Part shown: piece after piece, positions 1 through 64,000 of the stretch
How positions within the stretch are numbered: position 1 is the first letter of the stretch
Layout: every line of letters begins with the position of its first letter
Origin: Patescibacteria group bacterium UBA6805
GTDB taxonomy: Bacteria > Patescibacteriota > Minisyncoccia > Minisyncoccales > Minisyncoccaceae
Assembly (NCBI GenBank): GCA_002452735.1
Contig: DKFD01000011.1
Location: 1 to 64,000, forward strand
Length of the DNA: 64,000 nt
Reading direction: 5' to 3'
Notes under the pieces: generated by a model
Seen by the model: the letters and a program-made list of their open reading frames with translations, nothing else
What the model was told of the DNA's origin: nothing
Database searches by the model: none
Made by a program: the position numbers and the translations under genes

Positions 1-134
1 TGAAAGATTGTTTGGGGGTTTTCATCGCTCTTCTAATTTATGTTTATGTTTATGTAATTATACCCCCCTTTGGCAGGGGCGTCAAGAAATTACTCGTGAT
101 TTCGTTTGGTGTTCGTTGTGTATATTATATCAAT

Positions 135-1370
135 TTAAGATTTCAAATGCAAGAGTTCGTCCTTGACGATTCTCCTGTCATCCCAGGCCATTTTTTCTCC
201 ATGAGCCAGGCATATCCACGGCTCGCAGCCCTTGCCCGTGATTATGACCACGTCCCCTGCCTGAGCCAGGGACAAGGCTTTTCTTATCGCCTCTCTCCTG
301 TCAAAAATCTTCATGGCCTTGGGAGAGCCCGAAGAAACATCGTCAATAATCTTCAAAGGGTCTTCGTCGTAAGGGTCTTCGTTGGTGACAATGACCACGT
401 CTCCGTATTTGTCGGCAATACTTCCCAGAACCGGCCTCTTCCATTTATCTCTTCCTCCGCCGCAAGCTCCCAGAACGCAAATAAGCTTTCCGTTCTCCGG
501 CTTCAAGAACTTGTAAACTTTTTCCAAAGCAACCGGAGTAAAAGCATAATCCACGAAAATCCGGAAAGGAGAGGAAACAACCTCTTCCAATCTTCCCGGT
601 ATCTGCTCCACTTTTTTAACGGCTAATTGGCATGTTTCCAAATCAATTCCCTCGGACAACCCTAAAGCGATTCCGGCCAGAAGATTGTAAACATTGAATT
701 CGCATAAAAGCTTTGATTGAAACTCGATTCCCTTGACCTTGAACCTGGAGCCGGAAGAAGAAACAAAAACATCTTCGGCTCTGACGTCCGCCTGAAGATT
801 GTCGATTCCGTAGCCGATGATTCTTTTAGCTTTAAAAGAGTTGAAATAAACGGCGTGCTGGTCGTCCAGATTCAGAATATGGGTATCTTTAACGGCCTTG
901 AACAACTTTCCTTTTTCTTTCTTGTAATTCTCGAAACCGCCGTGCGCCTCGATGTGCTCGGGATTGAGATTGGTGAACAAAGCTGTCTTGAAATCAATAA
1001 ACCGGTGGCGGTGCTGTTTTATGCCTTCAGAGGTAACCTCGATTATGGCGTAATCGCATTTTTCCCTGACCGCTTTTCTCAAAAACCCCTGGATGATAAA
1101 CCGGCCCGGCATGGTCATCTTCAGCTTGTTTTCTTCGAGCCTGTCTCCTATCTTGAAAACAATCGAAGACAGGGCCGCCACTTTGTATCCCGCCTCTTCT
1201 AAAATTTTGCCCGATATGTTGACCACCGTGGACTTGCCGTTGGTTCCGGTAACGGCAATCACTTTGATTTTCTTGGAAGGAAATCCGTAAAAAAAAGCGC
1301 CCCAAAAAGAAATGGTTAAATGATAAAAACTGACGACAAAATCAGGAATGTATTTTCTGATTGACTTCAT
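135..1370 (-). CDS. murE: Mur ligase, most like UDP-N-acetylmuramoyl-L-alanyl-D-glutamate--diamino-acid ligase (MurE)
   Basis: 411-aa ORF; Mur-ligase P-loop 'VTGTNGKST', 'TNLNPEHIEAHGGFENY' and C-terminal 'VDYAFTP...GGGRDKWKRP' motifs typical of MurE; N-terminal domain unusually short. Confidence 0.65.
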   Translation of the reverse strand: MKSIRKYIPDFVVSFYHLTISFWGAFFYGFPSKKIKVIAVTGTNGKSTVVNISGKILEEAGYKVAALSSIVFKIGDRLEENKLKMTMPGRFIIQGFLRKAVREKCDYAIIEVTSEGIKQHRHRFIDFKTALFTNLNPEHIEAHGGFENYKKEKGKLFKAVKDTHILNLDDQHAVYFNSFKAKRIIGYGIDNLQADVRAEDVFVSSSGSRFKVKGIEFQSKLLCEFNVYNLLAGIALGLSEGIDLETCQLAVKKVEQIPGRLEEVVSSPFRIFVDYAFTPVALEKVYKFLKPENGKLICVLGACGGGRDKWKRPVLGSIADKYGDVVIVTNEDPYDEDPLKIIDDVSSGSPKAMKIFDRREAIRKALSLAQAGDVVIITGKGCEPWICLAHGEKMAWDDRRIVKDELLHLKS

Positions 1371-1921
1371 CTTCCTAAAAACTTTAAGGCCTGTTTTATT
1401 CTTTCTTCCACGTCTTCAACGTCTTTGGGAATCTTTAAAACGGCTGCGGTGATTTCTTCTTTGGAAAATCCCAAAGAAGAAAGAGCCTGATAAACTTCGT
1501 CTTTCTTTTTCGGCTTGTTGTTTTTCATTTCCTTGATTTGTCCCGAAATTTCTAAAAGAATTTTCTGAAGTTTCTTTTTCCCAACGCCCTTCACTTCCGG
1601 AGGCATTTCTCCTTTTTCCAAAATTTCCTTGAGTTTTTCCAAAGACCCGCAAACAACCAGACTCATCGCCGTTTTCGGCCCGATCCCGGGAACATGCTTC
1701 AGAGCCTTAAAAAGCTCCAATTCTTCGAAAGATAAAAATCCGTAGAGCTCCAGGCTTTTCTCGCCCACGAAAAGAAAAGTGTAGAAATCCCTTTCTTCTC
1801 CCACCTTAATCTTTTCCAGGGCCGGCGCGGACAAAAAAACATCAAAGCCCAAGCCCTGCCTTTCCACCATCGCTCTTTTTTCATCCTTGTAGATTATTCT
1901 CCCCGACAAAAAGCTTATCAT
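1367..1921 (-). CDS. ruvA: Holliday junction DNA helicase RuvA
   Basis: 184 aa; N-terminal OB-fold region, HhH motif 'LKHVPGIGPKTA', C-terminal RuvB-interaction domain; 4-bp overlap with upstream gene. Confidence 0.9.
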   Translation of the reverse strand: MISFLSGRIIYKDEKRAMVERQGLGFDVFLSAPALEKIKVGEERDFYTFLFVGEKSLELYGFLSFEELELFKALKHVPGIGPKTAMSLVVCGSLEKLKEILEKGEMPPEVKGVGKKKLQKILLEISGQIKEMKNNKPKKKDEVYQALSSLGFSKEEITAAVLKIPKDVEDVEERIKQALKFLGR

Positions 1922-1969
1922 ATCCTTGTTAACATATTATTACTTTAATAATGCAAAATCAACAACACA

Positions 1970-2941
1970 TTAAACCTCGCTGATTACATCAAAACCCTTA
2001 AAGCTGCCAGTTATTGCCAATCCCACTATCTTATTCTTGCAAATCTTTTTTTGCCTTATTTTCCTTGCCATTTCATTAAGGGTGGCTCCGGACCCGACAG
2101 CGTCGTCAATCAGAAGAATGTTTGAAAAAACAGCGCTTTCTTCCACGGCCATGGTTTTTTGAGCGTTTTCTATCCTGTCTTCTTTTTTGCTTAATGTTTT
2201 TTGCGGAACAATGATATCTGTTTTTATTTTTGATATTTTAATGATTCTGGTTTTCAGCTTCAGGTTTTTTTCGATTTCTTTCATCAGCTGAACTTCCCTC
2301 TTCACCGTCGGCGGAATAAAACCGACACCGTCGATATTGAATTTTTTAATCAGTTTTTCGATTTTCGGCTTTATCTCCGCAACCAACCCTTTAATCATTT
2401 TTTTGTTTTGGCTGGTTTTGGCGTAAAGCAAAAGCTGGCCGAGCCTGGTCTTCCCGAACCTCTCGATGCTGTAAAAATCCAAATAGAACACCTTGTCCAC
2501 GAAAACCTCCTTGAATGTTTTAAAAAACTTGTCCGTACCGTCGATATATCCGTCTTTCTTGTATTTATCGTACTTTTCTAAAGTTTTAACATATTCTTTG
2601 GCTGTTTTTTCTATCGGCAAATTGTTCTTTTTGCACCAATAAACAAAACCTTCTGATCCTTGTTTTTCTTCCCCGGCCGAGGTTATTATCAAAAACCTGT
2701 TTTCTATTATCGGAATTGCCTCTTCGGAAATCGAATACTTTTCTTCGGTTTCTTTTTTTTCTTTCAGAGAATAAAAAACCTTGGGGGGCCGTCCTTCTTT
2801 CTTTAAAATATCGCTCTCGACCAAAATCCTTAACTGTTTTCTTACCGCCCTGTCCGTTATCTCTAGATAGTCCGAAAGCTCTGCGCCAGAGGCCTGGCCT
2901 TTTTTCCTGACATATTCGATGATTTTTTCCGATGTTTTCAT
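1970..2941 (-). CDS. winged-helix (HTH) domain fused to ComF-like phosphoribosyltransferase domain
   Basis: 323 aa; N-terminal HTH-like segment 'ASGAELSDYLEITDRAVRKQLRIL'; C-terminal PRTase signature 'ILLIDDAVGSGATLNEMARKIR' as in ComFC/amidophosphoribosyltransferase-like proteins; no Zn-finger seen. Confidence 0.55.
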   Translation of the reverse strand: MKTSEKIIEYVRKKGQASGAELSDYLEITDRAVRKQLRILVESDILKKEGRPPKVFYSLKEKKETEEKYSISEEAIPIIENRFLIITSAGEEKQGSEGFVYWCKKNNLPIEKTAKEYVKTLEKYDKYKKDGYIDGTDKFFKTFKEVFVDKVFYLDFYSIERFGKTRLGQLLLYAKTSQNKKMIKGLVAEIKPKIEKLIKKFNIDGVGFIPPTVKREVQLMKEIEKNLKLKTRIIKISKIKTDIIVPQKTLSKKEDRIENAQKTMAVEESAVFSNILLIDDAVGSGATLNEMARKIRQKKICKNKIVGLAITGSFKGFDVISEV

Positions 2942-2944
2942 AAT

Positions 2945-2971
2945 GTTCCTAGTTCCTAGTATACTAGGAAC
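2945..2971. promoter_or_regulatory. perfect 20-bp palindrome GTTCCTAGTATACTAGGAAC preceded by a third GTTCCTAG half-site; candidate operator in the divergent HTH-ComF-like / rpsT promoter region
   Basis: read directly from the sequence at 2945-2971, immediately upstream of the start of the HTH-domain gene (2941, minus strand). Confidence 0.5.
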
Positions 2972-3039
2972 TTTCTATCCTGTCAACAATTCCCCCTAGG
3001 CCTTGCACAAATTCAAGAATTAATGTATATATTTATTAT

Positions 3040-3315
3040 ATGCCAATTAAAAAATCCGCCCAAAAACAGCTTCGTCAAAACCTCAAAAGAAAGCGCGGAA
3101 ACGATGCCAAAAAAAGAGAAACAAAAGGGCTTTTAAAGAAAGTTTCTGTTTTGATTGAGCAAGGGAAAAAACAGGAGGCGGAACAAATGCTTTCCAAGGT
3201 TTACAAAAGCATAGACAAAATGGCCAAAGCCGGGCTTTTAAAGAAAAACACCGCCAGCCGAAAAAAATCTGTTTTTGCCAAAAGGATAAACAAATCCTCA
3301 AATATCAAAAATTAA
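3040..3315 (+). CDS. rpsT: 30S ribosomal protein S20
   Basis: 91 aa, basic, 'MPIKKSAQKQLRQ...' N-terminus and 'KAGLLKKNTASRKKS' typical of bS20. Confidence 0.9.
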   Translation: MPIKKSAQKQLRQNLKRKRGNDAKKRETKGLLKKVSVLIEQGKKQEAEQMLSKVYKSIDKMAKAGLLKKNTASRKKSVFAKRINKSSNIKN

Positions 3316-4212
3316 AAGATCCAGGGCCACTTCGGGGCCTATCCTCCCTGTTTTTATATCCGCATCCAAATTAAGAATTTTTTGGTAGAGATTTTTCAGC
3401 TCCTCCAAAGAAAATTGCTTGGCCTGAGCCACCGACTGCCTGAAAACAAAGGGACGCATTTCCAATTGGCCGGCGGTCTTTTCTTTCGCATCTTTCACGC
3501 TGATAATATTCCTCAACTGGTAAGAAACCATGGAAAGGAGGTAGGGAACCGAATCCCCGTTCTCCAAATGGCGCTTTATCAGTCCGGCTGCTTTTTTCTT
3601 TTCTTTCTTGGCAATGGCGTCGATGGTGGCGAAAATGTTGGAATCAAAGACGGGAAAAACCAGGGACTCCACATCTTTCTCCCTCACTTCTTTGCCCTGA
3701 ACGTAGCTGACCAGCTTGTCTATTTCTTTTTTCATTCTCCACAAATCATTGCCGACGAATTCCGCTAATTTGTTCAGGGCCGCGTTGTCGATTTCCGTTC
3801 CGGCCGAACTGAACTCTTTTTTCGCCCAGCGCTTGGTCTGCTCCAGGGTTAAGGGCTCGAAATGCTCGGTTTTAGCCCTGTCTTTCAGAAAGTTGAAAAG
3901 TTTGTCTTTTAAAGAAACCTCCTCTTCGCAAAAAACAAGGATGTTTTGGGAATCGACAAAAACGCTTCCCCGCCCGATGAAATCTTCTTTGAATTTGGAA
4001 TTGGAAAAAGAATTAAGCAGAACGAAGAGCTTTTTTTCCTTGAACATGGAAATGCTCGAAAATTCATTTTTCAAATCTTCGAAATTGATTTCTTTCCCCT
4101 CCGAAACCTTAAAATTAAGACCGCTTTTGTGCTTCTTTTTGTATTCTTCGGCTATCTCTTTAAGCTTCTGCTTCAACCTGTATGTATCTTTTCCGTAAAG
4201 AAAAATTATCAT
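3298..4212 (-). CDS. holA: DNA polymerase III delta subunit
   Basis: ORF 3298-4290; likely start at internal Met 'MIIFLYGKDTYRLKQ' (4212), which gives an ATGA overlap with the fpg stop; delta-subunit-like N-terminus and length. Confidence 0.75.
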   Translation of the reverse strand: MIIFLYGKDTYRLKQKLKEIAEEYKKKHKSGLNFKVSEGKEINFEDLKNEFSSISMFKEKKLFVLLNSFSNSKFKEDFIGRGSVFVDSQNILVFCEEEVSLKDKLFNFLKDRAKTEHFEPLTLEQTKRWAKKEFSSAGTEIDNAALNKLAEFVGNDLWRMKKEIDKLVSYVQGKEVREKDVESLVFPVFDSNIFATIDAIAKKEKKKAAGLIKRHLENGDSVPYLLSMVSYQLRNIISVKDAKEKTAGQLEMRPFVFRQSVAQAKQFSLEELKNLYQKILNLDADIKTGRIGPEVALDLLIFDI

Positions 4213-5069
4213 TTCTGGCACGAAGGACAGAAGAAAGAGCTCCTGCCTCCCTGTTTTATTCTTTTTATCTTGCCCCCGCATTCGGGGCATTGTTCTCCTT
4301 CTTTTTGATAAACTTTGGCAAAATTCTGATAACGACCCTTTTGGCCAGAGATTGTCCTGAAGTCGGAGAAGCTGTCTCCCTGAAGCTTAATTGCTTTTTT
4401 CAGTATTTTTTTGATGGCAGAATATATTCTTTTCAGTTCTTCCTGCTTTATCTTTCCTGCATCCCTGAACGGACTGATTTTCGCTTCCCAGAGAATTTCG
4501 CTGGCATAAATGTTGCCGATGCCGACGATGAATCTCTGGTCCATCAAAATCTGCTTGATTTTTCCCTTTTTAGAAGAAAAAAGCTTCTTAAACTCTTCGA
4601 AAGCGATGGTTAAAGGTTCGGGACCGAAGCTTTTAAAATATTCTTCCAAGTCCTCTCCTTCCCACAACTCAATTTTAGCAAACTTTCTTAAATCGGACAA
4701 AGCCATGTCCAGGCCTCCGGACAAAAAGAAAATCACGCGCAGAAATCGGTTCGCAGGGTCAAGAGACAACGCTCCTTTTGTTTTTGAAGCCCATTCTTTT
4801 CCCTGCTTCTGCCATTTTCCCAAAAGCAGGTGCCCGGTTATCTTCTGGTGGATTAACAAAACACTGCTGTCCGATAAGTCAAAAAGAATGTTTTTTCCTC
4901 TCCGCCTGATTCCTTTGATTTTTTTTCCTTTAATTTTTTCCCTTAAACCCTCAAAAGAAATGTTTTTAAAAAGCGTCTTGGAATCGGTCCAGGCATCAAG
5001 AAAGGTCCTCCCCCGGACCCCCTCTTCCAAGCCCCTGATAATTGTTTCTACTTCCGGAAGTTCGGGCAT
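4209..5069 (-). CDS. mutM: formamidopyrimidine-DNA glycosylase (Fpg/MutM)
   Basis: 286 aa; N-terminal catalytic 'MPELPEVE', C-terminal zinc finger 'CPECGGKIKRIKQGGRSSFFCPSCQ'. Confidence 0.9.
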   Translation of the reverse strand: MPELPEVETIIRGLEEGVRGRTFLDAWTDSKTLFKNISFEGLREKIKGKKIKGIRRRGKNILFDLSDSSVLLIHQKITGHLLLGKWQKQGKEWASKTKGALSLDPANRFLRVIFFLSGGLDMALSDLRKFAKIELWEGEDLEEYFKSFGPEPLTIAFEEFKKLFSSKKGKIKQILMDQRFIVGIGNIYASEILWEAKISPFRDAGKIKQEELKRIYSAIKKILKKAIKLQGDSFSDFRTISGQKGRYQNFAKVYQKEGEQCPECGGKIKRIKQGGRSSFFCPSCQK

Positions 5070-5070
5070 T

Positions 5071-5439
5071 TTAACCTAAAACCATTTGCAATTTATTAAC
5101 AATCTCCTGGGGAGTAAAATGAGCCTTGACCAAAAAGTCCTTGGCGCCGAGCTTCAATCCCTTCTCGATGTCCTCGCTTTGTCCCAAGTTGGAAAGAATA
5201 ATTACTGGCACACTGCTGATGCTCGAATCTTCTTTATGTTTTTCCAAAACCTCGAAACCGTTAATCCCGGGCAATATCAAATCCAGCAAAATGATGTCCG
5301 GCTTTTCTTTTTTTATCTTTTCCAGCCCCTCTTCTCCGTCAACCGCCAAAATCGCGGTATACCCGACATTAGACAGTTTTTTTCCCAAAAGCTCTCTCAG
5401 AAATTTATCGTCTTCAATGATTAAAACTTTCTTGCTCAT
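5071..5439 (-). CDS. stand-alone response-regulator receiver domain (CheY-like)
   Basis: 122 aa; 'VLIIEDD', phospho-acceptor context 'IILLDLILPGINGFEV', conserved Lys 'DFLVKAH'; no output domain. Confidence 0.85.
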   Translation of the reverse strand: MSKKVLIIEDDKFLRELLGKKLSNVGYTAILAVDGEEGLEKIKKEKPDIILLDLILPGINGFEVLEKHKEDSSISSVPVIILSNLGQSEDIEKGLKLGAKDFLVKAHFTPQEIVNKLQMVLG

Positions 5440-5473
5440 GTTTTTCTATTTTACACCCAAATAAAAATATTGT

Positions 5474-6637
5474 CTACGAGCGGGAAGGGACGGAGAAATA
5501 AAAAGTTGAGCCCTTGCCCTCCTCCGACTCAAACCAAATCTTTCCTTCGTGCAGTTCAATGATGTTTTTGGTTGTATAAAGACCAAGGCCCGACCCTTCG
5601 GTTTCCATTTTAATTACATTGCTCCCCCTGAAGAATTTTGAAAAAATTCTGGATTGCTGGTCTTTGGGAATGCCCACTCCACTGTCGGTGATTTTAAAAA
5701 TCACTTCTTTGTCTTTCTTTTCCAGGGAAATCACCACCGCCCCTTTTTCAGGCGTGTACTTCAGGGAGTTTTCCAGAAGATTTTGGATGGCAATTATCAT
5801 TTTTTCCTTATCAATCATCACTAAGGGTAAAAGCTCTTTGGGTCTTTCCGTCTTTATTTTAATCTTTTTAATATCGGCTGTTTCCTTCGAATCACTGACA
5901 ACCTGGTCCACAATATCCTCTATCTGCATTAGCTCCGGCCTGTAAAGGAAGCGCCCCTCCTCGATTCTCGTCACGTTCAATAAATCATTAATCAACGCTA
6001 TCATTCTTTCATTGCTTTGATAGGTTTTTTCCAGAAGGTCTCTTTGCTCGCCGTTTATTTCCCCCACGTCCCCGTCCAAAATCATTCTCAATGTCCATTT
6101 AACCGCGGACAACGGTGTTCTCAGCTGATGAGCGGAAATGGAAACAAACTCCGTTTTCATCCTTTCCACCAGTTTATCCCTGGAAACGTCGTGAAGAATA
6201 ACCAAAGACCCCTTCTTTTCGCCGGACCTGAAATGAGAAACGGTAATCTCTAAAAACAATTCTTCGCCGAGGCGTATTTCTTTTCGAAAAATGCTTTTTA
6301 TCTCTTTGTTCTTTCTTTTTTTTAAAACTTCTGTCAATGGCTTGAGGTCTGCCTTTTCCAAAGAGAGCTTAAAAATGTCCTTTCCCAAAATCTCGTCTTC
6401 GGCTTGTTTTAAAAAACCCTCAACCAAAGGACTGATTATTTCTATTTTATTATCCTCGCTCAAAACCAAAAGTCCGTCGGTAAAATTTTGAATAACGGCC
6501 AGGGTTTTATTCTTTTCCTCAATGGCCTGCATTTTCGCCTCTTCCGTATCCTCTAAGATGTTCAAAAAAGCCATCCTGATTTTACGCAATTCTTCTTCTT
6601 TGTTTTCCAGCTCTCTTTCTTGGTTTGAGTGGCTCAT
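5474..6637 (-). CDS. sensor histidine kinase (coiled-coil + PAS-like + HisKA + HATPase_c)
   Basis: 387 aa; H-box 'ISAHQLRTPLSAVKW', G-boxes 'DSGVGIP' and 'GSGLGLYTTKNIIELHEG'; no transmembrane segment, so it is cytoplasmic. Confidence 0.85.
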   Translation of the reverse strand: MSHSNQERELENKEEELRKIRMAFLNILEDTEEAKMQAIEEKNKTLAVIQNFTDGLLVLSEDNKIEIISPLVEGFLKQAEDEILGKDIFKLSLEKADLKPLTEVLKKRKNKEIKSIFRKEIRLGEELFLEITVSHFRSGEKKGSLVILHDVSRDKLVERMKTEFVSISAHQLRTPLSAVKWTLRMILDGDVGEINGEQRDLLEKTYQSNERMIALINDLLNVTRIEEGRFLYRPELMQIEDIVDQVVSDSKETADIKKIKIKTERPKELLPLVMIDKEKMIIAIQNLLENSLKYTPEKGAVVISLEKKDKEVIFKITDSGVGIPKDQQSRIFSKFFRGSNVIKMETEGSGLGLYTTKNIIELHEGKIWFESEEGKGSTFYFSVPSRS

Positions 6638-6646
6638 AAATATATT

Positions 6647-7564
6647 TTACCACAATTTCAAATTTTCGCCAGACCTTTTTTCTTCCTCGTCCATGCCGGG
6701 TATCCGCTTAATCAGACTCTTGAAATCAAGCTCTTCCAAAGCGCTTTTCACCTGGCGAGGGTCGTATCCCCCCCACCGGTATTTATTCAAAGAAAGCTCC
6801 ATAGGAACATCTCTTTTGATTTTTGACAGTTCCTTGCTCAAAAAAGCCGCGGCCTTGTCCGCTAAAAGCCTGACTCTCGTTTTTTCTTCTATTTTCTTGC
6901 TTTCAATGTTCTTGTAAAGATTTTCAATGGTCTTAAAATCCTTAATCAACCGAAGGGCCGTTTTTTCTCCGACACCCTTGACCCCTGGAATATTGTCCGA
7001 CAAATCTCCTCTCAGGGCCTTGAAATCAATCAGCTCGTCTCCGCTCAATCCTTCGTATCTTTTTTGAACCAGATTCTTGTTGTAAATAATTGCTTCTTTG
7101 ACCCCCCTGCTCAGAAAATAGACGCTGGTGTTTTCGTCAACCAGCTGCAAGGTGTCCAGGTCCCCGGAAACGATGATGTTCTTTGCTTCGGCACGAGAAG
7201 AAGACAAGGTTCCGACAAGGTCGTCGCCTTCAAAGCCCGGCTTCTCGCAAACGGAAATATTGAAAACTTTCAAGACTTCCTTTAATTTGGGAATTTGGTC
7301 GTAAAATTCCTGTGGAGCTTTCTTTCTTTTGGCCTTATATTGGTCATAGGCCTTTTTTCTGAAAGTCGGCTCGCCCAAATCAAAACAAGCGGCCAGATAT
7401 TTGGGATTGAATTCTTTGGTTATTTTCAATAAGACCAGCAAAAAACCGTAAACCGCGTTCACCAGCTCCCCTTTTTTATTCTTCAGGGACGGCAGGGCGT
7501 GAAAAGCGCGGTGAATGACCGAGTTGGCGTCGACAATGACGAAGTTTTCTTTTTTTTCTTCCAT
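6647..7564 (-). CDS. 5'-3' exonuclease (FEN-like, stand-alone PolA N-terminal domain homolog)
   Basis: 305 aa; 'VIVDANSVIHRAFHALP', acidic metal-binding clusters, HhH2 region 'GVKGVGEKTALRLI'. Confidence 0.85.
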   Translation of the reverse strand: MEEKKENFVIVDANSVIHRAFHALPSLKNKKGELVNAVYGFLLVLLKITKEFNPKYLAACFDLGEPTFRKKAYDQYKAKRKKAPQEFYDQIPKLKEVLKVFNISVCEKPGFEGDDLVGTLSSSRAEAKNIIVSGDLDTLQLVDENTSVYFLSRGVKEAIIYNKNLVQKRYEGLSGDELIDFKALRGDLSDNIPGVKGVGEKTALRLIKDFKTIENLYKNIESKKIEEKTRVRLLADKAAAFLSKELSKIKRDVPMELSLNKYRWGGYDPRQVKSALEELDFKSLIKRIPGMDEEEKRSGENLKLW

Positions 7565-7566
7565 AA

Positions 7567-8001
7567 TCAGTCAATAATTATTTTTCTCTTGTCATTTTCA
7601 AGAATCTTGAATTTTAACTCGATAATTCTTTTGGGAAGAATCTTTCTGATTTTTTCCGGCCACTCAACGGCTATTATGTTTCCGGGGCTGGAAATAATTT
7701 CCCTGAAGCCCAGAATTTCCATTTCTTTAAAGCTTTCTATCCGATAACAGTCGAAATGATAGAAATTTTCGAAACAAGGGGACTTCAGCTTGAACCTGTT
7801 GAAAATAACGAAGGTCGGACTTAAAACCCTCTTCTTCACGCCAAGTCCTTTGGCAAAACCCTGAAGAAAGGTTGTTTTACCCGCTCCCAAGCCCCCCTTC
7901 AGGGCCAGAATCCTTCCCTTTTGGGGCGAAGACAAAATTTTCAAAGCCAGCTCTTCCCCGGCTCGCTTGGTCTCCGAAGAATTATAAGAAATGATTTCCA
8001 T
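7567..8001 (-). CDS. tsaE: tRNA threonylcarbamoyladenosine biosynthesis protein TsaE
   Basis: 144 aa; P-loop 'LKGGLGAGKTTFLQG', 'SPTFVI' motif. Confidence 0.8.
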   Translation of the reverse strand: MEIISYNSSETKRAGEELALKILSSPQKGRILALKGGLGAGKTTFLQGFAKGLGVKKRVLSPTFVIFNRFKLKSPCFENFYHFDCYRIESFKEMEILGFREIISSPGNIIAVEWPEKIRKILPKRIIELKFKILENDKRKIIID

Positions 8002-8082
8002 TATTCTGGATTATATCCAATTTAAAAAATAAAAACAATACTGATTGACTTTTCCCCTGAAATAAAGTAATTTGAAGAAAAT

Positions 8083-9171
8083 ATGGACGATTTCTCCAAA
8101 ATAAAAAACATCGTAGATAACGCCAAAAATATTGTCGTTGTGGCCGATAAAAACGCCGACCAGGACGCGACCGGAGCGGCCTTGGCCATGTTTTTCGCCT
8201 TAAAAGACAAAAAGAGCGTTTTTGTTCCCCGGGACAAAAACCCCAAAGAAATAGCCAGTCTTCTGACCGAAAGCTTTGAACGCAAAAAATTCGTAATTTC
8301 TTTTAAAAACGCGGTTTCCGAGATTTCTTACGAAAAGAAAAACGACGGCGTCGACCTTTATTTGACTCCCAAAAACATTGAAGACGCGACCCCGGAAAAT
8401 TTTTCCTGCAGAATAATTTCCGACAAAGAAAAAAACTTCCTCTCTTCCCCTTCTTTCTTTGATTTGGTGATAGCGTTTAACGTGGCCTCTTTTAAGGAGC
8501 TGGAAGAATCTTTCAATGAAAACATTGACTCCATTTATCAATGCGCCGTAATCAACATCAGCAACGACCCGAAAAACGAGCATTACGGAGAAGTCAATTT
8601 GATTGAAAAAGATGTTTCCCTTTCGGAAAAAACGGCCCTGCTTCTGGAAGCGACGCAGAAAAACATCAACGAAAAAACCGCGGGCTTTCTTTTGTGGGGA
8701 CTGACGTCTTCTCTTGATAAATTAAAAACCGGCCAGACCCTGCCCGTCATCAAAAGGCTGGTTCAAAAAGGAGGAGAGTTTTATTTCAGCCATACCGGAC
8801 CCGACACCAAAAGAAAACTTATTCTTCTGGAAAAAACCGTTAAAAACCTCAACTTTCTGGAAAAAGAAAACATTTATATTTCTTCGCTTTCCGAAGAAGA
8901 CCTTAAAAACAACGACTCCACTTCATCCGACCTGGGCTTTGTGGTTGAAAAAATGAAAAATCTGTTTTTTCTCCCTTCTTTCATGCTGCTTTGGGAAGGC
9001 AAATCCTCTCCCCTGACCGTCAAGGGCGTATTCTATTCCGACAAAGAAGAAGTCGTTGCCAAGGTTAAAAACGCTTATCAGGGTTCGTACAAAAACCGGG
9101 GAGGAATTTTTCTCACCCGAAAAGAAAATTTGGATTCGGCGAAAAAAGAAATAATCACTTTGTTAATTTAA
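8083..9171 (+). CDS. DHH-superfamily-like phosphoesterase (NrnA-like, degenerate motifs)
   Basis: 362 aa; N-terminal 'IVVVADKNADQDATGAALAM' resembles DHH motif I/II but no clear DHH triad was found; assignment tentative. Confidence 0.35.
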   Translation: MDDFSKIKNIVDNAKNIVVVADKNADQDATGAALAMFFALKDKKSVFVPRDKNPKEIASLLTESFERKKFVISFKNAVSEISYEKKNDGVDLYLTPKNIEDATPENFSCRIISDKEKNFLSSPSFFDLVIAFNVASFKELEESFNENIDSIYQCAVINISNDPKNEHYGEVNLIEKDVSLSEKTALLLEATQKNINEKTAGFLLWGLTSSLDKLKTGQTLPVIKRLVQKGGEFYFSHTGPDTKRKLILLEKTVKNLNFLEKENIYISSLSEEDLKNNDSTSSDLGFVVEKMKNLFFLPSFMLLWEGKSSPLTVKGVFYSDKEEVVAKVKNAYQGSYKNRGGIFLTRKENLDSAKKEIITLLI

Positions 9172-9174
9172 TTT

Positions 9175-10479
9175 ATGGAAAAAATAACGGGAAAAATCGA
9201 GCTGGACTTGGGGTTTCTTTTCCAAGCGGAAAGGAGTTTTAAAAACCTGACCAGTTTTTTTCAAGCCATAGAAGAAGCATCGGTCCAGGAAACGAGCGTC
9301 CTCTTAAAAACAATCATGGGCGGGGCCGTTTATCTAGACGCTTCTGACTTGCATCTGGAGGCGGAAGAAGACGGAGGGACCCTAAGGATGAGAATCGACG
9401 GTCTCCTGCAGAAAGTGTATTTTTTCAGCTCTCTTGGATATAAATCCCTCGTTTCCAGGATAAAACTTCTCTCCCAGATGAAATTGAATGTTGAAAAAAA
9501 ACCGCAGGACGGAAGGTTCACCGTTGTTCTGGAAAAGAACGAAAGTCAGGAAAAAATAGAAATCAGGGTTTCCACCCTTCCCTCCGAACACGGAGAAACG
9601 GTGGTGATGAGAGTGCTTAACCCAAAAAGCTTGATCAGCCTGGAAGAGCTGGGGCTAAGAAAAGACCTTTATCGGGTTTTTATCGAACAATCGCAGAAGC
9701 CCAACGGCATGATTATAGTTACCGGGCCCACCGGCTCCGGCAAGACAACCACCCTTTATGCCTTTTTAAAAAAAATAAAGAATCCGGAGATTAAAATCGT
9801 AACCATTGAAGACCCCATAGAGTATCACCTGGCAGGTATCTCCCAGACCCAGGTTGACCAAAAACGCGGTTATGATTTCGCTTCGGGACTGAAATCAATA
9901 GTTCGTCAGGACCCGGACGTGATACTGGTGGGCGAAGTCAGAGACCTGGAAACGGCCAGCATCGCTCTTCAGGCAGCCCTGACCGGACACCTGGTCTTCA
10001 GCACCCTTCATACCAATGATGCTGCCGGAACAATTGCCAGACTCCAAGCCCTGGGAGAAAAACCAGTCAACATCGCTCCGGCTCTAACCATGATTGTGGC
10101 TCAAAGACTGATAAGAAAAATCTGCCCCGAGTGCGCCGAGGCCAAAACAATCCCTGCGCAAACATATAAAGAAATGCAGGAGACCTTGAAAAATCTGCCC
10201 GAAGGGGTGGACGCTCTCAACCTTGACCCGAAAATGAAAATTCTTTTCCCCAGAGGATGCGATGCCTGCAACAATACCGGCTATAAAGGACGGGTGGGAA
10301 TTTTCGAGGCTTTTGTCGTTGACAGCGAAACCGAGGACTTCATCTTAACCTCTCCTTCTTCCTCGGCCATAGAAAAATTCGCCATCAACAAAGGAATGAC
10401 CACGATGAAACAGGACGGCTATATTAAAATTTTGAACAACGTAACGACGATGGAAGAAGTCAAAAAAGCCACGGGATAA
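9175..10479 (+). CDS. GspE/PilB-family secretion/pilus-assembly ATPase
   Basis: 434 aa; Walker A 'GPTGSGKTTT', Asp box, Walker B 'DPDVILVGEVRD', His box, C-terminal tetracysteine 'CPECAE...CDACNNTGYKGR'. Confidence 0.85.
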   Translation: MEKITGKIELDLGFLFQAERSFKNLTSFFQAIEEASVQETSVLLKTIMGGAVYLDASDLHLEAEEDGGTLRMRIDGLLQKVYFFSSLGYKSLVSRIKLLSQMKLNVEKKPQDGRFTVVLEKNESQEKIEIRVSTLPSEHGETVVMRVLNPKSLISLEELGLRKDLYRVFIEQSQKPNGMIIVTGPTGSGKTTTLYAFLKKIKNPEIKIVTIEDPIEYHLAGISQTQVDQKRGYDFASGLKSIVRQDPDVILVGEVRDLETASIALQAALTGHLVFSTLHTNDAAGTIARLQALGEKPVNIAPALTMIVAQRLIRKICPECAEAKTIPAQTYKEMQETLKNLPEGVDALNLDPKMKILFPRGCDACNNTGYKGRVGIFEAFVVDSETEDFILTSPSSSAIEKFAINKGMTTMKQDGYIKILNNVTTMEEVKKATG

Positions 10480-10672
10480 ATAAAAACTGCATTGACGAAC
10501 AATGCAGGAAATAATTCCTGAACTGGGGGCTAACTTTAGCATTCGGGCTGAAAGTCAAGAATTCCCCTGAGGAATAGTCCAGTATAAACCAAACAATCCG
10601 TTAACTACAGAAAATCCCTACCCCCAGTTCAAGAATCATTTTATGTTATTAGAATAACACACTTTTAAAAAA

Positions 10673-11674
10673 TTGTCAAGTGGTATGGACAATAACGAAG
10701 AAATAATCGAATCAACCTTGAGGCCCAAAAATTGGGGTGATTACATCGGCCAAGAAAGAATAAAAAAGCATTTGAAAGTAATGATCGGGGCGGCCAAAGA
10801 AAGAGGCGAGATGCCCGACCATATTCTTTTCTACGGACCGGCCGGACTGGGCAAAACAACCCTCGCCTACCTCGTCGCCCAGGAATCAAAAGCGAACATC
10901 AAGACCACTTCCGGACCCATAATCGAAAAATCCGGAGATCTGGTGGCCATTCTGACCAACTTAAACGAGGGCGATTTTCTTTTCATTGACGAATGCCACC
11001 GCATCAACCGGTTCGTGGAAGAATATCTTTATTCGGCCATGGAGGATTTCAAGCTTAACCTCATTTTGGGCCGGGGACCCATGGCCAGAAGCATTGACTT
11101 AAAGCTCCCTCGCTTTACTTTGATCGGAGCAACCACGAGAATCGACCTTCTTTCCGCTCCTTTAAGAAGCAGGTTCGGAGCAATCCTCCAGTTAAGCTTT
11201 TACGACCAGAAAGAGATTGAAGAAATCGTTAAAAAATCCGCCCAAATTCTAAACGCCAAAATAGACGAAGAAGCGGTCAAGGAAATCGCCCAGCGCTCCA
11301 GATTCACTCCCCGAACAGCCAATAAACTTTTAAAAAGGGTGAGGGATTTCGCCCAAATAGAGGGCCGGGGGGTCATAACTAAAGACCTGGCCGACAAGGC
11401 CTTGGACTTTTTGGAAATCGACGAGCTGGGGCTCGAACCCGGAGACAAAAGAATATTGGAAACCATAATCAAGAAGTTTGACGGAGGGCCGGCCGGACTG
11501 CAGGCCTTATCGGCCTCCACCTCGGAAGAAAAAAACACCATCTTGGAAATATATGAGCCATATCTAATCCAGCTGGGCCTGATCAGGAGAACCTCGAAAG
11601 GAAGAGTGGCCACTGAATCGGCCTACAAGCATTTGGGAATAAGATGCAAAAACAATCAAAAAAACTTGCTCTAA
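10673..11674 (+). CDS. ruvB: Holliday junction DNA helicase RuvB
   Basis: 333 aa; 'LRPKNWGDYIGQE', Walker A 'GPAGLGKTTLA', sensor motifs. Confidence 0.9.
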   Translation: MSSGMDNNEEIIESTLRPKNWGDYIGQERIKKHLKVMIGAAKERGEMPDHILFYGPAGLGKTTLAYLVAQESKANIKTTSGPIIEKSGDLVAILTNLNEGDFLFIDECHRINRFVEEYLYSAMEDFKLNLILGRGPMARSIDLKLPRFTLIGATTRIDLLSAPLRSRFGAILQLSFYDQKEIEEIVKKSAQILNAKIDEEAVKEIAQRSRFTPRTANKLLKRVRDFAQIEGRGVITKDLADKALDFLEIDELGLEPGDKRILETIIKKFDGGPAGLQALSASTSEEKNTILEIYEPYLIQLGLIRRTSKGRVATESAYKHLGIRCKNNQKNLL

Positions 11675-12270
11675 TCATTTTTCTCTTATTGATATTCCGA
11701 ACCGTTAAAGCGGAAACTGTTTTGATAAACGAAATCTGCTGGATGGGAAGCCAGGAATCAAGCTCCAACGAATGGATAGAATTGTACAACACAACCAATC
11801 AAAACATTATTGTCGATGACTGGGAAATCATTATTTCTGAAACAAAAACAATCAATCTTAAAGGAATTATTCCGGCCAACGGCTTTTATCTCTTGGGACG
11901 CAATAAAAACCAGGCAGAGCTGGACTTGATTCACAACAAAGCATTGAATAACAAGGGAGAGATTATAAAATTAATCGATTTCAACAACAATATTGTTGAT
12001 TCGATTGACTGCTCCCGGGGCTGGGACTACGGAAGCAATGAAACCAAAAAGACGATGGAAAGGTCTCTTGATTTGAAATCCTGGCAGACGAGCTTGAGCA
12101 CGGGAGGAACGCCCAAGCAAACCAACAGCTTAATAGAAAAAACCGTCAAACAAAAAATTCCTTTAAATGAAAAAGAAAACAGCGTTCCTGCTGTTTTTCT
12201 TTCCTTGGTGCTTTCTTTCGCTTCGGGCGGAATCTCTGTCTGGCTTAAGAAACTGTTAAATCGGTATTGA
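11644..12270 (+). CDS. secreted lamin-tail-domain (LTD) protein with C-terminal membrane anchor
   Basis: 208 aa; signal peptide, LTD signature 'LINEICWMGS...NEWIELYN', C-terminal hydrophobic segment. Confidence 0.55.
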   Translation: MQKQSKKLALIIFLLLIFRTVKAETVLINEICWMGSQESSSNEWIELYNTTNQNIIVDDWEIIISETKTINLKGIIPANGFYLLGRNKNQAELDLIHNKALNNKGEIIKLIDFNNNIVDSIDCSRGWDYGSNETKKTMERSLDLKSWQTSLSTGGTPKQTNSLIEKTVKQKIPLNEKENSVPAVFLSLVLSFASGGISVWLKKLLNRY

Positions 12271-12365
12271 GCCAGACCAAGAATTCTTGATTGAAGCTCC
12301 TCTTAACATTTTTATCCGTCAAATATATTGTTGCAACTTTGCTCTTTTTGGGGTATATATAAAGC

Positions 12366-13088
12366 ATGAGCGGACATTCTCATTGGCACTCCATAAGGTT
12401 TAAGAAAGGAGTGGCTGATGCCAAAAAAAGCAAAATATTCTCCAAGATAGCAAGAGAAATATCAATTGCGGCCAGGGAAGGGGGCGCTGATTTGACTTTT
12501 AATCCGAAGCTGAGAACCATTATTGATAAAGCCAAGTCGGTAAACATGACCTCGGACAGCATTGATAGGGCCATGAAGAAAGGCGCTGGCGAGCTGGGAG
12601 GACGCAGCTTTGAAGAATTCGTTTTCGAGGCCTACGGACCACAGGGCACGGCCTTAATAATTGAAGGAGCGACCGACAATAAAAACAGGGCCTTGGGAGA
12701 ATTAAAATTAATCTTAAATCAAAATGGAGGGAAAATGGTCGAGGAGGGAGCAATCAGGTGGATGTTCGATAAAAAGGGCGTGATATATATCAACAAAGAG
12801 AATCTTAAAGAGAAAGAAGATGCGGAGCTTTTGGCCATAGAATCGGGCGCGGAAAATTTTGAATGGCAGGATGACGGCCTTGTTGTTTACACCAAACCGG
12901 AAGAATTGGACAAAATAAAGAATTTTTTTGAAGAAAACAAGACAAAAACCGAGTCCAGCGCTCTGGAATGGGTGCCCAAAGAAAACGTGGAAGTAAGCGA
13001 AGAAACAAAAGAAAAAAACCGGAAGCTTTTTGACGCTTTGGACGACCACGACGATGTTCAAAACATATATTCTAATTTTAATCTATGA
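12366..13088 (+). CDS. yebC: YebC/PmpR-family transcriptional regulator
   Basis: 240 aa; 'MSGHSHWHSIRFKKG' N-terminus diagnostic of the YebC family. Confidence 0.9.
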   Translation: MSGHSHWHSIRFKKGVADAKKSKIFSKIAREISIAAREGGADLTFNPKLRTIIDKAKSVNMTSDSIDRAMKKGAGELGGRSFEEFVFEAYGPQGTALIIEGATDNKNRALGELKLILNQNGGKMVEEGAIRWMFDKKGVIYINKENLKEKEDAELLAIESGAENFEWQDDGLVVYTKPEELDKIKNFFEENKTKTESSALEWVPKENVEVSEETKEKNRKLFDALDDHDDVQNIYSNFNL

Positions 13089-13576
13089 TAATTTTGGGCA
13101 TTGACCCCGGAACAGCGACAACCGGATTCGGAGTAATCGAATCTCACCAAAAGAAACTGGTTTGTGTGGATTATGGTGTGATTAAAACTCCTTCTAATAT
13201 GGACATGGGAGAAAGACTGGTATTGCTAAACAAAGACTTGGGGAAAATCATCAAAGCCCATAACCCGAAAATGGCGGCCGTGGAGACCTTGTACTTTTTT
13301 AAAAACCTGAAAACCGCCATTCCCGTCAGCCAGGCCAGAGGAGTTGTTCTTCTCGCCTTCTCCAGCAAAAAAGTCCCGATAAAGGAATTCACTCCCCTTC
13401 AAGCCAAGACCGCCGTGACCGGTTACGGCCGGGCGAGCAAAGACCAGGTCCAGAAGATGATAAGGCACATTTTAAATCTGGACGAAATACCAAAACCGGA
13501 CGATGCCGCCGATGCTTTGGCCGTCGCCGTCTGCTGCGCCCAATACTTAGAAGGCTACAAAATTAAAATTTCTTGA
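13085..13576 (+). CDS. ruvC: crossover junction endodeoxyribonuclease RuvC
   Basis: 163 aa; 'IILGIDPGTATTGFGV', catalytic acidic residues; 4-bp overlap with yebC. Confidence 0.9.
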   Translation: MIILGIDPGTATTGFGVIESHQKKLVCVDYGVIKTPSNMDMGERLVLLNKDLGKIIKAHNPKMAAVETLYFFKNLKTAIPVSQARGVVLLAFSSKKVPIKEFTPLQAKTAVTGYGRASKDQVQKMIRHILNLDEIPKPDDAADALAVAVCCAQYLEGYKIKIS

Positions 13577-14774
13577 TTTTCCTGAAATTTCTCTTGCCTG
13601 ATTGAAGCACCATATTCTCAATGGTGATTATTTTTTTCCAATCTCTTTCCGTAATTGACTCTTTTCCTTTAATGATTTTTACTCCTCCTTGCTCAATAAT
13701 CCTTTTTGCTTCGGCTTTTGATTTGACCAATTTGGCTGAAACCAGCAAGTCCAAGATGCTCAGCTTCTTTTCTTTGATTTTTGTTTCTTTGATTTCCGAG
13801 GGCAATCCTTTTTCCTCAAAAATCTTTTCGAATTCTTTCTCCGCCTCTTGAGCTTCTTTTTTTGAATGAAAATTAGCGACTATCTCTCTGGCCAGTGTTT
13901 TCTTAACATCCTTGGGATTGACTGATTTCACGTTTAAAAAGTTCTTTATCTCCGCCAAAGGAACGCGAGTGCAGGATTCGAAATATCCGACGATCAATTC
14001 GTCCCTTAGGGACATTATCTTGCCGAACATATCCTTGGGGTTGTCCAAAATATTAATAACGTTGCCCCAGGAAGTCGACATCTTTCTCCCGTCCAGGCCG
14101 TAAATCATTTTCAAGGTCATAATGTCCTGCGGTTTCTGGCCGAATATTCTTTGAAGCTCCCGGCCCGCTTTCAAGTTGAAAAGTTGGTCGAATCCGCCCA
14201 CTTCCAAATCCGCCTTTATGGCCACGGAATCATAGCCTTGGAAAATCGGGTACAATAATTCGTGAAGGCCGATTTCTTTGCCGTTTTCCCATCTTTCTTT
14301 GAAGTTCCTTCTTTGAATCATTTGCTGGGCGGTAAAATTCATGCAAATCCCGACCAGGTCTTTTACTTTCAGCTTGCTCAGCCACTCGCTGTTGTAGCGC
14401 ACGTCTATTTTTTTCAAATCAAGAATTCTTCCGATCTGAGGAAGATAGTCTTTCATGTTTTCTTTTATCTCCTCCGGGCTTAAAGACCTTCTCATGGCCG
14501 TTTTGTCCGAAGCATCTCCGACCATGGCCGTAAAATCCCCGATAATCAAAGTGATTTTATGTCCCAGTTCCTGAAAATCCCTTAACTTCATCAATTGAGT
14601 GGCCCGCCCCAAATGAATTCTCGGCCCGGTGGGGTCGATTCCGAATTTGACGTTAAGCTTTTTGCCCGACAAAAGCTCTTGTTTTAAGTGTTTTTTGTCG
14701 ATTATATCTTCCGCCCCCCTGCTCAATATTTCTTCTATTTTTCCGGGGTTGATGTTGATTTTCATATTTATCAT
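13563..14774 (-). CDS. tyrS: tyrosine--tRNA ligase
   Basis: 403 aa; class I HIGH-like 'PRIHLGRA', KMSKS 'KMSTS', C-terminal S4-like domain. Confidence 0.85.
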   Translation of the reverse strand: MINMKININPGKIEEILSRGAEDIIDKKHLKQELLSGKKLNVKFGIDPTGPRIHLGRATQLMKLRDFQELGHKITLIIGDFTAMVGDASDKTAMRRSLSPEEIKENMKDYLPQIGRILDLKKIDVRYNSEWLSKLKVKDLVGICMNFTAQQMIQRRNFKERWENGKEIGLHELLYPIFQGYDSVAIKADLEVGGFDQLFNLKAGRELQRIFGQKPQDIMTLKMIYGLDGRKMSTSWGNVINILDNPKDMFGKIMSLRDELIVGYFESCTRVPLAEIKNFLNVKSVNPKDVKKTLAREIVANFHSKKEAQEAEKEFEKIFEEKGLPSEIKETKIKEKKLSILDLLVSAKLVKSKAEAKRIIEQGGVKIIKGKESITERDWKKIITIENMVLQSGKRNFRKIKKF

Positions 14775-14782
14775 TGTATAAT
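14754..14782 (+). promoter_or_regulatory. candidate sigma70 promoter (TTGATT-17-TGtTATAAT extended -10) for PBP1A gene
   Basis: sequence motif abutting the tyrS start codon, about 55 nt upstream of the 14839 ATG. Confidence 0.35.
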
Positions 14783-14838
14783 TTTACCGCTCCCCAGTCA
14801 AGCATTGCAAAAAACATAAAAAATGGTAGCATTGAAAC

Positions 14839-16725
14839 ATGAAAAACAAAACAAAAAAAACCCCCTCCTCTCCCATCGGGATAGCGTCCACGGTAATCGT
14901 TTTTTCCTTATTGGCCGGACTGGTTTTGTTTTTGTATTTCATTAAAGATCTGCCCCGGCCGGAAATTTTTACCGAAAGCGAAATAAGCCAGGTCACCAAA
15001 ATTTACGACCGAAAGGGTGAAATCGTTTTATCCAGTGTTTATGGAGAAGAAAAGAGGACTTATGTCCCCCTGTCCGATATTCCCGACCACCTGAAAAAAG
15101 CCGTAATCGCCACCGAAGACGCCAATTTTTACAATCATTGGGGGGTGGACATTGCCGGTGTTTTAAGGTCGGTCAGAAACAACTTCGTTTCCAGGGGCCT
15201 TTATCAGGGAGGATCAACCATTACCCAACAATTAATCCGCTCCACCTTTCTCACTTTGGAAAAATCAATTGAAAGAAAAGTTAAAGAACTGGTCCTTTCC
15301 GTCGAGCTGGACAGGCGATATTCAAAAGACCAAATTCTCGAGTGGTATTTCAATCAAGTTCCTTTCGGCATCAATATTTACGGAGCTCAGGAAGCTTCTT
15401 TGACTTACTTCCAAAAGCCGGTTAAAGAAGTTTCCCTGGCCGAGGCCGCCCTCATAGCCGCCATTATTCAGGCTCCCAGCTATTACTCTCCCTACGGAAG
15501 CCATCTTGATGATTTGCTGGCCAGAAAAGATTATGTCCTGGAAAGAATGGAAAAAGAAGGATTTATCTCCCAAGAAGAGAAAGGGACGGCTCAAAAAGAA
15601 GAATTAAAATTCAACAAGCTTCCCAAGACCCAGGCCGTTCATTTTGTTGAATTTGTAAAAAAACAACTGGAGGACATTTACGGCTCTGACTTTCTGGAGA
15701 TAAAAGGACTTAAAATATATACAACCCTTGACTGGGAATTACAACAGTTCGCGGAAACGACCCTGAAAGAACAGGTTAACATGAATAGGATTAATTTTAA
15801 CGCCTACAATTCCGCCCTCGTAGCCATTGACCCCAAAACCGGAGAAATATTGGCCATGATTGGTTCAGCAGACCCTTGGGCAGATTCGCTGCCCAAAGGA
15901 TGCGACCCGACGACGAATTGCAAATTCGTCCCGAGCTATAACGTGGCCGTCCAGGGAGAAAGGATGCCCGGTTCTTCTTTTAAGCCTTTTGTTTACGCTG
16001 AAGCATTCAGAAAAGGGTATGACGATTTGACCATAGTGGTTGACGAAATGACAAACTTCGGCACGCCCCAAGACCCGTACATTCCCCGTAATTATGACGG
16101 CCTCTTCCGCGGACCGGTGACCCTGAGAAGCGCTTTGGCCCAATCCTTGAATATCCCTTCGGTAAAAGTTTTAAGGGACCTGGCTGGCCCGGGAGACAGC
16201 ATCGCCTTGGCCAAAAAAATGGGCATCACCACCATAGACAGAGGATTAAGCTTTTACGGACTGTCATTGGTTTTAGGCGGCGGGAACGTTAAATTGCTGG
16301 ACATGGTCTCCGCCTACGGGGTTTTTGCCAACGGCGGCTACACAATAGAGCCGTCGCCGATTTTAAGAATAGAAGACAGCCGGGGAAACATAATTTACCA
16401 GAACAAAAAAACTCCGAGAAAGGTCCTGGAAAAAAATGTTTGCGATTTGATAACGGACATTCTTTCCGACAACGCCGCCCGGGCTCCGATTTTCGGATGG
16501 AATTCCAACCTAAGATTCGACAACCCTAAAGTAGCGGCAAAAACAGGAACCACCAACGACAATATCGACGGCTGGACAATAGGGTATACTTCTGACGTCT
16601 GCGTCGGGGTCTGGAGTGGAAACAACAACAATGCGCCCATGACCGGAGCAGTGGGCGAATCATCGGCCGGACCCATTTGGAGAAAAGTAATGGAAAAAAC
16701 TATTGAAATATATTCAAACAACTAA
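14839..16725 (+). CDS. mrcA: bifunctional class A penicillin-binding protein (transglycosylase/transpeptidase)
   Basis: 628 aa; N-terminal membrane anchor, GT51 motifs 'EDANFYNHWGVD' and 'GGSTITQQL', transpeptidase 'SSFKPF' (SxxK) and 'KTGTT'. Confidence 0.85.
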   Translation: MKNKTKKTPSSPIGIASTVIVFSLLAGLVLFLYFIKDLPRPEIFTESEISQVTKIYDRKGEIVLSSVYGEEKRTYVPLSDIPDHLKKAVIATEDANFYNHWGVDIAGVLRSVRNNFVSRGLYQGGSTITQQLIRSTFLTLEKSIERKVKELVLSVELDRRYSKDQILEWYFNQVPFGINIYGAQEASLTYFQKPVKEVSLAEAALIAAIIQAPSYYSPYGSHLDDLLARKDYVLERMEKEGFISQEEKGTAQKEELKFNKLPKTQAVHFVEFVKKQLEDIYGSDFLEIKGLKIYTTLDWELQQFAETTLKEQVNMNRINFNAYNSALVAIDPKTGEILAMIGSADPWADSLPKGCDPTTNCKFVPSYNVAVQGERMPGSSFKPFVYAEAFRKGYDDLTIVVDEMTNFGTPQDPYIPRNYDGLFRGPVTLRSALAQSLNIPSVKVLRDLAGPGDSIALAKKMGITTIDRGLSFYGLSLVLGGGNVKLLDMVSAYGVFANGGYTIEPSPILRIEDSRGNIIYQNKKTPRKVLEKNVCDLITDILSDNAARAPIFGWNSNLRFDNPKVAAKTGTTNDNIDGWTIGYTSDVCVGVWSGNNNNAPMTGAVGESSAGPIWRKVMEKTIEIYSNN

Positions 16726-17861
16726 AGCTTGATGGGCATTACCACGTATAAATAACTGGCGTCCCCTATCGGCCTTATCGCCGCCGGTCCGTCGTCGCCC
16801 TGGAATTCAAATAAGATTTCCGAGCTCTTAATGGTGGTCAGCCCGTCAATCAGGAATTTCCAGTTAAAAGACACCTTAAGAGAACTTCCTTCTATTTTGG
16901 CGGGAATATTCAAATTGGCCTCTCCGACGTCCGCATCTTGGCTGAAAATCTCCACCTCTTTTTCTTTGGCCGCTATCTTCAAAACCACCTCATTGGTTCT
17001 GCCGCCGAAGATACCGGCTGTTTTTATTTGCCTCAAAAATTCTTCCTTATTCACCGTAATCTTGGTTTTGCCTTCTCTGGGAATAATTTCCTGATAAGAA
17101 GGGTACTCGCCTTCAATTTGCCTGGAAATCAAATTTATTTCCGGATGATTGACTGTTGACAGAAAGGTTTCAAATAAAACTTGGGATTCGGAAAAATAAA
17201 TTCTCAGGGTTTTTTCTTCGTCGCTGACTATATTAATCAACTCCTTGGCCGCTCTCTGGGGAAGAATGAAACTGACCCTCTCTTTGAACATGTTTTTGTA
17301 TCCCTGTTTATTGGAAAAAGTTATCACCTTCTCTGACAACCTGAAGCTGTCCGTGGCCACCAGCCTGACTAGGTCTTTTTCAAACAAGAAATACACGCCC
17401 GATATTTCCGGTTTTATTTGGGACAAGCTAACCATGTCAACCACACTCATCAACCCGTCTTTTATTTTCCTTGCATCAATCTCGATGAAAACGTCTTTGG
17501 AAAAAGAGGGAATAATGGGAAACTCATCGGCGGTAAACCCCTTAATTTGGGTTTTGTAATTTTTCCCCTCCAGCACCAGGGTATTTCCCTTTTCTTTGAT
17601 ATTAACCTTTTCGTCGGACAAAGACCCTGTTATCTGACCCAAAAGCTTGGCTGGTATCGTAATTTTACCTTCTTTCTCGGTCTTGCACATTCCCCACCAC
17701 TGAACACCCAACTCAAGGTCGGTGGCCGATATTTTCAAAAAATTGGACAGAGCCTCTATTAAAACATTGTCCAGAATCGGCAGGGTTAAATTTTTACCCG
17801 TCACTCTTTCCGTGATACTTACCCCTTTTTTTAGTTCTTTGGTTAAAATTGTAAGGTTCAT
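16722..17861 (-). CDS. dnaN: DNA polymerase III beta subunit (sliding clamp)
   Basis: 379 aa; three-domain clamp layout, position directly downstream of dnaA. Confidence 0.9.
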   Translation of the reverse strand: MNLTILTKELKKGVSITERVTGKNLTLPILDNVLIEALSNFLKISATDLELGVQWWGMCKTEKEGKITIPAKLLGQITGSLSDEKVNIKEKGNTLVLEGKNYKTQIKGFTADEFPIIPSFSKDVFIEIDARKIKDGLMSVVDMVSLSQIKPEISGVYFLFEKDLVRLVATDSFRLSEKVITFSNKQGYKNMFKERVSFILPQRAAKELINIVSDEEKTLRIYFSESQVLFETFLSTVNHPEINLISRQIEGEYPSYQEIIPREGKTKITVNKEEFLRQIKTAGIFGGRTNEVVLKIAAKEKEVEIFSQDADVGEANLNIPAKIEGSSLKVSFNWKFLIDGLTTIKSSEILFEFQGDDGPAAIRPIGDASYLYVVMPIKL

Positions 17862-18083
17862 ATTATTATTAATTTATATTTTTATTTAAAACTTATTTAT
17901 TATTGATTTTGGTCTTTGGGTGGACAAATTCTTTTTCCCCAGTTTTTAAAATGAATTTTTGCATGATTTCCTCTGGAATAATTGTGGAGAAAAAGAGGGG
18001 TTTTTATGAAATAATTTTTGGTATTTTTTTCCGACAAATTTATTCGATGTTTTCCCCCCTTTGTTTCCCCGGCTTATTAACAA
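17862..18083. other. candidate oriC part 1: AT-rich unwinding element (17862-17915) plus DnaA-box-like sites (GGGTGGACAAA, TTGTGGAGAAA) in the dnaA-dnaN spacer
   Basis: seen in sequence; a bipartite origin around dnaA is the classical arrangement. Confidence 0.45.
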
Positions 18084-19445
18084 TTAATTACTATATACTC
18101 TTTGTAAAATCAGTTCTATTTCTTGGTGTGTTTTTTCGTCTTCTTCCGCCGTTTTTTCAATTAATTGGCAGGCGTGGATGACCGTGGTGTGGTCTTTTCC
18201 TCCGAATTTTCTCCCTATCTCGGAATAAGAAAGCTTCAATTCTTTTTTAAGGAGAAACATGGCAACTTGCCGGGGCCGGGAAAATTCCTTTTTTCTGGAA
18301 ACGAAAAACATGTTTCCGTTGGGGATGTCGTAAAACTCGGTGACGGACTGGATTATCTTCTTGGAATTGGTTATTTTTGAAGGAGAAACAATAATGGTTT
18401 TTAACAGCTTTTTCGCATCTTCCAGGCTCGGGCTTTTATTGTTGGCCTTTTTGAAGATTATTAAGCGGTTCAGGGCGCTTTCCAGTTCCCTGATGTTTCT
18501 TTGGATGTTGTTGGCCATAAAATCAAGAATGTCTTTCGGCAAATCAACGTTTTTCTCCTCAGCTTTTTGTTTTAAAATAGCCGCTCTTGTCTCAAAATCC
18601 GGAGAAGAAATATCGGCGATCATTCCTCCTTTAAACCGCGACTTCAGCCTTTCGGTGATGGCCGGAATAGTGCTGGGGTGCCTATCCGAAGACAAGATAA
18701 TTTGTTTGTTCTTTTGATATAAAGAATTAAAGGTGTGGAAGAATTCTTCCTGGGTTTTGTCTTTGCCAGCGATGAATTGGATGTCGTCTACGATTAAAAC
18801 GTCCAACTCCCTTAAATTTTTTTTTAATTCCTCGACGTTGTGGTTCTTAATTGAATTTATGATAATGGAAATCATTTTTTCGGCCGGAAGATATTTTACT
18901 CTTTTTTCGGGAGCATCTTCCTTTATCTTGTTGCCGACGGCCTGGACCAAATGGGTTTTGCCCAGTCCCACTCCCCCGTAAACGAATAAGGGGTTGTAAT
19001 TTTTGCCCGGCTCTTCCACCACGGCCATGGCCGCGGCGAAAGCCATTTCGTTAAAGGGCCCGACAATGAAGTTTTCAAAAACATAACGGGGGTTTAGGTT
19101 GGTTTCTTTGTTGACTTCCAATTCTTTAAAGCCCAACTGTTCGGTCAAAACATCCTCCTTGTTGACAGACTTCTTGCCGCCCATCGTCTTTTTCGTTTTC
19201 TTGGGGTCAACGACGAAGGAGATATTTTTAATGTTCTCGTCGGTGGAATGGAGTATTTTTAAAATGTCTTTTCCGTATTTTTGTTCCAGCCATTCCTTGG
19301 AAAAAGAATTGGAAACAGAGACAATAACGGTATCGTTTTCCAGAGACAATATTTTGGTGTTGGCAAACCAGGTGGCGAAATTAGCCGGAGAGATGTTTAG
19401 TTGTATTTGGGCCAGCACGGACTGCCAAAGGTTTTCTAAATCCAT
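18084..19445 (-). CDS. dnaA: chromosomal replication initiator DnaA
   Basis: 453 aa; AAA+ Walker A 'GGVGLGKTHL', C-terminal DNA-binding domain 'SYSEIGRKFGGKDHTTVIHA'. Confidence 0.95.
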   Translation of the reverse strand: MDLENLWQSVLAQIQLNISPANFATWFANTKILSLENDTVIVSVSNSFSKEWLEQKYGKDILKILHSTDENIKNISFVVDPKKTKKTMGGKKSVNKEDVLTEQLGFKELEVNKETNLNPRYVFENFIVGPFNEMAFAAAMAVVEEPGKNYNPLFVYGGVGLGKTHLVQAVGNKIKEDAPEKRVKYLPAEKMISIIINSIKNHNVEELKKNLRELDVLIVDDIQFIAGKDKTQEEFFHTFNSLYQKNKQIILSSDRHPSTIPAITERLKSRFKGGMIADISSPDFETRAAILKQKAEEKNVDLPKDILDFMANNIQRNIRELESALNRLIIFKKANNKSPSLEDAKKLLKTIIVSPSKITNSKKIIQSVTEFYDIPNGNMFFVSRKKEFSRPRQVAMFLLKKELKLSYSEIGRKFGGKDHTTVIHACQLIEKTAEEDEKTHQEIELILQRVYSN

Positions 19446-19639
19446 AATCGTATTTTTATTAATGCCTATTCATTATATTAGATAAAGTCAAGAAAGGCAA
19501 AGGTCCTTGAATAATAAGGGATTTTTCAGAGAGTGTGGAAAAAGGGTGGACAAAACGTTAATAAGGCGGAAATGTTTGTTTTGTTGACCATAAGGATTTT
19601 TTCTGTTATATTTAAAGCATTAAATTAAAGTTTTAAATT
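19446..19639. other. candidate oriC part 2 / divergent promoter region with DnaA-box-like TGTGGAAAA and a second GGGTGGACAAA copy
   Basis: motif GGGTGGACAAA occurs at about 17918 and about 19545, on either side of dnaA. Confidence 0.4.
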
Positions 19640-19777
19640 ATGAGAGTTACAACGTACAGGCCGAAAAAGAAGAAAAGAAAAAGAACGCACGGTTTTATTA
19701 AGCGTTCAAAGACTGTAAGCGGAAAGAAGGTTTTAAAAAGGAGAAGAGCCAAGAAAAGAGCAAAGCTTACGGTTTAA
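19640..19777 (+). CDS. rpmH: 50S ribosomal protein L34
   Basis: 45-aa ORF not in the ORF track: [45 protein letters not shown]; canonical rpmH-rnpA order. Confidence 0.85.
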
Positions 19778-19783
19778 TTTATA

Positions 19784-20122
19784 ATGCTGCCTAAAAAAAA
19801 CAGGCTGAGAAAAAAAAAGGATTTTGAAAGGGTTTTCAAAGAAGGAAAAAATGCCAGAGGGACTGTTCTTTATTTTAAAATCTTGGAAACCAAAGAGCCG
19901 TCGTCAAGGATAGGATTTATCGTCAGCAAGAAAATTTCCCCGAAGGCCACGGAAAGGAACAAAATAAGAAGAAGAATGAAAGAGTCTGTCAGGGCGGCGC
20001 TGGACATGTTAAAAAACAGCTGGGATATAATCATTATCGCTTCGCCGCAGATTAAAAAAAGCAGTTTTGAGGAAATCAGGCGAGATACAGAAAAAACTTT
20101 TAAAAATATAAACAATGTTTGA
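19784..20122 (+). CDS. rnpA: ribonuclease P protein component
   Basis: 112 aa, basic; 'RLRKKKDF', 'IGFIVSKKISPKATERNKIRRRMKE'. Confidence 0.85.
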   Translation: MLPKKNRLRKKKDFERVFKEGKNARGTVLYFKILETKEPSSRIGFIVSKKISPKATERNKIRRRMKESVRAALDMLKNSWDIIIIASPQIKKSSFEEIRRDTEKTFKNINNV

Positions 20123-20831
20123 GTTTTTTTCAACAACCTTCAATATTGTGCTTTATCGGCCCATACTGAATCTTTTAATTTGGCTTTACGGCGCCATCGG
20201 AAATTTCGGCTGGGCCATAATCGTTCTGACGTTGATCGTCAAGATTCTTTTGAATCCCTTAAACAAAAGGGCCCTGGAATCGCAAAAGACGATGATGAAA
20301 ATACAGCCCAAGATAAAAGAAATACAAAGCAAATTCAAAGACAAAGAGCAGCAGGGCAGGGAAATGTTGAAACTTTACCAGGAAACAAAGTTTAATCCGT
20401 TCTCCGGGATATTTCTTCTTTTTCTTCAGTTGCCCGTTCTTTGGGCGCTTTTCAGGGTTTTTCAAAGCGGGCTGGATTTTGAAAAGACAAACGGGATGCT
20501 TTATTCTTTTATTTCCCTGCCCCAGGCGATAAACCCATATTTTTTAACGATTAATCTGGCCGAGCCGAGCATTTTTTTGGCCGCGATTACAGCCGTTGCC
20601 CAGTACATACAGGTAAAAACAGCAGCGCCTCCCCGGGAGGAAGCCAAGGAAAAAAGCAAAGACCAGGCGGAGAGGATTTCCCAAATGGTTCAGAAGCAGA
20701 CGATGCTTTTTATTCCGGCTTTTACCTTTTTCGTTCTTTTTAATCTGCCGGCAGCCATTGCTCTTTATTGGTCGCTGACCACGGTTTTAAATATTATTCA
20801 GCAAAAGAAAATATTTGAAAAACATGAATGA
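20115..20831 (+). CDS. yidC: membrane protein insertase YidC (short form)
   Basis: 238 aa; 'GWAIIVLTLIVKILLNPL', multi-TM, position after rnpA. Confidence 0.85.
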   Translation: MFEFFSTTFNIVLYRPILNLLIWLYGAIGNFGWAIIVLTLIVKILLNPLNKRALESQKTMMKIQPKIKEIQSKFKDKEQQGREMLKLYQETKFNPFSGIFLLFLQLPVLWALFRVFQSGLDFEKTNGMLYSFISLPQAINPYFLTINLAEPSIFLAAITAVAQYIQVKTAAPPREEAKEKSKDQAERISQMVQKQTMLFIPAFTFFVLFNLPAAIALYWSLTTVLNIIQQKKIFEKHE

Positions 20832-21297
20832 AAAAGAATTATCAGAATCCATAGAGGAGATAGTCAAGGATTTTTTCCGCCGAGCCGGTTCAGAGGCGGA
20901 GATTAAAAAGATATCTCTGGAAGAATCGGACGGCCGGGAAGTTTTAATGTTGAATTTGAAAACCAAAGAAGCCAACATTTTCATCGGCAAACAAGGACTG
21001 GTTTTGTCCGACATCCAACTTCTTTTGCGAAAGATGATAAAGAAAAAAACAGACAAGGATTTTTTCTTGAATCTGGACATAGATGATTACAAAAGATATA
21101 AAGAAGATTATTTGAGAGAAATGGCTCAGGGCGCCGCTGATGAAGCAATCGGCCAAAAAGAAAAAAAAGAGCTGCCCTTGGCTTCTGCTTTTGACAGGAG
21201 GATAGTGCACCTGGAGCTTTCAAAAAGAAAAGACGTTAAAGTGGAAAGCGAGGGAGAGGGAGAGGAAAGAAAAATAATAATTACGCCTTTGGACTAA
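20815..21297 (+). CDS. Jag/KhpB-like RNA-binding protein (KH + R3H)
   Basis: 160 aa; C-terminal R3H-like 'FDRRIVHLEL'; canonical position after yidC. Confidence 0.65.
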   Translation: MKNMNEKELSESIEEIVKDFFRRAGSEAEIKKISLEESDGREVLMLNLKTKEANIFIGKQGLVLSDIQLLLRKMIKKKTDKDFFLNLDIDDYKRYKEDYLREMAQGAADEAIGQKEKKELPLASAFDRRIVHLELSKRKDVKVESEGEGEERKIIITPLD

Positions 21298-23075
21298 ACA
21301 ACTTCCTGGTTGTATTGCTTGGCTTCCCTTATTTTAATTACCTCTTCCGGAGAAGTGGTGATTATTTGGTCTTCAGTGTACGAGGCGACTACGCTGATGG
21401 CTACGTGTTTCTGGCCGGCGAAGAAAATGCCCTCGCCCACCGGGCTTTCCAGAAGAAGGTATTTTTCCTGGTCGGTTAAATTGAAAGTTTTCTGGACCAG
21501 GTCTATGGCTGCCGGGCTTTGCTTTAGAAGAAGCTGAAGAGAGGAGTTGGTGATAATGGGCTTGCCGTATTCGGAGCCGATAAAATCGGAAACGTCCTGG
21601 GTGATGGTGGTTACCCCCAGCCAGTACTTTCTTGCTCTTTTGCAGATGCCATACAAGAAAGATGCTCCGTCCGCTTCTTTCATCATCCACCATGCTTCGT
21701 CAACAACAAGAATTCTTTTCTTCATGCTGACCCTGATGGCGTTCCAGATGTAGCGCATAACAATAAACATGGCAATGGGTCTTAGCTCGTCTTCCATGTC
21801 TCTTATCCCGAAAACAGCCAGGGATTTGTTCATGGAAATATTGGATTGGTTGTTGAAGAAGGCCGAGAAAGTTCCCTTGGTGAACTTTCTCAGTCTTTCC
21901 ACCAGAGACTCTGCTCCCTGCATCGTGTCCAGAACAGATTCCAGGTCGGAAAGGGTGGGAATGTTTTCTTTCCATTTTTTGGGGTCGGAATACGGAGTAA
22001 TGTCTTTGGCGGCGTAGGTTTCCATAATCGCTCGGTCCATAATGGCGTCTTCTTCCGGCGTCAGTCCCCCGAGCATTATTCTGGTTAAGCCGACCAAGTT
22101 GATAATGTTGCTTCTCAATACGTCTTCCGGGGTTTCGTCTTCCCTCGGTTCCGGCAAGTCAAAAGGATTGATGTGGTTATCGGAGCTCAGGGATATTTTA
22201 AAAAAAGAACCATCCACGGCATCGGCCAGGGGCTTGTACTCGTTTTCCGGGTCGATGATTATACATTCGGCTCCCAACATCAAAGACCTTAATATTTCCA
22301 GCTTTACGGCATAGGATTTGCCCGAGCCGGATTTGGCGAAGATGACCATATTGGCGTTTTCCAAGCTGAAGCGGTCGAATAAAATCAGGGAGCTGTTGTG
22401 CTTGTTGACACCGAAGAGAATGCCTTCGTTGGAGCTTAAATCAAAAGAGATGAAAGGAAACAAGCTGGACAGGGGGCCGGTATTCAGTGTGCTATGGACT
22501 TGTAACAAATCCATTCCGTAGGGGAAGCAGGACAATAAGCCCTCTTTTTGCTGGAGCAGGGCTGGTTTTATATATATCAGTCTTGATTCCAGCATTGACC
22601 TTAAGGACGTTTCCACGGTCTCCAAATCTTTTTTATTGTCAGCGTAAATGGTGATATACAGTCCGAATTTGAACATTTTTTCCTGGGCGGTCTGGAGCTT
22701 GTCTCTTAAATCTTCGAGGTCCTGATAAGCGGTTTCCAAGGACGGGTCCCTGATCAGCCCCTTTTCCTGCCTTTCGATTATTTCCGACTGCACCTCGGTT
22801 ACGCTTTTTCTTAATTGCCTTAAAATGGTCCCGGTTTCAATGGGGTGGAAGAAGAAAGACAAATCAAAGGGTACGTCCATATTAATGATAGGAGACAGCC
22901 ATCCCATTGTCAGATAACGGGGATAAGAAAAAACAAAATAGGTTTTGGAGAATTTTTCTTCAATCCTTACGTAGTTCTGATCAACCTCAATGGCAGGCGA
23001 AGCAATAATGTCTTTGGCGCCGGTGACTTCTTTTTCAAAAAGTTTGCCGGGCTTTGGTTTGTTGAATAATGCCAT
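21294..23075 (-). CDS. VirB4/TrbE-family type IV secretion ATPase, C-terminal ATPase portion
   Basis: ORF 21294-23153; Walker A 'FAKSGSGKSYAVK', Walker B 'ILVVDEAWWMM'; probable start at internal Met 'MALFNKPKPGKL' (23075). Confidence 0.75.
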   Translation of the reverse strand: MALFNKPKPGKLFEKEVTGAKDIIASPAIEVDQNYVRIEEKFSKTYFVFSYPRYLTMGWLSPIINMDVPFDLSFFFHPIETGTILRQLRKSVTEVQSEIIERQEKGLIRDPSLETAYQDLEDLRDKLQTAQEKMFKFGLYITIYADNKKDLETVETSLRSMLESRLIYIKPALLQQKEGLLSCFPYGMDLLQVHSTLNTGPLSSLFPFISFDLSSNEGILFGVNKHNSSLILFDRFSLENANMVIFAKSGSGKSYAVKLEILRSLMLGAECIIIDPENEYKPLADAVDGSFFKISLSSDNHINPFDLPEPREDETPEDVLRSNIINLVGLTRIMLGGLTPEEDAIMDRAIMETYAAKDITPYSDPKKWKENIPTLSDLESVLDTMQGAESLVERLRKFTKGTFSAFFNNQSNISMNKSLAVFGIRDMEDELRPIAMFIVMRYIWNAIRVSMKKRILVVDEAWWMMKEADGASFLYGICKRARKYWLGVTTITQDVSDFIGSEYGKPIITNSSLQLLLKQSPAAIDLVQKTFNLTDQEKYLLLESPVGEGIFFAGQKHVAISVVASYTEDQIITTSPEEVIKIREAKQYNQEVV

Positions 23076-23080
23076 ATTGT

Positions 23081-23722
23081 TTATGTTATAATTTCCGGCG
23101 GCAGTTCGGGATAATATCCCAATTCGGCCTGCTTCGGATGGTGCAAGCTCCACAAAAGCTCAATTAATTCTTCCGTCCCCAGGGGCACTGATTTCAAGCC
23201 GCATCTTCTCAGTCCCAAAGAAATATATTCCATTCTTTGCCAGAGCTGGTATTTTCCGGTCTGGAAGCCCTGCTCGGTCAGAGTGGAGCGGGTGGTTTGT
23301 TTCTTTCCCTCTCCCCCACTGGTCAGGCTCGGGAGCTCAACCAAAGGATAGTAAGGGACGACGATATAGAAATTTTTATTCATGATTGACCCGCCGGCCA
23401 CCAACTCTTCAACGAACCGTCTGTAATCAGAGGTTTGGATTTTCAAGAGTTCGTTTTTTTGCTCGTCTTCCAGTTTTTTGATTTTTTCCACATAGCCGGT
23501 GATGTTCACTTTCCTTGAGCTCACGATTATCTGGCAGGAGAAGTCTAAAGAATTCAAGAAGTTTTGAAAATTGAAAATGATGGCGCCCTGCTCTTCTTCC
23601 GATTTCAAGGCGAAATTAATTGAGGAAATAAGAAGAATCCCTTTTAATGATTTGTCTTTCATGATCATCACTCCTTCGCGGATTTGCTCAACCGGTATAA
23701 ATTGTTGGGAAGATATGGCCAT
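23081..23722 (-). CDS. VirB4-family N-terminal domain as a separate ORF (split gene, frameshift or genuinely bipartite)
   Basis: 213 aa; 'GILLISSINFALKSEEEQ' region resembles the N-terminus of Gram-positive-type VirB4 proteins; ends 5 nt before the ATPase ORF in a different frame; the combined length of about 806 aa is normal for VirB4. Confidence 0.55.
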   Translation of the reverse strand: MAISSQQFIPVEQIREGVMIMKDKSLKGILLISSINFALKSEEEQGAIIFNFQNFLNSLDFSCQIIVSSRKVNITGYVEKIKKLEDEQKNELLKIQTSDYRRFVEELVAGGSIMNKNFYIVVPYYPLVELPSLTSGGEGKKQTTRSTLTEQGFQTGKYQLWQRMEYISLGLRRCGLKSVPLGTEELIELLWSLHHPKQAELGYYPELPPEIIT

Positions 23723-24141
23723 TATTTTTCAAAAAATATTTTTTTACTTAAGGATTCGATTTTTCCACTCGGCCTGAGACTAAGCTTTGTTTTCTCTTCT
23801 TTTTTCGGCTCAACGGATTTTTTGGACGTTCTGGTGGGGAGAAAAACCGGCGATGCCTTTCTGTCCCACCTATATATCTTACTGCCTACGGTGAAGTTGA
23901 AGAAATTCTTGGAGACAACGGCGATTCCCAGTCCCTCGACTTTCAAAAAGGCCAGAGCCAGAGAAGAGCCGAAAAGCGCGCCGCAAACCAAGATGTATAA
24001 AAAAAAGTTTGATTTCCCCAGGGAAAAATACAGAAAAAAGCACAGTCCCAGAGCCATGCCGATATACACGCTCTGTTTTAAAGTAAAGGGACCCAGAATT
24101 TTAGGATCGTGCTCTATGAATTGGGGAACTTGAAACTGCAT
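23722..24141 (-). CDS. PrgI-like (VirB3-like) small two-TM T4SS protein
   Basis: 139 aa; 'MQFQVPQFIEHDPKILGPFTLKQSVYIGMALGLCFFLYF' matches the PrgI-family start pattern (VPQ...f.gLTlrQ) followed by two TM helices; located directly upstream of VirB4. Confidence 0.5.
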   Translation of the reverse strand: MQFQVPQFIEHDPKILGPFTLKQSVYIGMALGLCFFLYFSLGKSNFFLYILVCGALFGSSLALAFLKVEGLGIAVVSKNFFNFTVGSKIYRWDRKASPVFLPTRTSKKSVEPKKEEKTKLSLRPSGKIESLSKKIFFEK

Positions 24142-24143
24142 AA

Positions 24144-24581
24144 TTAAAAGGTTTCTCTATAAGGATCTTTGGGAGAGTCGCCCGTCTCCTTCTTTTCCTT
24201 CTTTATTATATCATCTTTTTTGATTTTTGCATCTTCTTTCGGGATATTTCCTTCTTTTTCTTCATGAAGCTTGTCCAAAGAAACTCTTAAATACTTGAAA
24301 ATGGCCAGGTTTAGCTCTCTGGCTATCTTATTGGCAGTCTGTTCGTCAACGTTCAGTTCCAGTTCCAGAGTAATGGGGAATTCTTTCAGGGGCAAAAGAC
24401 CCATCAAAACTCTGCCCGTGTATTTGGCGGCGATGGATATCTTTTCTTCATCCAGTCCCATATCAGCGCATATTTTTTCAACCAGCTTGTTGTTTTTTTC
24501 GGAGAACACGGCTTCTTTCAAGTCTTCGGGCAGTTTTTCATATGTTTTCCAAAAGAATTCTTTGGTATATTCTTGTTCCAT
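24144..24581 (-). CDS. hypothetical protein
   Basis: ORF 24144-24659, likely start 'MEQEYTKEFF'; no recognisable motifs. Confidence 0.35.
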   Translation of the reverse strand: MEQEYTKEFFWKTYEKLPEDLKEAVFSEKNNKLVEKICADMGLDEEKISIAAKYTGRVLMGLLPLKEFPITLELELNVDEQTANKIARELNLAIFKYLRVSLDKLHEEKEGNIPKEDAKIKKDDIIKKEKKETGDSPKDPYRETF

Positions 24582-24708
24582 AAAATTACTATATTTTACC
24601 ACAAACAGCGGGGAGGTTTCAAGGCGTGGGGAGCGAGATGTTGACAAAAACCAGCACATTGTTTATTATTATATCAGTCCTTTGACAGGATGATACGGAG
24701 ACTTAACC

Positions 24709-25107
24709 ATGAGAAAGCAGAAAATCTGGATGGTCCTGGGTCTTGCTGTTGTCCTAATAGCAGCCCTGGTTGTGTGCGGATGTATGAACATGAGCGCCTC
24801 GTTCGCTCCCCCTGTTTCCCACTCCAATGAAGGGGTAATGTTTAAGGGGGTTGTTTCTTCAGTGACAATTTCTCCCCATAGCGCCCTGAACCGTATCCCA
24901 GCATATGTGGTGAGCGGTGGCGAGGCAGGCGGAACCGATTTTGCTATAGGGAACCTGGGAGATGCGAGGATCGTAATAAGAGACCCGCTTCTCATAGAGA
25001 AGATGGAAGATCTCAGGAAAAATCCAGGCCGCTATTGCGAAATAATGGCCGGACAAGTGACAGGAACCGAATATTGGGAAATAACCGATATTACGGTAAG
25101 TGCATAA
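24709..25107 (+). CDS. putative lipoprotein
   Basis: 132 aa; signal peptide with lipobox 'LVVCGC'; locally elevated GC. Confidence 0.45.
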   Translation: MRKQKIWMVLGLAVVLIAALVVCGCMNMSASFAPPVSHSNEGVMFKGVVSSVTISPHSALNRIPAYVVSGGEAGGTDFAIGNLGDARIVIRDPLLIEKMEDLRKNPGRYCEIMAGQVTGTEYWEITDITVSA

Positions 25108-25133
25108 CTTTATGTTTATGCACCTTTTTCTTT

Positions 25134-25162
25134 TACAAAAGATTGACAAAATAAGAGATTTA
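25134..25162 (+). promoter_or_regulatory. candidate sigma70 promoter TTGACA-17-TATCAT, followed by strong RBS AAAGGAGG before the 25238 ATG
   Basis: sequence motifs. Confidence 0.45.
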
Positions 25163-25237
25163 GTTTATCATTAAACAGCCTTTATTAAAGGCATTAATGT
25201 AACTTGAAAACCGAAAAAAAGAAAGGAGGAAAATTGT

Positions 25238-26614
25238 ATGAAGGATTTTGAGAAAACAGGAAAAACCGGAAAGAATGTTGAGCAAAAAGAAAACGAATTC
25301 GCCGTTTTTTCTAAGGGGATTATCGTTATTCTTGCCCCTATTTTAATTGCGTTTATGGCCTACGCGCTTGGACAGTGGAGTCCGTGGGCTTGGTTCTCTG
25401 TTATTTTTTCGTATATTTACATCCCATCTTATATCCTTGCTTTAGTGCTTGTTCCCCTTGTTCTTTATTTCTATTGGGCCAAACACAACGTCATAGGATA
25501 TTTCATTGAAGAAGGATACTGCATAATTTTCGCATGGAGCGGAGAAAATTTCGCCGGGGCAGACCTGCGATACGGCAAGGCGCGCTTTAATGAAAATTGG
25601 GACGTCGAGACGCCCGAAACTTCCGAAGAAAAAAAACCAATGTGGCAAAGAGGGAAAAAGATACGCATCGGAGGAATGGGTTTTTATCTCTGGCCTTTTA
25701 AAAGAATATACGAATATAATATGACTTGGGCCAAAAAGACGGAAAAGGGGGAAAGAGTTTCCAAAACCGAAAAACTTTCCCGCGTTCTTCTGAAGCCGTA
25801 CGTTTATTCTCTCGAGTATCAAAACATGGAAGATGCGGACAGAATGCCCATCAATATTGAGATAGCGGCTGAAATGCAAATAATAAACCCCATTAAAGCC
25901 CTATTCGGAGTGGAAAGATGGTATAGAGCCATCTTAAACATGACAGAGGGCGAGGTAAGGAAGTATATCGGGGAAAACCTTTATATAAAACTGATTAACC
26001 GTAAAAGTCAGGAAGAAGTGGGCGAAAAAATTAAGGAACAAATGAAAAACGTCTTGCAAGATTTTAATGCAGAGTATGGTGTCAATGTAAAGAGAATAAA
26101 AGTAATGCAAGTGGTTCCTTCAAGAAAAGAAGATGTTGAGGCAACTCTTAAAGCAATGCAGGCTGAAAGAGAAAGGGAGCGAGTAATAATCACAGCCCAG
26201 GCCGAAGCGGTTAAAATAGGGCAAGAACTTACGGGTGCCGTCATGCAGGCGCTGAGCTTGATGACCGGCATAAAAACAACCGAGCTCCAAGCGGAATTCA
26301 TCGCTGCTCCCGAGGCGTTTGAAAAAAAATACGGGGTAGCGTACAGGGAGGCCTATGACTTTGCGAAAAGAAGGATGGGCTTCGTCCAAAAAGGACGCAT
26401 TGAAATCATAACAGCCGATGGCTGCGACAAAGAAGGAAGTGCTTGTCCCAACAGCGGCGGCATAAATACGGACAAGTTGATAGAGGTTATAGCGGCGGTT
26501 GAGATGACGAAACAGGCGCTTTCCCAAAGGCCCGGGAGTCCTGCCCGGGAAGGAAGCGAAAAGAATCCTTTGTCTCTGGAAGAGAAAAAAAATAAGCTCG
26601 GACTAAAATATTAG
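25238..26614 (+). CDS. SPFH/band-7 (stomatin/prohibitin/HflK-like) membrane protein
   Basis: 458 aa; N-terminal TM helices, SPFH-like core 'VNVKRIKVMQVVPSRKEDVEATLKAMQAERERERVIITAQAEA'. Confidence 0.55.
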   Translation: MKDFEKTGKTGKNVEQKENEFAVFSKGIIVILAPILIAFMAYALGQWSPWAWFSVIFSYIYIPSYILALVLVPLVLYFYWAKHNVIGYFIEEGYCIIFAWSGENFAGADLRYGKARFNENWDVETPETSEEKKPMWQRGKKIRIGGMGFYLWPFKRIYEYNMTWAKKTEKGERVSKTEKLSRVLLKPYVYSLEYQNMEDADRMPINIEIAAEMQIINPIKALFGVERWYRAILNMTEGEVRKYIGENLYIKLINRKSQEEVGEKIKEQMKNVLQDFNAEYGVNVKRIKVMQVVPSRKEDVEATLKAMQAERERERVIITAQAEAVKIGQELTGAVMQALSLMTGIKTTELQAEFIAAPEAFEKKYGVAYREAYDFAKRRMGFVQKGRIEIITADGCDKEGSACPNSGGINTDKLIEVIAAVEMTKQALSQRPGSPAREGSEKNPLSLEEKKNKLGLKY

Positions 26615-26623
26615 TCCGATTTT

Positions 26624-27109
26624 TTATAACAATTCTTGGCTTATTCCCTCGGGAATTTTTCCTTTCTGCTCTAACGAAGAAGAATTTTCTTCCGCAGAAT
26701 AATCTTCATTGCCGTCTTCTTTCGTAAAGTCCCAAATTATCTCCTCGTTGTTTTTTATGGCTTGCGACACTTCCTCAATTATTTTTGGGTCTATATTTAA
26801 TTTTTCCAAAGCGGACTTTAAGATTTCGCCCAAATCATTAAAAGTTATTTCTTTATTGATTAGTTTTTCTATTATTTTTACAATCGCCACGGAGGCGGAT
26901 ACTTCTTCAATGGGCCTTTTAAGAGCAAGACACTCTTTAATCTTTTGGCTATGTAAAAATTTTGCCACCCTTCTTTCTTCCGGGCTTTCAGCCGATTGCA
27001 AGTTCTTCTCCAAAACAGGGTCATTCTCAACGAGGTCTTTTTCCAGGCCATGCCGAACAACAATGTTTTCTATAAAGTTTAATGTTTCTGTCGAGGGTTT
27101 TTTTCTCAT
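26624..27109 (-). CDS. hypothetical acidic protein
   Basis: 161 aa, no motifs; lies between the VirB6-like gene and the rest of the T4SS-like cluster. Confidence 0.35.
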   Translation of the reverse strand: MRKKPSTETLNFIENIVVRHGLEKDLVENDPVLEKNLQSAESPEERRVAKFLHSQKIKECLALKRPIEEVSASVAIVKIIEKLINKEITFNDLGEILKSALEKLNIDPKIIEEVSQAIKNNEEIIWDFTKEDGNEDYSAEENSSSLEQKGKIPEGISQELL

Positions 27110-27125
27110 ATTTGTTGATATAGAA

Positions 27126-29159
27126 TTAGGATATGGAGTTGGTAATAATGTCCAGTTTTTTGGTTATTTCTTTTTTCATGTTTTTTGCCTCTGTCGTCGT
27201 TAAATTATTAAGTTCTTGAATTTTAGCATTGGCCTGAGCCGTCCATATCTTATTGCTTTTTACGGCTTCTTTTTGTTCTTCGCTTAGGTTCTTGAAAAGA
27301 TTATAGATTTGCCTTTGGTTGAGGCCCGTTACATGCTTTTCAAAATCAAAACCGTCAAAAGTCGAGGGGTTTTGTAGCGCGTCTCTTTGCTGTTGCGTCC
27401 CGCGTTCATCAAAATATTTTCGGTCTTTTTCTGTTAGATTTGCCGCAACGAAAATATTCGTCAGAGAATCTGTCCTTATTTTTTCCTGTTTTTCTTTGGC
27501 ACTCATTTTTGACATAATGTCTGCCGTGGTTTGTTTTCCGTCCGTCAGCTTTTCAGCCTCTTGGGGAACAAACTTGGCAAACTCTTTTTTGCTAAACCCG
27601 TAGTTTCCGGCCGTCTTAATGTTTTTCGTTAAATAATCTATTTCTCCGTCATTAAGGTCTTTTTTCTCCATTAGTATTTGCAATGCCATGTGCTTTTTTA
27701 TGTTATCTTCTCTTGTCATGGGGGTAATGCCGCTAATTCTGCGCAATCCGTCGGTTGTTAAATTTTCCATCGGCTCTTTAAACTGTTTGAATTCTTTTTC
27801 TTCCATTCCTGCCGCAGTTCCCGGTTTTTCAAGGCCGATATCTTCTTTTCTCCTTGTTACCCATTGTTTTGCTCCTTCTGTTCGCTCCAGCGGAGATTTT
27901 ATCATCCCAGTCAAGCCGGCCGTGCTTGCAACCCTGCTTTTCTCGTCCACTTTGGCGGTCAGGGCTTCCTTAACACCGGTTTTTGTTCCGCCATACAGTC
28001 CCCCGCCCAAAACATAGGCGGCTCTTTTGGCCAGTCCATCGTCTTTAGTAAGAGCAGCCTGGGTTTTTGCTCCGGCATAGGCTCCGGTGGCGAATCCTGC
28101 TCCGGCAGCAGTCAGTCTTCCGAAGGCCTGCCTTCCATATCCGGTTGCCATTTCCGCTATTTGTCCGCCCGAAGAAACTGTTATGAAAAACCCGACAACA
28201 AGGAAGGCAAGGGGGACAATAAGACCAAGTAAACCACCAAGTCCAACAAGTCTTCCTCCTGGCTCTGAAACAAGCGGACTAATGGCCATCGTGGCCATTG
28301 TTTTATTTGACAGGTAGAGAGAGAAGCTGGCCGGAATACCGATAACCGTCCATTGAAGGAAATTGTTCCACCATTCATCCCAATAAGTGATGCTGGGAAA
28401 TATTTTTTGGAGATATTTTCCTTCGGGAAAAACCTTGCTGGCAAAGGCGATGGGAGAAACTATGACCAAAATCCACAATACAATGTGCCTGGCCAAGAAT
28501 ATGAAAGCGTAAAGGAAATATATGACAGTGGCGAATATGGCGAAAAGAAGGTAAGCGATAGGAAAAATGGGATCGTCAAAAGTAAAAGATTTGGACCGTA
28601 GTCCTTCGAGAATTATCTTTGCCATGTCGTAATTAATTCCACTGGTTAAAAATAAACCCATTAATTTGTTGGCAAAATCAATCATCACGCCGGCGATTAC
28701 CGGGGTGAAATTAATCAAAAGAGCTATGCCGACGAAATTAATCAATGCTTTTTTGGCTTTTGTTTCCTGAAAGCCGAGAATGATACTGATGGCAACGGCC
28801 ACCAAGCCGAAGACAAGAGCAACGTTGGCCAGGTTTCTTACCGTTTCCCATCCCATTTTGACGACGGGATTGTCTTGAATGGTGGTTCCCATGAAATCAG
28901 GACTGATAACCCAGGCCAACAAATCGTTGCCAACCTGCAATATTCCTTGGGCTATGCCAGAAAGCGTAAGGGTAAAGACAGCAAGAATCGCAGACCCTAT
29001 ATTAACAGAGTCTTCGTTTCCGCCAACAAATTGCGCTATCTTACTAATCATGGTGGCCCCGGCTATAATCTCAAACAGTTGAGCCCGGGCCAGAATAGGA
29101 GTAAGGATGAATAATAGAGAAAGGAAAATTATAAAAAATGTTTTGATTGAATGTTTCAT
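27126..29159 (-). CDS. VirB6/TrbL-like polytopic membrane protein with long K/E-rich C-terminal tail
   Basis: 677 aa; signal peptide, at least 6 predicted TM helices in the first 330 aa, Gly/Ala-rich linker, hydrophilic coiled-coil-like C-terminus; genomic association with VirB4. Confidence 0.5.
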   Translation of the reverse strand: MKHSIKTFFIIFLSLLFILTPILARAQLFEIIAGATMISKIAQFVGGNEDSVNIGSAILAVFTLTLSGIAQGILQVGNDLLAWVISPDFMGTTIQDNPVVKMGWETVRNLANVALVFGLVAVAISIILGFQETKAKKALINFVGIALLINFTPVIAGVMIDFANKLMGLFLTSGINYDMAKIILEGLRSKSFTFDDPIFPIAYLLFAIFATVIYFLYAFIFLARHIVLWILVIVSPIAFASKVFPEGKYLQKIFPSITYWDEWWNNFLQWTVIGIPASFSLYLSNKTMATMAISPLVSEPGGRLVGLGGLLGLIVPLAFLVVGFFITVSSGGQIAEMATGYGRQAFGRLTAAGAGFATGAYAGAKTQAALTKDDGLAKRAAYVLGGGLYGGTKTGVKEALTAKVDEKSRVASTAGLTGMIKSPLERTEGAKQWVTRRKEDIGLEKPGTAAGMEEKEFKQFKEPMENLTTDGLRRISGITPMTREDNIKKHMALQILMEKKDLNDGEIDYLTKNIKTAGNYGFSKKEFAKFVPQEAEKLTDGKQTTADIMSKMSAKEKQEKIRTDSLTNIFVAANLTEKDRKYFDERGTQQQRDALQNPSTFDGFDFEKHVTGLNQRQIYNLFKNLSEEQKEAVKSNKIWTAQANAKIQELNNLTTTEAKNMKKEITKKLDIITNSIS

Positions 29160-29229
29160 GGCTTGCCCTTATTGTTTTTTTTATGGTATAATTATTATAC
29201 CATTACTTTATTTTACGTTCAATATCCGC

Positions 29230-29529
29230 ATGTTAAATCTTAAATTCAGTCCGGAAACAGTGATTATGCTGACCTTCGCCGTTATCATAGACCTAATCGG
29301 GATAATCCTTATCTGTTTCGCCCTGGATGATTTCGGGGTTCTGGACATAGTGAGTGGCGTTATAATAGGTGGCTGGATGCTTTTCAGAAGGGGCCGGGTG
29401 GTGAATATCAAGACTCAAAAAAAGCAAATAGTGCGCTTCCTGGCGGGAATGGGGATAGAGATAACCCCCTATCTCGGCGCTCTTCCGGCCGTGACAGTCA
29501 TTACGCTTTTAACTTTAAGGGAAAAATAA
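29230..29529 (+). CDS. small 3-TM membrane protein, first gene of the pilin-fusion operon
   Basis: ORF 29107-29529; an internal start 'MLNLKFSPETVIMLTFAVII' avoids overlap with VirB6; candidate extended -10 TGGTATAAT at about 29187. Confidence 0.35.
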   Translation: MLNLKFSPETVIMLTFAVIIDLIGIILICFALDDFGVLDIVSGVIIGGWMLFRRGRVVNIKTQKKQIVRFLAGMGIEITPYLGALPAVTVITLLTLREK

Positions 29530-29530
29530 A

Positions 29531-32500
29531 ATGGACAAAAAGAAAATTATTTTTATTTTAATCCTTCTCGTTCTTCCTTTTTTTGTTATGGCTCAAGCCG
29601 GCCTGGAGAACGATTATCCGGCTATTGGCGGGACCCAACCCACGGACAGTTCTTCCCCGGCCGAATTCTTAAAATACATTTTCAACCTGGGAATTCTTTT
29701 CGGCGTCATTGCCGCTGTTTTCGTTTTGATTTCCCAGGGCGCGACCATGCTCATGGCCAAAGGAGAAATGGCCCTGGTCATTCTGGCTCAAGAAAAAATC
29801 AAAAGGGTTTTTGTCGGCCTCCTGATTCTTTTAGGCTCTTACATCATTTTAACAGCCATTAATCCCGATTTGAAGGTTATAAAATTCAGTCCCTTGGAAG
29901 TTTTTGAAAACATAATAAACAAGCCCGGAACCGAAGAAGAAACCTACCCTCTGTCGGAATTCGAGGAAATCCCCCTGGGCTCCATTCTGGAAAGCATTCT
30001 AGCCGCCAATTCTTCGGAAAGAATCTACAACGACAGAACCGAAGAGCTTTGCTACGCTTACGATGAAAACGGAGATACGATTGATAGAAATGACGACAAG
30101 AAGATAGACGAGAACGACCTGCTAAAAGGAATGGATATGTATTATTGCCTGTCGGAACTGAACAAAGCCATAATCAAGAAGATAAGAGATTTGAACGGAG
30201 GCAACTCTTTGTGTAACAGTCCCTCCAAAGGCGGGCCGATTGAAGAAATGAAAACTTTGATTGCCAGCGGCTGCAGCTGTCAGGCTTGTGATGTCTGGAA
30301 ACCAAATTATTATTGTCCGGGCTCCGAATGTTATCAGTGTATGACCTATGCCTGCGGGGAATGCAGTACTTGCTGTAAGGACCACTGCTCTTGTTGCGGC
30401 CGGGCTTATTACGCCCCGGATTTGGGTTGCCAACAGGTTAACGATAAATCAAGAGACCCTTGCGCGGCGGTCAGGGACGGCATAGATTGCGCCAGAAACG
30501 AAATCAAGCTGCGAGTTGACGGAAACGGATACGGCGTTCCAGGAGCGGCCGAGGATAAATGCGCTTTTACCAGATATTTCAACGAGAATGAATATAAGTT
30601 TTTAACAATCAGCGAGGGAAGGGAAAGGTTGGAATCGTTCAGAAACTATTTTCAGAACCATTTGACGGACTTGATAAAAGCGGAATCAATGATGAAATCT
30701 CCTTATGGGGAGAGAATATCGTTGGCCGAGTTTGAGGCCATTCGGTCCAAAGACCAATACAAAAAGACGGTGGCCAAAGAATTCCAAAACACCAACAGCG
30801 ATTATTCTTATAATCCGGTAAAATACTGTCGCGATTTCAATTGTACGGAATACAAAAACGGAGACGAAAAAAATCTTTGCGTGTCCGGAGGGAGAGTTGA
30901 TTTGACCCAGGAACTGATGGAAAAAGAAAAACTGATAGACCCCTTGTATGATAAGGAGCCCGAGATTTTTGACAAGAGAGTCTGCCAAGTAAATCAAATA
31001 CAAAACGGAAACGATACAGAGAGTTATTATTACGACGGCGACGGAGCGACCTTCTATTTCCAGGCGGGGTACAAGACAAAAAAAACAAGCAATCAAGAAA
31101 AATGCTCAATTGATTCCGCCATTGAGAAAGAAACCATCAAGAGCTTGATTCCTATTGGAGAAACGGTTGATGCTACGGAAAAATTCGCTGAAGACGTTTT
31201 GGTTTTAATAAATCAAATTATGTCGGAAACCCGGGAGACTATTGAGAAAGCAATTCAGTTAAGTGCCCTGCCAGAGAAGTGTGATTGTTCTCAGGGCTGC
31301 AGCAACAGATCTGACTGCAGATGTTCTACCAGCGAAGAAGGATGCACCAGCTGTTCTTGTGGTTCGTGTCTGGCCTGCGATGCCAGATCCCAAACGCTGT
31401 GCACTTGCTGTAAAGACTGCGAAGAGGTGGAGGTCGTTGATGAGAATATTCCCAGTCCTTGGGACGATATGACCAGTTTTGGCTATTGCCCGTCTTGCCC
31501 GTCCCTTTATTCGACCGGAGACGTGAACGAGTACTGGACCTATTGCCCTTGTAGCGGAATCCTGCTTTTTCCCAATATATCGCTTATTAACGACCCTAAA
31601 ACCCAGTTTTGTTATTTGGGAGAAGAGCTTGGTTCTTATTGTTCTTTAAGTTTTCAAGAAGAAAAATGCCAAACAGCATTTAGAAGATTGCCTTTAATGT
31701 GCATGCTTTCAAGAGTAAGCGCTCCCAGATTTGTAAATTATACCATAGAAAGCTGTCAAGCAGTCAGCCAGAACCCAACCGTGGCTCCCATTCTTTGCGG
31801 AAGCGGTTTGAATACTTATTACACTCAAAAAAACATTTTAACGTTAAAACCCAAGTCAGAAATAATCGTTGTTTGCGAAGGACAGCAGCCGGTTAATCAA
31901 GAAGCAATAAATAATTTAAACGTCCACTGCAGCACGAGTTGCAAGGGTGAACCGGGATGTCAAGGACGTCTTGATTGGATAAGCGCCGATGAATTTATCT
32001 TAACAAATTATTTCTGCAAAGGCCCCATGGCTCCGAAAGACCCCAAGGGCCTAATAGGGAGAGACAGTACGCCTTATAATAATTCCATGTCCATTTTTTT
32101 ACCCGGCGGCCATGAAATAGTCAGCATCGAGGCCATTCCTTTGACCACCGGCGCGAGGTCTGTCAAGTATTATCATCTCGGGGGTTGCTCCACGGAGTAT
32201 ACCGACGATGGACCGGTGGAGCATTGCACAGAAGCGGGCTACAACACCTATCATTTTTGGGACGGCGGTTATGCTTTGAAAATCAAGGTTGTCAATACGA
32301 TAAGAATAAAACGGGGAGAGATTGACAATCAGGCTTATTACGTCTGTCCCTATAATGACATAAAAGACAGGCAGTGCCGGATATTCAAATACAGCGACGA
32401 TGTAGAGCCGAATTATCCGGAAAACATTGATACGGATTACGACTGCCGGGATGAAAATTCTTCCGGCGCGGGATATCTTCAGAAGATAGAGCTTTTGAAC

Positions 32501-32902
32501 GACCGCCTGAACAATTTAATCCAAGGCAAAAACTTAAGGGAGGGCGATGTCAATCGCTGGACGATTCTGGAAAAGCTCTCTTTGACAAGAAAGAGGGCGG
32601 AATCCTGCGTCCGGGGCTATGGCTTTCCCCACAAAGAGGACTTGACCGAGCAAAGGATATTTTCCTGCCAGGAAGGGATTGATGCCACAATTTTGAATTC
32701 TTTGGTCGTTTTGCCCGACTTCCCCTACCCCCAAACCGGAAATTACTGGAATTGCTATCCTTTGAACAGCAGTTTTCTGACCAATGACCAGAAAGAATCT
32801 TGCTATATCAACAAAGATGCCGAGGGAACCGAAGCAGACCCGAAATGCCAAAGATTAATCAAGGGCATGATGGATAATTATTATTGCTGCCAGGGAGAAT
32901 AA
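29531..32902 (+). CDS. secreted VirB2/TrbC-like pilin domain fused to a very large Cys-rich ectodomain
   Basis: 1123 aa; signal peptide '...FFVMAQA', then two hydrophobic helices separated by a short 'AKGE' loop and ending 'ILTAINP' (T4SS-pilin-like); the remainder is dense with CxxC/CC clusters, e.g. 'CSCQACDVWKPNYYCPGSECYQCMTYACGECSTCCKDHCSCCG'. Confidence 0.6.
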   Translation: MDKKKIIFILILLVLPFFVMAQAGLENDYPAIGGTQPTDSSSPAEFLKYIFNLGILFGVIAAVFVLISQGATMLMAKGEMALVILAQEKIKRVFVGLLILLGSYIILTAINPDLKVIKFSPLEVFENIINKPGTEEETYPLSEFEEIPLGSILESILAANSSERIYNDRTEELCYAYDENGDTIDRNDDKKIDENDLLKGMDMYYCLSELNKAIIKKIRDLNGGNSLCNSPSKGGPIEEMKTLIASGCSCQACDVWKPNYYCPGSECYQCMTYACGECSTCCKDHCSCCGRAYYAPDLGCQQVNDKSRDPCAAVRDGIDCARNEIKLRVDGNGYGVPGAAEDKCAFTRYFNENEYKFLTISEGRERLESFRNYFQNHLTDLIKAESMMKSPYGERISLAEFEAIRSKDQYKKTVAKEFQNTNSDYSYNPVKYCRDFNCTEYKNGDEKNLCVSGGRVDLTQELMEKEKLIDPLYDKEPEIFDKRVCQVNQIQNGNDTESYYYDGDGATFYFQAGYKTKKTSNQEKCSIDSAIEKETIKSLIPIGETVDATEKFAEDVLVLINQIMSETRETIEKAIQLSALPEKCDCSQGCSNRSDCRCSTSEEGCTSCSCGSCLACDARSQTLCTCCKDCEEVEVVDENIPSPWDDMTSFGYCPSCPSLYSTGDVNEYWTYCPCSGILLFPNISLINDPKTQFCYLGEELGSYCSLSFQEEKCQTAFRRLPLMCMLSRVSAPRFVNYTIESCQAVSQNPTVAPILCGSGLNTYYTQKNILTLKPKSEIIVVCEGQQPVNQEAINNLNVHCSTSCKGEPGCQGRLDWISADEFILTNYFCKGPMAPKDPKGLIGRDSTPYNNSMSIFLPGGHEIVSIEAIPLTTGARSVKYYHLGGCSTEYTDDGPVEHCTEAGYNTYHFWDGGYALKIKVVNTIRIKRGEIDNQAYYVCPYNDIKDRQCRIFKYSDDVEPNYPENIDTDYDCRDENSSGAGYLQKIELLNDRLNNLIQGKNLREGDVNRWTILEKLSLTRKRAESCVRGYGFPHKEDLTEQRIFSCQEGIDATILNSLVVLPDFPYPQTGNYWNCYPLNSSFLTNDQKESCYINKDAEGTEADPKCQRLIKGMMDNYYCCQGE

Positions 32903-32921
32903 TAAATTAATTGAATCAAGC

Positions 32922-34247
32922 ATGAAGAAAAAAATATTATTTCTGTTCCTTCTGCTCTCTCTTGTTTTGGTTTCCAATGTTTATGCCTTGGAAGCGCAGT
33001 ATCCTGAAATTCTGGGTAAAACCATAACCGATGAAACCACGCCGGCTGGTTACGTGGTATATTTCTTCTATCTGGCCATGTCCTTGGGAAGCGTTCTGGT
33101 TTTCATAATCTTGGTCATGGCCGGAATTGATTTTATCACCGCAGGAGGAGAGCCGGCGAAAATAAGCGAAGGGAGAAAAAAGATAATCAGCGCCATTGTC
33201 GGCTTGATAGTTCTTTTCAGCTCTTTCCTGATTCTTAACAGTATCAATCCCGCCTTGCTGAAGATAGAGCTGGAAAAATTGGAATGTCCGGGAGGAATTT
33301 CAATCGTGAAGCAGAAAGCTGACGGGAAGAAAGTTGATGACTGCATAACCGGCAGCGTAAGCAACATCGAAGGAGACGTTATTGAGACAAAGGGATGGGT
33401 TTTTTCGGGTTGTCTCGTAAAAGAGGTCTATCTTTGCACTCAGCCGGGCTTCAAAGGAACCTGCACTAAAGTTTCTGACCCCAAAAGTCAGAATTTTACC
33501 TGCCAACCCAATTACCAGTTCACAAACGGTACCAGCTTAAGCGGAGTCAAATCAGTAAAATTCGTCTGGCGCTCACCCGGAGTATATTTGTACGACAACA
33601 TCAACTTTGAACCAAACGACCTCAGCAAAAGCCCGAAGCATCTCGGCAGCAACATTAAAAATATGAACGACGTCGGTTTTGACAATATGGCTCAATCATA
33701 CCAGTTAATTTTCCCGGAAACGGAAACAGCCGAAGAGATTCCGATATATTACGGTGCGGTTTTTTTTGACAGCTTCAATTATTCGGGCAAATGCAGTCTG
33801 GAAATAATGAACCAAAAGGACTTGGGAGTTCCCACTTCCATCGGAAGGAACACCTTGTCTTCGGCCATTGTTTTCACCCAAAAAGAGACCGATACCCTCA
33901 AGGATTTGGGCGACATTGTTTTGTACAATAACATAGATTGCGGACAAAGTACCAGCGAGGAAGTAAAGAAATGCTCCCTGAATATTTACAATTACATAAC
34001 AGTCGGAAAGATTAAAGACGATTGTCCCGAATTCGAGGACGGAGACTACGTGCTTTCTTTCAGCATCAACGGACCCGGAGGCATGATTTTAAAAGGAAGC
34101 CAGAACGCGCTTTGCGAATATTTTGATTCCAAGAGCATGGTTTCCGGCAGTTGTTATCCGAGCTTAAAAACCAAATCAACAATTTACGTCCAGGGGCCTG
34201 GAGGAACCAAGCCTGAGTCTTATATAATCTTCCCGGTGGACAATTAA
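32922..34247 (+). CDS. secreted VirB2/TrbC-like pilin domain fused to beta/gamma-crystallin-like repeats
   Basis: 441 aa; signal peptide, pilin-like helices '...VLVFIILVMAGIDFITAGGEPAKISEGRKKIISAIVGLIVLFSSFLILNSINP'; C-terminal repeats with Greek-key-like 'GVYLYDNINFEPND...SYQLIFPE' and 'AVFFDSFNYSGKCSLEI...LSSAIVF'. Confidence 0.6.
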   Translation: MKKKILFLFLLLSLVLVSNVYALEAQYPEILGKTITDETTPAGYVVYFFYLAMSLGSVLVFIILVMAGIDFITAGGEPAKISEGRKKIISAIVGLIVLFSSFLILNSINPALLKIELEKLECPGGISIVKQKADGKKVDDCITGSVSNIEGDVIETKGWVFSGCLVKEVYLCTQPGFKGTCTKVSDPKSQNFTCQPNYQFTNGTSLSGVKSVKFVWRSPGVYLYDNINFEPNDLSKSPKHLGSNIKNMNDVGFDNMAQSYQLIFPETETAEEIPIYYGAVFFDSFNYSGKCSLEIMNQKDLGVPTSIGRNTLSSAIVFTQKETDTLKDLGDIVLYNNIDCGQSTSEEVKKCSLNIYNYITVGKIKDDCPEFEDGDYVLSFSINGPGGMILKGSQNALCEYFDSKSMVSGSCYPSLKTKSTIYVQGPGGTKPESYIIFPVDN

Positions 34248-34252
34248 TAAAT

Positions 34253-35467
34253 ATGAAAAAACTATTTACAATAATTTTGGCCTTTTCCCCTGCCGTCGTT
34301 CTGGCCCAGTATCCGATTATCAGCGGAAGAGCCATAACCGACAAATCCACTTTTTCCGAATATGTTCTTTACTATTTCAGCTTGGCCCTGGTTGTCGGGA
34401 TTGTGGCCGCGGTTCTCGTCTTGATAACCGCCGGCATCAATTTTCTGATTTCCCGGGGGGATTTGTACAGAAGGAACAACGCCAAAAGAATGATAACCGG
34501 CGCTTTTGTCGGCTTGGTCGTTCTTTTCGGTTCTTTTGTAATTTTGAACGCATTAAATCCTTCATCTACGGGCTCGATTCTCGATCCGGAGCCGATTGTC
34601 GCTAACGGCATTTATCTAATCAAAGAAGACGGGGAAAAACTTTTAATCTACCAGAATATCGGCAACACCGAAAAGAATTTTAACGGCATAGAATGGATTT
34701 CCAGCCAGGAAGATTTACCGGCGATATACGTTTACGCCGATAAAGGCTTCAAGGGCGTGCCCGTTGAAATCAAGAACGGAGAATCTCTCCCCATTTCCCA
34801 GGGCTCTTCAATCGCCTTTTTATGGAAAACCGTCGGAGTTTATCTTTACGACAAGACGGATTACCAATTAAACGAAAAGAGCATTCCTTTGCCGGTCAAG
34901 TTCGACCAGCCGTCTCTGGGAAGCAGTTCTTTTGATAATATAGTGCAATCAATTAAGATAAATCAGCCCGAGGATGGTTCGGTTTTGGGCGTTGTTCTTT
35001 TTTCAGAGCCCGACTACAGGGGAACCTGCTCCTGGGTTTTGGGAGACATGCCAGATTTGAGTCAGACAAGGAGCGAAGAAAACAACCCGGCCTTGGGCAA
35101 CGGCATCCTTTCTTCTTTGATTGTTTTGAACACGGCTTCGGGCTCGCCTACGGCCACTTTTTACAATAGAGCCGATTGCCAGCATGTTGAACAAGACCCG
35201 AGAAGCAAGAAATGCAGCATCTCTGTGATAAATAAAACAGAAACCTTCAAGGAATCCTGCCCCGACTTTGAGGGAGATATTTTGTCTTTTGCCTTAAGCC
35301 AAGGGACAGCCGTACTTTTGAAAACGGAAAACGGCCAGTGCCAGTTTTTCAAAAGGCAAAAACCCCAAGAATGCGTCAGTTTGATTAAATACAGCTATAT
35401 TTACAGTCCCGACCCCGAAAAATCCCTTACGCCCTATTCTTTCACTATATTTTCTTTGGAGAAATAA
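34253..35467 (+). CDS. secreted VirB2/TrbC-like pilin domain fused to beta/gamma-crystallin-like repeats (paralogue of the preceding gene)
   Basis: 404 aa; same N-terminal architecture ('...VLITAGINFLISRGDLYRRNNAKRMITGAFVGLVVLFGSFVILNALNP'); 'GVYLYDKTDYQLNE...VQSIKINQPE', 'VVLFSEPDYRGTCSWVL...LSSLIVLN'. Confidence 0.6.
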   Translation: MKKLFTIILAFSPAVVLAQYPIISGRAITDKSTFSEYVLYYFSLALVVGIVAAVLVLITAGINFLISRGDLYRRNNAKRMITGAFVGLVVLFGSFVILNALNPSSTGSILDPEPIVANGIYLIKEDGEKLLIYQNIGNTEKNFNGIEWISSQEDLPAIYVYADKGFKGVPVEIKNGESLPISQGSSIAFLWKTVGVYLYDKTDYQLNEKSIPLPVKFDQPSLGSSSFDNIVQSIKINQPEDGSVLGVVLFSEPDYRGTCSWVLGDMPDLSQTRSEENNPALGNGILSSLIVLNTASGSPTATFYNRADCQHVEQDPRSKKCSISVINKTETFKESCPDFEGDILSFALSQGTAVLLKTENGQCQFFKRQKPQECVSLIKYSYIYSPDPEKSLTPYSFTIFSLEK

Positions 35468-36240
35468 AGAGAAAGCTTAATCCAGTCGTCAACGCTTAGT
35501 TCCTGTGCTCTTGCTTTTGAATTAAGCCCGTTCTTCTCGAGAGCATCTTCGATTCTTTCTTTTTTTATATTTAGACCGACAGAAAGGTTGTTAGCCAGTT
35601 GCTTGCGGGGATGGGAAAATCCGGTCCTGACCAAAGCGAAAAATAAATCGCTCCTCTTTCTTTTAATGGGAGTGATTCTAATGATTGCGCTGTCAACTTT
35701 GGGCTTGGGCCAAAAACAATTCTTGGAAACGAAAGCCGCTACCTCGGGCTTGGCATAGTAATTGACGGCAACAGCCAGAAGATTCATTCCTTTTGGTCGG
35801 GCACATATCCTTTGAGCCACCTCTTTCTGGATTAAAAGCACTATTTCCCTTGGCTTATTTTCCATTTCCAGAAATTTCCTTATCAGAAAAGAAGTCAAGT
35901 AATAAGGGATATTGGCCACTACTTTGTATTCTTTTTTCATTTCCGGAAAACACTTAAGAGCGTCTCCGGTCACGATCTCTACGTTTTTCATCCCTTCTTC
36001 TTTTAAAAGCGCCGCCAACCCCTCGTCTTTTTCAATAGTTATCACTTTTTTTGCTTTTTTTGCCAATTCCCTGGTCAATATTCCTGTCCCGGGCCCGATT
36101 TCCAAGACGATATCATTTTTGTCGACGCCAGCCGTCCTGACGATTTTCTTGACAATGTTTTCATCAATTAAAAAGTTCTGACCCAATGATTTTTTGGGCT
36201 TTATCCCCTGTGTTTTAATTGTGGAAAACGGGCTTGACAT
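35434..36240 (-). CDS. rsmA: 16S rRNA (adenine1518/1519-N6)-dimethyltransferase
   Basis: 268 aa; 'LGQNFL', SAM motif 'VLEIGPGTGILT', 'NIPY'. Confidence 0.9.
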   Translation of the reverse strand: MSSPFSTIKTQGIKPKKSLGQNFLIDENIVKKIVRTAGVDKNDIVLEIGPGTGILTRELAKKAKKVITIEKDEGLAALLKEEGMKNVEIVTGDALKCFPEMKKEYKVVANIPYYLTSFLIRKFLEMENKPREIVLLIQKEVAQRICARPKGMNLLAVAVNYYAKPEVAAFVSKNCFWPKPKVDSAIIRITPIKRKRSDLFFALVRTGFSHPRKQLANNLSVGLNIKKERIEDALEKNGLNSKARAQELSVDDWIKLSLYFSKENIVKE

Positions 36241-36364
36241 ATGTGCTGGAAGGTCTAAAATGTATTTAAACCGTTAAGGTTGTTTTTAAATAATTTTAAG
36301 GCTTATTCTTAACAGAACCACAATCTTAAATTGTCTGAAAAGCCATAAAAAGCTAGTTTTTTGC

Positions 36365-37336
36365 TTGGTTCTGTCTGCTGCCTTAACCGTCTTCTTTTCC
36401 GCCGACAAAGATTCAAACAAGGTGGTTGCCGCGAATCAAGCTAATCTTATCAACATTGAATCAAGTTTGCAACCAGTGACAAGTATTATTACAGGGGAGA
36501 ATAATGTTTTAATAGCCATTTACTCTCCTCTTTTTGTTTCTTCCCAGGCCTTGGGCTCTATATTTGAAGACGGAAAAGACAATTCTATTATTAAATATAC
36601 GGTGAAAAAAGGGGAAACCGTGAATCAAATAGCGGAAAAATTTGACATTTCCGTGGAAACCATACTTTTGGTCAACGAACTGGGTTCCACCAAAATAAGA
36701 GAGGGCGACGAACTGATGATTCTGCCCGTAGACGGGCTTCTTCACATGGTGGAAAGCGGAGAAACGATTGAAAAGATAGCCAAAAAATACAGCGTCCAAT
36801 CAGGAGAAATAATCGATTTCAACGGATTATCGGATAAAGGAGAGGTTTTTGTGGGGGATATTTTAATCGTTCCCGAAGGAAAAATGCCCAAATCGTCTCC
36901 GATGGCCAGCGCTCCCGTGGCTCAGGTTACTCTGCCCGACTCGTATTTCATTTCCCCTGCCACCGGCATAATCACTCAGGGGGCTCACTTTTCCCATATT
37001 GTCAATGGATACAGGCAGTATAATGCGGCAGATATCGCCAATGCTCTGGGAACGCCCATTGTGGCCGTGGCTGGCGGACAAATTCAGATCGTAAAGACGG
37101 TCTGGCCCTACGGCAATTATATAACAATTCTTCATCCCAATGGCGTGGTTACTTTGTACGGCCATTTGAATTCTTTTGCCAAAGACATCTATTCGGGAAA
37201 AAATGTTTCCCAGGGCGAGATTATCGGATACATGGGAAGCACCGGCTACTCCACCGGTTCCCATCTTCATTTTGAAGTCAGAGGAGCGGCTAATCCCCTT
37301 TTGAAGTACGGGGTGGGAACAAAAATCGTCTATTAA
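36365..37336 (+). CDS. LysM-domain M23 family metallopeptidase
   Basis: 323 aa; two LysM repeats ('YTVKKGETVNQIAEKF', 'HMVESGETIEKIAKKY'), M23 motifs 'HFSHIVNGY...AADIA' and 'GSTGYSTGSHLHFEV'; begins with TTG, no in-frame upstream ATG. Confidence 0.8.
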   Translation: MVLSAALTVFFSADKDSNKVVAANQANLINIESSLQPVTSIITGENNVLIAIYSPLFVSSQALGSIFEDGKDNSIIKYTVKKGETVNQIAEKFDISVETILLVNELGSTKIREGDELMILPVDGLLHMVESGETIEKIAKKYSVQSGEIIDFNGLSDKGEVFVGDILIVPEGKMPKSSPMASAPVAQVTLPDSYFISPATGIITQGAHFSHIVNGYRQYNAADIANALGTPIVAVAGGQIQIVKTVWPYGNYITILHPNGVVTLYGHLNSFAKDIYSGKNVSQGEIIGYMGSTGYSTGSHLHFEVRGAANPLLKYGVGTKIVY

Positions 37337-37344
37337 AAAACGCC

Positions 37345-37710
37345 CTAAGGGGCGATTTTTTTGTTGCATTCGTTGCAGGTTCTGGCTTCGGGAAAGATTT
37401 TTAACCTGTCCAGGAGTATTTCTTTATCGCAATTTTCGCACATGCCGTAAGTTCCCTTCTCCATTTTTTCCAAAGCCAAACCAATGTCTTTTAATTTCGT
37501 TTCTAGGGCGTATTCCACGGGCAGGAGATTTTCATATTCCTCCACCTCGTCGGCCTCTTCTTCCAGGCCTTCCCCGGGATTATTGGGGTAGCGTGTCTGC
37601 CAGTCGTTATCAGTGCTTTTCTGGGCGAACCTTTCCAGCTCTTTTTCTGTCTCTTTTTTACTTAACTCCAATTGATTTTTTAGTTTATCTAAGATATTTT
37701 TTTCCATCAT
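37345..37710 (-). CDS. DksA/TraR-family C4 zinc-finger protein
   Basis: 121 aa; coiled-coil N-terminus, 'CENCDKEI...CNECN' zinc finger. Confidence 0.65.
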   Translation of the reverse strand: MMEKNILDKLKNQLELSKKETEKELERFAQKSTDNDWQTRYPNNPGEGLEEEADEVEEYENLLPVEYALETKLKDIGLALEKMEKGTYGMCENCDKEILLDRLKIFPEARTCNECNKKIAP

Positions 37711-37784
37711 ATTATTAAAATCTGCAGATAATAATATAGCCGATTATTGTCAAAATCCCCAAAACGATTATTCTTATTGTTAGC

Positions 37785-39176
37785 TTAGAGATCAAGCTGG
37801 GTTTTTGGTTCATTGTTTTGCTCCGTTTTTATTTCTAATTTGTCCAAGTCGATGTTTGTCGCCTCTTCTTCCAGTTTGTCGATTTTTAAATCTATTTTAA
37901 AAATCTCATTTTTAATGTTTTTGGCCCTTGAAGATACCAGTTGATATTTTTCTCTGAATTCGGCTCTTTGTTTTTCTACTTTATTCAGGGCGTCTTCGGC
38001 CTCCCACCTTTCTTCCTCGGTTGCCCTTCTTTTGTTTTCCGCCTGTCTTCTTTCTTCTTCTATTTTTCTGATTTCCGTCGGATTTTCAATAACAACACTT
38101 CCTCTTTTTTCCGTAATTTTTATTTCTTCCTCGACGGATTTTTCCTTAAGCATTATGTCGGTGAGCTTTTTTTCCAGCCGGTCTTTTTCTTTGGTGTTTT
38201 CTATCATTTTTTCCTTAATTTCAAATCCCTCCTTGCCGATATTTTCCAGTTCGACAAACAGCCCTTGCCTTTTTTCTTTTAAAAGGATTTTTTCCCTGTC
38301 CCCTCTCAGCATTTCCAGTTCCAGGTTAAGTTGTTTTTCTTTGGACAGAACTTTTTCAAAGGTTAGAACGCATTCTTTGAGCTGCGATCTCAGCGATTTG
38401 ATTTCATCTTCTTTTTTGTTTCCCTCTGCTTCAATTACGTTTCTTTCGTCTTCAATCTTCCATCTTTCTTTTTCCATTTTCCTTTTTTCTTCGGGGTCCC
38501 TGGAAGAAGATTCTTTCATCTCTATGCTTTTTTTGATTTCCTCTATCCTCTTTTTTCTTTCAGTAATGAGTTCAAGTTTTTTCTTGGACCTTTCTACCTC
38601 TCTTTCAATCTCCTGCTTTCTTTCTTCAAAAGGCATTTTTTCTTCCAGAACCTTTCTTAGATTTTCTTCTATTTCAAAAGTAAGGTCTGTAATTTTTCTC
38701 AGCTTTTCTTCGGCATTTTCCTCAACCTCTCTTTCTTTGATGTTCTCCATGGAAATTTCTTCTTCGGGTCCTTCTTTTGCCTGGGGCGCTTCTTCGGCCG
38801 GCTCTTCTTTGACAACAAGAGGCTCTGGTTCTGTGACGGGCTCTTTTTCAACAACAGGCTCTTTTTCCATGACGGGAATTTCCGGAGGAGCAGGCAGAGG
38901 AATCTCTTCTTTTTCCTCCGGAGTCCCTATTTTTTCATTTTGCAACGCCAATTCTTCCGAAGAAAAGTATCCTTCAGTTTCTTTGGGAGGGGCGGGAGGA
39001 AGGATTTCTTCTGTGGACTCTATTTCGGCGGTTTCATATTCTCCTTCAATAAGGGTTTCGTCTAAAAATTTTTCCTGGGCCTCCTCTGTTTCTCCTTGTT
39101 CTGCTTTGGCTAAATCTTTCTTCATGGTTCGTATCTTGTCGCGATTTAGCCTGAAAACATTTTTTTCCTCAACCAT
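37785..39176 (-). CDS. hypothetical Glu/Lys-rich coiled-coil protein
   Basis: 463 aa; low complexity, heptad-like E/K repeats, Pro/Glu-rich central linker. Confidence 0.4.
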   Translation of the reverse strand: MVEEKNVFRLNRDKIRTMKKDLAKAEQGETEEAQEKFLDETLIEGEYETAEIESTEEILPPAPPKETEGYFSSEELALQNEKIGTPEEKEEIPLPAPPEIPVMEKEPVVEKEPVTEPEPLVVKEEPAEEAPQAKEGPEEEISMENIKEREVEENAEEKLRKITDLTFEIEENLRKVLEEKMPFEERKQEIEREVERSKKKLELITERKKRIEEIKKSIEMKESSSRDPEEKRKMEKERWKIEDERNVIEAEGNKKEDEIKSLRSQLKECVLTFEKVLSKEKQLNLELEMLRGDREKILLKEKRQGLFVELENIGKEGFEIKEKMIENTKEKDRLEKKLTDIMLKEKSVEEEIKITEKRGSVVIENPTEIRKIEEERRQAENKRRATEEERWEAEDALNKVEKQRAEFREKYQLVSSRAKNIKNEIFKIDLKIDKLEEEATNIDLDKLEIKTEQNNEPKTQLDL

Positions 39177-39185
39177 ATTGTGTGT

Positions 39186-41288
39186 TTATTTTCTTGCTTC
39201 TTTTAATGATAGATTAATTCTGCCCTGTTCGTCAATAGAGACGACTTTCACGGGAACAATATCCCCAATTTTCACCACGTCGCTTACCTTGTTTACCCTT
39301 TTTTCCGATAATTGAGAAATATGAACCAGGCCTTCCTGCCCCGGAAGCATTTCCACAAAGGCCCCGAAGTCAAGGATTCTTTTGACCTTGCCTTGGAAGG
39401 TTTCTCCCACCACGACTTCTCTGGTGATGTTGTTAATCCATTCCAGGGCTTTTTGGGCCGATTCTTCTTTTTCCGCGGTTACGAATATTTCGCCCGTTTC
39501 TTCAATGTCAATGGAAACGTTGCAAGCGTCGATTATTTCATTGATAATTTTTCCTCCCGGGCCGATGACCTCGCCGATTTTCTCGGGATTGATTTTGATA
39601 ATGAATATTCTCGGCGCATAAGAAGACAGTTGTTTCCTCGGTTCAGGGAGAACCGCCCTCATTTTTTCCAGGATTTCCAGTCTGGCTTTTTTTGATTGTT
39701 CCAGCGCCTCTTTTATTATCTTCCCCGTAATACCCCTGACCTTTACGTCCATTTGCAGGGCATTGATTCCGTCTTTTGTCCCGGCCACCTTTAAATCCAT
39801 GTCTCCGTAGTGGTCTTCCTGTCCCTGGACATCGGTAAGAATCTTGTATTTTTTTTCTTCCGTGTTTTTGTTTTTGTCCATTTCCATCATCATTCCCATG
39901 GCAATACCCGAAACAGGATTTTTAATGGGAACTCCTCCGTCCATCATGGCCAGACAAGCAGCGCAAGTTGAGGCCATCGAACTTGAACCATTTGAACACA
40001 AAACTTCGGAAACCAGCCTAATGGTATAGGGAAAGATTTGAGCATCGGGGATAACCTGCCTTAAGGCCTTTTCTGCCAGCATGCCGTGTCCGATTTCTCT
40101 TCTTCCCGGACCCCTCAGAGCGCCGATTTCTCCGACGCAGGAAGGAGGAAAGTTATAGTGGTGCATGAATCTTTTTTTCCCCTCGACTTCCATTTCTTCC
40201 ATTATTTTTTGCTCTCCCGGAGAACCCAAAGTCAGAAAAGAAAGAACCTTGGTTTGGCCTCGGCAGAATAATCCCGAGCCGTGGACTCTTTCAAAAAGTC
40301 CGGCCCGGCAGTTAATTTCCCTGATTTCGTTGAGGCCCCGGCCGTCAATTCTTAAATTGCGGTCAATGACCATCTGATGTATTGTTTTTTCTCCTTCTTG
40401 CTCCAAAAGATGAAGGCCGTGGCTTACCTTCTCCGCTTCCTCATATTTGTTTCTTAAGTGTTCTTTTAATTCTTCTCGGAAAGAATCAAAGTCTATGAGG
40501 GATTTTTCCATCTTCCCTTCGGCGAATTCTTTTATTTCCTTTTCCAGCTCCTCGTCCTCTTTTTTTTCTCCAAGTAATATTTTTTCTTTTCCCATTTTTT
40601 GGGCGATTTCTTCCCCGAAAATCAGCAGCTTTTCCTGAAGAGGCCTGGTTTTTTCAATGGCCTTGTTGATTTCTTCTTCTTGGGCTCCGTCAAATTCTCC
40701 CTCAATCATATTGACCAAAATTTCTTTTTTTGATTCTGAATAAAGAGCCGAAAAGAACAAATCAAAGCTTCCTGCCTCCCGTTCCTCTTTGGCGGGGAAG
40801 GCCACAAGTTCTCCGTTCTTTTTTCCCATTCTTAAGGGGGCAACCGGTCCGTTCCAGGGTATATCCGAGACGAGAAGAGCCAGAGAAGAGGCAAAAAGGC
40901 CTAAAACCGCCGGGTCATTTTCTTTGTCCCAGGAAATACAGGTGGCGATGATTTGAACTTCCCGCTTGAAATTATCCGGGAAAAGAGGCCTGATTGCCCT
41001 GTCAATCAGCCTGGAATTAAGAATGGCTTTTTCACTCGGCCTCGACTCTCTTTTTAAAAATCTTGAGCCCAGGATTTTGCCCACGGCGTAATATTTTTCC
41101 TCGTAAGTCACGGTTAAAGGAAAAAAATCGCTTCCCTCGATTTCTTTCTTGGCCATTACGGCCGTTGCCATTATTATCGTGTTGCCGAGCTTTATCCAAA
41201 CCGAACCATTGGCCCTTTCGGCCAGATCGTTTATCTCCACCTCCAAAGTTTTGCCGTCAACGTCTAATTTAAAGATTTCGGATTTCAT
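39186..41288 (-). CDS. pnp: polyribonucleotide nucleotidyltransferase (PNPase)
   Basis: 700 aa; two RNase PH domains, KH and C-terminal S1 domain 'GETFQGKVKRILDFGAFVEM'. Confidence 0.95.
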   Translation of the reverse strand: MKSEIFKLDVDGKTLEVEINDLAERANGSVWIKLGNTIIMATAVMAKKEIEGSDFFPLTVTYEEKYYAVGKILGSRFLKRESRPSEKAILNSRLIDRAIRPLFPDNFKREVQIIATCISWDKENDPAVLGLFASSLALLVSDIPWNGPVAPLRMGKKNGELVAFPAKEEREAGSFDLFFSALYSESKKEILVNMIEGEFDGAQEEEINKAIEKTRPLQEKLLIFGEEIAQKMGKEKILLGEKKEDEELEKEIKEFAEGKMEKSLIDFDSFREELKEHLRNKYEEAEKVSHGLHLLEQEGEKTIHQMVIDRNLRIDGRGLNEIREINCRAGLFERVHGSGLFCRGQTKVLSFLTLGSPGEQKIMEEMEVEGKKRFMHHYNFPPSCVGEIGALRGPGRREIGHGMLAEKALRQVIPDAQIFPYTIRLVSEVLCSNGSSSMASTCAACLAMMDGGVPIKNPVSGIAMGMMMEMDKNKNTEEKKYKILTDVQGQEDHYGDMDLKVAGTKDGINALQMDVKVRGITGKIIKEALEQSKKARLEILEKMRAVLPEPRKQLSSYAPRIFIIKINPEKIGEVIGPGGKIINEIIDACNVSIDIEETGEIFVTAEKEESAQKALEWINNITREVVVGETFQGKVKRILDFGAFVEMLPGQEGLVHISQLSEKRVNKVSDVVKIGDIVPVKVVSIDEQGRINLSLKEARK

Positions 41289-41551
41289 GATTTGAGTCCG
41301 ATTTTTTTAACCAGCTCTTTGTATTTTTTTTCGTTGGTTTTTTCCAAATACTTTAAAAGTTTTCTTCTTTTGGCCACCATTTTAAGCAGGCCTTTTTTGG
41401 AATGAAGGTCCTTTTTGTGCTTTTGCAAATGATTGAGAAGTTTTTCTATTTCTTCCGACAAAAGAGCGATCTGGACTTCGGCCGAGCCAGTGTCTTTTTC
41501 GTGCAATTTGAACTTGTTGATGACTTTTTCCTTTTCCGTTGTTGAAATCAT
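41285..41551 (-). CDS. rpsO: 30S ribosomal protein S15
   Basis: 88 aa; 'HEKDTGSAEVQIALLSEEI...LQKHKKDLHSKKGLL'. Confidence 0.9.
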   Translation of the reverse strand: MISTTEKEKVINKFKLHEKDTGSAEVQIALLSEEIEKLLNHLQKHKKDLHSKKGLLKMVAKRRKLLKYLEKTNEKKYKELVKKIGLKS

Positions 41552-41577
41552 ATTTTTATTATTTATCTTTTTCTTGT

Positions 41578-41650
41578 GCCCCGTGAAGGACTCGAACCTA
41601 CAACCTTGAAGTTAAGAGCTTCCTGCTCTGCCAATTGAGCTAACGGGGCT
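41578..41650 (-). tRNA. tRNA-Lys (anticodon CTT)
   Basis: manual fold: acceptor GCCCCGT/ACGGGGC, D-arm GCTC..GAGC, anticodon loop CTCTTAA, T-loop TTCGAGT; one G-A at 27-43 and one T-T in the T-stem; no encoded CCA. Confidence 0.65.
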
Positions 41651-42042
41651 TAAGGATTTTTCTGGAAGAAGTAAAGGGGCCATTCCATCTGTCCCTTGGT
41701 TATGAAAGTTACGAATTCGTAAACGATAATCCAGGCGGAATAAATCAACAATATGCCGACGACGCCGTAAGTCAATATTTTTCTTCCCTGCTCCACTTTG
41801 CCCGGGTCGCCGCCGGCCGTCATGATGGTAATTCCGCCCCAGGCGAAGAAAAGAACGGCTAAAGGAGGAACCAGGTTGAAAAGGATGAAATTAACAACAT
41901 TGTTGATTAAAACAAAAAAGTCGCTAAAGGTGCAAGAATTCTGTCCTTCTCCGCCGCAGGGAACGAGTCCTTGTCCCAGAACCGGCGTGGCGAAAAACAA
42001 AAAAAGAGCGAAGAAAAGCAGATATTGTTTGATTTTTGACAT
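41650..42042 (-). CDS. short stand-alone VirB2/TrbC-like (T4SS-type) pilin
   Basis: 130 aa; signal peptide, then '...LAVLFFAWGGITIMTAGGDPGKVEQGRKILTYGVVGILLIYSAWII', the same two-helix plus basic-loop architecture as the N-termini of the three fusion proteins; its stop codon touches the tRNA-Lys 5' end. Confidence 0.55.
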   Translation of the reverse strand: MSKIKQYLLFFALFLFFATPVLGQGLVPCGGEGQNSCTFSDFFVLINNVVNFILFNLVPPLAVLFFAWGGITIMTAGGDPGKVEQGRKILTYGVVGILLIYSAWIIVYEFVTFITKGQMEWPLYFFQKNP

Positions 42043-42084
42043 AAGCTTTTTTGAGTATAGCGGTTTTAAGTAAAAAAATCAAGG

Positions 42085-42156
42085 TGCCCCCGGCAAGATT
42101 CGAACTCGCACCACTGGTTCCGAAGACCAGTACTCTATCCATTGAGCTACGGGGGC
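42085..42156 (-). tRNA. tRNA-Arg (anticodon TCG)
   Basis: manual fold: acceptor GCCCCCG/CGGGGGC, anticodon stem CTGGT/ACCAG with loop CTTCGGA, T-loop TTCGAAT; CC but no full CCA encoded. Confidence 0.7.
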
Positions 42157-42158
42157 AT

Positions 42159-42836
42159 TTAATCTTTTTTAAAGAGCTTTTTCAGGGACTTGATTCTGAA
42201 GGGAGGAACAGTATCCTGGTCAAAGATGAGCCGGTTTTCCATCAACTCGTTTCTTTTGTCCGATTCCAAAACTTCCTTAATGGGGCTCATCCTTTTTAAG
42301 AAAATGGGAATAAGGGAAAGAAGAATGAGATAGCCGATGGGCTCAAAATTTAATCCGCCCTTGAAAGTGATGAAAATGCCGGTAACCAGAGAAAGAATGG
42401 TGCCGACCGAAGCGGTCCAGATAATGGCGAAGACAATGGTGGGAACCAATATGATGATCAGGGTGGCGGGAGAAAACACCAGCATGGCTCCCATCAGGGC
42501 GCCCAATCCCCGGCCCCCCTTGAATCCCAGAAAAAGAGACCAATTGTGACCGATGACTGACATGACGCCGCAGAAAATCTGAACGGAAACAGGCAGGCCG
42601 TATTCTTTGGCCAGAAAGACCGCCAGGAAACCTTTACCAATATCCAGGGCGGCTGTCAATATTCCCTGCCATAAACCCACGTTTTTGGCCACGTTTGAGC
42701 CCGAGCTTTTTTTCCAGCCCATTTCAAGAATGTTTTTGCCGGAAGTAACCCTGGTGATTATATAGGCGAAAGGAATGGAGCCCAGGACATAGGCCAGGGC
42801 CATAAAAGCAAGACAAACAAGATATTGGTTAATCAT
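42159..42836 (-). CDS. plsY: PlsY-family glycerol-3-phosphate acyltransferase (paralogue 1)
   Basis: 225 aa; 'AYVLGSIPFAYIITRV', 'SSGSNVAKNVG', multi-TM; the family G-S-G-N-x-G-A-T-N motif is degenerate here. Confidence 0.65.
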   Translation of the reverse strand: MINQYLVCLAFMALAYVLGSIPFAYIITRVTSGKNILEMGWKKSSGSNVAKNVGLWQGILTAALDIGKGFLAVFLAKEYGLPVSVQIFCGVMSVIGHNWSLFLGFKGGRGLGALMGAMLVFSPATLIIILVPTIVFAIIWTASVGTILSLVTGIFITFKGGLNFEPIGYLILLSLIPIFLKRMSPIKEVLESDKRNELMENRLIFDQDTVPPFRIKSLKKLFKKD

Positions 42837-43500
42837 TTAAGTATGTTTTATTTTTTATTTTTTTAATCTGTTCGGACAGGCGGTCTTTATGGGCTATTAA
42901 AATCAAAGGAGTAGCGGCCAAAGCGGGATAGAACAATAATATATTATATGTATAAAGCCAGAAAAGAGCAAATACTTCTCCGCTTAATCTTCCCGTGATT
43001 TGGTCGGAAACGGCGTATTTCAGGAATTTTTTATTCACCTTTCTCCCCATTAATACTTCAAACAGAATCATAAAACAGACAACCAGAACGAGCCAGCCGA
43101 GGAAAGCCTTCCAATCAAGATAAAGCAATATGCCCAGGAAGCTGGCCGCTCCCCGTCCTCCTTTGAGCTTAAGGAAAACGGAATAATTGTGTCCCAAGAC
43201 CGCGAAGAAAGCAGCCAGAGAAACGGCCAGGGGGCTGTTTCCGGCAGTCATGGTTTGGGCCAGATAAACGGAAAGGACTGCTTTGCCGGCATCCAAAAGA
43301 AAAACAAGAAGAAAAGACAATATTCCCGCTATTCCTCCTTTTTCTTTGCTGGCGATTCTTAAAGTATTCAGGGCTCCGATATTTTTCGAACCCGATTCCC
43401 TCGGGTCCTTTTTAAAGAGAAGTTTATTGATAATCAGGCCGAAAGGAATAGAGCCCAGGACATAGGAGATTAAAGCGATAAGAATATATTTTTCCAGCAT
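42829..43500 (-). CDS. plsY: PlsY-family glycerol-3-phosphate acyltransferase (paralogue 2)
   Basis: 223 aa; 'SYVLGSIPFGLIINKL', 'SGSKNIGALNTLR'. Confidence 0.75.
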   Translation of the reverse strand: MLEKYILIALISYVLGSIPFGLIINKLLFKKDPRESGSKNIGALNTLRIASKEKGGIAGILSFLLVFLLDAGKAVLSVYLAQTMTAGNSPLAVSLAAFFAVLGHNYSVFLKLKGGRGAASFLGILLYLDWKAFLGWLVLVVCFMILFEVLMGRKVNKKFLKYAVSDQITGRLSGEVFALFWLYTYNILLFYPALAATPLILIAHKDRLSEQIKKIKNKTYLND

Positions 43501-43518
43501 ATATTTTTATTTTTAAAA

Positions 43519-44388
43519 TTAATCTTGCAACAAGCAAACGAGTACGGTGCCCGGGCCGACATGGGCGCCGATGACGAAGCTGGTCATGTTGACGAATTCC
43601 ATTTTCGTTCCCGGGAATTTGTCTTCTATCATTTTTTCCAACCGTATCGCTTCGTTGATATTGTCGGCATGGCTTATGGCCGCGTAATATTTTCCGGGTA
43701 TTTTTTTAATCAGGGCCCCTATTTCTTTGAACAGGGCGCCGGCCGTGTCTTTGGCCTGCATTTTCAAGGTAAACGGCTTGACAACGCCGTCCTTGATGCC
43801 CAAAACCGGTCTCATGCCCAGGCCCTGCATCTTTTCCAGGACTCCGGCCACGGCGCCGCTGATTCTTCCTCCGGCCTCCAGCCATCTGGGGTCTTCAACC
43901 ATTCCGAAAAGATGAACCTTTGGAACAAGTTCTTCTAAAACCTTGAAAGCGTTTTCCGCGCTGCTTCCCCGTTCAATCAATTCCGCGGCCCTGATGGCCA
44001 AAAGTCCCTCGCCAATATCAACGTTCAGGCTGTCCAGAACGAAGATTTTCTTTTGCGCTTCTTCGTTGAGCATTTTTTTAGCCTGCATGGCGGAGTTGTA
44101 GGTTCCGGATATTTTTGAACTGACGGTGATGCAAATGATATCTTGGTTTTGGGACAGAAGCTCGTCATAGGCTTTTTTATAAACTCCGATTGCCGGCTGG
44201 GACGTTTTGGGGGTGGTTTTCAGTCCTTGTCTCTGGGCATTTCTCATTTTTTCATAGATGTTTTCTCCCGAGATGGCGTTTTCGCCGCTCCAGTCAATTA
44301 TAAAAGGAACCGTTTTTATTCCATATTTTTGGATTATTTCCTGAGGCAGCGGTGCGCTTTCCCCGGCAATTATTGTTGTGTTTTTCAT
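43519..44388 (-). CDS. DegV-family fatty-acid-binding protein (FakB-like)
   Basis: 289 aa; DegV fold hallmarks 'CITVSSKISGTYNSA', 'FVLDSLNVDIGEGL'. Confidence 0.8.
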   Translation of the reverse strand: MKNTTIIAGESAPLPQEIIQKYGIKTVPFIIDWSGENAISGENIYEKMRNAQRQGLKTTPKTSQPAIGVYKKAYDELLSQNQDIICITVSSKISGTYNSAMQAKKMLNEEAQKKIFVLDSLNVDIGEGLLAIRAAELIERGSSAENAFKVLEELVPKVHLFGMVEDPRWLEAGGRISGAVAGVLEKMQGLGMRPVLGIKDGVVKPFTLKMQAKDTAGALFKEIGALIKKIPGKYYAAISHADNINEAIRLEKMIEDKFPGTKMEFVNMTSFVIGAHVGPGTVLVCLLQD

Positions 44389-44403
44389 ATATAAAAATTA
44401 TTA

Positions 44404-45264
44404 TTAATGCCAGCCGAGAACCAAAGTTCCCGGGCCGAGATGTCCGCCCAGAGGAATGCAGACAGGGCTTAAAAAGGCCGTGTCCACGTTTATCCCCGAA
44501 AGCAACGCCTTCAGTTTATTGGCTTGTTCTTCGTTGTTGGCGTGGGTGATGCTGGCCGTTATTTTTTTGCCGGACTCCCTGACTTTTCTCGTGCTTTTTT
44601 CAAACTCTTCAAACAGGGCCTGGGACAGGTTTTTAATATTCATTTTTATCCCGACAATGGTCAGTTTTCCGTCTTTGAATCCAAATATGGGTTTGAGGTG
44701 CATTCTTTCCGCGCCCCTCTGAACAAAGCGGGGTATCCGTCCGCTGGCTTCAAGCCATTTGCCATCCTGATAAGCGCCCAGCAGCTTGAAGTTCTTTAAG
44801 TCGGCGTTTAATCTGTCCACTATTTCCTGCGCGTTCAATCCTTGTTTTATGTGCTTTATGGCCTCAAGGACGATAAGGCCTTCTCCTGCGCTGCCGTTAA
44901 GCGTATCCAAAACATGAACCCGGCTTCTCATTTCCGCACTTAAGAATTTCTGGGCCTGGGTGGCCGAATTATACGTTCCGGAAATCTTGGAAGAGATGGT
45001 AAAGCACAATAATTCTTTAAAGTGTTTCAGTTTTTCCTCGAAAACCCTGGCGAAATCGTTTATTGAGGGCTGGGAGGTTTTGACAAAACCGATTATCCCC
45101 TGTTTATCCGACTGCACCATTTTTTCATAAATGGTTCCCGGGAATTGCGCCAATTGCTGCAAGTCGATTTTGAACCGGACAAGGGAAATGTCGTTTTCTT
45201 TTATTATTTCTTCGGGCACATCGACTGCTTCGTCAGCGACAATGCCTATTTGTTTTTCTTCCAT
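44404..45264 (-). CDS. DegV-family fatty-acid-binding protein (FakB-like, second copy)
   Basis: 286 aa; 'CFTISSKISGTYNSA', 'HVLDTLNGSAGEGL'. Confidence 0.8.
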   Translation of the reverse strand: MEEKQIGIVADEAVDVPEEIIKENDISLVRFKIDLQQLAQFPGTIYEKMVQSDKQGIIGFVKTSQPSINDFARVFEEKLKHFKELLCFTISSKISGTYNSATQAQKFLSAEMRSRVHVLDTLNGSAGEGLIVLEAIKHIKQGLNAQEIVDRLNADLKNFKLLGAYQDGKWLEASGRIPRFVQRGAERMHLKPIFGFKDGKLTIVGIKMNIKNLSQALFEEFEKSTRKVRESGKKITASITHANNEEQANKLKALLSGINVDTAFLSPVCIPLGGHLGPGTLVLGWH

Positions 45265-45268
45265 TTTT

Positions 45269-47056
45269 TTATTTCACTATCCAGCCCGCAATCAAGCTTT
45301 CTGGGCAAGCATTGATGCTGGTCACCGGATCGGTGATGGTTACAAAAGAGATATCCGCTCTTTTGAATTTTTTAAGGCTGCTCTTGAGCTGTTCGGCCTG
45401 CTCCGGGTTGTCGCCGTGAGCGATAACAGCTCTGATTCTTTTTCCTCTTTTAATGTCTTTACTGGTGTGGCGGTCTATTTTTTTAAAGAGAATGTCGGCG
45501 AAATCCCTGGTCTTCACTTTTCCTCCGGGCGTCATTTTTCCGTCCTTCATCTGGGTTAAAAGAAACTCCTGGTTGTCTTTTTTTCTGAACCAGCGGCCGC
45601 TGAAAGAGTCTTTTTTCCACCAGCGGACGTTTTCCAAAACAGCGTAAACGTTGACCGTAGGCACGATGTTTTCCAGTCTTGATTTTATCTCCCCGAAGTC
45701 CCGGTGCTCTTTTATCAGTTCAATCGCTTCCAGGATTAACAGTGATTGTCCGGCGCTGATGTTTTTGGAATCAATCACCAAAACCTTCTCCCGTTCTTCC
45801 GGCAGCAGTAAGCCCTTTGCCTTAAGGGCGGAGCGGTAATTGTCCGAAAGCTTTGAGCTGGAAACGATGCATAAAACATGCTCGAAATCCCTTAATTGAT
45901 TTTTGTAGGCCTCAAGGAAAAAGTCGGGAGCAATCGATTCTATTTTTGGCTTTTGGGTCAGTCCCTGCTTCTTGGCTTCTTTGATTTTTTCGCAAATCGT
46001 GTTGCCGGCCAGGCTTTCCCCTCCGGGCCAACTGATTTTGAAGGGAACAACCTCAATGTTATAGTGATTGATTATTTTTGAAGTCAGGCCGGCTCTTTCA
46101 TCAACAACCAGGCCGATGGACACGCTCTCAATGGATTTTTCTCCAACAACCTCTCTGGCCATGTCTTGAATCTTAAGGTTTTCAATGTCCCCCAATTCTT
46201 TTACCGAGTCCCTTACTTCGTAAGGACTGTCAGTGTGAATGTGTATTTTGGTCCTGTCCCCTATCTGAATAATATCCAGACAGTCGCCCAAGTGTTTGAG
46301 CCTGTCTTTGATTTTTTTATCGGTCTCTTCAACGTTTTTTATCAAGGCCACCACCTCATAGCGGTTGGAGATTATTTGAATGAATCTTCTGGGCCTTGTT
46401 TTTTCTCTTTCCGAAGCGAATTCTTTGGGCGAAGAAAGGTCCCCCTGTTCTTTTAAAATGTCCAGATATGTTTCCAATATCATCAAAAAACCGAGGCCGC
46501 CCGCATCGACTACCCCGGCCTTTTTCAATAATTCCATTTTATTCGGGGTTTCTTTCAACGCTTCGTCGGCTTTTTCCAGGGATTTATAGAAGATTTTTAC
46601 AATGTCTTTTTCATTCTTTGATTCTTCCTCAAAAGTCAGGGCAAAGGCCTCAATAACATCCAAAATTGTTCCCTCCCTGGGATTCTGGATGGAATCTTTC
46701 GCTCTTTCCATGCCTTTGTTGAAAGCCGTGGCCATCTCTTCGGCGTTAACGGATTTTTCTTTGCCCAAAGCGGGGAAAAAACCGGCCAAGAAACCGGTAT
46801 AAATAATGCCGGCATTGCCCTGGGCGCCGGTCAAAGCTCCCTCCAAAACGCTGTTGGACAATTCTTCAATGGAGGAGAAATCTTTTTCTTCTATCTGTTC
46901 TTTAATGCCTTTGAGCGTGGCACTTAAGTTGTTGCCCGTGTCCTGGTCGGGCACGGGAAAAACGTTAATTTTGTTTATTTGTTCTTTGTCTCTCTCTATC
47001 CTTTCACAGGAAAAGAGTATCATTTTTTTCAGTTCGTTTTGGGTTACTTCTTGCAT
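45269..47056 (-). CDS. fakA: fatty acid kinase FakA-like (Dak2/DhaL N-domain + DegV-like C-domain)
   Basis: 595 aa; Dak2 motif 'PDQDTGNNLSATLKG', C-terminal DegV-like 'CIVSSSKLSDNYRSA'. Confidence 0.7.
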   Translation of the reverse strand: MQEVTQNELKKMILFSCERIERDKEQINKINVFPVPDQDTGNNLSATLKGIKEQIEEKDFSSIEELSNSVLEGALTGAQGNAGIIYTGFLAGFFPALGKEKSVNAEEMATAFNKGMERAKDSIQNPREGTILDVIEAFALTFEEESKNEKDIVKIFYKSLEKADEALKETPNKMELLKKAGVVDAGGLGFLMILETYLDILKEQGDLSSPKEFASEREKTRPRRFIQIISNRYEVVALIKNVEETDKKIKDRLKHLGDCLDIIQIGDRTKIHIHTDSPYEVRDSVKELGDIENLKIQDMAREVVGEKSIESVSIGLVVDERAGLTSKIINHYNIEVVPFKISWPGGESLAGNTICEKIKEAKKQGLTQKPKIESIAPDFFLEAYKNQLRDFEHVLCIVSSSKLSDNYRSALKAKGLLLPEEREKVLVIDSKNISAGQSLLILEAIELIKEHRDFGEIKSRLENIVPTVNVYAVLENVRWWKKDSFSGRWFRKKDNQEFLLTQMKDGKMTPGGKVKTRDFADILFKKIDRHTSKDIKRGKRIRAVIAHGDNPEQAEQLKSSLKKFKRADISFVTITDPVTSINACPESLIAGWIVK

Positions 47057-47096
47057 AAAGAAAAAAGAAATACGGGATATTTCTTTAATAACGTGT

Positions 47097-47747
47097 TTAT
47101 TTTATCTTTTTCTCCAAGCCGTCAAGGATTTTTTTGGCAAAATCTTTTCCTCCCAGACCGAAAGCCAGGCCAAAGACCAAGACAATGAAGGTCACGAATC
47201 CGATGAATATGGTCAAAATCAAATCAGGCACTATTTTTAACTGGTAAAGAATGGCCAGGCCGGCCAGAATCCAGGCCACTGAAGAAATAATGTCGCCCAA
47301 GATGCTCGAATATGCTATTTTCTCGTTTTCCAGACTGACCACCAGTATTTTTTTGGAAAAATCGGCTAAAAATACGGCAAAAATGAAGATGATTATGGCG
47401 ACAAAAATGTTGGGGAAATAATCAATGATTTTTTGGATAAAAGCGTTAAACTGCTCCAGTCCTATAATATCGAAAGAAATGGTCAGGAAAAGAAGCAGGA
47501 AGAATATGTTGACCAATTCGCTAAAGAATCCGGAAACGTTGATTTGGGCGTTGCGACGGGTGAAAAATTCTTCCCAACCCAATGATTTCAGCATCTGGTT
47601 CAGGCGGAATTTTTTTAAAAATTCATCTGCATATTCCTTAATTTTGTTTGCGACAAATACCCCGATAAAGAAAACTAAAAAAGCCCAAATCAGATTTGGC
47701 AGGTTAAGGATTACGTTTTCCATAAACACATTTAATATGTCCTGCAT
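47097..47747 (-). CDS. hypothetical polytopic membrane protein
   Basis: 216 aa; 4-5 TM helices, no catalytic motifs recognised. Confidence 0.35.
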   Translation of the reverse strand: MQDILNVFMENVILNLPNLIWAFLVFFIGVFVANKIKEYADEFLKKFRLNQMLKSLGWEEFFTRRNAQINVSGFFSELVNIFFLLLFLTISFDIIGLEQFNAFIQKIIDYFPNIFVAIIIFIFAVFLADFSKKILVVSLENEKIAYSSILGDIISSVAWILAGLAILYQLKIVPDLILTIFIGFVTFIVLVFGLAFGLGGKDFAKKILDGLEKKIK

Positions 47748-47782
47748 AATTTTATGCGTTATTCTTACGGATTCATTCTACC

Positions 47783-48343
47783 CTACCATTTGGCATTGTG
47801 CAAGCCCAAATTATACCCAATTCGGTTGAATAAAATATGAGTAAAAAATGTCAAGACAAAAAGCCAAAACCAGAACTTAATTTCAAGATGAAACAAGGGC
47901 TGAAGAATTATAAAGCTGCCTATCACATAGTTTGTCTGGTCAAAAGGAATGAATTTTGCACCGGACTTGAGTTTTAGTCGTCTTTTAATAAAAGCAAAGG
48001 ACAAATCACCAAAAACAATGCCAATTGATAGTAAAAATCCCAATATAAAGCCGTTTATTTGGTTATATGCATAAAAACCAATAGTTTCATAGTGCGTAAG
48101 GCCGAGAAAATTATGTACCCAGATGAATGCAGGCATTAACGAGGTGCAGACAATGATTTCAGAAATAACGCCTCGCCAGGTTTTATGGTCTCCAAGCACG
48201 GGATCGTTGTTCAATTTCGCTCCCCCGTCAACCGGACCTGCCAGTCCTTTAAGTATTTTTATTTTGTACGCCAAAGGTGGCGAAGCATTGGCAAAGTATG
48301 CCGGTCCAAAGAAAAACATGCAGGATAATAGATAATAAAACAT
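47783..48343 (-). CDS. CarS-like (DUF46) CDP-alcohol/CDP-archaeol synthase-family CTP-transferase
   Basis: 186 aa; 'GPVDGGAKLNNDPVLGDHKTWRG' matches the P-x-D-x-G...G-x-x-KTW-R-G signature of the CarS/DUF46 family; multi-TM. Confidence 0.5.
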   Translation of the reverse strand: MFYYLLSCMFFFGPAYFANASPPLAYKIKILKGLAGPVDGGAKLNNDPVLGDHKTWRGVISEIIVCTSLMPAFIWVHNFLGLTHYETIGFYAYNQINGFILGFLLSIGIVFGDLSFAFIKRRLKLKSGAKFIPFDQTNYVIGSFIILQPLFHLEIKFWFWLFVLTFFTHILFNRIGYNLGLHNAKW

Positions 48344-48347
48344 TGTT

Positions 48348-48947
48348 TTATTTTATTATTCTGGACTCAGTGCCCTGCCGCAGCCTTTTGATATTTTCTC
48401 TGTGCGTCCACCATATTAATAATATATAGACAAAAGCAAGAACAACATAAGCAGAAGATTTTGTTTCTATCCAGAACAATATGGGCAGAAACAAGGCAAT
48501 GATTAAATTGGTTAAACTCATTATTTTTATAACAAACAAGGAAAGAGCCCAAATAGTTAGGAATATCAAAGAGTAATTTAGTCCTAAAATCATGAAAATC
48601 GTGGCAGCCACGGTAGCCACGCCTTTTCCTCCCTTAAACTTGAGCCAAATCGGGAATATATGGCCAAGCACGGGAGAAATGGATACCAAGGCCATTTGCC
48701 AGTCCTGGGTTAGATAGTGGCCAGCCACATATATTGGTATAATGGCTTTAAGTATATCAAGAACACTGACCAGAGTCCCGTATTTGAAGCCAAGGGTTCT
48801 GCCAACGTTTGTTCCGCCAATATTGCCACTCCCCTGTTTTCTGATGTCGATTTTTTTAAGCTTGGCAATCAAATAGCCAAAAGGTATTGAGCCTGATAAA
48901 TATCCTATAATAACGAAGAAGATTAATAAAATTGTTTGATTTTCCAT
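48348..48947 (-). CDS. plsY: PlsY-family glycerol-3-phosphate acyltransferase (paralogue 3, most canonical)
   Basis: 199 aa; 'GYLSGSIPFGYLIAKL', 'GSGNIGGTNVGR'. Confidence 0.8.
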   Translation of the reverse strand: MENQTILLIFFVIIGYLSGSIPFGYLIAKLKKIDIRKQGSGNIGGTNVGRTLGFKYGTLVSVLDILKAIIPIYVAGHYLTQDWQMALVSISPVLGHIFPIWLKFKGGKGVATVAATIFMILGLNYSLIFLTIWALSLFVIKIMSLTNLIIALFLPILFWIETKSSAYVVLAFVYILLIWWTHRENIKRLRQGTESRIIK

Positions 48948-48971
48948 GTTTTTATGATTATTCTTATACTG

Positions 48972-49042
48972 TGGGCTTGATGAGAGTCGAACTCATATTG
49001 CTACTGTGTGAAAGTAGTATTCTGCCGCTGAATTACAAGCCC
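48972..49042 (-). tRNA. tRNA-Val (anticodon CAC)
   Basis: manual fold: acceptor GGGCTTG/CAAGCCC, D-stem ATTC/GAAT, anticodon stem CTACT/AGTAG with loop TTCACAC, T-stem ATGAG/CTCAT; no CCA. Confidence 0.7.
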
Positions 49043-49047
49043 AGGGT

Positions 49048-49061
49048 GTTTCACGTGAAAC
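49048..49061. promoter_or_regulatory. 14-bp perfect palindrome GTTTCACGTGAAAC 5 nt upstream of the tRNA-Val 5' end (copy 1)
   Basis: identical element with identical flanks (CCCAGG..TGTTTCACGTGAAACTTT) precedes tRNA-Ala at 49302-49315. Confidence 0.4.
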
Positions 49062-49146
49062 TTTTGTCGGGATGCTGGGAATTGAACCCAGATGACAGAC
49101 TCCCGAAGCCTGCATAATGCCGTTATATTACATCCCGAAATTATTT

Positions 49147-49222
49147 GGCCGGATTCGTGTCCGGATTCGTGTCCGCATTGGCCGGATTCGTGTCCGCATT
49201 CGGATTCCGGCCAATGCGGACA
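49147..49222. repeat. GC-rich composite repeat: three direct GGATTCGTGTCCG(CATT) units plus inverted repeat GTCCGCATTGGCCGG/CCGGCCAATGCGGAC in the tRNA-Ala/tRNA-Val spacer
   Basis: seen in sequence; strongly GC-shifted relative to its surroundings; can form a 15-bp stem. Confidence 0.6.
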
Positions 49223-49226
49223 TTTG

Positions 49227-49297
49227 TGGACCTGACGAGAATCGAACTCATATCTCTACTATGCGAAAGTAGTGTTCTGCCATTAAACTACAGGCCC
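49227..49297 (-). tRNA. tRNA-Ala (anticodon CGC)
   Basis: manual fold: acceptor GGGCCTG/CAGGTCC with G3:U70 alanine identity pair, anticodon stem CTACT/AGTAG with loop TTCGCAT, T-loop TTCGATT; no CCA. Confidence 0.7.
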
Positions 49298-49301
49298 AGG
49301 T

Positions 49302-49315
49302 GTTTCACGTGAAAC
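49302..49315. promoter_or_regulatory. 14-bp perfect palindrome GTTTCACGTGAAAC upstream of tRNA-Ala (copy 2)
   Basis: see copy 1; it lies between the cca stop (49317) and the tRNA. Confidence 0.4.
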
Positions 49316-49316
49316 T

Positions 49317-50807
49317 TTACGTAACCCAATACCTTTCTTTTGTCATTTGGTCTTGTTTTACCTCAATCTTGTCAATTTCCTTTTTTGCTTTATGGGTTAA
49401 TTTAATTAATTCCTCGTTGTTTAGTCTGCTTAATTCCAGCAGCTTTTCAGTCAAATACTTTTTCGTATTGTTCTTCGGGTCTTTTAGCACTTCTTCAAGC
49501 AGGATGTCAAGAAATTGGCCGATTTTGGGCCCAGGCTCTGTTTTCAGTATCTGCATAATGTCATTACCGTTGATTTTAAGCATTTTGACCGAAATCGGGT
49601 CCTTGGAAACCTTTTCAATCATGTATTTAAGGTGTCTAAGCTTGTATGGTTCTGCTTTTGGGCAGCCTGATCCAATTCTGTCTGCCATTCTCAATTGCAG
49701 CAAATCTTCCATGTTTTCAGTGCCGGCTTTTCTAATCAGCCTCCTAACAGAAGATTCTCCCACTTCATCAACATTATAGTAAAATAAATGGTATCTTACC
49801 AGGTTTACTATTTTATCAACGTCTTTTTTAGGGAATTTCAAGCGATTAAGCATTTTTTCAGCCATTTTTGCCCCAACTATTTCATGATTGTAAAAAGTGG
49901 CGTTTTCGCCTGCTCCTTTCTTGGTTGTTGGTTTTCCGACGTCATGAAGCAAGGCAGCCATTTTTATGTGGAAATTAAGGTCTTTTTTAGCCGTATAATT
50001 CAGGCATTCCAAATTGTGCTTGTAGCAATCATATATGTGGTGTTTGTTTTGTTTTACGCCGAATCCTTTTTCCAGTTCAGGCATAATATGGTTTAAAAGT
50101 CCTGTTTTCCTCAAAGTTTCAATGCCTTGAGCCGCGTTTTCGCTCATGATTATCTTTGTTAATTCATCCCTGATTCTTTCTTTTGACGATTTTTCCAACA
50201 AATGACTGTATTTGATTATGGCTTTTTCAGTATTTTCCTCTATTTTCCAGCCCTTTCCCAAAGTATTCTCAAAACGGACAGCCCTCATCATTCTAAGAAA
50301 GTCCTCTGAAAATCTTTCTTCTGGTTTTCCAACCGTTCTGATAATCCTGTTTTTAATGTCTGCCAGGCCGTTAAACAAATCGATTATCTCAAACTTGTCC
50401 TTGCTTATTGGACTGATGGCAATGGCATTAATGGTAAAATCCCTTCTCTTCAAGTCCTCCTCAATATGCTTGGACCAGACAACTTTGTCCGGGTGGCGAT
50501 AGTCGGAATAGGTTGATTCTGAGCGGTAAGTAGTTATCTCCACTATATTATTTTTGGGAAAAACGACGCCCACGGTGCCAAAGTCGTTTTCATAGAAGGT
50601 TTTAACGTTTTGTTCTTTGAAAACAGCCTGGGTTTGTTCGGGCCTGGCATCGGTGGCAATGTCCCAATCAGAGGGTTCTTTTCCCATGAACAAATCTCTG
50701 GTGCAGCCGCCGACAATGTAGGCCTCGAATCCTTTTTCCTTGATTTTTTTCAGGGCGAAAAGAGCGTATTTCGGGATGACGAATTTCAGCTTTTTTGTTT
50801 GTTTCAT
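49317..50807 (-). CDS. cca: CCA-adding tRNA nucleotidyltransferase with HD domain
   Basis: 496 aa; polymerase-beta-type head 'GGCTRDLFMG...DWDIAT', HD motif 'LLHDVGK'. Confidence 0.85.
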   Translation of the reverse strand: MKQTKKLKFVIPKYALFALKKIKEKGFEAYIVGGCTRDLFMGKEPSDWDIATDARPEQTQAVFKEQNVKTFYENDFGTVGVVFPKNNIVEITTYRSESTYSDYRHPDKVVWSKHIEEDLKRRDFTINAIAISPISKDKFEIIDLFNGLADIKNRIIRTVGKPEERFSEDFLRMMRAVRFENTLGKGWKIEENTEKAIIKYSHLLEKSSKERIRDELTKIIMSENAAQGIETLRKTGLLNHIMPELEKGFGVKQNKHHIYDCYKHNLECLNYTAKKDLNFHIKMAALLHDVGKPTTKKGAGENATFYNHEIVGAKMAEKMLNRLKFPKKDVDKIVNLVRYHLFYYNVDEVGESSVRRLIRKAGTENMEDLLQLRMADRIGSGCPKAEPYKLRHLKYMIEKVSKDPISVKMLKINGNDIMQILKTEPGPKIGQFLDILLEEVLKDPKNNTKKYLTEKLLELSRLNNEELIKLTHKAKKEIDKIEVKQDQMTKERYWVT

Positions 50808-50943
50808 TTTCTCCTGTATTTTATCTTAAAATCGCTCTCTTGACAACTCCTCTTATTGGGAATAGAATGAAAACACAAAGGTATGATTTCAAAAATGTCG
50901 GATTGATTCCGACTTTTTTATAACAATTTTAATAAAAAAATTT

Positions 50944-52161
50944 ATGGACATGCAAGGATTTTTATCAGCCATCAGCCAGTTGGCAGAGGAAAAAGGTCTT
51001 TCCCGGGAAAAGGTTTTTGAAACCGTGGAGCACGCGCTGGCTTCGGCCTACAAAAAAGAATACGGCAAAAGGGGACAGATTATCAAGGCAAAAATAAATC
51101 CCAAAACAGGGGAGACGGATTTTTGGAGGGAGAAAATAGTGGTTGACGACGCCACGGTCTACATTCCCGAAAATACGGAAAATGAAGAGGAGGAAGAGCT
51201 AGAAATCAAGCAAAGCTATCGTCCCATGGAAGACGAGCTGAATGTGGAAGAGGGCGTCGAAGAAGAAGGGGCGAGAAGGATTAAATACAATCCGGAAAGG
51301 CATGTTTTAATCGAGGAAATCAAGAAGACCAATCCCGAATTGGAGCCCGGACAGGAATTGATAATCCCCTTGGAGCAGAAAGAGGGATTCGGCAGGATTG
51401 CCGCTCAGACCGCCAAGCAGGTTGTTCTGCAGAAAATCAGGGAGGCGGAAAAAGAAACGATTCTGGCGGAATACAAATCAAAAGAAGGGGAGATTGTTTC
51501 AGGAATCGTTCAGAGAATCGAAGGCGTAAACGTTTATTTTGATATTGGCAAGAGTTTGGGAATATTGCCCAAGGAAGAACAAATCAGGGGCGAGTTTTAC
51601 AAGGAAGGACAGAGGCTGAAGCTCTATGTTTTAAAGGTTGATACCACGCCCAAGGGTCCGATTATCATTCTTTCCCGGGCTTATCCCAAATTAATATCCA
51701 AGCTTTTTGAATTGGAGGTTCCGGAAATCGGCTCTGGCCAGATAGAAATCAAATCAATTGCCAGAGAGCCGGGCTCAAGAACCAAAATAGCCGCTGTTTC
51801 TTTGGCCGAGGGCGTTGACCCTATCGGAGCCATGGTGGGGCAGAGGGGAGTGAGGGTGGCGGCGGTGATTTCCGAGTTGGGCGGTGAAAAAATCGATGTT
51901 ATTGAATATTCTGACGACCCGGTAAAATACATTACCAATTCATTGTCTCCAGCCAGAGTGATAGAAGTCAAGATAATGCCCAAGAATACAGCCCTGGTTA
52001 TTGTTCCGTCCGACCAATTGTCTTTGGCAATCGGCAAAGAAGGGCAGAATGTAAGATTGTCAGCCAAGCTGACCGGCTGGAAAATAGACGTTAAGAGCGA
52101 CGAACAGATAAAAGAAGATGACGAAGAGCTGAATATTGAGGAAGAAGATGATAAAGAATAA
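50944..52161 (+). CDS. nusA: transcription termination/antitermination factor NusA
   Basis: 405 aa; NusA N-domain, S1 and two KH domains; acidic insertion and acidic C-terminal tail. Confidence 0.9.
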   Translation: MDMQGFLSAISQLAEEKGLSREKVFETVEHALASAYKKEYGKRGQIIKAKINPKTGETDFWREKIVVDDATVYIPENTENEEEEELEIKQSYRPMEDELNVEEGVEEEGARRIKYNPERHVLIEEIKKTNPELEPGQELIIPLEQKEGFGRIAAQTAKQVVLQKIREAEKETILAEYKSKEGEIVSGIVQRIEGVNVYFDIGKSLGILPKEEQIRGEFYKEGQRLKLYVLKVDTTPKGPIIILSRAYPKLISKLFELEVPEIGSGQIEIKSIAREPGSRTKIAAVSLAEGVDPIGAMVGQRGVRVAAVISELGGEKIDVIEYSDDPVKYITNSLSPARVIEVKIMPKNTALVIVPSDQLSLAIGKEGQNVRLSAKLTGWKIDVKSDEQIKEDDEELNIEEEDDKE

Positions 52162-52168
52162 ACACAAC

Positions 52169-53377
52169 ATGAAAAGCGAGATAAAAGATATTTCTCCAAC
52201 AAGAAAAAGCATTGAAATAGAAATTCCTGCCGAAGAATTTGATTCTTTTTTCAACCAGGCCCTGAAAGAACTGATTAAAGAAATGGAATTGCCCGGGTTT
52301 AGGAAAGGCATGGTTCCGGAATCAATTGCCAGGGAAAAAATCAGCGAAAACCACGTTTTGTCCCATGCTTCTGAAATGGCCATCAAACAGGGCTGGACTG
52401 ATTTTCTCAAACAAACAGACTTGGAAGTCGTATCCCAGCCCATAATAAATATTCTCAAGATGGCCAAGGGAAATCCGTTTGTTTTTTCAGCCGAAACGGA
52501 TGTTTTAAAGGAAATCAAGCTGTCCGACATCGGGGCTATTGCCAAGAGTATTAAAAAAGAAGAAATAAGCGTGGAAGCAAAAGACATTGACGAAGCCATT
52601 CTCTGGCTCCAACAATCAAGAGCCAAGCTGGAAGACAAGGAAGGGGCGGCCGAGAAAGGGGATTTTGCGGAAATAACCCTGGACAATAAAAGCAAGGACG
52701 GATTTATTCTGGGCAAAGGACACCACATTAAAAACCTGGAAGAGAATTTGCTGGGAATGGAGAAAAACCAGGAAAAGGAGCTTGATTCAGAGGGAGGCAA
52801 GATTAAAGTAAGGCTGGATTCCTTGAAAAAAGTCCAATTGCCGGAAATTAACGACGAGTGGGCAAAGACCCTGGGCGACTTCAAAGATCTTGAGGATTTG
52901 CGCAAGAGCGCCGAGCAAGGAATAAGGCAGGAAAAAGATATTGCTTTAAGGCAAAAGAAAAGAATTGAGTTTTTGGAAAAGATTGGGGCCAAAACAAAGG
53001 TTGAAATACCGGAAACATTGATTAAAAAAGAGGTTGAAGGCATGATGGACAACCTTAAAGCCAGGGTAAGCAGGGAACTGGGCATTGGTTTTGAAGATTA
53101 TCTGGCCCAAGTAAAGAAAAACAAAGACCATATTGGCAAGGAATTTGAGAAAATGGCCGAAGAAAGGATAAGGAACTTCCTGATTATAAGGCAAATCATA
53201 AAAGATGAGAAAATAGAGGCTGCGGAAGAGGAAATAAACCAAAGAATCGAGGAAATGCTTAAGGATTATCCCGATTCCGAGCAAGCCGGCAAGGAAATTG
53301 ACTTAAATAAAATTAGACTATATATTGAAGACGAGATTAAAACCGAGAAAGCTTTTAATCTCTTCGGTCTTAATTAA
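52169..53377 (+). CDS. tig: trigger factor
   Basis: ORF 52136-53377; likely start 'MKSEIKDISPTRKSIEIEIP'; ribosome-binding 'GFRKGMVP' motif. Confidence 0.85.
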   Translation: MKSEIKDISPTRKSIEIEIPAEEFDSFFNQALKELIKEMELPGFRKGMVPESIAREKISENHVLSHASEMAIKQGWTDFLKQTDLEVVSQPIINILKMAKGNPFVFSAETDVLKEIKLSDIGAIAKSIKKEEISVEAKDIDEAILWLQQSRAKLEDKEGAAEKGDFAEITLDNKSKDGFILGKGHHIKNLEENLLGMEKNQEKELDSEGGKIKVRLDSLKKVQLPEINDEWAKTLGDFKDLEDLRKSAEQGIRQEKDIALRQKKRIEFLEKIGAKTKVEIPETLIKKEVEGMMDNLKARVSRELGIGFEDYLAQVKKNKDHIGKEFEKMAEERIRNFLIIRQIIKDEKIEAAEEEINQRIEEMLKDYPDSEQAGKEIDLNKIRLYIEDEIKTEKAFNLFGLN

Positions 53378-53391
53378 TAATTTAAAAAAAC

Positions 53392-53976
53392 ATGAACCTG
53401 ATACCAACGGTAATCGAGAAGTCGCAACACGGGGAAAGAGCTTACGACATTTATTCCAGGCTTTTAAAAGAGAGGATTATCCTTTTGGCCGGGGTTTTTG
53501 ACGACAACATAGCCAATTCCATAGTGGCTCAGCTCCTGTTTCTGTCTTCAAAAGACCCGAAAAAGGATATTCAGCTGTATATTAACAGCCCGGGAGGGTC
53601 GGTTACGGCCGGTTTGGCGATTTACGACACCATGCAGTACATAAAACCGGACGTTTCCACTGTTTCCATAGGCATGTCTGCTTCAATGGGCGCTCTGATA
53701 CTGGCTGCCGGAGCCAAAGGCAAGCGATATTCTTTGCCCAATTCCGAGATTTTACTCCACCAGGTGGCCGGAGGAGCAAGGGGGCAGGCAACGGAAATAG
53801 AGATTACGGCCAAGCAGATACTGAAAATCAAAGAAACTCTCAATAAAATACTGGCTAAGCATACCGGCCAGCCGTTATCCAAAATTTCCAAAGACACGGA
53901 TAGGGATTTTTATCTCACTGCCCAGGAAGCGAAGGAATACGGAATCATCGACGAGGTGTTCGGAGGGAAAAAATAG
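53392..53976 (+). CDS. clpP: ATP-dependent Clp protease proteolytic subunit
   Basis: 194 aa; catalytic Ser context '[11 protein letters not shown]', His 'LLHQVAGG', Asp 'DTDRDFYL'. Confidence 0.9.
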
Positions 53977-53995
53977 GGGACAGCCCCTGTTTTTT
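53976..53995 (+). terminator. rho-independent terminator after clpP (GGGG-ACAG-CCCC + TGTTTTTT)
   Basis: hairpin followed by a T-tract, read from the sequence. Confidence 0.6.
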
Positions 53996-53996
53996 C

Positions 53997-54026
53997 TTGA
54001 CAAGAAATTAGGCCATAGAGTATAAT
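53997..54026 (+). promoter_or_regulatory. sigma70-like promoter TTGACA-18-TATAAT driving the Kelch/FISUMP gene through an approximately 160-nt AT-rich leader
   Basis: consensus hexamers at 53997-54002 and 54021-54026. Confidence 0.55.
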
Positions 54027-54190
54027 GGATTAAAGTTAATCATAAAAGGTGAAGTGTTTATGAAAAAACTTTTTATTTGTAGGAATTTTTCCGATTGTTT
54101 AATTATAAATTTTTTAATTAATAAAAGATATTCTTTAGCATGTGCTAAAGAATTTTTAATAAATAAAAATATAATAAAAAAATAAATAAT

Positions 54191-57100
54191 ATGGAAAACA
54201 AAATTTTCAAAACAATATTTTTTCTTTCAATAATATCAATGATTTTTATTGGAGGAGATGTTTGGGCAGATACTTGTAATGTGTGGACGTCTAAAACTAG
54301 TATGTCTATTAGTAGGGGTCACATGGGTTCGGCAGTAGTTAACAATAAAATTTATGTAATAAGTGGTTATTTAGGCAACTATGTAAGAACAAACAAAGTT
54401 GAAGAATATGACCCAGCCACTAACACATGGACAACTAAGGCCGACATACCTACAGCTAGAGAAATGTTTGGGGCCGCAGCTGTAAACAATAAAATTTATG
54501 CAATTGGAGGAGGAACTCCAAACACAACAGGTATAGTTGAAGAATATGACCCAGCCACTAACACATGGACAACCAAGGCTAACATGCCTACAGATAGAGC
54601 TGATTTTGGTATTGCAACTGTAAATAATAAGATTTATGTAATTGGAGGGATAAGAAATGACGGTGGCGCTGGTAATAAAGTTGAAGAATATGACCCAGCC
54701 ACTAACACATGGACAACCAAGGCCAACATGCCTACTGCAAGAGTGTCTCTTACTGCCGCAGCTGTAAACAATAAAATTTATGCAATTGGAGGGATAAGTG
54801 ATGGTGGCTACACAGATCTAAAAATAGTTGAAGAATATGACCCAGCCACTAACACATGGACAACTAAGGCTAACATGCCTACTGCAAGGAGTTATCTTAG
54901 TTCAAACTCACCAGCTATCAATGGTAAAATTTATGTCATTGGAGGGACTTCTGGAGGATCTTCTACAAACAAAGTTGAAGAATATGACCCAGCCACTAAC
55001 ACATGGACAACTAAGGCTAATATGATTACAGGTAGAGTTGGTCTTGTTACGGATGCAGTAAACAATAAAATTTATGCGATAGGTGGTTATGATAATAGTT
55101 CTTATGTATCAATTAATGAAGAATATGCTCCTTGTAACAACGGTTCTTGTGGAACAGCTAACGGTCACGGGTACTATTCAACATCATATATTGATACTTC
55201 TTCTGAAAGATGTTATGCAGGAACATTTGGCGGTTCGTTTGTCGACAATGGTTCTTCTTGGGGCTGGAGTTGTATAGGAACTGATGGTGGGACAACAGCA
55301 TCTTGTAGTGCCAATAAAGTTTTGGCAGGAAACTCAAACGGTCAGACACTGAAAAATCCACCGATAAACAACCTCTGCATGTATGGAGAACCGACGACAC
55401 CGATACTGACTGAAGATGTTTGGTATTGGTTTTGTAGAGATAATCCTGGAGTAGACGCAGTCGGTTACACATATAAAACCGCTTGTGGCTATTCTGACGG
55501 AGGAAGCTCATCTTATCCTCCCGAGACAGATCTTTGCAAGCATGGAGAACCCTCTTCAGTGATAACGGGCGAAACATATACATGGACCTGTACTGGGAAT
55601 GATTCCCTTTCGGTTAGTTGTTCTACAGACATTAATAGTAAATGCGGAACAGCTGATAGACATGGATACTCGGCGACTTCATACATAGATCTTAGTGAAG
55701 AAAGATGTCAGTCAGGATCAGCATTCGGCGGTGTATTTATCGACAGCGGTTCTTTTTGGAATTGGACCTGTGGCGTTAGTTCTTCGTCTTGGACGATAAA
55801 TGCATCTATGCCGGTTAGCGGTGAAGATATTAGGCCTCACACGGCGGTTATCAATGGAAAAATTTATATCATCAAAACATCGGCCCCTAGTGTTCATGAA
55901 TATAATCCAAGTACTAATACTTGGGTAGCAAAGGCCAGCATGCCCACTGCGAGAGAGGATCTTTCTAAGGCGTCTAAGGCGATAGTTATTAATAACAAAA
56001 TATATGTATTAGGAGGAAGGATTTTAGGTGTTAATTTAAAAAACAATGAAATGTATGATCCGGCTACTAATACTTGGACGATAAAAGCGCAAATGCCCAC
56101 AACTGCTTATGAATCGGGCATAGTAGCTGTTAATGGAAAAATATATCTAATCGGTATGAATGGTGCTTCTAGAACAGTCTATGAATATAATCCAAATACC
56201 GACACATGGACAAACAAAGGATCAGCCATTCCCAACGAAAGGACTGCTAATACTGGAGGGATGACAGCGGTTGTCGATGGCAAAATTTATGTCATTGGAG
56301 GTAATTCTACGGGTTCTACTGACGAATACGATCTAGTCACTAACACCTGGACGACCAAAGCCAATATGGTTTTTCCGATACAAGATGGAGTAGTAGCGGT
56401 CGTCGATAAAAAAATATATATTCTGGGGGGCAGAGATATGGACTGGATACCCAAAATGTGGAACCAACAATACGATCCGACCACTAACACATGGAATAGT
56501 TTAGCTAATGTCCCTTATAATACATCCAATGTGGTCCCCGGATTGGCTGTTCTCGACAACAAAATATATCTGATGGGACTTAGTGGTAGTTCTACTACAA
56601 GAAATTTTTATGAATTCAATCCAATCACTAATATTTGGTATTATAAAACACCAATGAACTTCGAAAAAGAACGTTTTGGGGTAGCGGTCGTCGACAATGT
56701 AATTTATACCATCGGGGGATGGAATCGCAACGAAAACGAATCATACGGGTTTTCGAGTACCTGCTTTGCCAACAAGGTTGCGACTGGAAATGCTGACGGT
56801 CAAATACTGAAAAACGAGCCTTTAGTCGATCTTTGCGAATACGGAGAAACAACAACACCGATCCTGGCTGACGATGTTTGGAATTGGACCTGTACCAATA
56901 ATCCCGGAGTGGACGCATTCGGCCTTGCTTATAAAACAACTTGTGGTTCTTCCCATGGAGGATTTTCTTCAGAGCCACCAACTGATTTATGTAAACACGG
57001 AACGCCTTCTGAGGTTATAGATAATCCTTTAACCTATGATTGGACCTGTATGGGAGATGATTCATTGGCAGTTACTTGTCAGGCTCCAAAAGAGTTTTCT

Positions 57101-58597
57101 TGCGGTAATAATTTTATAGATTCTCGTGATAGTCAAACATATTCTACTGTTCAAATAGGAGACCAATGCTGGATGAAAGAGAATTTAAATTATACAACAG
57201 GAAATAGTTGGTGTTATGATGATAATCCTGCTAATTGTGATATTTACGGAAGATTATACAATGCAAGCACCGCTCAAACTGCTTGTCCTTCGGGGTGGTA
57301 TTTGCCAAGCGACGCCGAGTTTGGTGTTTTATTTAGTTTTGCTAGTCAGAGCATGAATAAGCTTCGAGCTTCCCCTCCTGCTTGGGACGGACAAGACAGT
57401 TATGGATTTAATGTACTTCCCTCTGGAGGGCGAGTTAGTGGCGCATACGAGCATCTTGGTTCGATGAGTGGTTTTTGGGATTCTGGTACGGTATTAGGAT
57501 ATCATATTGTCAAGCAGTTTTTTTCAGGCATGGATGTGGCGATTGCATACGCAGGAGAACCTTACGAGCCCAATGGTTATGCGGTTCGATGCCTTAAAGG
57601 TCCTGTTGATGGCGCTTGCGGTGCCAGCCAGGGCGGACTTTCGTCCACTCCTCCCGAGGCAGGTCTTTGCAGCGCCGGCAATCCTTCTTTTGTGACAACC
57701 AATGCCACGACATATACCTGGACCTGTAACAGTCCCGGAGGCGGGAGCGATGCTAATTGTTCGTCCAATAGGATATCATTCAACAATCCTTATGACATTA
57801 ACAGCGATGAATCGTGCTGGTTCTGCGAATATTACTATGACACGGGTGGAATCCTGAGAGAAGGAAAACTAAACAACGGCATAGCGGATTTGGAATTTAA
57901 GTTTACCACCAACGCTTCCGATTACAACTCTTATAAATTTGCCATAGGTACAATTAATGACGTGAGCCAGGCAATGCAAACCGACGGATGGCTTTCCGTT
58001 TCTTCTTCTGAAACATTATTCAGCGGAGCAAAAGTAAGAAGGTCGGGAGCAGACCAGAAAGAGGGGAGCAACGGTTTCTTGCTTACTTATACCAAGACAT
58101 ACTATTGGTGGGTGAAATTAAGGAAGCCGGACTTGACGGAAACAGAATGGATGGCGGGAGGAACATTAATCACTCCCGAGAAAGCGTTCCCGATAGTAAG
58201 GATAGCGGCCGACAAGGCAATCGTGACCGTGGGAACGAACATTCAGTATTGTGCCAACGCAGAGGGTGATTGCGCCCCGGTCTGCTGGACCGGAACGGGT
58301 GCCCCAGTGGTTGACCCTGATAATTATAACTGGCATTGCAGTGTTTGCTTTAATTCAAGCAATCAGCCCGTGGCTTGTACTAGCGGAAACGCATCTTTCT
58401 CATGGGTTTTGCCTACGGACAGCGGTGCCTACATGAATTCAACAACCGAACTAAGCGCCAATCCGGTATTCAGATTCAACCAGGTAATCCAGACATTTAA
58501 ACCGGGATTGGCCATAACAGGGTCCGAGTGCGCCGCCGAGGGAGAAACAGGAACAAAGGCGCCGTTGCCCAAATGGAGGGAGGTTTCACCGTTTTAA
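54191..58597 (+). CDS. giant secreted Kelch beta-propeller / FISUMP-domain protein
   Basis: 1468 aa; signal peptide; five near-identical Kelch blades 'NKIYxIGG...VEEYDPATNTWTTKANMPTAR' followed by a second, diverged propeller; two copies of an approximately 105-aa Cys module ('CxANKV..G..G..LKN.P...LC.YGE.TTPIL..DVW.W.C..NPGVDA.G..YKT.CG.S.GG.SS.PP.DLCKHG.PS.V.....Y.WTC.G.DSL.V.C'); a Fibrobacter-succinogenes-paralogous (FISUMP, TIGR02145-like) domain 'DSRDSQTYSTVQIGDQCWMKENLNY...CYDDNPANCDIYGRLYN...CPSGWYLPSD'. Confidence 0.7.
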   Translation: MENKIFKTIFFLSIISMIFIGGDVWADTCNVWTSKTSMSISRGHMGSAVVNNKIYVISGYLGNYVRTNKVEEYDPATNTWTTKADIPTAREMFGAAAVNNKIYAIGGGTPNTTGIVEEYDPATNTWTTKANMPTDRADFGIATVNNKIYVIGGIRNDGGAGNKVEEYDPATNTWTTKANMPTARVSLTAAAVNNKIYAIGGISDGGYTDLKIVEEYDPATNTWTTKANMPTARSYLSSNSPAINGKIYVIGGTSGGSSTNKVEEYDPATNTWTTKANMITGRVGLVTDAVNNKIYAIGGYDNSSYVSINEEYAPCNNGSCGTANGHGYYSTSYIDTSSERCYAGTFGGSFVDNGSSWGWSCIGTDGGTTASCSANKVLAGNSNGQTLKNPPINNLCMYGEPTTPILTEDVWYWFCRDNPGVDAVGYTYKTACGYSDGGSSSYPPETDLCKHGEPSSVITGETYTWTCTGNDSLSVSCSTDINSKCGTADRHGYSATSYIDLSEERCQSGSAFGGVFIDSGSFWNWTCGVSSSSWTINASMPVSGEDIRPHTAVINGKIYIIKTSAPSVHEYNPSTNTWVAKASMPTAREDLSKASKAIVINNKIYVLGGRILGVNLKNNEMYDPATNTWTIKAQMPTTAYESGIVAVNGKIYLIGMNGASRTVYEYNPNTDTWTNKGSAIPNERTANTGGMTAVVDGKIYVIGGNSTGSTDEYDLVTNTWTTKANMVFPIQDGVVAVVDKKIYILGGRDMDWIPKMWNQQYDPTTNTWNSLANVPYNTSNVVPGLAVLDNKIYLMGLSGSSTTRNFYEFNPITNIWYYKTPMNFEKERFGVAVVDNVIYTIGGWNRNENESYGFSSTCFANKVATGNADGQILKNEPLVDLCEYGETTTPILADDVWNWTCTNNPGVDAFGLAYKTTCGSSHGGFSSEPPTDLCKHGTPSEVIDNPLTYDWTCMGDDSLAVTCQAPKEFSCGNNFIDSRDSQTYSTVQIGDQCWMKENLNYTTGNSWCYDDNPANCDIYGRLYNASTAQTACPSGWYLPSDAEFGVLFSFASQSMNKLRASPPAWDGQDSYGFNVLPSGGRVSGAYEHLGSMSGFWDSGTVLGYHIVKQFFSGMDVAIAYAGEPYEPNGYAVRCLKGPVDGACGASQGGLSSTPPEAGLCSAGNPSFVTTNATTYTWTCNSPGGGSDANCSSNRISFNNPYDINSDESCWFCEYYYDTGGILREGKLNNGIADLEFKFTTNASDYNSYKFAIGTINDVSQAMQTDGWLSVSSSETLFSGAKVRRSGADQKEGSNGFLLTYTKTYYWWVKLRKPDLTETEWMAGGTLITPEKAFPIVRIAADKAIVTVGTNIQYCANAEGDCAPVCWTGTGAPVVDPDNYNWHCSVCFNSSNQPVACTSGNASFSWVLPTDSGAYMNSTTELSANPVFRFNQVIQTFKPGLAITGSECAAEGETGTKAPLPKWREVSPF
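54390..55120 (+). repeat. about five tandem DNA-level repeats (period about 145 bp) sharing a near-identical 50-60-nt core GTTGAAGAATATGACCCAGCCACTAACACATGGACAAC(T/C)AAGGC inside the Kelch gene
   Basis: cores at about 54399, 54536, 54683, 54827 and 54976. Confidence 0.8.
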
Positions 58598-58734
58598 TAA
58601 AACAGAGCGATAGGCTTTATGCTTAATCTGCCGGCTCTTCTGTTTGCACGGGGAGCAGGAAGGGGCGACACAGGAACCAATGCCTGGTCGCCCCCCTCAA
58701 ATGGAAAGAATGGCGTCATGGTTAAAGAAATTTT

Positions 58735-58764
58735 AAAACCCCTTGTCTTTACAGGGGTTTTTTG
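58735..58764 (+). terminator. rho-independent terminator after the Kelch/FISUMP gene (AAAACCCCT-tgtctttac-AGGGGTTTTTT)
   Basis: 7-9-bp stem plus T-tract. Confidence 0.6.
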
Positions 58765-58904
58765 ATATAATGAAATCGTAGATTATTAGATTAATTTGAA
58801 TCTTTGGTAACAATTTAAGATTTAACTCAATGAAGTCAAGAAGATTATCTTAAAGAATGACAAAAGCATAGGTATTTTTATGTGCCAAATTTTCAACTAC
58901 ATGT

Positions 58905-60437
58905 ATGATGGAAACCTTAACACCCTTTGCCATGGTTACGATTGCTGTGGCCACTGGAGCCGTAATCGGCTATTATGTCCGCCAATCGATTGCCAGGAAA
59001 CGGGCGGGAACAATAGAAGCAGAGCTTCAAAAAAAGATAATTCAAACCAAGCAAGCGGCTGAAGAAATCGTTTCCAAGGCCAAAGAAAGAGCAGAGACCT
59101 TGGAGAAAAAAACATACGCTGACCTGGAAGAAAGACAAAAAGTATTAGTCAGGGCGGAAAACCGCATTTTGAAAAAAGAAGAAGACTTTGAGAACAAGGA
59201 AAAAGAAATTGTTGTCAAAGAGAAAGAGGTTTTTTCAAAAGTGGAGAAGCTGAAAGAAATCAAAAAAGACCTGGACGTTCTGAAGGAAGAGACCCTGAAG
59301 AATCTGGAAAAGATATCGGGACTGAGCAAAGACCAGGCCAAAGAAGAACTCTTGGCCAAAGCAGAAAGAGAATATCAGGCGGAGATTCTGGACAGGATAA
59401 GAAAAATGGAAGAGAGGGGAACAGAGCAATACGAAAGAAAAGCCAAGGAGATTTTAAGCAACGCCATCCAATCATACGCCTTGTCTCAGGCCCAGGAGCT
59501 TACCACCTCCTCGGTTGACATTCCTTCGGACGAGATAAAAGGAAGGATTATCGGGAAAGAGGGAAGGAATATCAGGGCCTTTGAAAAGGCGACCGGCGTG
59601 GAATTGATTGTTGACGAAACTCCGGGAGTGGTTATTCTTTCAAGTTTTAACCCCATAAGAAGAGAAATCGCCAAGATTGCCCTGGAAAGGCTTTTGAGAG
59701 ACGGGAGAATCCAGCCGGCCAGGGTGGAGCAGGAAATTGAAAAAGCGGAAGAGGAGGTGAACAAAAAGACGAAAGAGGCGGGCGAGGCAGCGGTTTACGA
59801 AGCAGGGGTTCTGGATTTGCCGGAGAAGCTGACGCAGATTCTGGGAAGATTGCAATATAGAACAAGTTACGGCCAGAATGTATTGAATCATTCGATAGAA
59901 GTGTCGCTCTTGGCTGGCGTCATCGCCTCGGAACTGGGCCTTGATGTGCCGTTGTGCAGGAAAGCCGGGCTTCTTCACGATATAGGGAAAGCCCTTGACT
60001 ATAAGGCAGAAGGGTCGCATACTGATATCGGAGGCAAGATTTTGGAGAAATTTGACATAGACCCGAGAATAATCATAGCCATCAAATCCCACCACGAAGA
60101 ATATCCTTATGAAAGCGTAGAAGCGAGGATTATCCAGGCCGCTGACCAGGTATCGGGTGCAAGGCCCGGAGCCAGGAAGGATTCGCTGGAGAATTACTTG
60201 AAGAGATTGGGAGACCTGGAAGATATTGCTTTGTCCTTCCCGGGAGTGGAAAAGGCTTATGCCATTCAGGGCGGGAGGGAAATCAGGATTTTTGTTAAGC
60301 CCGGAGACATTGATGATTTGACGGCTCACAAGCTGGCCAGGGACATTGCCAAAAAAATTCAGGAAGAGCTGAGATATCCGGGAGAAATCAAAGTCAATTT
60401 GATACGCGAAATGAGAGTGGTTGAATATGCGAAATAA
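58905..60437 (+). CDS. rny: ribonuclease Y
   Basis: 510 aa; N-terminal membrane anchor, coiled-coil, KH domain 'GRIIGKEGRNIRAFE', HD domain 'LLHDIGKA'. Confidence 0.9.
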   Translation: MMETLTPFAMVTIAVATGAVIGYYVRQSIARKRAGTIEAELQKKIIQTKQAAEEIVSKAKERAETLEKKTYADLEERQKVLVRAENRILKKEEDFENKEKEIVVKEKEVFSKVEKLKEIKKDLDVLKEETLKNLEKISGLSKDQAKEELLAKAEREYQAEILDRIRKMEERGTEQYERKAKEILSNAIQSYALSQAQELTTSSVDIPSDEIKGRIIGKEGRNIRAFEKATGVELIVDETPGVVILSSFNPIRREIAKIALERLLRDGRIQPARVEQEIEKAEEEVNKKTKEAGEAAVYEAGVLDLPEKLTQILGRLQYRTSYGQNVLNHSIEVSLLAGVIASELGLDVPLCRKAGLLHDIGKALDYKAEGSHTDIGGKILEKFDIDPRIIIAIKSHHEEYPYESVEARIIQAADQVSGARPGARKDSLENYLKRLGDLEDIALSFPGVEKAYAIQGGREIRIFVKPGDIDDLTAHKLARDIAKKIQEELRYPGEIKVNLIREMRVVEYAK

Positions 60438-60526
60438 TAAAATAAAAGGTCGATGCAAATTCTAACAGGTTTGATTTTGGAAATTAATCAGACAATTGAT
60501 TTTCAAGCCCCAAACCTTAAACAAAA

Positions 60527-60799
60527 ATGACAAAAGAAGATATCGTCGAAGCAATCGTTAAAAAGACAGCGATGTCCAAGAAAGACGCGGTTGAAGCTTT
60601 GAATACCATTATTGAAGAAATCACCAAGGTTCTTTCCAAAGGAGGTCAAGTCGTTTTGACAGGCTTTGGAACGTTTAGAGTGGGAGCCAGGGCAGCGAGA
60701 GAGGGAAGAAATCCCAAGACAGGAGAAAAGATTAAGATTCCGGCAATGAAGAGCCCTAAGTTTAAAGCAGGAAAAGCTTTAAAGGACGCTGTAAGATAG
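60527..60799 (+). CDS. hup: DNA-binding protein HU
   Basis: 90 aa; 'GFGTFRVGARAAREGRNPKTGEKIKIPA' arm motif. Confidence 0.9.
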   Translation: MTKEDIVEAIVKKTAMSKKDAVEALNTIIEEITKVLSKGGQVVLTGFGTFRVGARAAREGRNPKTGEKIKIPAMKSPKFKAGKALKDAVR

Positions 60800-60811
60800 T
60801 TTCAAAATAAA

Positions 60812-60842
60812 GAATCGCCCGTTAATGCGGGCGATTTTCTTT
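60812..60842. terminator. bidirectional rho-independent terminator (AATCGCCCG-ttaatg-CGGGCGATT flanked by T-rich runs on both strands) between hup and the convergent tRNA-Ala
   Basis: 9-bp perfect stem. Confidence 0.6.
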
Positions 60843-60843
60843 A

Positions 60844-60917
60844 TGGTGGACCCGCGGGGAATTGAACCCCGGACTCGTCGATGCCATCGACGTGTGTTAC
60901 CTCTATACTACGGGCCC
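60844..60917 (-). tRNA. tRNA-Ala (anticodon GGC) with encoded CCA
   Basis: manual fold: acceptor GGGCCCG/CGGGTCC with G3:U70, anticodon stem CGTCG/CGACG with loop ATGGCAT, T-stem CGGGG/CCCCG with loop TTCAATT, 3' ACCA. Confidence 0.75.
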
Positions 60918-60991
60918 GTTCTTTTATTATATGGTTTTTAAATAAAAAAACAAGCTTGCTATTTGGTTAAAATTGATATATTGTATATATA

Positions 60992-61729
60992 ATGGTGGGA
61001 AAAGAGGATTTGCATGAAAAGGCAGTAGCTTTAAGAAACAGAGGTTTTACATATGGCGAAATACTGGAAAAGATTAATTTCAAAGTCAGCAACAGCACTA
61101 TCTCTTGCTGGTGTTCTGGAATAGAGCTTACGCCGTCCCAGAAAGACAGAATTAAAGAGAAGCAAAGAAATTTTAAGCTTATCAAGCACCTAATAAGCAA
61201 GTCCATTAAGGATGAAGAAGGGGCAAGGGCTTGGGCGAAGGAAAAAGCTGAGTTAATCGCGAGTAATAATCTTAAAAATTTGATACTATCCGGAACAATG
61301 CTTTATTGGGCAGAAGGGTATGGTTCAACAGGAAAAAGTGCCGGATTCACAAACACAGACCCCCAAATGATAAAGATAATGATGAAGTTTTTCAGGGAGG
61401 TGTTGGGAGTAGAGGATAGAAAAATCAAAATAATGGTAAGAATTGATAAAAGAAACGATATTGGAAGAGCTGTAAATTATTGGTCAAAAATTGTTAAATT
61501 GCCATTATCCAATTTTCATAAAACGGAAATTTTAGAAACTAAAAACAATAAATATCCGAATGGCATATGCAGGATTACGGTTTATGATGTTTCTGTAAGA
61601 AGAAAGATTGACAATCTTCTTAAATTAATAAAAGATAAGTGGGCCCCTGTAGCTCAGAGGATAGAGCAGCACACTCCTAAGGTGAAGGCCGTAGGTTCGA
61701 TTCCTACCGGGGGCACAATTAAAATATGA
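60992..61729 (+). CDS. hypothetical protein with N-terminal HTH-like segment and a LAGLIDADG-like 'LYWAEGYGS' motif; the reading frame runs through the downstream tRNA
   Basis: 245-aa ORF; its last roughly 29 codons are the translation of the tRNA-Arg(CCT) gene, so the true 3' end is uncertain. Confidence 0.3.
   Translation: MVGKEDLHEKAVALRNRGFTYGEILEKINFKVSNSTISCWCSGIELTPSQKDRIKEKQRNFKLIKHLISKSIKDEEGARAWAKEKAELIASNNLKNLILSGTMLYWAEGYGSTGKSAGFTNTDPQMIKIMMKFFREVLGVEDRKIKIMVRIDKRNDIGRAVNYWSKIVKLPLSNFHKTEILETKNNKYPNGICRITVYDVSVRRKIDNLLKLIKDKWAPVAQRIEQHTPKVKAVGSIPTGGTIKI
61643..61715 (+). tRNA. tRNA-Arg (anticodon CCT) with a weakened anticodon stem
   Basis: acceptor GCCCCTG/CGGGGGC, canonical D-arm GTAGCTCAGAGGATAGAGCA and T-arm GTAGGTTCGATTCCTAC, loop CTCCTAA; the stem GCACA/GGTGA has only 3 Watson-Crick pairs; no CCA. 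Confidence 0.55.
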
Positions 61730-62748
61730 AAAAATCACCCATTGTTTCCATCGCCAAAAAGGTCTGCCCGGCCGTGATAACCATCGTGGCCTCGAGAGAT
61801 TTGCCGGAGATAGAAGAATTCTACTTCCTTCCTTTCAGGGGGGAGAAGATTGCTTTTCCCAAGAAATTGAAGGAGAACCAGAAGACCAAGATAGGGGGAG
61901 GGTCTGGTTTTATCGTTTCCAAAGACGGATATGTCCTTACCTGTAATCACGTAGTTGAGGACAAAGAGGCTGATTTTACCGTCATCGTCGACCCTGACCA
62001 CAAATATCAGGCCAAGGTTCTGGACAAAGACCCTTTGATTGATATGGCCATATTGAAAATACAAGGGAATAATTTTTCTTGCTTGAATCTGGGAGATTCA
62101 GACAAGCTGGAGCTGGGAGAATCGGTAATGGCCGTGGGCAATCCTTTGGGAGAGTTTGAAGACACCCTTTCCTTTGGAATCGTTTCCGGCCTGAGCAGGA
62201 AAATCAATGCTTCCAGCGGCTTCGGCTCCAACGTCACCCCCTTAAGAGGCTTGATTCAGACCGATGCGGCCATTAACCCCGGCAATTCAGGAGGTCCCTT
62301 GGTGGACATGAAGGGAGAAGTGGTGGGTATAAACACAGCCATGATTATGGGAGCGGAAAACATCGGCTTTGCCCTGCCCATCAACTATATCAAAGAAGAC
62401 TTGAAAGAAGTTAAGAAAAAAGGAAAAATCAAAAGACCTTATCTCGGAGTTAAATATATAATCTTAAACAAAGAAATATCCAAGACGAACAAGATGGGGG
62501 TTGATTACGGAGCGCTGATTGTCAGGGAAATGTTCGGTGAATCGGCCGTGGCCAAAGATTCAAGCGCCGACCTGGCCGGGCTCAAAGAATACGACATTAT
62601 TTTGGAAATAAACAAGGGAAAAATCACTCAGGACAATTCTTTGGCCGACGCAGTGGCCAAGTACAAGACAGGAGATAGGATTGTTCTCAAGGTTTTAAGA
62701 GAAGGAAAAGAAATCCAGCTGGAAACAGAGCTCAAGGAGAGGAAATAA
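61726..62748 (+). CDS. htrA: HtrA/DegP-family serine protease with PDZ domain
   Basis: 340 aa; catalytic His 'TCNHVV', Asp 'DMAILKI', Ser 'GNSGGPLVD'; C-terminal PDZ. Confidence 0.85.
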   Translation: MKKSPIVSIAKKVCPAVITIVASRDLPEIEEFYFLPFRGEKIAFPKKLKENQKTKIGGGSGFIVSKDGYVLTCNHVVEDKEADFTVIVDPDHKYQAKVLDKDPLIDMAILKIQGNNFSCLNLGDSDKLELGESVMAVGNPLGEFEDTLSFGIVSGLSRKINASSGFGSNVTPLRGLIQTDAAINPGNSGGPLVDMKGEVVGINTAMIMGAENIGFALPINYIKEDLKEVKKKGKIKRPYLGVKYIILNKEISKTNKMGVDYGALIVREMFGESAVAKDSSADLAGLKEYDIILEINKGKITQDNSLADAVAKYKTGDRIVLKVLREGKEIQLETELKERK

Positions 62749-62767
62749 AAAAGGGCTTAGAAAAAAT

Positions 62768-63226
62768 CTAAACCCCGTTTTCGGATATTATCTCCCTTAT
62801 TCTTTGAAGGATGGTTTCTGTAGCCACCCGGTCATTGAAATCAAGTCGCTCGTGAATTTCAATCAGCTGGGAAAGCGTCTCAGCGGTTTTGGCCATCATC
62901 TGGAGGCAGGTGCTTTTCAAGCGCCAGTCTCCGCTAAAACCGCCTAAGTTTATTTGTTCGTAAAGTTCGCTCCACCAGTTCCAGTCTTTTTCAAGACCGG
63001 ACAGCGTCTGACAAACGAGGTCTCTCTCCGTCAGATTTTGCTTAGCCAGAACTTTTTGATAAATATCTGCCCATTGCCTGGGTGATAATTTCGACAGCGA
63101 ATCTCTGGCCCCTGGTGCAGGGAGCATTACCATAACGGCTATGCTTAAGTTGAATTTTGCGGTCAGTTGGTTAAAAATCCTTGCGGCCTGCTCAGAAGTT
63201 AAGTTTTTAAGGTCCATCACAACCAC
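62768..63226 (-). CDS. hypothetical protein
   Basis: 152 aa; no motifs recognised. Confidence 0.35.
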   Translation of the reverse strand: MVVMDLKNLTSEQAARIFNQLTAKFNLSIAVMVMLPAPGARDSLSKLSPRQWADIYQKVLAKQNLTERDLVCQTLSGLEKDWNWWSELYEQINLGGFSGDWRLKSTCLQMMAKTAETLSQLIEIHERLDFNDRVATETILQRIREIISENGV

Positions 63227-63403
63227 CTCTTTGTGGTCGACTGAAGTGTATTACAAAAGAAGATTCTTGTAAACAAGGCCGATTTTCCGGGAACCGTTTT
63301 GATGTGGTCTTTATGTGACATATTATGTTTCAATTTTAAGTCTTTCAGAATCTTTGTCAAATAAATATTTGTAAATTATTTTAAAATTTGTTAATGTTGG
63401 CTA

Positions 63404-64000
63404 ATGAAAGATATGAAAGATAATGAATTCACATTTTGGCGATTTTTTAAAAAGCTTAAAGAAGTTTATAGGCCCTTTTTGGGCGCGATCGTTGCTATTT
63501 TCCTGTTGATGTTTTTGCAGGAAGCTCTGGCCTTGGTATCCCCGTACATTTACGGAAAGATAGTTGATGGCATCTTGCAGGGCCGGGCAATGGTCGAGGT
63601 GATAAAGCTTTGTTTCCTTTCTTTGGCCCTTCTTCTTTTTAACGACATGGTAGTCAATTATATCAGAGAAACGATTGAGGTCCAGAAATTCGAGTTTGAT
63701 GTTCCTCGGAAAGTAGCCGAGAGAACCTTGAGCGGGGTTTTTGAATTTTCCATCGGCCAGCACGAAAACCAGAATTCGGGAATCAAGAAAAGCATCATTG
63801 ACAGGGGGCAAAACGCCTTGATTGAGCTGGCGAACATTTTGCTTTACCAGATTTTTCCCGCTTTCCTGCAAATCGGCGTTACGGTCGTGGCTCTGTTCGT
63901 CGTATCTCCTCCTCTGGGCGCGGTTATTTTAATCGGCGCTTCGGCTTTTCTCGTCGTCAGCTTCTATGCCAACTACGTCCTGAGAGACGACTTGAAAAAA
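63404..64000 (+). CDS. ABC exporter (transmembrane domain, MsbA-like), 5' partial: runs off the window
   Basis: open frame from the ATG at 63404 to the window end (199 codons): 'MKDMKDNEFTFWRFFKKLKEVYRPFLGAIVAIFLLMFLQEALALVSPYIYGKIVDGIL...'; typical ABC type-I exporter TM1-TM3 pattern; this frame is not listed in the ORF track because it has no stop inside the window. Confidence 0.65.
   Translation, partial: MKDMKDNEFTFWRFFKKLKEVYRPFLGAIVAIFLLMFLQEALALVSPYIYGKIVDGILQGRAMVEVIKLCFLSLALLLFNDMVVNYIRETIEVQKFEFDVPRKVAERTLSGVFEFSIGQHENQNSGIKKSIIDRGQNALIELANILLYQIFPAFLQIGVTVVALFVVSPPLGAVILIGASAFLVVSFYANYVLRDDLKK

What the first reader, a model, noticed from the sequence alone, without database searches (positions are those of the whole stretch)
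2945..2971. Perfect 20-bp palindrome (three GTTCCTAG half-sites) in the promoter of the HTH-ComF-like gene
GTTCCTAGTATACTAGGAAC is a perfect inverted repeat with an extra direct half-site immediately 5'. It sits between the divergent starts of the HTH-PRTase gene (2941) and rpsT (3040). This is a textbook operator for a dimeric winged-helix protein, presumably the adjacent HTH domain acting as an autoregulator.
Basis: seen in the sequence. Interest (0 to 1): 0.55.

Follow-up and report, generated by a model that had tools for sequence, protein, structure and literature searches.

The report
Self-repression operator of a CPR regulator
The palindrome is very probably the DNA site where the neighbouring helix-turn-helix/phosphoribosyltransferase protein binds to shut off its own promoter; the same three-part site recurs upstream of this gene across the Patescibacteria, and its sequence changes together with the protein's DNA-reading helix.

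Summary
GTTCCTAGTATACTAGGAAC (2952-2971) is a perfect palindrome, with a third overlapping GTTCCTAG at 2945-2952. It lies between the 323-aa wHTH-PRTase gene (1970-2941, minus) and rpsT (3040-3315). The palindrome alone is not statistically unusual (3 perfect 8-N4-8 in the window, about 2 expected). The comparative evidence decides the case.

An 11/12 sigma70-type promoter for the gene (TTGACA-17-TATACT) has its -10 at the dyad centre. In 68 of 80 orthologous loci the same three-half-site layout sits just upstream of the gene and almost nowhere else in 484 kb. Half-sites fall into classes (GTTCCTA, GTTCATA, GTTGACA, GTTTACA) in which all three copies change together. The three protein positions most informative about class are residues 34, 31 and 30, at the start of the predicted recognition helix.

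The element overlaps the core promoter or start site in 66 of 67 scorable loci. No other gene neighbour is conserved and no further target site was found.

Verdict: an autoregulatory, most likely repressive, operator of an uncharacterised Patescibacteria-wide wHTH + ComF-like PRT protein. It resembles PurR in architecture but belongs neither to the PurR nor to the ComFC family. Binding, the sign of regulation and the effector remain untested.

The parts
2952..2971 (.). Perfect 20-bp palindrome GTTCCTAG-TATA-CTAGGAAC. This is 7-mer arm GTTCCTA (2952-2958), spacer GTATAC (2959-2964) and arm TAGGAAC (2965-2971). Proposed primary dimer-binding site of the operator.
   Evidence: Orthologous palindromes appear. 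The site is invariant in the 93% relative; the 89% relative has one change (G to A at arm position 8) that leaves the 7-mer intact.
2945..2951 (.). Third half-site GTTCCTA, a direct repeat stepped by 7 nt, with G2952 shared if read as the octamer GTTCCTAG. On the gene strand it reads TAGGAAC and lies 3 nt before the ATG. It contains AGGA (2950..2947), a Shine-Dalgarno-like motif 5 nt from the start codon.
   Evidence: A third copy in the same register is present in 68 of 80 orthologous loci at no more than 1 mismatch in total. It always changes with the other two copies.
2981..2986 (-). Predicted -35 hexamer TTGACA of the wHTH-PRTase gene promoter.
   Evidence: TTGACA-17-TATACT, 11 of 12 matches. 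Invariant in L001 and L143. The same TTGACA-17-TAxACT geometry with the dyad at the -10 occurs in 11 other loci.
2958..2963 (-). Predicted -10 hexamer TATACT, formed by the palindrome's central spacer plus the first base of the next arm. The predicted transcription start is near 2950/2951, giving a leader of about 9 nt.
   Evidence: The start-site position is inferred from the usual distance of about 7 nt, not measured.
1970..2941 (-). Gene for the 323-aa wHTH + ComF-like PRT-domain protein, the proposed autorepressor.
2816..2854 (-). Codons for residues 30-42, the predicted recognition helix of the wHTH. D30, R31 and R34 are the residues that covary with the half-site class.
   Evidence: The AF2 model has a helix at 30-42. 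Mutual-information ranking is and class tables. The N-terminal domain superposes on the AspA wHTH solved with DNA.
2078..2116 (-). Codons for residues 276-288, LLIDDAVGSGATL. This is the PRPP-binding loop of the PRT domain and the presumed effector pocket.
   Evidence: D279, G283, S284, G285, A286 and T287 are invariant in A1. The matching H. pylori ComFC loop is DDIITTGTTL, in which T165A abolishes nucleotide binding (PMC9005727).

Best explanation
The 27-bp element at 2945-2971 is the operator through which the adjacent 323-aa protein controls its own promoter. That protein has an N-terminal winged HTH and a ComF-like phosphoribosyltransferase-fold domain.

Proposed mechanism: a dimer places its two recognition helices (residues 30-42) in the two inverted GTTCCTA arms. 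The specificity-bearing inner bases of the arms are about 11 bp apart. The dyad centre is also the -10 hexamer, and the third half-site covers the predicted start site and ribosome-binding region. A bound protein would therefore exclude RNA polymerase, giving negative autoregulation.

The third half-site, offset by 7 bp, is a conserved part of the site. It probably recruits a further subunit or dimer, or offers an alternative register. The PRT domain keeps an intact PRPP loop and probably binds PRPP or a nucleotide that tunes DNA binding, as in B. subtilis PurR.

Shown by computation: the element and its position; its conservation with the gene; covariation with the recognition helix; absence of other copies. 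Inferred: binding itself, dimeric state, repression rather than activation, the role of the third site, and the identity and effect of the ligand.
For: Position. An 11/12 promoter, TTGACA-17-TATACT, reads into the gene with its -10 at the dyad. Across 67 orthologous loci with a scorable promoter, the element overlaps the core promoter or start site in 66. It does so in three stereotyped geometries: -44..-18 (36 loci), -21..+5 (12 loci, including the window) and -6..+20 (18 loci).

Conservation and specificity. An unbiased scan for any 7-mer in the layout w-N6-rc(w) plus a third copy at 7 nt found 82 hits in 483,817 nt. Of these, 73 lie within 120 nt upstream of the gene in 66 loci. L039 and L043, which use GTG starts, bring the total to 68 of 80 loci. 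Shuffled sequence gave 0-3 hits. In a metagenome sample, 9 of 10 three-site GTTCCTA elements sit 2-39 nt from this gene's start or at its truncated N-terminus.

Covariation. GTTCCTA goes with R31/R34 in 29 of 29 loci. GTTCATA goes with R31/F34 in 8 of 8. GTTGACA goes with Q31 in 21 of 21, with F or Y at 34. GTTTACA goes with M31 (9) or Q31 (4), and mostly S34. Positions 34, 31 and 30 rank 1-3 of 323 by mutual information and lie at the start of the helix at 30-42 in the model (pLDDT 84.8). Overall identity within classes (0.60) is about the same as between classes (0.58). Classes are interspersed on a tree built from residues 70-323, with about 22 inferred switches.

No other conserved partner. 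Neighbouring genes are shared only with the 89% relative.

Short-range footprint. The -35 hexamer and the 27-bp element are invariant apart from one G-to-A change at arm position 8 in L001, while nearby intergenic bases vary.

A 41%-identical tandem paralogue has its own, different perfect palindrome between its -35 and -10.

Fold. The wHTH resembles ArsR/MarR/AspA. The C-terminal domain is closest to H. pylori ComF, PyrR and HPRT.
Against: There is no experimental evidence of binding or of the sign of regulation.

The palindrome alone is no rarer than chance in this window.

Promoter and start-site assignments are consensus matches only. Ten loci had no promoter scoring at least 9/12.

The operator and the HTH-coding segment are less than 150 bp apart, so some of their association could reflect co-inheritance or cassette exchange rather than selection. 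Against this, the signal is concentrated in three recognition-helix residues and not spread over the N-terminal domain.

A dimer cannot use three half-sites, so the stoichiometry is unexplained.

The protein is very strongly conserved (57-93% identity across candidate phyla). That is more than expected for a regulator whose only detectable target is itself, which suggests a second, unknown function. A regulon could not be searched for in a whole genome.
Confidence: 0.82

Rival explanations
1. RNA-level element. The palindrome is transcribed and forms a 5'-UTR hairpin that controls translation or stability. It might be bound by the PRT-fold domain, as PyrR binds its RNA target. The third repeat would then offer an alternative pairing partner.
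For: The arms can pair as an 8-bp stem with a 4-nt loop. The third copy could pair with the first arm in place of the second. In 18 loci the whole element lies between the -10 and the ATG and would be transcribed. PyrR-type PRT proteins are among the structural matches. In the window the third repeat contains the Shine-Dalgarno-like AGGA.
Against: In the window and 11 other loci the predicted -10 is inside the element. In 36 loci the element covers the -35 and spacer. In those 48 loci the hairpin would not be in the transcript. The half-site class covaries with the wHTH recognition-helix residues, not with PRT-domain residues. A hairpin needs only complementarity, yet all classes keep the frame GTTnnnA, as expected for a protein-read site.
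Confidence: 0.06
2. Operator for a different, unlinked regulator, or a site shared with the divergent rpsT gene. The adjacent protein would not be the binder.
For: The element lies in a divergent intergenic region, 69 nt from the rpsT ATG. Binding by the adjacent protein is not demonstrated.
Against: rpsT is next to the gene only in the 89% relative. The element nevertheless follows the wHTH-PRTase gene in 68 of 80 loci. Covariation with the adjacent protein's recognition helix is hard to explain if another protein reads the site. The predicted rpsT promoter (about 3004-3033) does not overlap the element.
Confidence: 0.05
3. No dedicated function. The palindrome would be a chance inverted repeat, a by-product of promoter and ribosome-binding-site sequence, or a copy of a dispersed repeat (REP- or MITE-like).
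For: Perfect 8-N4-8 palindromes occur at about the chance rate in this window (3 observed, 2.08 expected). The centre doubles as a -10 and the third repeat as a Shine-Dalgarno-like motif.
Against: There are no other copies in the window at up to 3 mismatches. The three-copy layout occurred once in 300 simulated windows. The layout is conserved with compensatory changes in all three copies across 68 of 80 loci and is essentially absent elsewhere. Classes that contain no AGGA keep the third copy.
Confidence: 0.03
4. Positive autoregulation, or a ligand-dependent switch between activation and repression. The protein would bind the element but recruit or reposition RNA polymerase rather than only excluding it. 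It might do this by alternating between the 13-bp and 20-bp spaced arm pairs.
For: The three half-sites allow two alternative inverted pairs: arms 1+2, or arms 1+3 about two helical turns apart. In the GTTGACA class the half-site itself supplies the -35 hexamer. The sign of regulation is untested.
Against: The element occupies three different positions that all fall within the RNA polymerase footprint, including -6..+20. That position is typical of repressors, not activators. Promoters already match the consensus closely (11-13 of 12-13 score points) with 16-18 bp spacers, so they should not need an activator.
Confidence: 0.04

Closest known systems
Bacillus subtilis PurR and its PurBox operators
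   Same: A DNA-binding winged-helix domain is fused to a PRT-fold domain that serves as the effector sensor: PRPP is the inducer and (p)ppGpp the anti-inducer (PMC8789054). It is a repressor acting at promoters through inverted repeats. That purR is itself autoregulated is from my own knowledge, not checked here.
   Different: The window protein does not match the PurR-specific N-terminal domain PF09182, even at E up to 1. PurR is absent from the top 50-60 fold matches. PurBoxes are 14-bp elements with a CGAA core separated by 16-17 bp. Here the arms are 7-8 bp, separated by 6/4 bp, with a third arm at 7 nt. PurR controls a regulon of about 15 sites; here no target other than the gene itself was found. 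The PRT domain here is closest to ComF.
ComFC (ComF) competence proteins, e.g. H. pylori ComFC, PDB 7p0h
   Different: ComFC has an N-terminal 4-Cys zinc finger, is membrane-associated and binds single-stranded DNA. The window protein has a wHTH in place of the zinc finger and a 27-bp double-stranded operator at its own promoter. TIGR00201 scores 28 bits against a cut-off of 233.55.
Autoregulated winged-helix repressors of the ArsR/SmtB and MarR type
   Different: Those families have their own dimerisation helices and metal or small-molecule sites within or beside the wHTH. Here the effector domain is a 250-residue ComF-like PRT module. The operator has a conserved third half-site, and no family model reaches its cut-off.
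Fur box read as three hexamers or two overlapping inverted repeats
   Same: The topology is two direct repeats plus one inverted repeat of a short unit. For Fur this is explained by two dimers binding overlapping sites on different faces of the helix. This comparison is from my own knowledge and is only a lead.
   Different: The protein fold context and the unit length differ (6 against 7 bp). Nothing here tests stoichiometry.
Bifunctional enzyme-repressors such as BirA (HTH_11 + biotin ligase)
   Same: An HTH_11-type N-terminal domain is fused to an enzyme-fold domain. The very high conservation of the non-HTH part suggests the protein may have a second activity, with expression set by self-repression.
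   Different: No catalytic activity is known or tested for this protein. BirA regulates the bio operon rather than only itself.

Membership tests
PurR family (Firmicutes purine repressor) | PurR-specific N-terminal DNA-binding domain (Pfam PF09182, PuR_N) | tested here: not met
   The Pfam scan at E up to 1 lists 12 families without PF09182. PF09182 is described as unique to PurR in PMC8789054.
PurR family (Firmicutes purine repressor) | C-terminal PRT-fold effector domain | tested here: met
   There is a weak Pribosyltran hit at aa 252-305. The PRPP loop is intact.
PurR family (Firmicutes purine repressor) | PurBox operator: two 14-bp boxes with a CGAA core, 16-17 bp apart | tested here: not met
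   The element is GTTCCTA-N6-TAGGAAC plus a third arm.
PurR family (Firmicutes purine repressor) | PRPP-relieved DNA binding | not testable with these tools
   This needs EMSA or footprinting with and without PRPP or nucleotides.
ComF/ComFC competence protein family | N-terminal 4-Cys zinc finger | tested here: not met
   The N-terminus is a wHTH. In one search, C103 is the only Cys among the invariant columns of A1 and C301 the only one among the nearly invariant columns, so there is no conserved 4-Cys motif.
ComF/ComFC competence protein family | PRT domain with a canonical PRPP loop | tested here: met
ComF/ComFC competence protein family | Score above the curated family cut-off (TIGR00201) | tested here: not met
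   28 bits against a cut-off of 233.55, with only aa 247-308 matched.
Autoregulatory repressor operator (generic class) | Inverted repeat overlapping the regulator's own core promoter | tested here: met
   The -10 lies at the dyad in the window. 66 of 67 orthologous loci overlap the promoter or start site. Promoters are predictions only.
Autoregulatory repressor operator (generic class) | The site is conserved upstream of orthologues and changes in step with the regulator's DNA-reading residues | tested here: met
   The layout is present in 68 of 80 loci. Residues 34, 31 and 30 are the top three by mutual information. Classes are interspersed on the tree.
Autoregulatory repressor operator (generic class) | Demonstrated binding and repression | not testable with these tools
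   This requires EMSA, footprinting or a reporter assay.
Dispersed repeat (REP/MITE-like) or intrinsic terminator | Many copies per genome, or a position at the 3' end of a gene with a T-run | tested here: not met
   It is a single copy in 64 kb at up to 3 mismatches. The terminator scan did not report it. No gene converges on it.

The most novel reading that the evidence does not exclude
This may be the operator of a Patescibacteria-wide sensor-regulator, possibly a bifunctional enzyme-repressor. The protein would couple PRPP or nucleotide status, which is central to organisms that live by salvage, to its own level.

Its HTH-operator pair has been recoded many times: at least four specificities and up to about 20 switches on the protein tree. 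That yields a readable recognition code: R31/R34 for CCT, R31/F34 for CAT, Q31/F34 for GAC, M31/S34 for TAC.

The conserved three-half-site geometry would let the protein switch between two binding registers (arm pairs 13 bp and 20 bp apart) in response to ligand.
Probability: 0.2. Interest if true: 0.75.

Novelty: new variant of a known kind. Interest (0 to 1): 0.55.

Why it matters
Very little is known about gene regulation in Patescibacteria/CPR, which have small genomes and are mostly uncultured. This work identifies a strongly conserved protein family that no curated model covers and pairs it with a defined, easily synthesised DNA site. The family shows more than 4000 clusters at 90% identity and 57-93% identity to the window protein.

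The result gives an immediately testable protein-DNA pair: EMSA, a reporter in E. coli, or DAP-seq. It provides natural specificity variants for dissecting wHTH readout. It also gives a handle on what the ComF-like PRT domain senses.

If the effector is PRPP or a nucleotide, this would be an independent, PurR-like solution to nucleotide-status sensing in organisms that depend on salvage. Orthogonal operator/repressor pairs from the four classes could also serve as compact synthetic-biology parts.

Tried and rejected
(1) Regulon search. No second site was found in the 64-kb window at up to 3 mismatches. An own-class two-arm scan of all loci gave one exact extra site, L054:1794. It proved to be a duplicated copy of the same promoter flanking an inserted IS200/RAYT-like ORF, not an independent target. 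L037:5577 is an orphan element of another class next to a tandem paralogue.

It returned mostly chance two-arm matches in unrelated organisms (111 of 121 sites, GC 0.23-0.71). It was informative only for the 10 three-site hits. With hindsight a 21-base three-site pattern would have used the single scan better.

(3) Synteny as a clue to function. Neighbours are not conserved beyond the 89% relative.

(4) PurR membership was rejected.

(5) ComFC membership was rejected: no zinc finger, and far below the family cut-off.

(6) A terminator reading was rejected.

(7) The first palindrome-finding scripts were misled by AT-rich sequence in some loci. They were replaced by the layout-based scan.

(8) Literature searches for a prior description found nothing relevant. 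'PRTase-CE' returned no paper.

(9) Whole-genome scanning and dimer or DNA-complex modelling were not possible with the tools available.

Full report
OBSERVATION. Window 2945-2971 reads GTTCCTAGTTCCTAGTATACTAGGAAC. The perfect 20-bp palindrome GTTCCTAG-TATA-CTAGGAAC is 2952-2971. A third GTTCCTAG at 2945-2952 shares one G with it. The natural unit is a 7-mer: GTTCCTA (2945-2951), GTTCCTA (2952-2958), spacer GTATAC (2959-2964), TAGGAAC (2965-2971). The element lies between the start of a 323-aa ORF on the minus strand (1970..2941) and rpsT (3040..3315; Ribosomal_S20p, E 1e-19). It is the only match in the 64-kb window even at 3 mismatches, and all three GTTCCTAG octamers in the window are here.

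A caveat applies. A perfect 8-N4-8 palindrome is not rare in itself. The window has three, against 2.08 expected from Markov-1 simulations. The other two are a bidirectional terminator at 26599 and a hairpin with a T-run at 54132. The exact three-copy layout is rarer, occurring once in 300 simulated windows.

ANATOMY. Read on the gene strand the region is TTGACA-ggatagaaa-GTTCCTA-GTATAC-TAGGAAC-TAGGAAC-att-ATG. The consensus scan finds TTGACA(2986..2981)-17-TATACT(2963..2958), 11 of 12 matches. The -10 hexamer is therefore the centre of the dyad. With the usual spacing the transcript would start near 2950/2951. The third half-site would then be the first bases of a leader of about 9 nt, and it contains AGGA 5 nt before the ATG. 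These positions are inferred, not measured. The predicted rpsT promoter (about 3004-3033) does not overlap the element.

The family is large and tightly conserved. A word-index search returned more than 4000 hits, and the listed relatives range from 57% to 93% identity, all labelled Patescibacteria/CPR where credibly named. There are 215 clusters at 50% identity with E up to 1e-30, keeping a full length of about 325 aa.

COMPARATIVE TEST OF THE OPERATOR IDEA. I fetched 80 orthologous loci and read the 75 nt upstream of each start. Nearly all show the same layout, with different half-site sequences. An unbiased scan for any 7-mer w arranged as w-N6-rc(w) plus a third copy at a 7-nt step, with at most 1 mismatch in total, gave 82 hits over all 483,817 nt. 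Of these, 73 lie within 120 nt upstream of the gene in 66 loci. L039 and L043 have GTG starts that my start-finder missed, which brings the total to 68 of 80 loci. Elsewhere there was only a simple repeat and one orphan element, L037:5577. Shuffles gave 0-3 hits. The half-sites fall into classes: GTTCCTA (29 loci), GTTGACA (21), GTTTACA (13), GTTCATA (8) and a few singletons. In each class all three copies change together. The third copy may lie on the gene-proximal or the gene-distal side (47 against 26 hits).

COVARIATION WITH THE RECOGNITION HELIX. The pairings are as follows.
- GTTCCTA goes with R31 and R34 in 29 of 29 loci.
- GTTCATA goes with R31 and F34 in 8 of 8.
- GTTGACA goes with Q31 in 21 of 21, with F or Y at 34, usually R30.
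- GTTTACA goes with M31 (9) or Q31 (4) and mostly S34, with R30 in 13 of 13.

Across all 323 positions, the three with the highest mutual information with operator class are 34, 31 and 30 (1.34, 1.23 and 1.18 bits). They are positions 5, 2 and 1 of the helix at 30-42. Overall identity within classes (0.60) hardly exceeds that between classes (0.58). On a neighbour-joining tree of residues 70-323 the classes are interspersed: 22 Fitch changes, against 34.5 for permuted labels. The association therefore does not rest on three or four clade-defining events, although the tree is noisy. Because the operator and the HTH codons are less than 150 bp apart, cassette co-inheritance could contribute. But the signal is concentrated in three helix residues and not spread across the N-terminal domain.

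GEOMETRY. Relative to the best sigma70-like promoter in each locus, the element covers -44..-18 in 36 loci. These are mostly GTTGACA-class loci, where the half-site itself supplies the -35 hexamer. It covers -21..+5 in 12 loci, including the window, with the -10 at the dyad. It covers -6..+20 in 18 loci. One locus had the element upstream of the -35, and 10 had no scorable promoter. All three geometries fall in the RNA polymerase footprint, which favours repression by occlusion. Only the third geometry would put the whole element in the transcript, which argues against a general RNA-hairpin role.

SHORT-RANGE FOOTPRINT AND LINKAGE. In the 93% and 89% relatives (L143, L001) the -35 hexamer, the element and the rpsT promoter are invariant, apart from one change at arm position 8 in L001. 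That change leaves the 7-mer intact. Substitutions cluster between these features. Neighbouring genes (ruvA, Mur ligase, rpsT, holA, fpg) are shared only with L001, so the element travels with this gene alone. A 41%-identical tandem paralogue in L037 has a different perfect palindrome (CAGGTTAAT|ATTAACCTG) between its own -35 and -10.

OTHER TARGETS. None was found. The window has no second site. The only exact own-class site outside a promoter in the loci (L054:1794) is a duplicated promoter copy flanking an inserted IS200/RAYT-like ORF. Of the 10 with a third arm, 8 were 2-39 nt from this gene's start. A ninth (L091) precedes the gene's N-terminus (KTSDKIIEYLK), which runs off the contig. 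The tenth is a GC-rich repeat. A small regulon cannot be excluded without whole genomes.

INTERPRETATION. The best explanation is a negatively autoregulated operator read by the adjacent wHTH. The inner, class-specific bases of the two inverted arms are about 11 bp apart, which suits a dimer on one face of the helix. The third arm, 7 bp further on, is conserved but unexplained. It might recruit a second dimer on another face, as in the overlapping-repeat reading of Fur boxes (my own knowledge, a lead only), or it might offer an alternative register. The PRT domain probably senses PRPP or a nucleotide, as in PurR, where PRPP is the inducer and (p)ppGpp the anti-inducer (PMC8789054). That step is inference.

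The protein is not a PurR: there is no PF09182 match, the operator is of a different kind, and PurR is absent from the fold lists. It is not a ComFC either: there is no zinc finger, and the score is far below the family cut-off. It works like an autoregulated wHTH repressor with a PurR-like domain logic, apparently assembled independently. The very high conservation of the non-HTH part suggests an additional, unknown function.

PRIOR KNOWLEDGE. Full-text searches found no description of this fusion or its operator. The CPR protein-family survey mentions ComFC/ComFA only as a competence component.

VERDICT. The kind of feature, a self-operator, is ordinary. The family, the three-arm architecture and the repeated recoding of specificity across Patescibacteria are new and directly testable.

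Noticed in passing
window 3003-3042: The predicted rpsT promoter (TGCACA-18-TATATT, ending at 3033) ends only about 6 nt before the ATG at 3040, and no Shine-Dalgarno motif is present. rpsT may therefore be translated from a leaderless or near-leaderless mRNA. Many orthologous wHTH-PRTase genes (GTTGACA class) likewise have a -10 ending 5-9 nt before the ATG.
   Followed up: partly
L054:1700-1815 and L054:2870-2985: The promoter and operator region of the wHTH-PRTase gene is duplicated on either side of an insertion of about 1.1 kb. The insertion carries a 209-aa ORF (1883..2512) that looks like an IS200/RAYT-type Y1 transposase; this was judged from its motifs only and not searched. The upstream copy has lost the third half-site.
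   Followed up: partly
L037:4309-5286 and L037:5570-5640: A tandem paralogue (41% identity) of the wHTH-PRTase gene has its own, different 18-bp perfect palindrome, CAGGTTAATATTAACCTG, in its promoter. About 290 nt after its stop lies an orphan three-arm element of another class (GTTTACAGTTGACAGTAAACTGTAAAC). It is followed by a terminator-like hairpin, GTGGGCATTTAATGCCCAC plus a T-run. This may be a small transcript or the remnant of a lost copy.
   Followed up: partly
window 3298-3315 and 4209-4290: The holA ORF (3298..4290, minus) overlaps the 3' end of the convergent rpsT by 18 nt. As listed from its first ATG, it also overlaps the end of fpg (4209..5069) by 82 nt. The true holA start is probably the internal Met of MIIFLYGKDTY, near 4212.
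   Followed up: no
window 26599-26618 and 54132-54151: These are the other two perfect 8-N4-8 palindromes in the window. CGGACTAAAATATTAGTCCG is flanked by an A-run and a T-run between convergent genes, so it looks like a bidirectional terminator. TCTTTAGCATGTGCTAAAGA is followed by TTTTT and lies 40 nt before the ATG (54191) of a 1468-aa ORF, so it could be a terminator or an operator.
   Followed up: partly
L014, L019, L020, L023, L028, L031 and others (record titles): Several loci encoding this Patescibacteria-type protein come from MAGs titled 'uncultured Gammaproteobacteria', 'Bdellovibrionales', 'Melainabacteria' or 'Omnitrophota'. These titles look like mislabelled or mis-binned taxonomy.
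   Followed up: no
L043:2937-2977; L005 and L007 at about 2943-2970: Some orthologues carry four half-sites instead of three. L043 has GTTCCTA GTTCCTA ATTCAC TAGGAAC TAGGAAC (2+2). L005 and L007 have a 13-1-13 palindrome, GTTGACAGTTGAC-A-GTCAACTGTCAAC. This hints that the ancestral site may be two nested palindromes.
   Followed up: no
L182:170-260: A GC-rich (0.56) contig unrelated to Patescibacteria carries a cluster of CTAGGAAC/GTTCCTAG repeats in both orientations. It is an unrelated repeat that matched the search pattern by chance.
   Followed up: no

Follow-up and report, generated by a model that had tools for sequence, protein, structure and literature searches.

A predicted chromosomal replication origin, laid out as in Bacillus subtilis, beside dnaA in a Minisyncoccales bacterium

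The dnaA locus of this uncultured bacterium of the Minisyncoccales (Paceibacterota, candidate phyla radiation) raises the question of whether chromosome replication starts there and, if so, which sequence the initiator protein would recognize. We analyzed a 64,000-nucleotide stretch of a metagenome-assembled genome (hereafter, the window), the sequence of which is the same as that of GCA_002421465.1. No strain-level variation was detected among contigs encoding identical DnaA, which are 100% identical across the region. All five genes of the locus (dnaN, dnaA, rpmH, rnpA and yidC) were identified by NCBIfam equivalog matches. A preliminary description had placed dnaA between two non-coding regions, with coordinates that proved correct to within one or two bases; these regions are the 222-bp and 194-bp spacers below.

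16722-17861, minus strand: dnaN, sliding clamp (NCBIfam TIGR00663, E = 6.6e-71)
17862-18083: dnaA-dnaN spacer, non-coding, 222 bp
18084-19445, minus strand: dnaA, initiator (NCBIfam TIGR00362, E = 5e-153)
19446-19639: rpmH-dnaA spacer, non-coding, 194 bp
19640-19777, plus strand: rpmH, ribosomal protein L34 (TIGR01030, E = 4.5e-14), divergent from dnaA
19784-20122, plus strand: rnpA (NCBIfam equivalog match)
20115-20831, plus strand: yidC (NCBIfam equivalog match)

The gene order rnpA-rpmH / dnaA-dnaN is shared by most of 80 related loci, and the region thus lies beside dnaA in a conserved neighborhood. The dnaA-dnaN spacer measures just 20-30 nt in L041-L046, which are more distant relatives. 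Rfam and tRNA scans gave no match in the region. The region is in all likelihood the chromosomal replication origin of this bacterium, in the ancestral rnpA-rpmH / dnaA-dnaN context, and it is an ordinary origin of known type, laid out as in Bacillus subtilis. This level of confidence applies jointly to a model in which the working origin is in the dnaA-dnaN spacer, the array upstream of dnaA is mostly autoregulatory, and a repeated 11-mer is an ordinary DnaA-box variant. The suggestion of an oriC neighborhood made in the preliminary description is supported by boxes in both spacers flanking dnaA, an A/T-rich unwinding candidate and a switch in strand composition.

The 11-mer, GGGTGGACAAA, had been reported from both spacers. 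It occurs exactly twice in the 64-kb window (17918-17928 and 19544-19554, both on the plus strand), once per spacer and with no further exact copy, where base composition predicts 0.023 exact copies per window over both strands. The sole copy with one mismatch is at 28160. On the dnaA strand the 11-mer reads T-TTGTCCACC-C, and its core, TTGTCCACC, is two mismatches from the DnaA box TTATCCACA. As previously described, the window lacks a perfect TTATCCACA, although TTTTCCACA and TTCTCCACA are each one mismatch away. The additional box-like sites that had been noted in the spacers are also present: TGTGGAAAA at 19534-19542, which reads TTTTCCACA on the other strand, and TGTGGAGAA at 17983-17991. 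The dnaA-dnaN spacer contains the following features.

17862-17915: A/T-rich tract, candidate DNA unwinding element (54 bp, 90.7% A+T), abutting the dnaN start codon
17892-17906, minus strand: remnant of a period-3 (TAR)n DnaA-trio-like array, only ATA ATA (17898-17903) in phase
17919-17927, minus strand: predicted box nearest the A/T tract, TTGTCCACC, core of the 11-mer, pointing to the tract (11.2 bits)
17933-17941, plus strand: inverted box-like site TTTTCCCCA, 5 bp from the box at 17919-17927 (13.1 bits)
17983-17991, minus strand: predicted middle DnaA box TTCTCCACA (TGTGGAGAA on the plus strand), one mismatch (14.6 bits)
18050-18082, plus strand: opposed array at the dnaA-proximal end of the spacer, with TTTTCCCCC (18050-18058), GTTTCCCCG (18063-18071) and TTATTAACA (18074-18082)

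The box at 17919-17927 aligns with TTATCCACA, TTATCCACC, TTGTCCACA or TTGTCCCCA in 11 relatives, and T160, T161, T163, C164, C165 and C167 are invariant in the same alignment. The middle box has the same orientation, and its orthologue in close relatives is TTTTCCACA, TTTTCCCCA or TTATCCACA. The inverted site at 17933-17941 lacks conservation in relatives, and thus may be species-specific or a chance occurrence. Within the opposed array, GTTTCCCCG and TTATTAACA are in 11-bp register; the counterpart in relatives is TGTGGAAAA or TGTGGATAA directly after the dnaA stop, then GAGGAAA and GGAAAAA. TTATTAACA, a two-mismatch box, lacks the CC core; even so, it may regularly fill a slot of the 11-bp-phased DnaA arrays that flank dnaA on either side. 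The two spacers also share TTATTAAC as a 13-nt inverted repeat. This sequence was considered as the site of a separate protein and rejected as such: it fills a slot of the 9+2-phased box arrays, where relatives have either it or TTATCAACA, and a low-affinity DnaA site would be the simpler reading.

Scanning the 416 bp of spacer with a weight matrix made from relatives only, we identified 6 sites scoring 9 bits or more, versus 0.57 in dinucleotide shuffles (0/1000 reach 6). The density of box-like sites is 14.4 per kb in the spacers and 0.64 per kb across the remainder of the window, a difference of about 20-fold, so the boxes cluster above chance level. In relatives the two spacers have 5.2 and 8.0 boxes per kb versus 0.35 per kb elsewhere, a 15-23-fold enrichment. 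Sequences within one mismatch of TTATCCACA show no overall excess across the whole window (11 versus 13.8 expected), and thus the signal is one of clustering rather than total count.

The start of the dnaA-dnaN spacer had been described as about 50 nt of nearly pure A/T, which holds for the tract at 17862-17915. By nearest-neighbor energy it ranks first in the window for instability among 54-bp duplexes. It ends 3 nt from the box at 17919-17927, and relatives conserve both its composition and its position. A/T richness of this level recurs at only one further place in the window (54139-54224), which was rejected as an alternative unwinding element: it is without boxes, comes after a hairpin and precedes a 1469-aa ORF.

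The tract also carries a trio-like repeat, as ATA ATA at 17898-17903 reads 3'-TAT TAT-5' on the plus strand. We checked box and trio orientation against published 3'-to-5' listings of the basal unwinding system (BUS) of B. subtilis, E. coli and M. pneumoniae. The box TTGTCCACC is within two mismatches of the consensus, with the unwinding element 3' of 5'-TTATCCACA-3'. The window nevertheless falls short of the published BUS rule, having two consecutive NAN trios (TAT TAT, spacer 15) where at least three consecutive 3'-NAN-5' trios are required, starting no more than 16 bp from the box and lying on the strand opposite that of the box. Nor is there a tandem second box, the 12-nt spacer being A-rich and without a box-like 9-mer; the published survey accepts single-box modules and gives a peak box-to-trio spacer of 10-13 bp. 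TAATAGTAATAA can be read as perfect 3'-(G/A)AT-5' on the box strand, but this reading was discarded, as the published geometry calls for the other strand.

Relatives have a phased period-3 array at a fixed 12-nt distance from the box (modal spacer 12). When the loci are anchored on the box, T occurs at +14, +17, +20, +23 and +26 in 86, 91, 80, 80 and 60% of loci, respectively; the window retains T at +17 and +20 only. Runs of at least five trios were found in 36% of loci versus 4% of shuffles (55 anchored relatives), and 73% of these relatives satisfy the BUS rule of at least three trios, versus 38% of shuffles. The trios in relatives are mostly pyrimidine-first, where G is preferred in B. subtilis. 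A CTAATAGTAATAATA-type trio-like array is carried by L007.

The encoded DnaA is full length and aligns end to end with B. subtilis DnaA (8BTG, E = 1.5e-108). Trio-capture residues E183, I190, I193, K222 and E228 (B. subtilis numbering) are kept, and N187S, N196H, R202K and E223D differ; three of the differences (N187S, N196H and R202K) are at base-contacting residues. The paper that describes the trio-capturing residues states that they are not universally conserved. We raise, tentatively and with some doubt, the idea that Minisyncoccales origins use a variant unwinding module in which an A-rich spacer of fixed length (12 nt) separates a single box from a (TAR)n repeat, matched by the base-capture-pocket substitutions N187S, N196H and R202K relative to B. 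subtilis. On the canonical strand, such a module would have pyrimidine-first 3'-YAT-5' trios after an initial GAT or AAT. The array would here have decayed to two units, so that opening would rest mainly on the 54-bp A/T tract.

The preliminary description had also proposed that the 11-mer is itself a lineage-specific DnaA box. If so, GGGTGGACAAA would replace TTATCCACA as the recognition sequence, as with the Thermotoga 12-mer, and DnaA would prefer TTTGTCCACCC over TTATCCACA. The two exact copies, one in each spacer where 0.023 are expected, are in keeping with this proposal, as is the lack of a perfect TTATCCACA in the window. It is contradicted by the relatives: the exact 11-mer is present in only 2 of 80 related loci and so is not a conserved origin repeat of the lineage. 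One of the two is L001, a 94%-identical relative, and in the other, L073, the 11-mer is at a chance position. The sites orthologous to the 11-mer cores are mostly canonical or near-canonical (TTATCCACA, TTATCCACC, TTGTCCACA or TTATCCCCA), the most frequent spacer 9-mer across the 80 loci is TTATCCACA, and the other boxes of the same genome are TTTTCCACA and TTCTCCACA. In an alignment of DnaA domain IV that included an E. coli reference row, neither RPRQ nor the recognition helix DHTTVIH differs between the window and relatives with canonical boxes, with no substitution of base-contacting residues in the window versus the relatives. A Pro-to-Ser change in SYSEIG is common to all of L001-L034. 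Given the canonical sites of the relatives and the unchanged recognition helix, we consider a lineage-specific box very improbable. The 11-mer appears instead to be an ordinary DnaA-box variant, TTGTCCACC with one matching base on each flank, that happens to fill one slot per spacer.

The second copy of the 11-mer is in the rpmH-dnaA spacer, where the following features were identified.

19472-19500, minus strand: dnaA promoter candidate (TTGCCT, 17-nt spacer, TATAAT; 10/12 consensus; block conserved in relatives)
19505-19520: short palindrome CCTTG-N-AAGG, just upstream of the dnaA -35 element
19534-19564, minus strand: three-site array in one orientation and 11-bp register, with TTATTAACG (19564-19556), tt, TTGTCCACC (19553-19545), ct and TTTTCCACA (19542-19534)
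19584-19612, plus strand: rpmH promoter candidate (TTGACC, 17-nt spacer, (TG)TATATT; 10/12, extended -10 TG)

The central TTGTCCACC (19553-19545) is the core of the second 11-mer. The 9+2+9+2+9 register also occurs in L001, L002, L004, L007-L012, L024 and L029, and distant relatives have TTATTAACA or TTATCAACA in one slot of the equivalent triple array. At the position of the palindrome relatives have CCTTGATTTTACAAGG, CCTTATTTCTTAAGG or CCTTGATTTTTCAAGG. The GGTCAA of the rpmH promoter candidate is conserved in relatives. Judging from this arrangement, the upstream array is probably autoregulatory or auxiliary.

Raw cumulative GC skew has minima near 18 kb and near 50 kb, the latter slightly deeper. 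Third-position skew strongly follows gene orientation and the raw skew is ambiguous; thus, we fitted a model of fourfold-site G/C skew that includes gene orientation as a covariate. In the 64-kb window the best changepoint is at 17,972, inside the dnaA-dnaN spacer (LRT 23.7 versus 13.6 for the best of 100 gene-order permutations, 0/100 reaching the observed value), and the plus strand is G-rich to the right of it, which is the polarity of an origin. The GC-skew check proposed beforehand therefore places an orientation-corrected switch at the locus within the window, though the visible replicon is 64 kb and a stronger switch may exist elsewhere. The other refuting condition set beforehand, an 11-mer as frequent elsewhere, did not arise either, with no exact copy in the window outside the two spacers. 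The 50-kb minimum was rejected as an origin, being explained by a switch in gene orientation. Gene orientation is weakly aligned with the proposed fork directions (e.g., 14 consecutive minus-strand genes at 37-51 kb). In pooled relatives the breakpoint falls between dnaA and dnaN (LRT 121 versus 55 and 66 one gene away), a result to which gene-specific codon usage could contribute, as the same orthologous genes are reused.

The alternatives differ mainly in what the two spacers are taken to do. DnaA is a known autoregulator, and the upstream array has promoters on both flanks; the boxes could thus be only transcriptional operators for dnaA, dnaN and rpmH, with replication starting elsewhere on the replicon. 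The dnaA-dnaN spacer of only 20-30 nt in L041-L046 indicates that the origin is not always in this spacer, and just 64 kb of sequence is visible. We nevertheless regard this as quite unlikely, since the skew, once corrected for gene orientation, has its switch precisely in the dnaA-dnaN spacer and with the polarity of an origin, a box adjoins the most extreme A/T tract of the window, and transcription offers no obvious reason for a trio-like array at a constant distance from the box. It is also unlikely, if slightly less so, that the A/T tract is merely a dnaN promoter and unstructured leader without a Shine-Dalgarno sequence, and not an unwinding element. Weak promoter-like matches do occur inside the tract (17927-17899 and 17890-17862, 9/12), and none of dnaN, dnaA and rpmH has a Shine-Dalgarno sequence, so that A/T-rich leaders may be needed for translation. 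The leaders of dnaA and rpmH are far less extreme in A/T, however, and the distance from the conserved box to the start of the tract, with its phased repeat, is constant. In addition, promoter and unwinding roles are compatible, as in B. subtilis incC.

A more serious competitor, though one that we do not favor, is a strictly bipartite origin of the B. subtilis or H. pylori type, in which both clusters are required and the rpmH-dnaA array loops via DnaA to help open the A/T tract. There are indeed two box clusters with dnaA between them, conserved on either side of the gene, in a gene context that matches B. subtilis. The upstream sites share orientation and 11-bp register, as expected of a scaffold for a DnaA oligomer, and some relatives (L023, L025, L026, L030 and L033) have at least five upstream boxes. 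Yet the upstream array lies within the 83 bp between two divergent -35 elements, which fits an operator, there is no A/T tract or trio array 3' of it, and 17/59 relatives lack an upstream box within one mismatch. Autoregulation accounts for the upstream sites just as well, since they stand between divergent promoters and lack a separate unwinding module. The dnaA-dnaN spacer by itself has opposed box arrays, a decayed trio-like repeat and the A/T tract as unwinding candidate, and thus looks like a self-contained origin.

With the dnaA-dnaN spacer (17862-18083) as the working origin, we infer the following course of events. DnaA would bind two boxes of the same orientation that point to dnaN (TTCTCCACA and TTGTCCACC) and the opposed, weaker sites at the dnaA end (TTATTAACA, GTTTCCCCG and TTTTCCCCC), the two sets spanning a DnaA-assembly region of about 165 bp that may be compared with the R1-R4 stretch of E. 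coli oriC. An ATP-DnaA oligomer would grow from the tract-proximal box onto the strand complementary to the box strand, meet the weak trio-like repeat (3'-TAT TAT-5' here; 3'-(G/A)AT TAT YAT TAT TAT-5', 12 nt from the box, in relatives) and open the adjacent 54-bp, 91% A/T tract, where the helicase would be loaded. The array of TTATTAACG, TTGTCCACC and TTTTCCACA between the divergent promoters would most likely serve DnaA autoregulation, and possibly also act as an auxiliary DnaA reservoir or loop partner.

This layout is closest to that of B. subtilis oriC (incA/B, dnaA, incC), which has the same rpmH, dnaA, dnaN context and boxes flanking dnaA. In both, unwinding is predicted in the dnaA-dnaN spacer, with a box, a period-3 repeat and an A/T tract in succession just before dnaN, and the strand geometry agrees with the published B. 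subtilis listing 3'-AATAGGTGT..GATGATAAT-5'. Unlike in B. subtilis, there are far fewer boxes than in incA/B, a single box rather than a tandem pair lies beside the repeat, an A-rich 12-nt spacer takes the place of the GC cluster, and the trios of relatives (3'-(G/A)AT TAT YAT TAT TAT-5') are not GAT-rich, with two units in the window. As in E. coli oriC, the proximal box is directed towards the unwinding element, with a distal box inverted about 165 bp away. The weaker sites are in 9+2 bp (11-bp) register, as in low-affinity arrays; such a register is reportedly found in the low-affinity DnaA arrays of E. coli. The published E. coli trio listing (TAG GAT TAT, 10-nt spacer) resembles the GAT TAT start in relatives. 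Unlike the E. coli origin, the locus adjoins dnaA rather than lying between gidA and mioC, and it lacks GATC clusters and 13-mer repeats. Actinobacteria (Mycobacterium and Streptomyces) have a genus-wide consensus DnaA box, TTGTCCACA. G at box position 3 is found in TTGTCCACC here and in TTGTCCACA in several relatives, although, unlike in Actinobacteria, it is one variant among canonical TTATCCACA sites. The bipartite oriC of H. pylori (oriC1, dnaA, oriC2) has its unwinding element and trio motifs downstream of dnaA (PMC8235120, PMC3479198). Here too dnaA splits two box clusters and the unwinding candidate is in the downstream sub-origin; H. pylori differs in using TCATTCACA-type boxes and supercoiling-dependent boxes.

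The result matters little for the window itself. It provides a curated anchor at 17.9 kb, of use in this group when assemblies are rotated or checked and when growth rates are estimated from coverage. With the comparative set, the box-trio-A/T unwinding layout now reaches the candidate phyla radiation; the names Saccharibacteria, Parcubacteria, Patescibacteria and candidate phyla are absent from the portions of the published BUS survey's text and supplementary files available to us. The set also draws attention to a trio variant that is pyrimidine-first and testable with purified DnaA. For this uncultured lineage of ultra-small episymbionts, the implication is that the start of replication would be standard, located beside dnaA and marked by standard DnaA boxes.

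The dnaA region has the gene order tyrS (-), a PBP1A gene (+), dnaN (-), dnaA (-), rpmH (+), rnpA, yidC, jag (+) and a VirB4-like ATPase gene (-), and NCBIfam matches were found for all genes of this neighbourhood. The genes and spacers around dnaA are:

16722-17861, minus strand: dnaN (DnaN, TIGR00663, 6.6e-71)
17862-18083: dnaA-dnaN spacer, 222 bp
18084-19445, minus strand: dnaA (DnaA, TIGR00362, 5e-153)
19446-19639: rpmH-dnaA spacer, 194 bp, rpmH being divergent from dnaA
19640-19777, plus strand: rpmH (L34, 4.5e-14)

No Shine-Dalgarno-like purine run precedes the starts of dnaN, dnaA or rpmH (17840-17861, 19446-19470, 19620-19639), where the leaders are plain A/T. The VirB4-like type IV secretion ATPase (21294-23153, minus strand; NF045971, E = 7e-108) lies 1.2 kb from rpmH-rnpA-yidC-jag. 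This location agrees with a published report that, in Paceibacteria, genes for type IV secretion cluster around dnaA, dnaN, rnpA and rpmH (PMC12102498).

A DnaA protein search identified 80 loci in Minisyncoccales / Paceibacterota genomes (54-94% DnaA identity), including Minisyncoccus archaeiphilus and Ca. Microsyncoccus archaeolyticus; most keep the order rnpA-rpmH, dnaA-dnaN. For candidate phyla radiation genomes, an origin next to dnaA is a routine assumption (PMC7111523), and the one proposed here in the preliminary description is borne out by DnaA box enrichment and by strand composition. Scanned with a weight matrix that was built from the relatives only (cut-off of at least 9 bits), the 416 bp of spacer contain 6 sites versus 0.57 in dinucleotide shuffles (0 of 1000 reach 6); such sites are about 22 times as dense there as elsewhere in the window. 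Raw GC skew gives no clear answer: because third-position G/C tracks gene orientation, it has one minimum near 18 kb and another near 50 kb. When G versus C at fourfold sites of 60 ORFs was modelled with gene orientation as a covariate, one dominant changepoint was identified within the 64 kb of replicon covered, at 17,972 in the dnaA-dnaN spacer (likelihood-ratio statistic, LRT, 23.7, versus a best of 13.6 among 100 gene-order permutations). The plus strand is G-rich rightward of this point, the polarity of an origin. Pooled flanks of the relatives again place the breakpoint between dnaA and dnaN (LRT 121, dropping to 55 or 66 when it is shifted by one gene), which is supporting rather than independent evidence because the same orthologous genes are reused. 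Fourteen consecutive minus-strand genes and five minus-strand tRNA genes (37345-50807) would be transcribed head-on to a fork from 17.9 kb; therefore, gene-strand bias appears weak in this genome.

The features previously described in the two dnaA spacers, including an A/T-rich stretch, are all present. The sites include:

17918-17928 and 19544-19554: the 11-mer GGGTGGACAAA, found nowhere else in the window (0.023 copies expected from base composition)
17983-17991: box-like TGTGGAGAA, in its other reading TTCTCCACA, one mismatch from the canonical box TTATCCACA
19534-19542: box-like TGTGGAAAA, in its other reading TTTTCCACA, one mismatch from TTATCCACA

On the dnaA strand the 11-mer reads T-TTGTCCACC-C, and its core TTGTCCACC is a DnaA box that departs from TTATCCACA at two positions. 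In relatives, the sites orthologous to both copies are TTATCCACA, TTATCCACC, TTGTCCACA or TTATCCCCA (alignment A1). Their boxes, at no more than one mismatch, number 5.2 per kb in rpmH-dnaA spacers and 8.0 per kb in dnaA-dnaN spacers versus 0.35 per kb elsewhere, and canonical TTATCCACA is the commonest 9-mer across all loci. The exact 11-mer is confined, among the 80 loci, to L001, the 94%-identical relative (at the orthologous upstream site), and L073. The recognition helix DHTTVIH and the RPRQ motif of DnaA are the same in the window and in relatives with canonical boxes. The proposal that the 11-mer is a lineage-specific recognition sequence was rejected on these grounds, and we infer that it is a local, slightly degenerate DnaA box. 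At the position that we take to be Pro423 of E. coli DnaA, loci L001-L034 have Ser throughout (SYSEIG; window dnaA, 18087-19445) and more distant relatives keep Pro (SFPAIG, SYPFIG); the change has no visible effect on box usage.

From the dnaA stop towards dnaN, the dnaA-dnaN spacer contains:

18074-18082: TGTTAATAA (TTATTAACA on the plus strand), opposed set, directly past the dnaA stop
18063-18071: GTTTCCCCG, second site of the opposed set
18050-18058: TTTTCCCCC, third site of the opposed set
17991-17983, dnaA strand: TTCTCCACA
17927-17919, dnaA strand: TTGTCCACC, the proximal box, about 55 nt past TTCTCCACA
17862-17915: A/T tract, following the proximal box on the dnaA strand and extending to the dnaN ATG

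At the position of the opposed set, relatives carry TGTGGAAAA or TGTGGATAA, then GAGGAAA and GGAAAAA. No other 54-bp stretch of the window forms so unstable a duplex as the tract (90.7% A+T), which upholds the tract's earlier designation as a candidate unwinding element. The E. coli origin has boxes R1 and R4 plus an unwinding element, a layout that the opposed outer boxes (about 165 bp apart), with the proximal box directed at the tract, would resemble. In many relatives (L006, L013-L015, L017, L019, L023, L027, L028, L033, L069) the box nearest the tract has C as its seventh base (TTATCCCCA or TAATCCCCA), which in E. coli, Caulobacter and H. pylori is a mark of low-affinity boxes specific to ATP-DnaA (PMC8235120). 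At 54139-54224 lies the one further tract of the window that reaches 90.7% A+T or more. It is upstream of a 1469-aa ORF (54191-58597, plus strand) with unusually A/T-rich fourfold sites (472 A+T versus 219 G+C), possibly the gene of a large surface protein that was acquired recently.

Anchoring 35 family members, ungapped, at the proximal box end revealed a period-3 repeat, with T at +14, +17, +20, +23 and +26 in 86, 91, 80, 80 and 60% of loci. On the box strand, relatives have a 12-nt A-rich spacer, within the published 10-13 bp peak, then (C/T)TA ATA (A/G)TA ATA ATA. In the supplement to Pelliciari et al. (2021), basal unwinding system (BUS) modules are given in the 3'-to-5' direction along the trio strand (AATAGGTGT TTAGGTGT CCGG GATGATAATGAAGATGAT for B. 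subtilis; AATAGGTGT CCCGTCACGC TAGGATTAT for E. coli). Trios thus sit on the strand complementary to 5'-TTATCCACA-3', and the relatives' array is 3'-(G/A)AT TAT (T/C)AT TAT TAT-5'. Five or more NAN trios in a row are present in 36% of loci versus 4% of shuffles. The published rule for a BUS is at least three trios within 16 bp; the window's dnaA-dnaN spacer falls short because only ATA ATA (17898-17903) is still in phase. Of the base-capture pocket of B. subtilis DnaA, the window DnaA retains E183, I190, I193, K222 and E228 and has the changes N187S, N196H and R202K; the BUS authors report that these residues lack universal conservation.

The rpmH-dnaA spacer has two 10/12 promoter matches pointing away from each other, with a box array between their -35 elements:

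19584-19612, plus strand: rpmH promoter candidate, TTGACC-17-TATATT
19564 down to 19534: upstream array TTATTAACG, tt, TTGTCCACC, ct, TTTTCCACA, one orientation, 11-bp register
19500-19472, minus strand: dnaA promoter candidate, TTGCCT-17-TATAAT

The 9+2+9+2+9 register recurs in relatives L001, L002, L004, L007-L012, L024 and L029. In distant relatives, TTATTAACA or TTATCAACA takes one slot of the equivalent triple array, so TTATTAACA is best read as a putative low-affinity DnaA box variant. Its presence in both spacers accounts for a 13-nt inverted repeat missed in the preliminary description (CCGGCTTATTAAC / GTTAATAAGGCGG, 18069-18081 and 19557-19569, 12/13 complementary), the TTATTAAC core of which is in 11-bp register with the boxes and is conserved far beyond the species.

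With clusters in both spacers, a strictly bipartite origin is possible. On the 3' side of the upstream array there is neither an A/T tract nor a phased repeat, only a short palindrome and the dnaA promoter candidate, which favours a putative autoregulatory or auxiliary role for the array. The palindrome (CCTTG..AAGG, 19505-19520) precedes the dnaA -35 element by about 5 nt and may form a hairpin or bind a regulator; its counterparts in relatives are CCTTGATTTTACAAGG, CCTTATTTCTTAAGG or CCTTGATTTTTCAAGG, and the changes look compensatory. The rpmH-dnaA spacer of Ca. Microsyncoccus archaeolyticus (L004, 3513-4000) is 488 bp versus about 190 bp in close relatives, with an insertion of roughly 300 bp separating the promoter region from the box array.

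Our literature search found no description of oriC anatomy in this phylum, and the BUS survey text and supplement files searched mention neither Saccharibacteria, Parcubacteria nor Patescibacteria, nor "candidate phyla". Loci L041-L046, with DnaA about 60% identical, have a dnaA-dnaN spacer of just 20-30 nt or so and no box in it, so the origin cannot have one organisation across the whole group. The window matches B. subtilis oriC and its BUS in gene context, in having boxes to either side of dnaA, and in the box-repeat-A/T module immediately ahead of dnaN (PMC6669920, PMC8287927, PMC10721633). Unlike B. subtilis, it has a single proximal box and no GC cluster; the relatives' trios are pyrimidine-first and the array of the window species has decayed. 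The region is an ordinary member of a known origin type.

Follow-up and report, generated by a model that had tools for sequence, protein, structure and literature searches.

A type IV secretion gene cluster with pilin genes and no nearby relaxase, beside dnaA in a patescibacterial genome

What is a type IV secretion system (T4SS) for when it is encoded next to the replication origin of an ultrasmall parasitic bacterium, with no relaxase gene nearby? The question is raised by a 64-kb stretch of DNA (the window) from a Paceibacteria/Minisyncoccia genome, in which a preliminary description had placed a minimal T4SS-like apparatus. The locus is a relaxase-less, pilin-carrying T4SS gene cluster next to the replication origin, an ordinary case among ultrasmall parasitic Patescibacteria. 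The T4SS call was correct and it was not new, since work published in 2025 had already reported this cluster type from thousands of genomes. That the system is chromosomal, vertically inherited and typical of Patescibacteria is close to certain, and the whole explanation, a Patescibacteria T4SS with a pilus or host-contact role, is held with good confidence. Its likely function is that of a pilus-building host-contact machine, to which we assign no substrate; for that mechanism the chances are about even. The word minimal is too small for the gene content, to which pilins, a TrsD-like piece and a LysM-M23 peptidase must be added.

The VirB4 ATPase and its membrane partners

The VirB4 gene was first called as a minus-strand ORF of 619 aa at 21294-23153. 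All the ORFs held at the coordinates first given. This one, opening with GTG, overlaps the upstream gene; ATG 23075 is the likely start, giving 593 aa (21294..23075), in agreement with orthologues of 588-595 aa. The ORF matched Pfam P-loop_TraG (9.4e-27) and also AAA_10, scored 361.9 bits against NF045971, 'VirB4-like conjugal transfer ATPase, CD1110 family' (cutoff 325), and matched the VirB4 C-terminal domain in PDB 4ag5 at 1.6e-39. Walker A (KSGSGKS, window positions 22314-22334) and Walker B (ILVVDE, 21696-21713) were both located, confirming the proposed ATPase. Profiles, fold and synteny all support the T4SS-like reading as a whole, with VirB4, a PrgI/VirB3-like and a VirB6-like protein at its core.

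The protein covers positions 183-733 of the 752 in NF045971 and lacks the N-terminal ~180 residues of canonical VirB4. The neighboring minus-strand gene (23081..23722) encodes a soluble TrsD-like protein of 213 aa that matched only the N-termini of three VirB4 models (NF045971 positions 2-118, NF045975 104-233 and TIGR00929 7-124). It scored 22.5 bits against the TrsD model NF041427, its orthologues carry PF26593 (TraC-like), and it was found, at 52-93% identity, in 37 of the 45 non-redundant loci used for synteny and identity comparisons. As the two proteins cover complementary parts of the three models, VirB4 is encoded in two pieces, the N-terminal ~120 residues of the canonical protein being, by these model matches, a separate polypeptide. 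Where "two unknown proteins" were reported earlier, the minus strand has three more ORFs, of 213, 171 and 161 aa, and the first is this VirB4 piece.

A 139-aa protein with two transmembrane (TM) segments is encoded at 23722..24141 on the minus strand. It scored 23.3 bits against Pfam PrgI, under the gathering score of 27; PrgI was matched by all 38 of its 38 orthologues at E<=0.01 (best 9.5e-10), and TcpE also by four, which upholds the PrgI/VirB3-like assignment. The 677-aa product of the minus-strand gene at 27126..29159 has a signal-like N terminus, a helical TM bundle (about 54-330), a disordered Gly/Ala-rich linker (352-446) and a C-terminal domain (447-677) predicted to be all-helical and confidently folded (pLDDT about 96). 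Its top structural match was TrwI, with a sequence identity of only 11-17%, supporting an extended, polytopic VirB6-like protein; the "long charged tail" ascribed to it gave way to the linker followed by a folded domain. Taken alone, the VirB6 and PrgI proteins of the window each fall under Pfam thresholds. Profile searches placed VirB4 above a curated cutoff, PrgI through its orthologues and the pilins through PF18895.

Pilins and accessory genes

The facing "pilin operon" was correctly recognized: as judged from their sequences, its products are VirB2-type T4SS pilins (PF18895) and part of the T4SS. Of the four genes for VirB2-type pilins, three encode fusions with large domains that are predicted to lie outside the cell. 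The 441-aa fusion (32922..34247, plus strand) scored 30.0 bits against PF18895 (gathering score 26.6) and has a homologue in 45/45 loci. The 404-aa fusion (34253..35467, plus strand) reached 22.3 bits, under the gathering score, and its pilin module aligns with the remaining ones. The third fusion (29531..32902, plus strand; 1123 aa, 66 cysteines) begins with a pilin module consisting of a signal peptide and two TM helices; over its first 130 aa it shares 36% identity with the module of the 441-aa protein (E 2e-18), and its orthologue in locus L002 matched PF18895 faintly. The stand-alone VirB2/TrbC-type pilin of 130 aa (41650..42042, minus strand; PF18895 53.3 bits, TrbC 22.4 bits) lies 12 kb away, between tRNA-Lys and tRNA-Arg (41576-41649 and 42083-42156). 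It has homologues near pnp in several related loci and is a candidate major pilin. Pilin modules carrying domains of 300-1000 aa cannot pack as ordinary VirB2, and it may be that the fusions are simply membrane-anchored surface proteins.

Directly upstream of the fusion genes, in every case, is tm100 (29230..29529, plus strand; ~99 aa), found in 32/45 loci. The protein has conserved acidic residues and three hydrophobic segments by family alignment, or two by hydropathy scan, and no family or PDB match was obtained for it. Where the pilin block lies downstream of virB4 (L042, L044, L049, L055 and L078), the gene has moved with it, and its product is a candidate pilin-handling factor. Between virB6 and the tm100/pilin operon, at 29163..29222, a divergent promoter-like pair was recognized by consensus match only: TTGCCC-18-TATAAT on the plus strand and TTGAAC-17-TATAAT on the minus strand, each with TG.

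The LysM + M23 peptidoglycan peptidase (36365..37336, plus strand; Peptidase_M23 3.1e-25, LysM 1e-22) is syntenic in 37/45 loci and sits where a VirB1 analogue would. It is a candidate functional substitute for VirB1 and no VirB1 homologue; VirB1 candidates containing LysM/M23 have been described in Patescibacteria (PMC12102498).

The T4SS genes do form a minus-strand block as described, except that two plus-strand ORFs lie inside it. One, at 24709-25107, is lipoprotein-like. The other (25238..26614; 458 aa) encodes an SPFH/Band-7 membrane protein (Pfam Band_7 6.4e-11; HflK model 37.8 bits, under cutoff) and is at the same place in 28/45 loci. It is a candidate membrane scaffold, whose membership we infer only from synteny.

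Two conserved soluble proteins complete the block. u171 (24144..24581, minus strand) has 145 aa from ATG 24581; the longer ORF has 171 aa and contains a promoter-like site at 24622-24593. In the family alignment a helical domain and a charged linker can be told apart, and the motif D-x-Y-R/K-E is invariant at the C terminus. The gene is directly upstream of prgI in 32/45 loci, and searches of Pfam, NCBIfam, PDB sequences and folds returned no match to this candidate accessory subunit. u161 (26624..27109, minus strand; 161 aa, helical), directly downstream of virB6, was found in 14/45 loci and has its own conserved motif, G-[IL]-x-Q-E-L-L, at the C terminus. Alignment of the two families by hhalign (probability 75%, E 2.5e-5) makes u161 a weak paralogue of u171. 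In the available portions of the T4SS literature we found no mention of u171/u161 with their C-terminal peptides, tm100, the SPFH gene or pilin modules fused to 300-1000 aa domains; "SPFH", "Band" and "stomatin" are absent from the main text of PMC12102498 as available.

A chromosomal system and its possible roles

Transcription runs in divergent and neighboring units beside dnaA, whose end is 1.85 kb from virB4. The claim of a position ~2 kb from oriC is sound as regards dnaA; oriC itself is placed only by the gene order dnaN-dnaA / rpmH-rnpA-yidC-jag, DnaA-box consensus showing no enrichment. Synteny held up: in most of the 45 loci, those of Ca. Microsyncoccus archaeolyticus and Minisyncoccus archaeiphilus among them, the genes run pnp-dksA-lysM/M23-ksgA-pilins-tm100<>virB6-...-prgI-trsD-virB4-jag-yidC-rnpA-dnaA-dnaN, and the pnp-to-dnaN order is repeated in dozens of Paceibacteria genomes. 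Median identity among orthologues was 83% for VirB4 versus 77% for DnaA and far lower for surface parts (VirB6 35%, pilins 33-38%). By this order and these identities the locus is under strong constraint.

Could the locus be a mobile system for DNA transfer that lies near dnaA by chance, either as an integrated conjugative element or as what remains of one? VirB4, TrsD and PrgI have homologues among the conjugation proteins that Firmicutes elements encode (CD1110/CTn2, pGO1, pCF10). Nevertheless, profile searches of the long non-nested ORFs taken as genes in the 64 kb gave no match to relaxase, VirD4/TcpA, VirB11 or VirB8/9/10 families, as previously claimed, and integrase is likewise absent from the window. 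Housekeeping genes (ksgA, dksA, pnp and tRNAs) are interleaved with the locus, and its GC content is not distinct from the flanks. Position and order are kept across dozens of species-level genomes, which, together with a VirB4 more conserved than DnaA, indicates a vertically inherited chromosomal system. The mobile-element explanation is thus largely refuted and very improbable, and the locus presumably does not carry out conjugation. The absence of coupling protein and relaxase applies to the 64-kb window, and a distant gene elsewhere in the genome is possible. VirD4-type coupling-protein homologues are common in Patescibacteria and usually far from virB4 (PMC12102498), so absence from 64 kb does not imply absence from the genome.

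A machine importing DNA or nucleotides into a nucleotide-auxotrophic organism, like H. pylori ComB or archaeal Ced, is unlikely. T4SSs that import DNA without relaxase or coupling protein exist (ComB, Ced), and VirB4 weakly matched the CedB DNA-import model; its 47.9 bits are far under the cutoff of 700, indicating general VirB4 homology. In class ABY1 a T4SS lies beside comF, recG and radA (PMC12102498), whereas no competence gene is present at this locus. Deletion of comEC in Southlakia abolished transformation and left viability intact, while the T4SS is essential (PMC12857230), which speaks against uptake of the transformation type being what makes it essential.

We favor a pilus-building host-contact machine. 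PrgI and TrsD would anchor a hexamer of VirB4 at the membrane; pilin modules would be drawn out of the membrane by VirB4 and assembled on a platform formed by VirB6, in the manner of the R388 T4SS. The product may be a filament of VirB2 type or else an array on the cell surface anchored by pilins, either of them displaying adhesin-like domains that evolve fast, and the LysM-M23 peptidase would open the cell wall. To our knowledge, such a pilus has yet to be observed in Patescibacteria, and the system has no known substrate. The T4SS and pilin array were shown in 2023 to be essential for epibiotic growth of Southlakia (PMC10633639), in archaea-parasitizing relatives the genes for T4SS pilins rank with the most strongly expressed ones of unassigned function (PMC10936435), and a pilus conduit has been proposed (PMC12857230).

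A contact-dependent translocator injecting effectors into the host, with pilin-module proteins merely spanning or anchoring the envelope, is a less probable but serious competitor. Wang et al. suggested protein export from the missing relaxase and coupling protein (PMC10633639), and effector systems lacking a coupling protein exist (Ptl, Brucella VirB; PMC12102498, PMC12857230). Possible substrates or adaptors are u171 and u161, two cytoplasmic proteins that are conserved and end in invariant peptides, yet they showed no secretion-signal homology and no informative fold match, and no effector was identified. The window data are compatible with both translocation and pilus or adhesion and do not separate them.

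Comparison with known systems

The locus derives from monoderm conjugation machinery, the MPF-FATA class that includes pIP501/pGO1 Tra/Trs, pCF10 Prg and CTn2 CD1110. Its VirB4 exceeds the CD1110-family cutoff. Its gene order matches that of pIP501/pGO1 (PrgI/TraC-like, TrsD/TraD-like, VirB4/TraE-like), and neither has outer-membrane core components. Those systems are mobile, whereas the locus is chromosomal and vertically inherited, with no relaxase, coupling protein or detectable VirB8-like (PrgL/TraM) protein in the 64 kb. A VirB8-like component is normally required in monoderm T4SSs, and the lack of one counts against the explanation favored here. VirB2-type pilins, present here, are lacking in the Gram-positive systems (PMC12857230).

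With R388 Trw and Agrobacterium VirB, as minimized Gram-negative T4SSs, the locus shares the VirB6 fold and the VirB2/TrbC-type pilin fold family. It differs in its split VirB4, in the extra C-terminal domain of VirB6 and in lacking VirB5, VirB7, VirB9, VirB10, VirB11 and VirD4. In the R388 model, VirB2, VirB3, VirB4 and VirB6 reportedly form an inner-membrane pilus-biogenesis module.

The closest systems are the Patescibacteria-clade T4SS (Quinonero-Coronel et al. 2025, PMC12102498) and Southlakia epibionticum SEML1_0006-0019 (Wang et al. 2023, PMC10633639). About 2,400 genomes are reported to share the architecture, the lack of a relaxase and the dnaA/dnaN/rnpA/ksgA neighborhood (PMC12102498), in keeping with the earlier remark on such sets in CPR genomes, of which they are typical. 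Architecture, missing relaxase and dnaA proximity had all appeared in print by 2025 (PMC12102498, PMC10633639, PMC12857230). Southlakia has the order VirB4, hypothetical protein (in the TrsD position), PrgI, and its VirB6 is likewise extended, ending in an ARM-like domain (PMC10633639). As far as the available text of these sources goes, nothing essential differs: they share with the locus VirB4, TrsD-like, PrgI/VirB3 and VirB6 proteins, the last extended by a helical domain at the C terminus, a divergent PF18895 VirB2-like pilin array, no relaxase or coupling protein nearby, dnaA, dnaN, rnpA, rpmH and ksgA as neighbors, and a LysM/M23-type wall hydrolase close at hand.

Organization and conservation of the T4SS locus

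For the gene map, the long ORFs of the window that are not nested in others were taken as genes and scanned against family models, and small-ORF and tRNA scans were added; dnaA, rnpA and yidC received their names from precomputed Pfam labels of syntenic orthologues and from tblastn, without a direct scan. The ORFs of the cluster were present as the preliminary description had them. dnaN (16722-17861) and dnaA (18084-19445) on the minus strand are followed on the plus strand by rpmH (19640-19777), rnpA (19784-20122), yidC (20115-20831) and jag/KhpB (20815-21297). The cluster itself had been presented as one minus-strand block. It comprises two minus-strand units separated by two plus-strand genes, a lipoprotein-like ORF (24709-25107) and an SPFH/Band-7 gene (25238-26614). 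One unit contains u171 (24144-24581), coding for a small soluble protein, and the genes of a 139-aa PrgI/VirB3-like protein (23722-24141), a 213-aa TrsD-like protein (23081-23722) and VirB4 (21294-23075, start ATG at 23075); the other contains the gene of a 677-aa VirB6-like protein (27126-29159) and u161 (26624-27109), coding for another small soluble protein. The plus strand then carries the genes of the small membrane protein tm100 (29230-29529), of an 1123-aa protein with 66 cysteines (29531-32902) and of 441-aa (32922-34247) and 404-aa (34253-35467) pilin fusions. Next come ksgA (35434-36240, minus), the gene of a LysM-M23 peptidase (36365-37336, plus) and, all on the minus strand, those of a DksA/TraR-type zinc-finger protein (37345-37710) and a 463-aa coiled-coil protein (37785-39176), pnp (39186-41288) and the gene of a 130-aa pilin (41650-42042).

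Promoter-like and terminator-like consensus sites, which are pattern matches only, agree with the two-unit layout. Matches of this type include a divergent promoter-like pair at 29163-29222 and a promoter-like site ahead of ATG 24581. By the same kind of search, a hairpin with a perfect 9-bp stem and T-runs flanking it on both strands was found at 26598-26619, where the convergent SPFH and u161 genes leave a gap of 9 bp; it resembles a bidirectional terminator. When one mismatch was allowed, the DnaA-box consensus TTATCCACA showed no enrichment in any part of the window (11 occurrences versus 13.8 expected); single one-mismatch boxes occur in the dnaN-dnaA and dnaA-rpmH spacers (17862-19639). 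Thus, the proposed location about 2 kb from oriC follows from gene order only, which supports it, and not from the DnaA boxes.

We scanned species-representative genomes with the VirB6 alignment, which returned 80 loci, mostly from Paceibacteria/Minisyncoccales MAGs and including those of Ca. Microsyncoccus archaeolyticus PMX.50 and the cultured Minisyncoccus archaeiphilus PMX.108. The window proteins were then compared by tblastn with 45 non-redundant loci of at least 19 kb, counting matches within 10 kb of virB6. Gene order proved largely the same as in the window. Pilin-module genes were present in all 45 loci, virB4, trsD and prgI in 37 each, LysM-M23 in 37, ksgA in 36, u171 and tm100 in 32 each, SPFH in 28 and u161 in 14. 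Median identities to the window proteins, taken from the 11 loci that also contain dnaA, revealed a gradient from inside to outside: the cytoplasmic motor VirB4 (83%) is more constrained than DnaA (77%), followed by TrsD (76%), PrgI and u171 (53% each) and tm100 (42%), while exposed parts diverge fast (VirB6, 35%; pilin fusions, 33-38%). To judge from these sequence comparisons, the fixed position, the interleaving with housekeeping genes and the conservation pattern fit an essential, host-facing machine.

VirB4 and the TrsD-, PrgI- and VirB6-like components

The presence of a VirB4-family ATPase with Walker A and B motifs was borne out. From ATG 23075 the protein is 593 aa long (orthologues, 588-595 aa); it scored 361.9 bits against NCBIfam NF045971, the VirB4-like conjugal transfer ATPase of the CD1110 family (cutoff, 325), matched the solved VirB4 C-terminal domain (PDB 4ag5) at 1.6e-39, and has intact Walker A (KSGSGKS) and Walker B (ILVVDE) motifs. 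It is 63-95% identical to VirB4 of Paceibacteria MAGs, Ca. Microsyncoccus and Minisyncoccus, and 77-86% identical to that of the cultured archaea-parasitising Minisyncoccus and Microsyncoccus. Its match to NF045971 spans only profile positions 183-733 of 752, whereas the 213-aa protein matches positions 2-118 of the same profile. The two proteins thus cover complementary positions, and on these profile matches the N-terminal piece of a canonical VirB4 is a separate TrsD-like polypeptide. The 213-aa protein, one of two first listed as unknown, can therefore be taken off that list: it also matches the N-terminal parts of two further VirB4 models and, weakly (22.5 bits), the TrsD/TraD model NF041427. 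Its orthologues carry PF26593, 'TraC-like', and its family profile found nothing meaningful among PDB sequences. TrsD is the most abundant T4SS component in Patescibacteria according to Quinonero-Coronel et al. (PMC12102498).

The 139-aa protein has two transmembrane (TM) segments, as described initially, and is encoded directly upstream of trsD-virB4. Its own score against Pfam PrgI (PF12666) was 23.3 bits, under the gathering score of 27. However, all 38 orthologues from related loci matched PrgI at E≤0.01 (best, 9.5e-10), and four of them also matched TcpE. The orthologue matches and the gene position speak for a PrgI/VirB3-like protein. The PrgI family profile matched nothing meaningful among PDB sequences.

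The 677-aa protein had been proposed to be VirB6, with profile and fold comparisons as checks. Direct scans gave no Pfam or NCBIfam match at E≤0.1, and a profile of 70 family homologues retrieved no VirB6 from PDB sequences, only spurious GPCR/BRIL and coiled-coil matches. Two of the 70 family members matched PF04610 (TrbL), at 4.3e-7, and many homologues carry weak precomputed PF19590 (TrbL_3) matches. As the protein lacks a direct profile match, the VirB6 assignment comes from these weak family-level matches and from fold comparison: the protein has a polytopic helical membrane fold like that of TrwI/VirB6 and is encoded in a T4SS locus. The AlphaFold2 model, built from 88 sequences (pLDDT 80.5), shows a helical membrane bundle at residues about 54-330 (pLDDT about 90), a disordered Gly/Ala-rich linker at residues 352-446, and an all-helical, confidently folded C-terminal domain at residues 447-677 (pLDDT about 96). 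What had been taken for a long charged tail is thus modeled as a linker followed by a folded domain. As modeled, the protein is an 'extended VirB6' in the sense in which the text of PMC12857230 uses the term; Southlakia SEML1_0013 is likewise annotated as TrbL/VirB6-like with a C-terminal ARM-repeat domain. Hydropathy analysis indicated a signal-like N terminus and about seven hydrophobic segments, of which an automatic scan called five; on a simple hydropathy count, the C-terminal domain would be cytoplasmic.

Pilins and accessory proteins

The operon faced by the cluster, described earlier as a pilin operon, was identified by PF18895 as encoding VirB2-type T4SS pilins. The 130-aa and 441-aa proteins scored 53.3 and 30.0 bits against this Pfam T4SS_pilin model, both above the gathering score, and the 404-aa protein 22.3 bits, just under it; the 130-aa protein also had a weak TrbC/VirB2 match. 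Over its first 130 residues, the 1123-aa protein shares 36% identity (E 2e-18) with the pilin module of the 441-aa protein. The PF18895 matches and the module shared by the 1123-aa protein thus define three pilin fusions and one stand-alone short pilin, and these genes belong to the T4SS. Each fusion carries a signal peptide and a two-helix VirB2-type module, and the 300-1000 residues after them should face outward. No domain was matched by the 1123-aa protein in Pfam or NCBIfam. Its 66 cysteines occur in dense runs such as CSCQACDVW...CGECSTCCKDHCSCCG, a cysteine wealth that is unusual in a surface protein of a monoderm. The 130-aa pilin gene lies exactly between tRNA-Lys (41576-41649) and tRNA-Arg (42083-42156) genes on the same strand and may be co-transcribed with them.

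Two other regions of the window were noted. One encodes a probable large surface protein of 1468 aa (54191-58597, plus), in which at least 11 Kelch repeats accompany a Fibrobacter succinogenes major (FISUMP) domain. A minus-strand cluster (42159-48947) encodes three PlsY (G3P_acyltransf) paralogues, two stand-alone DegV proteins, a FakA-like Dak2-DegV fusion and a CarS-like cytidylyltransferase; its gene content suggests lipid scavenging, which fits a dependence on host fatty acids.

tm100 is a protein of about 100 aa with conserved acidic residues and three hydrophobic segments by family alignment, or two by hydropathy scan. By tblastn, its gene is directly upstream of the pilin-fusion genes even where the pilin block has moved downstream of virB4, as in the related loci L042, L044, L049, L055 and L078. 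It had no family match, its family profile found nothing meaningful among PDB sequences, and hhalign detected no relation to PrgI.

The cytoplasmic proteins u171 and u161 are weakly paralogous by hhalign (probability 75%, E 2.5e-5). Their alignments show one plan, in which a small helical domain is joined by a disordered, charged linker of low complexity and varying length to a peptide at the extreme C terminus that is invariant (D-x-Y-R/K-E-x-h for u171, G-[IL]-x-Q-E-L-L for u161); the u171 motif occurs in no other ORF of the window. Neither protein matched a known family, PDB sequence or fold; u171 gave nothing in Pfam, NCBIfam or PDB sequences, and a Foldseek comparison of its AF2 model (pLDDT 67.5; core about 85) with the PDB gave no significant match. 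hhalign related neither protein to the VirB6 C-terminal domain or TrsD. Their build resembles that of hub-docking proteins, and either the VirB4/TrsD ATPase or the folded VirB6 C-terminal domain could be where they dock, as adaptors or as substrates. That u171 and u161 replace the coupling protein in this way and that tm100 is a dedicated pilin-handling subunit is, taken together, a long shot. If true, the three proteins would make up a route for substrate recruitment and pilin assembly that is particular to Paceibacteria T4SSs.

The gene of the SPFH/Band-7 membrane protein, which lies between the two T4SS operons in opposite orientation, occupies the same place in 28 of the 45 loci. Neither SPFH nor Band nor stomatin turned up in a term search of the main text of PMC12102498. 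The u171 and u161 peptides, the linkage of tm100 to the pilins and the SPFH gene inside the locus may be new details, albeit incremental ones, and u171, u161, tm100 and SPFH are conserved accessory genes worth including in an experimental dissection of the system.

Missing components, function and comparison with known systems

None of the long, non-nested ORFs scanned in the 64-kb window matched a relaxase, VirD4/TcpA coupling protein, VirB11 or VirB8/9/10 family, in line with the preliminary description. The sole other secretion-type ATPase among these ORFs, a 434-aa T2SSE-family protein (9175-10479, plus), was rejected as VirB11, with 53.6 bits against the VirB11 model (cutoff, 250). It is GspE/PilB-like, at 421-428 bits against those models, below their cutoffs, and it matches only their C-terminal two thirds, indicating that the N-terminal domain is missing. 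Its gene adjoins ruvB and the gene of a DHH-like protein. The 463-aa coiled-coil protein was rejected as a hidden coupling protein or relaxase, as it is of low complexity and has neither a P-loop nor a family match. It is extremely Glu/Lys-rich, and a homologue is found near a dksA-like gene or pnp in 13 of the 45 loci. No SLT or CHAP domain of the VirB1 type was detected among the scanned ORFs. The syntenic wall hydrolase, which combines LysM with an M23 peptidase, is not homologous to VirB1 but may substitute for it functionally, and this kind of wall hydrolase has been proposed to replace VirB1 in Patescibacteria (PMC12102498).

An integrated conjugative element was considered and rejected. 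The 64 kb provide no conjugative plasmid-like context, with neither relaxase nor coupling protein, and gene order is conserved in most of the 45 loci. The fixed position, the interleaved housekeeping genes and the conservation pattern rule out such an element, and conjugation is unlikely because the genes for it are missing from the 64 kb.

The T4SS parts of the locus are established, and from an analogy with R388 we infer how they might work. In the R388 T4SS, VirB3 and the VirB4 N terminus are reportedly at the membrane, and VirB6 is said to be the site of pilus assembly. By this analogy, PrgI and TrsD would anchor a VirB4 hexamer, which would extract pilin modules from the membrane; VirB6 would be the platform for building either a VirB2-type filament or a surface layer anchored by pilins. 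Host binding would fall to the C-terminal domains of the pilin fusions, which are large and evolve fast, and the M23 peptidase would open the wall. The resulting structure may serve attachment only or may in addition transport small molecules, DNA or proteins. DNA import is less likely as the essential role of the T4SS, because the Southlakia comEC result counts against it (PMC12857230). The CedB and CedD models gave 47.9 bits (cutoff, 700) and 19.8 bits (cutoff, 600), which does not fit the DNA-import type, and no Ced or ComB partner family of Pfam or NCBIfam was matched in the locus.

Among 3,035 Patescibacteria genomes analysed in 2025, 2,417 had VirB4, mostly of one clade nested in the monoderm MPF-FATA class, with TrsD, PrgI/VirB3, VirB6 and arrays of divergent VirB2-like pilins (PF18895/PF04956) as companions; relaxases were almost absent, coupling-protein genes usually lay at a great distance, and the T4SS neighbourhood of Paceibacteria and Microgenomatia comprised dnaA, dnaN, rnpA, rpmH and ksgA (PMC12102498). 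In Southlakia, where the missing coupling protein and relaxase were also noted, Tn-seq showed that epibiotic growth needs the T4SS genes and the pilin array (Wang et al., PMC10633639). The Patescibacteria T4SS has been called the first that is essential and the first in monoderms to have potential pili, and a role of the pilus as a conduit is speculation in the same text (PMC12857230). No other T4SS is known to be required for the growth of its owner (Southlakia; PMC10633639, PMC12857230), and its function matters for understanding how these ultrasmall parasites exploit their hosts. In archaea-parasitising relatives, T4SS pilins belong to the most highly expressed of the genes whose function is unknown (PMC10936435).

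The reading of the cluster as a T4SS-like apparatus is thus supported, but the apparatus is fuller than the 'minimal' one described at the outset, as it includes a TrsD-like piece, VirB2-type pilins and a syntenic LysM-M23 peptidase. The window reveals no new kind of system and offers a clean, complete Paceibacteria example in which every core part is assignable. It shares with the Patescibacteria-clade T4SS an MPF-FATA-like VirB4, an adjoining TrsD, PF18895 pilins, a dnaA/dnaN/rnpA/ksgA neighbourhood and no nearby relaxase or coupling protein, and it is an ordinary member of this described kind, whose architecture is already published.
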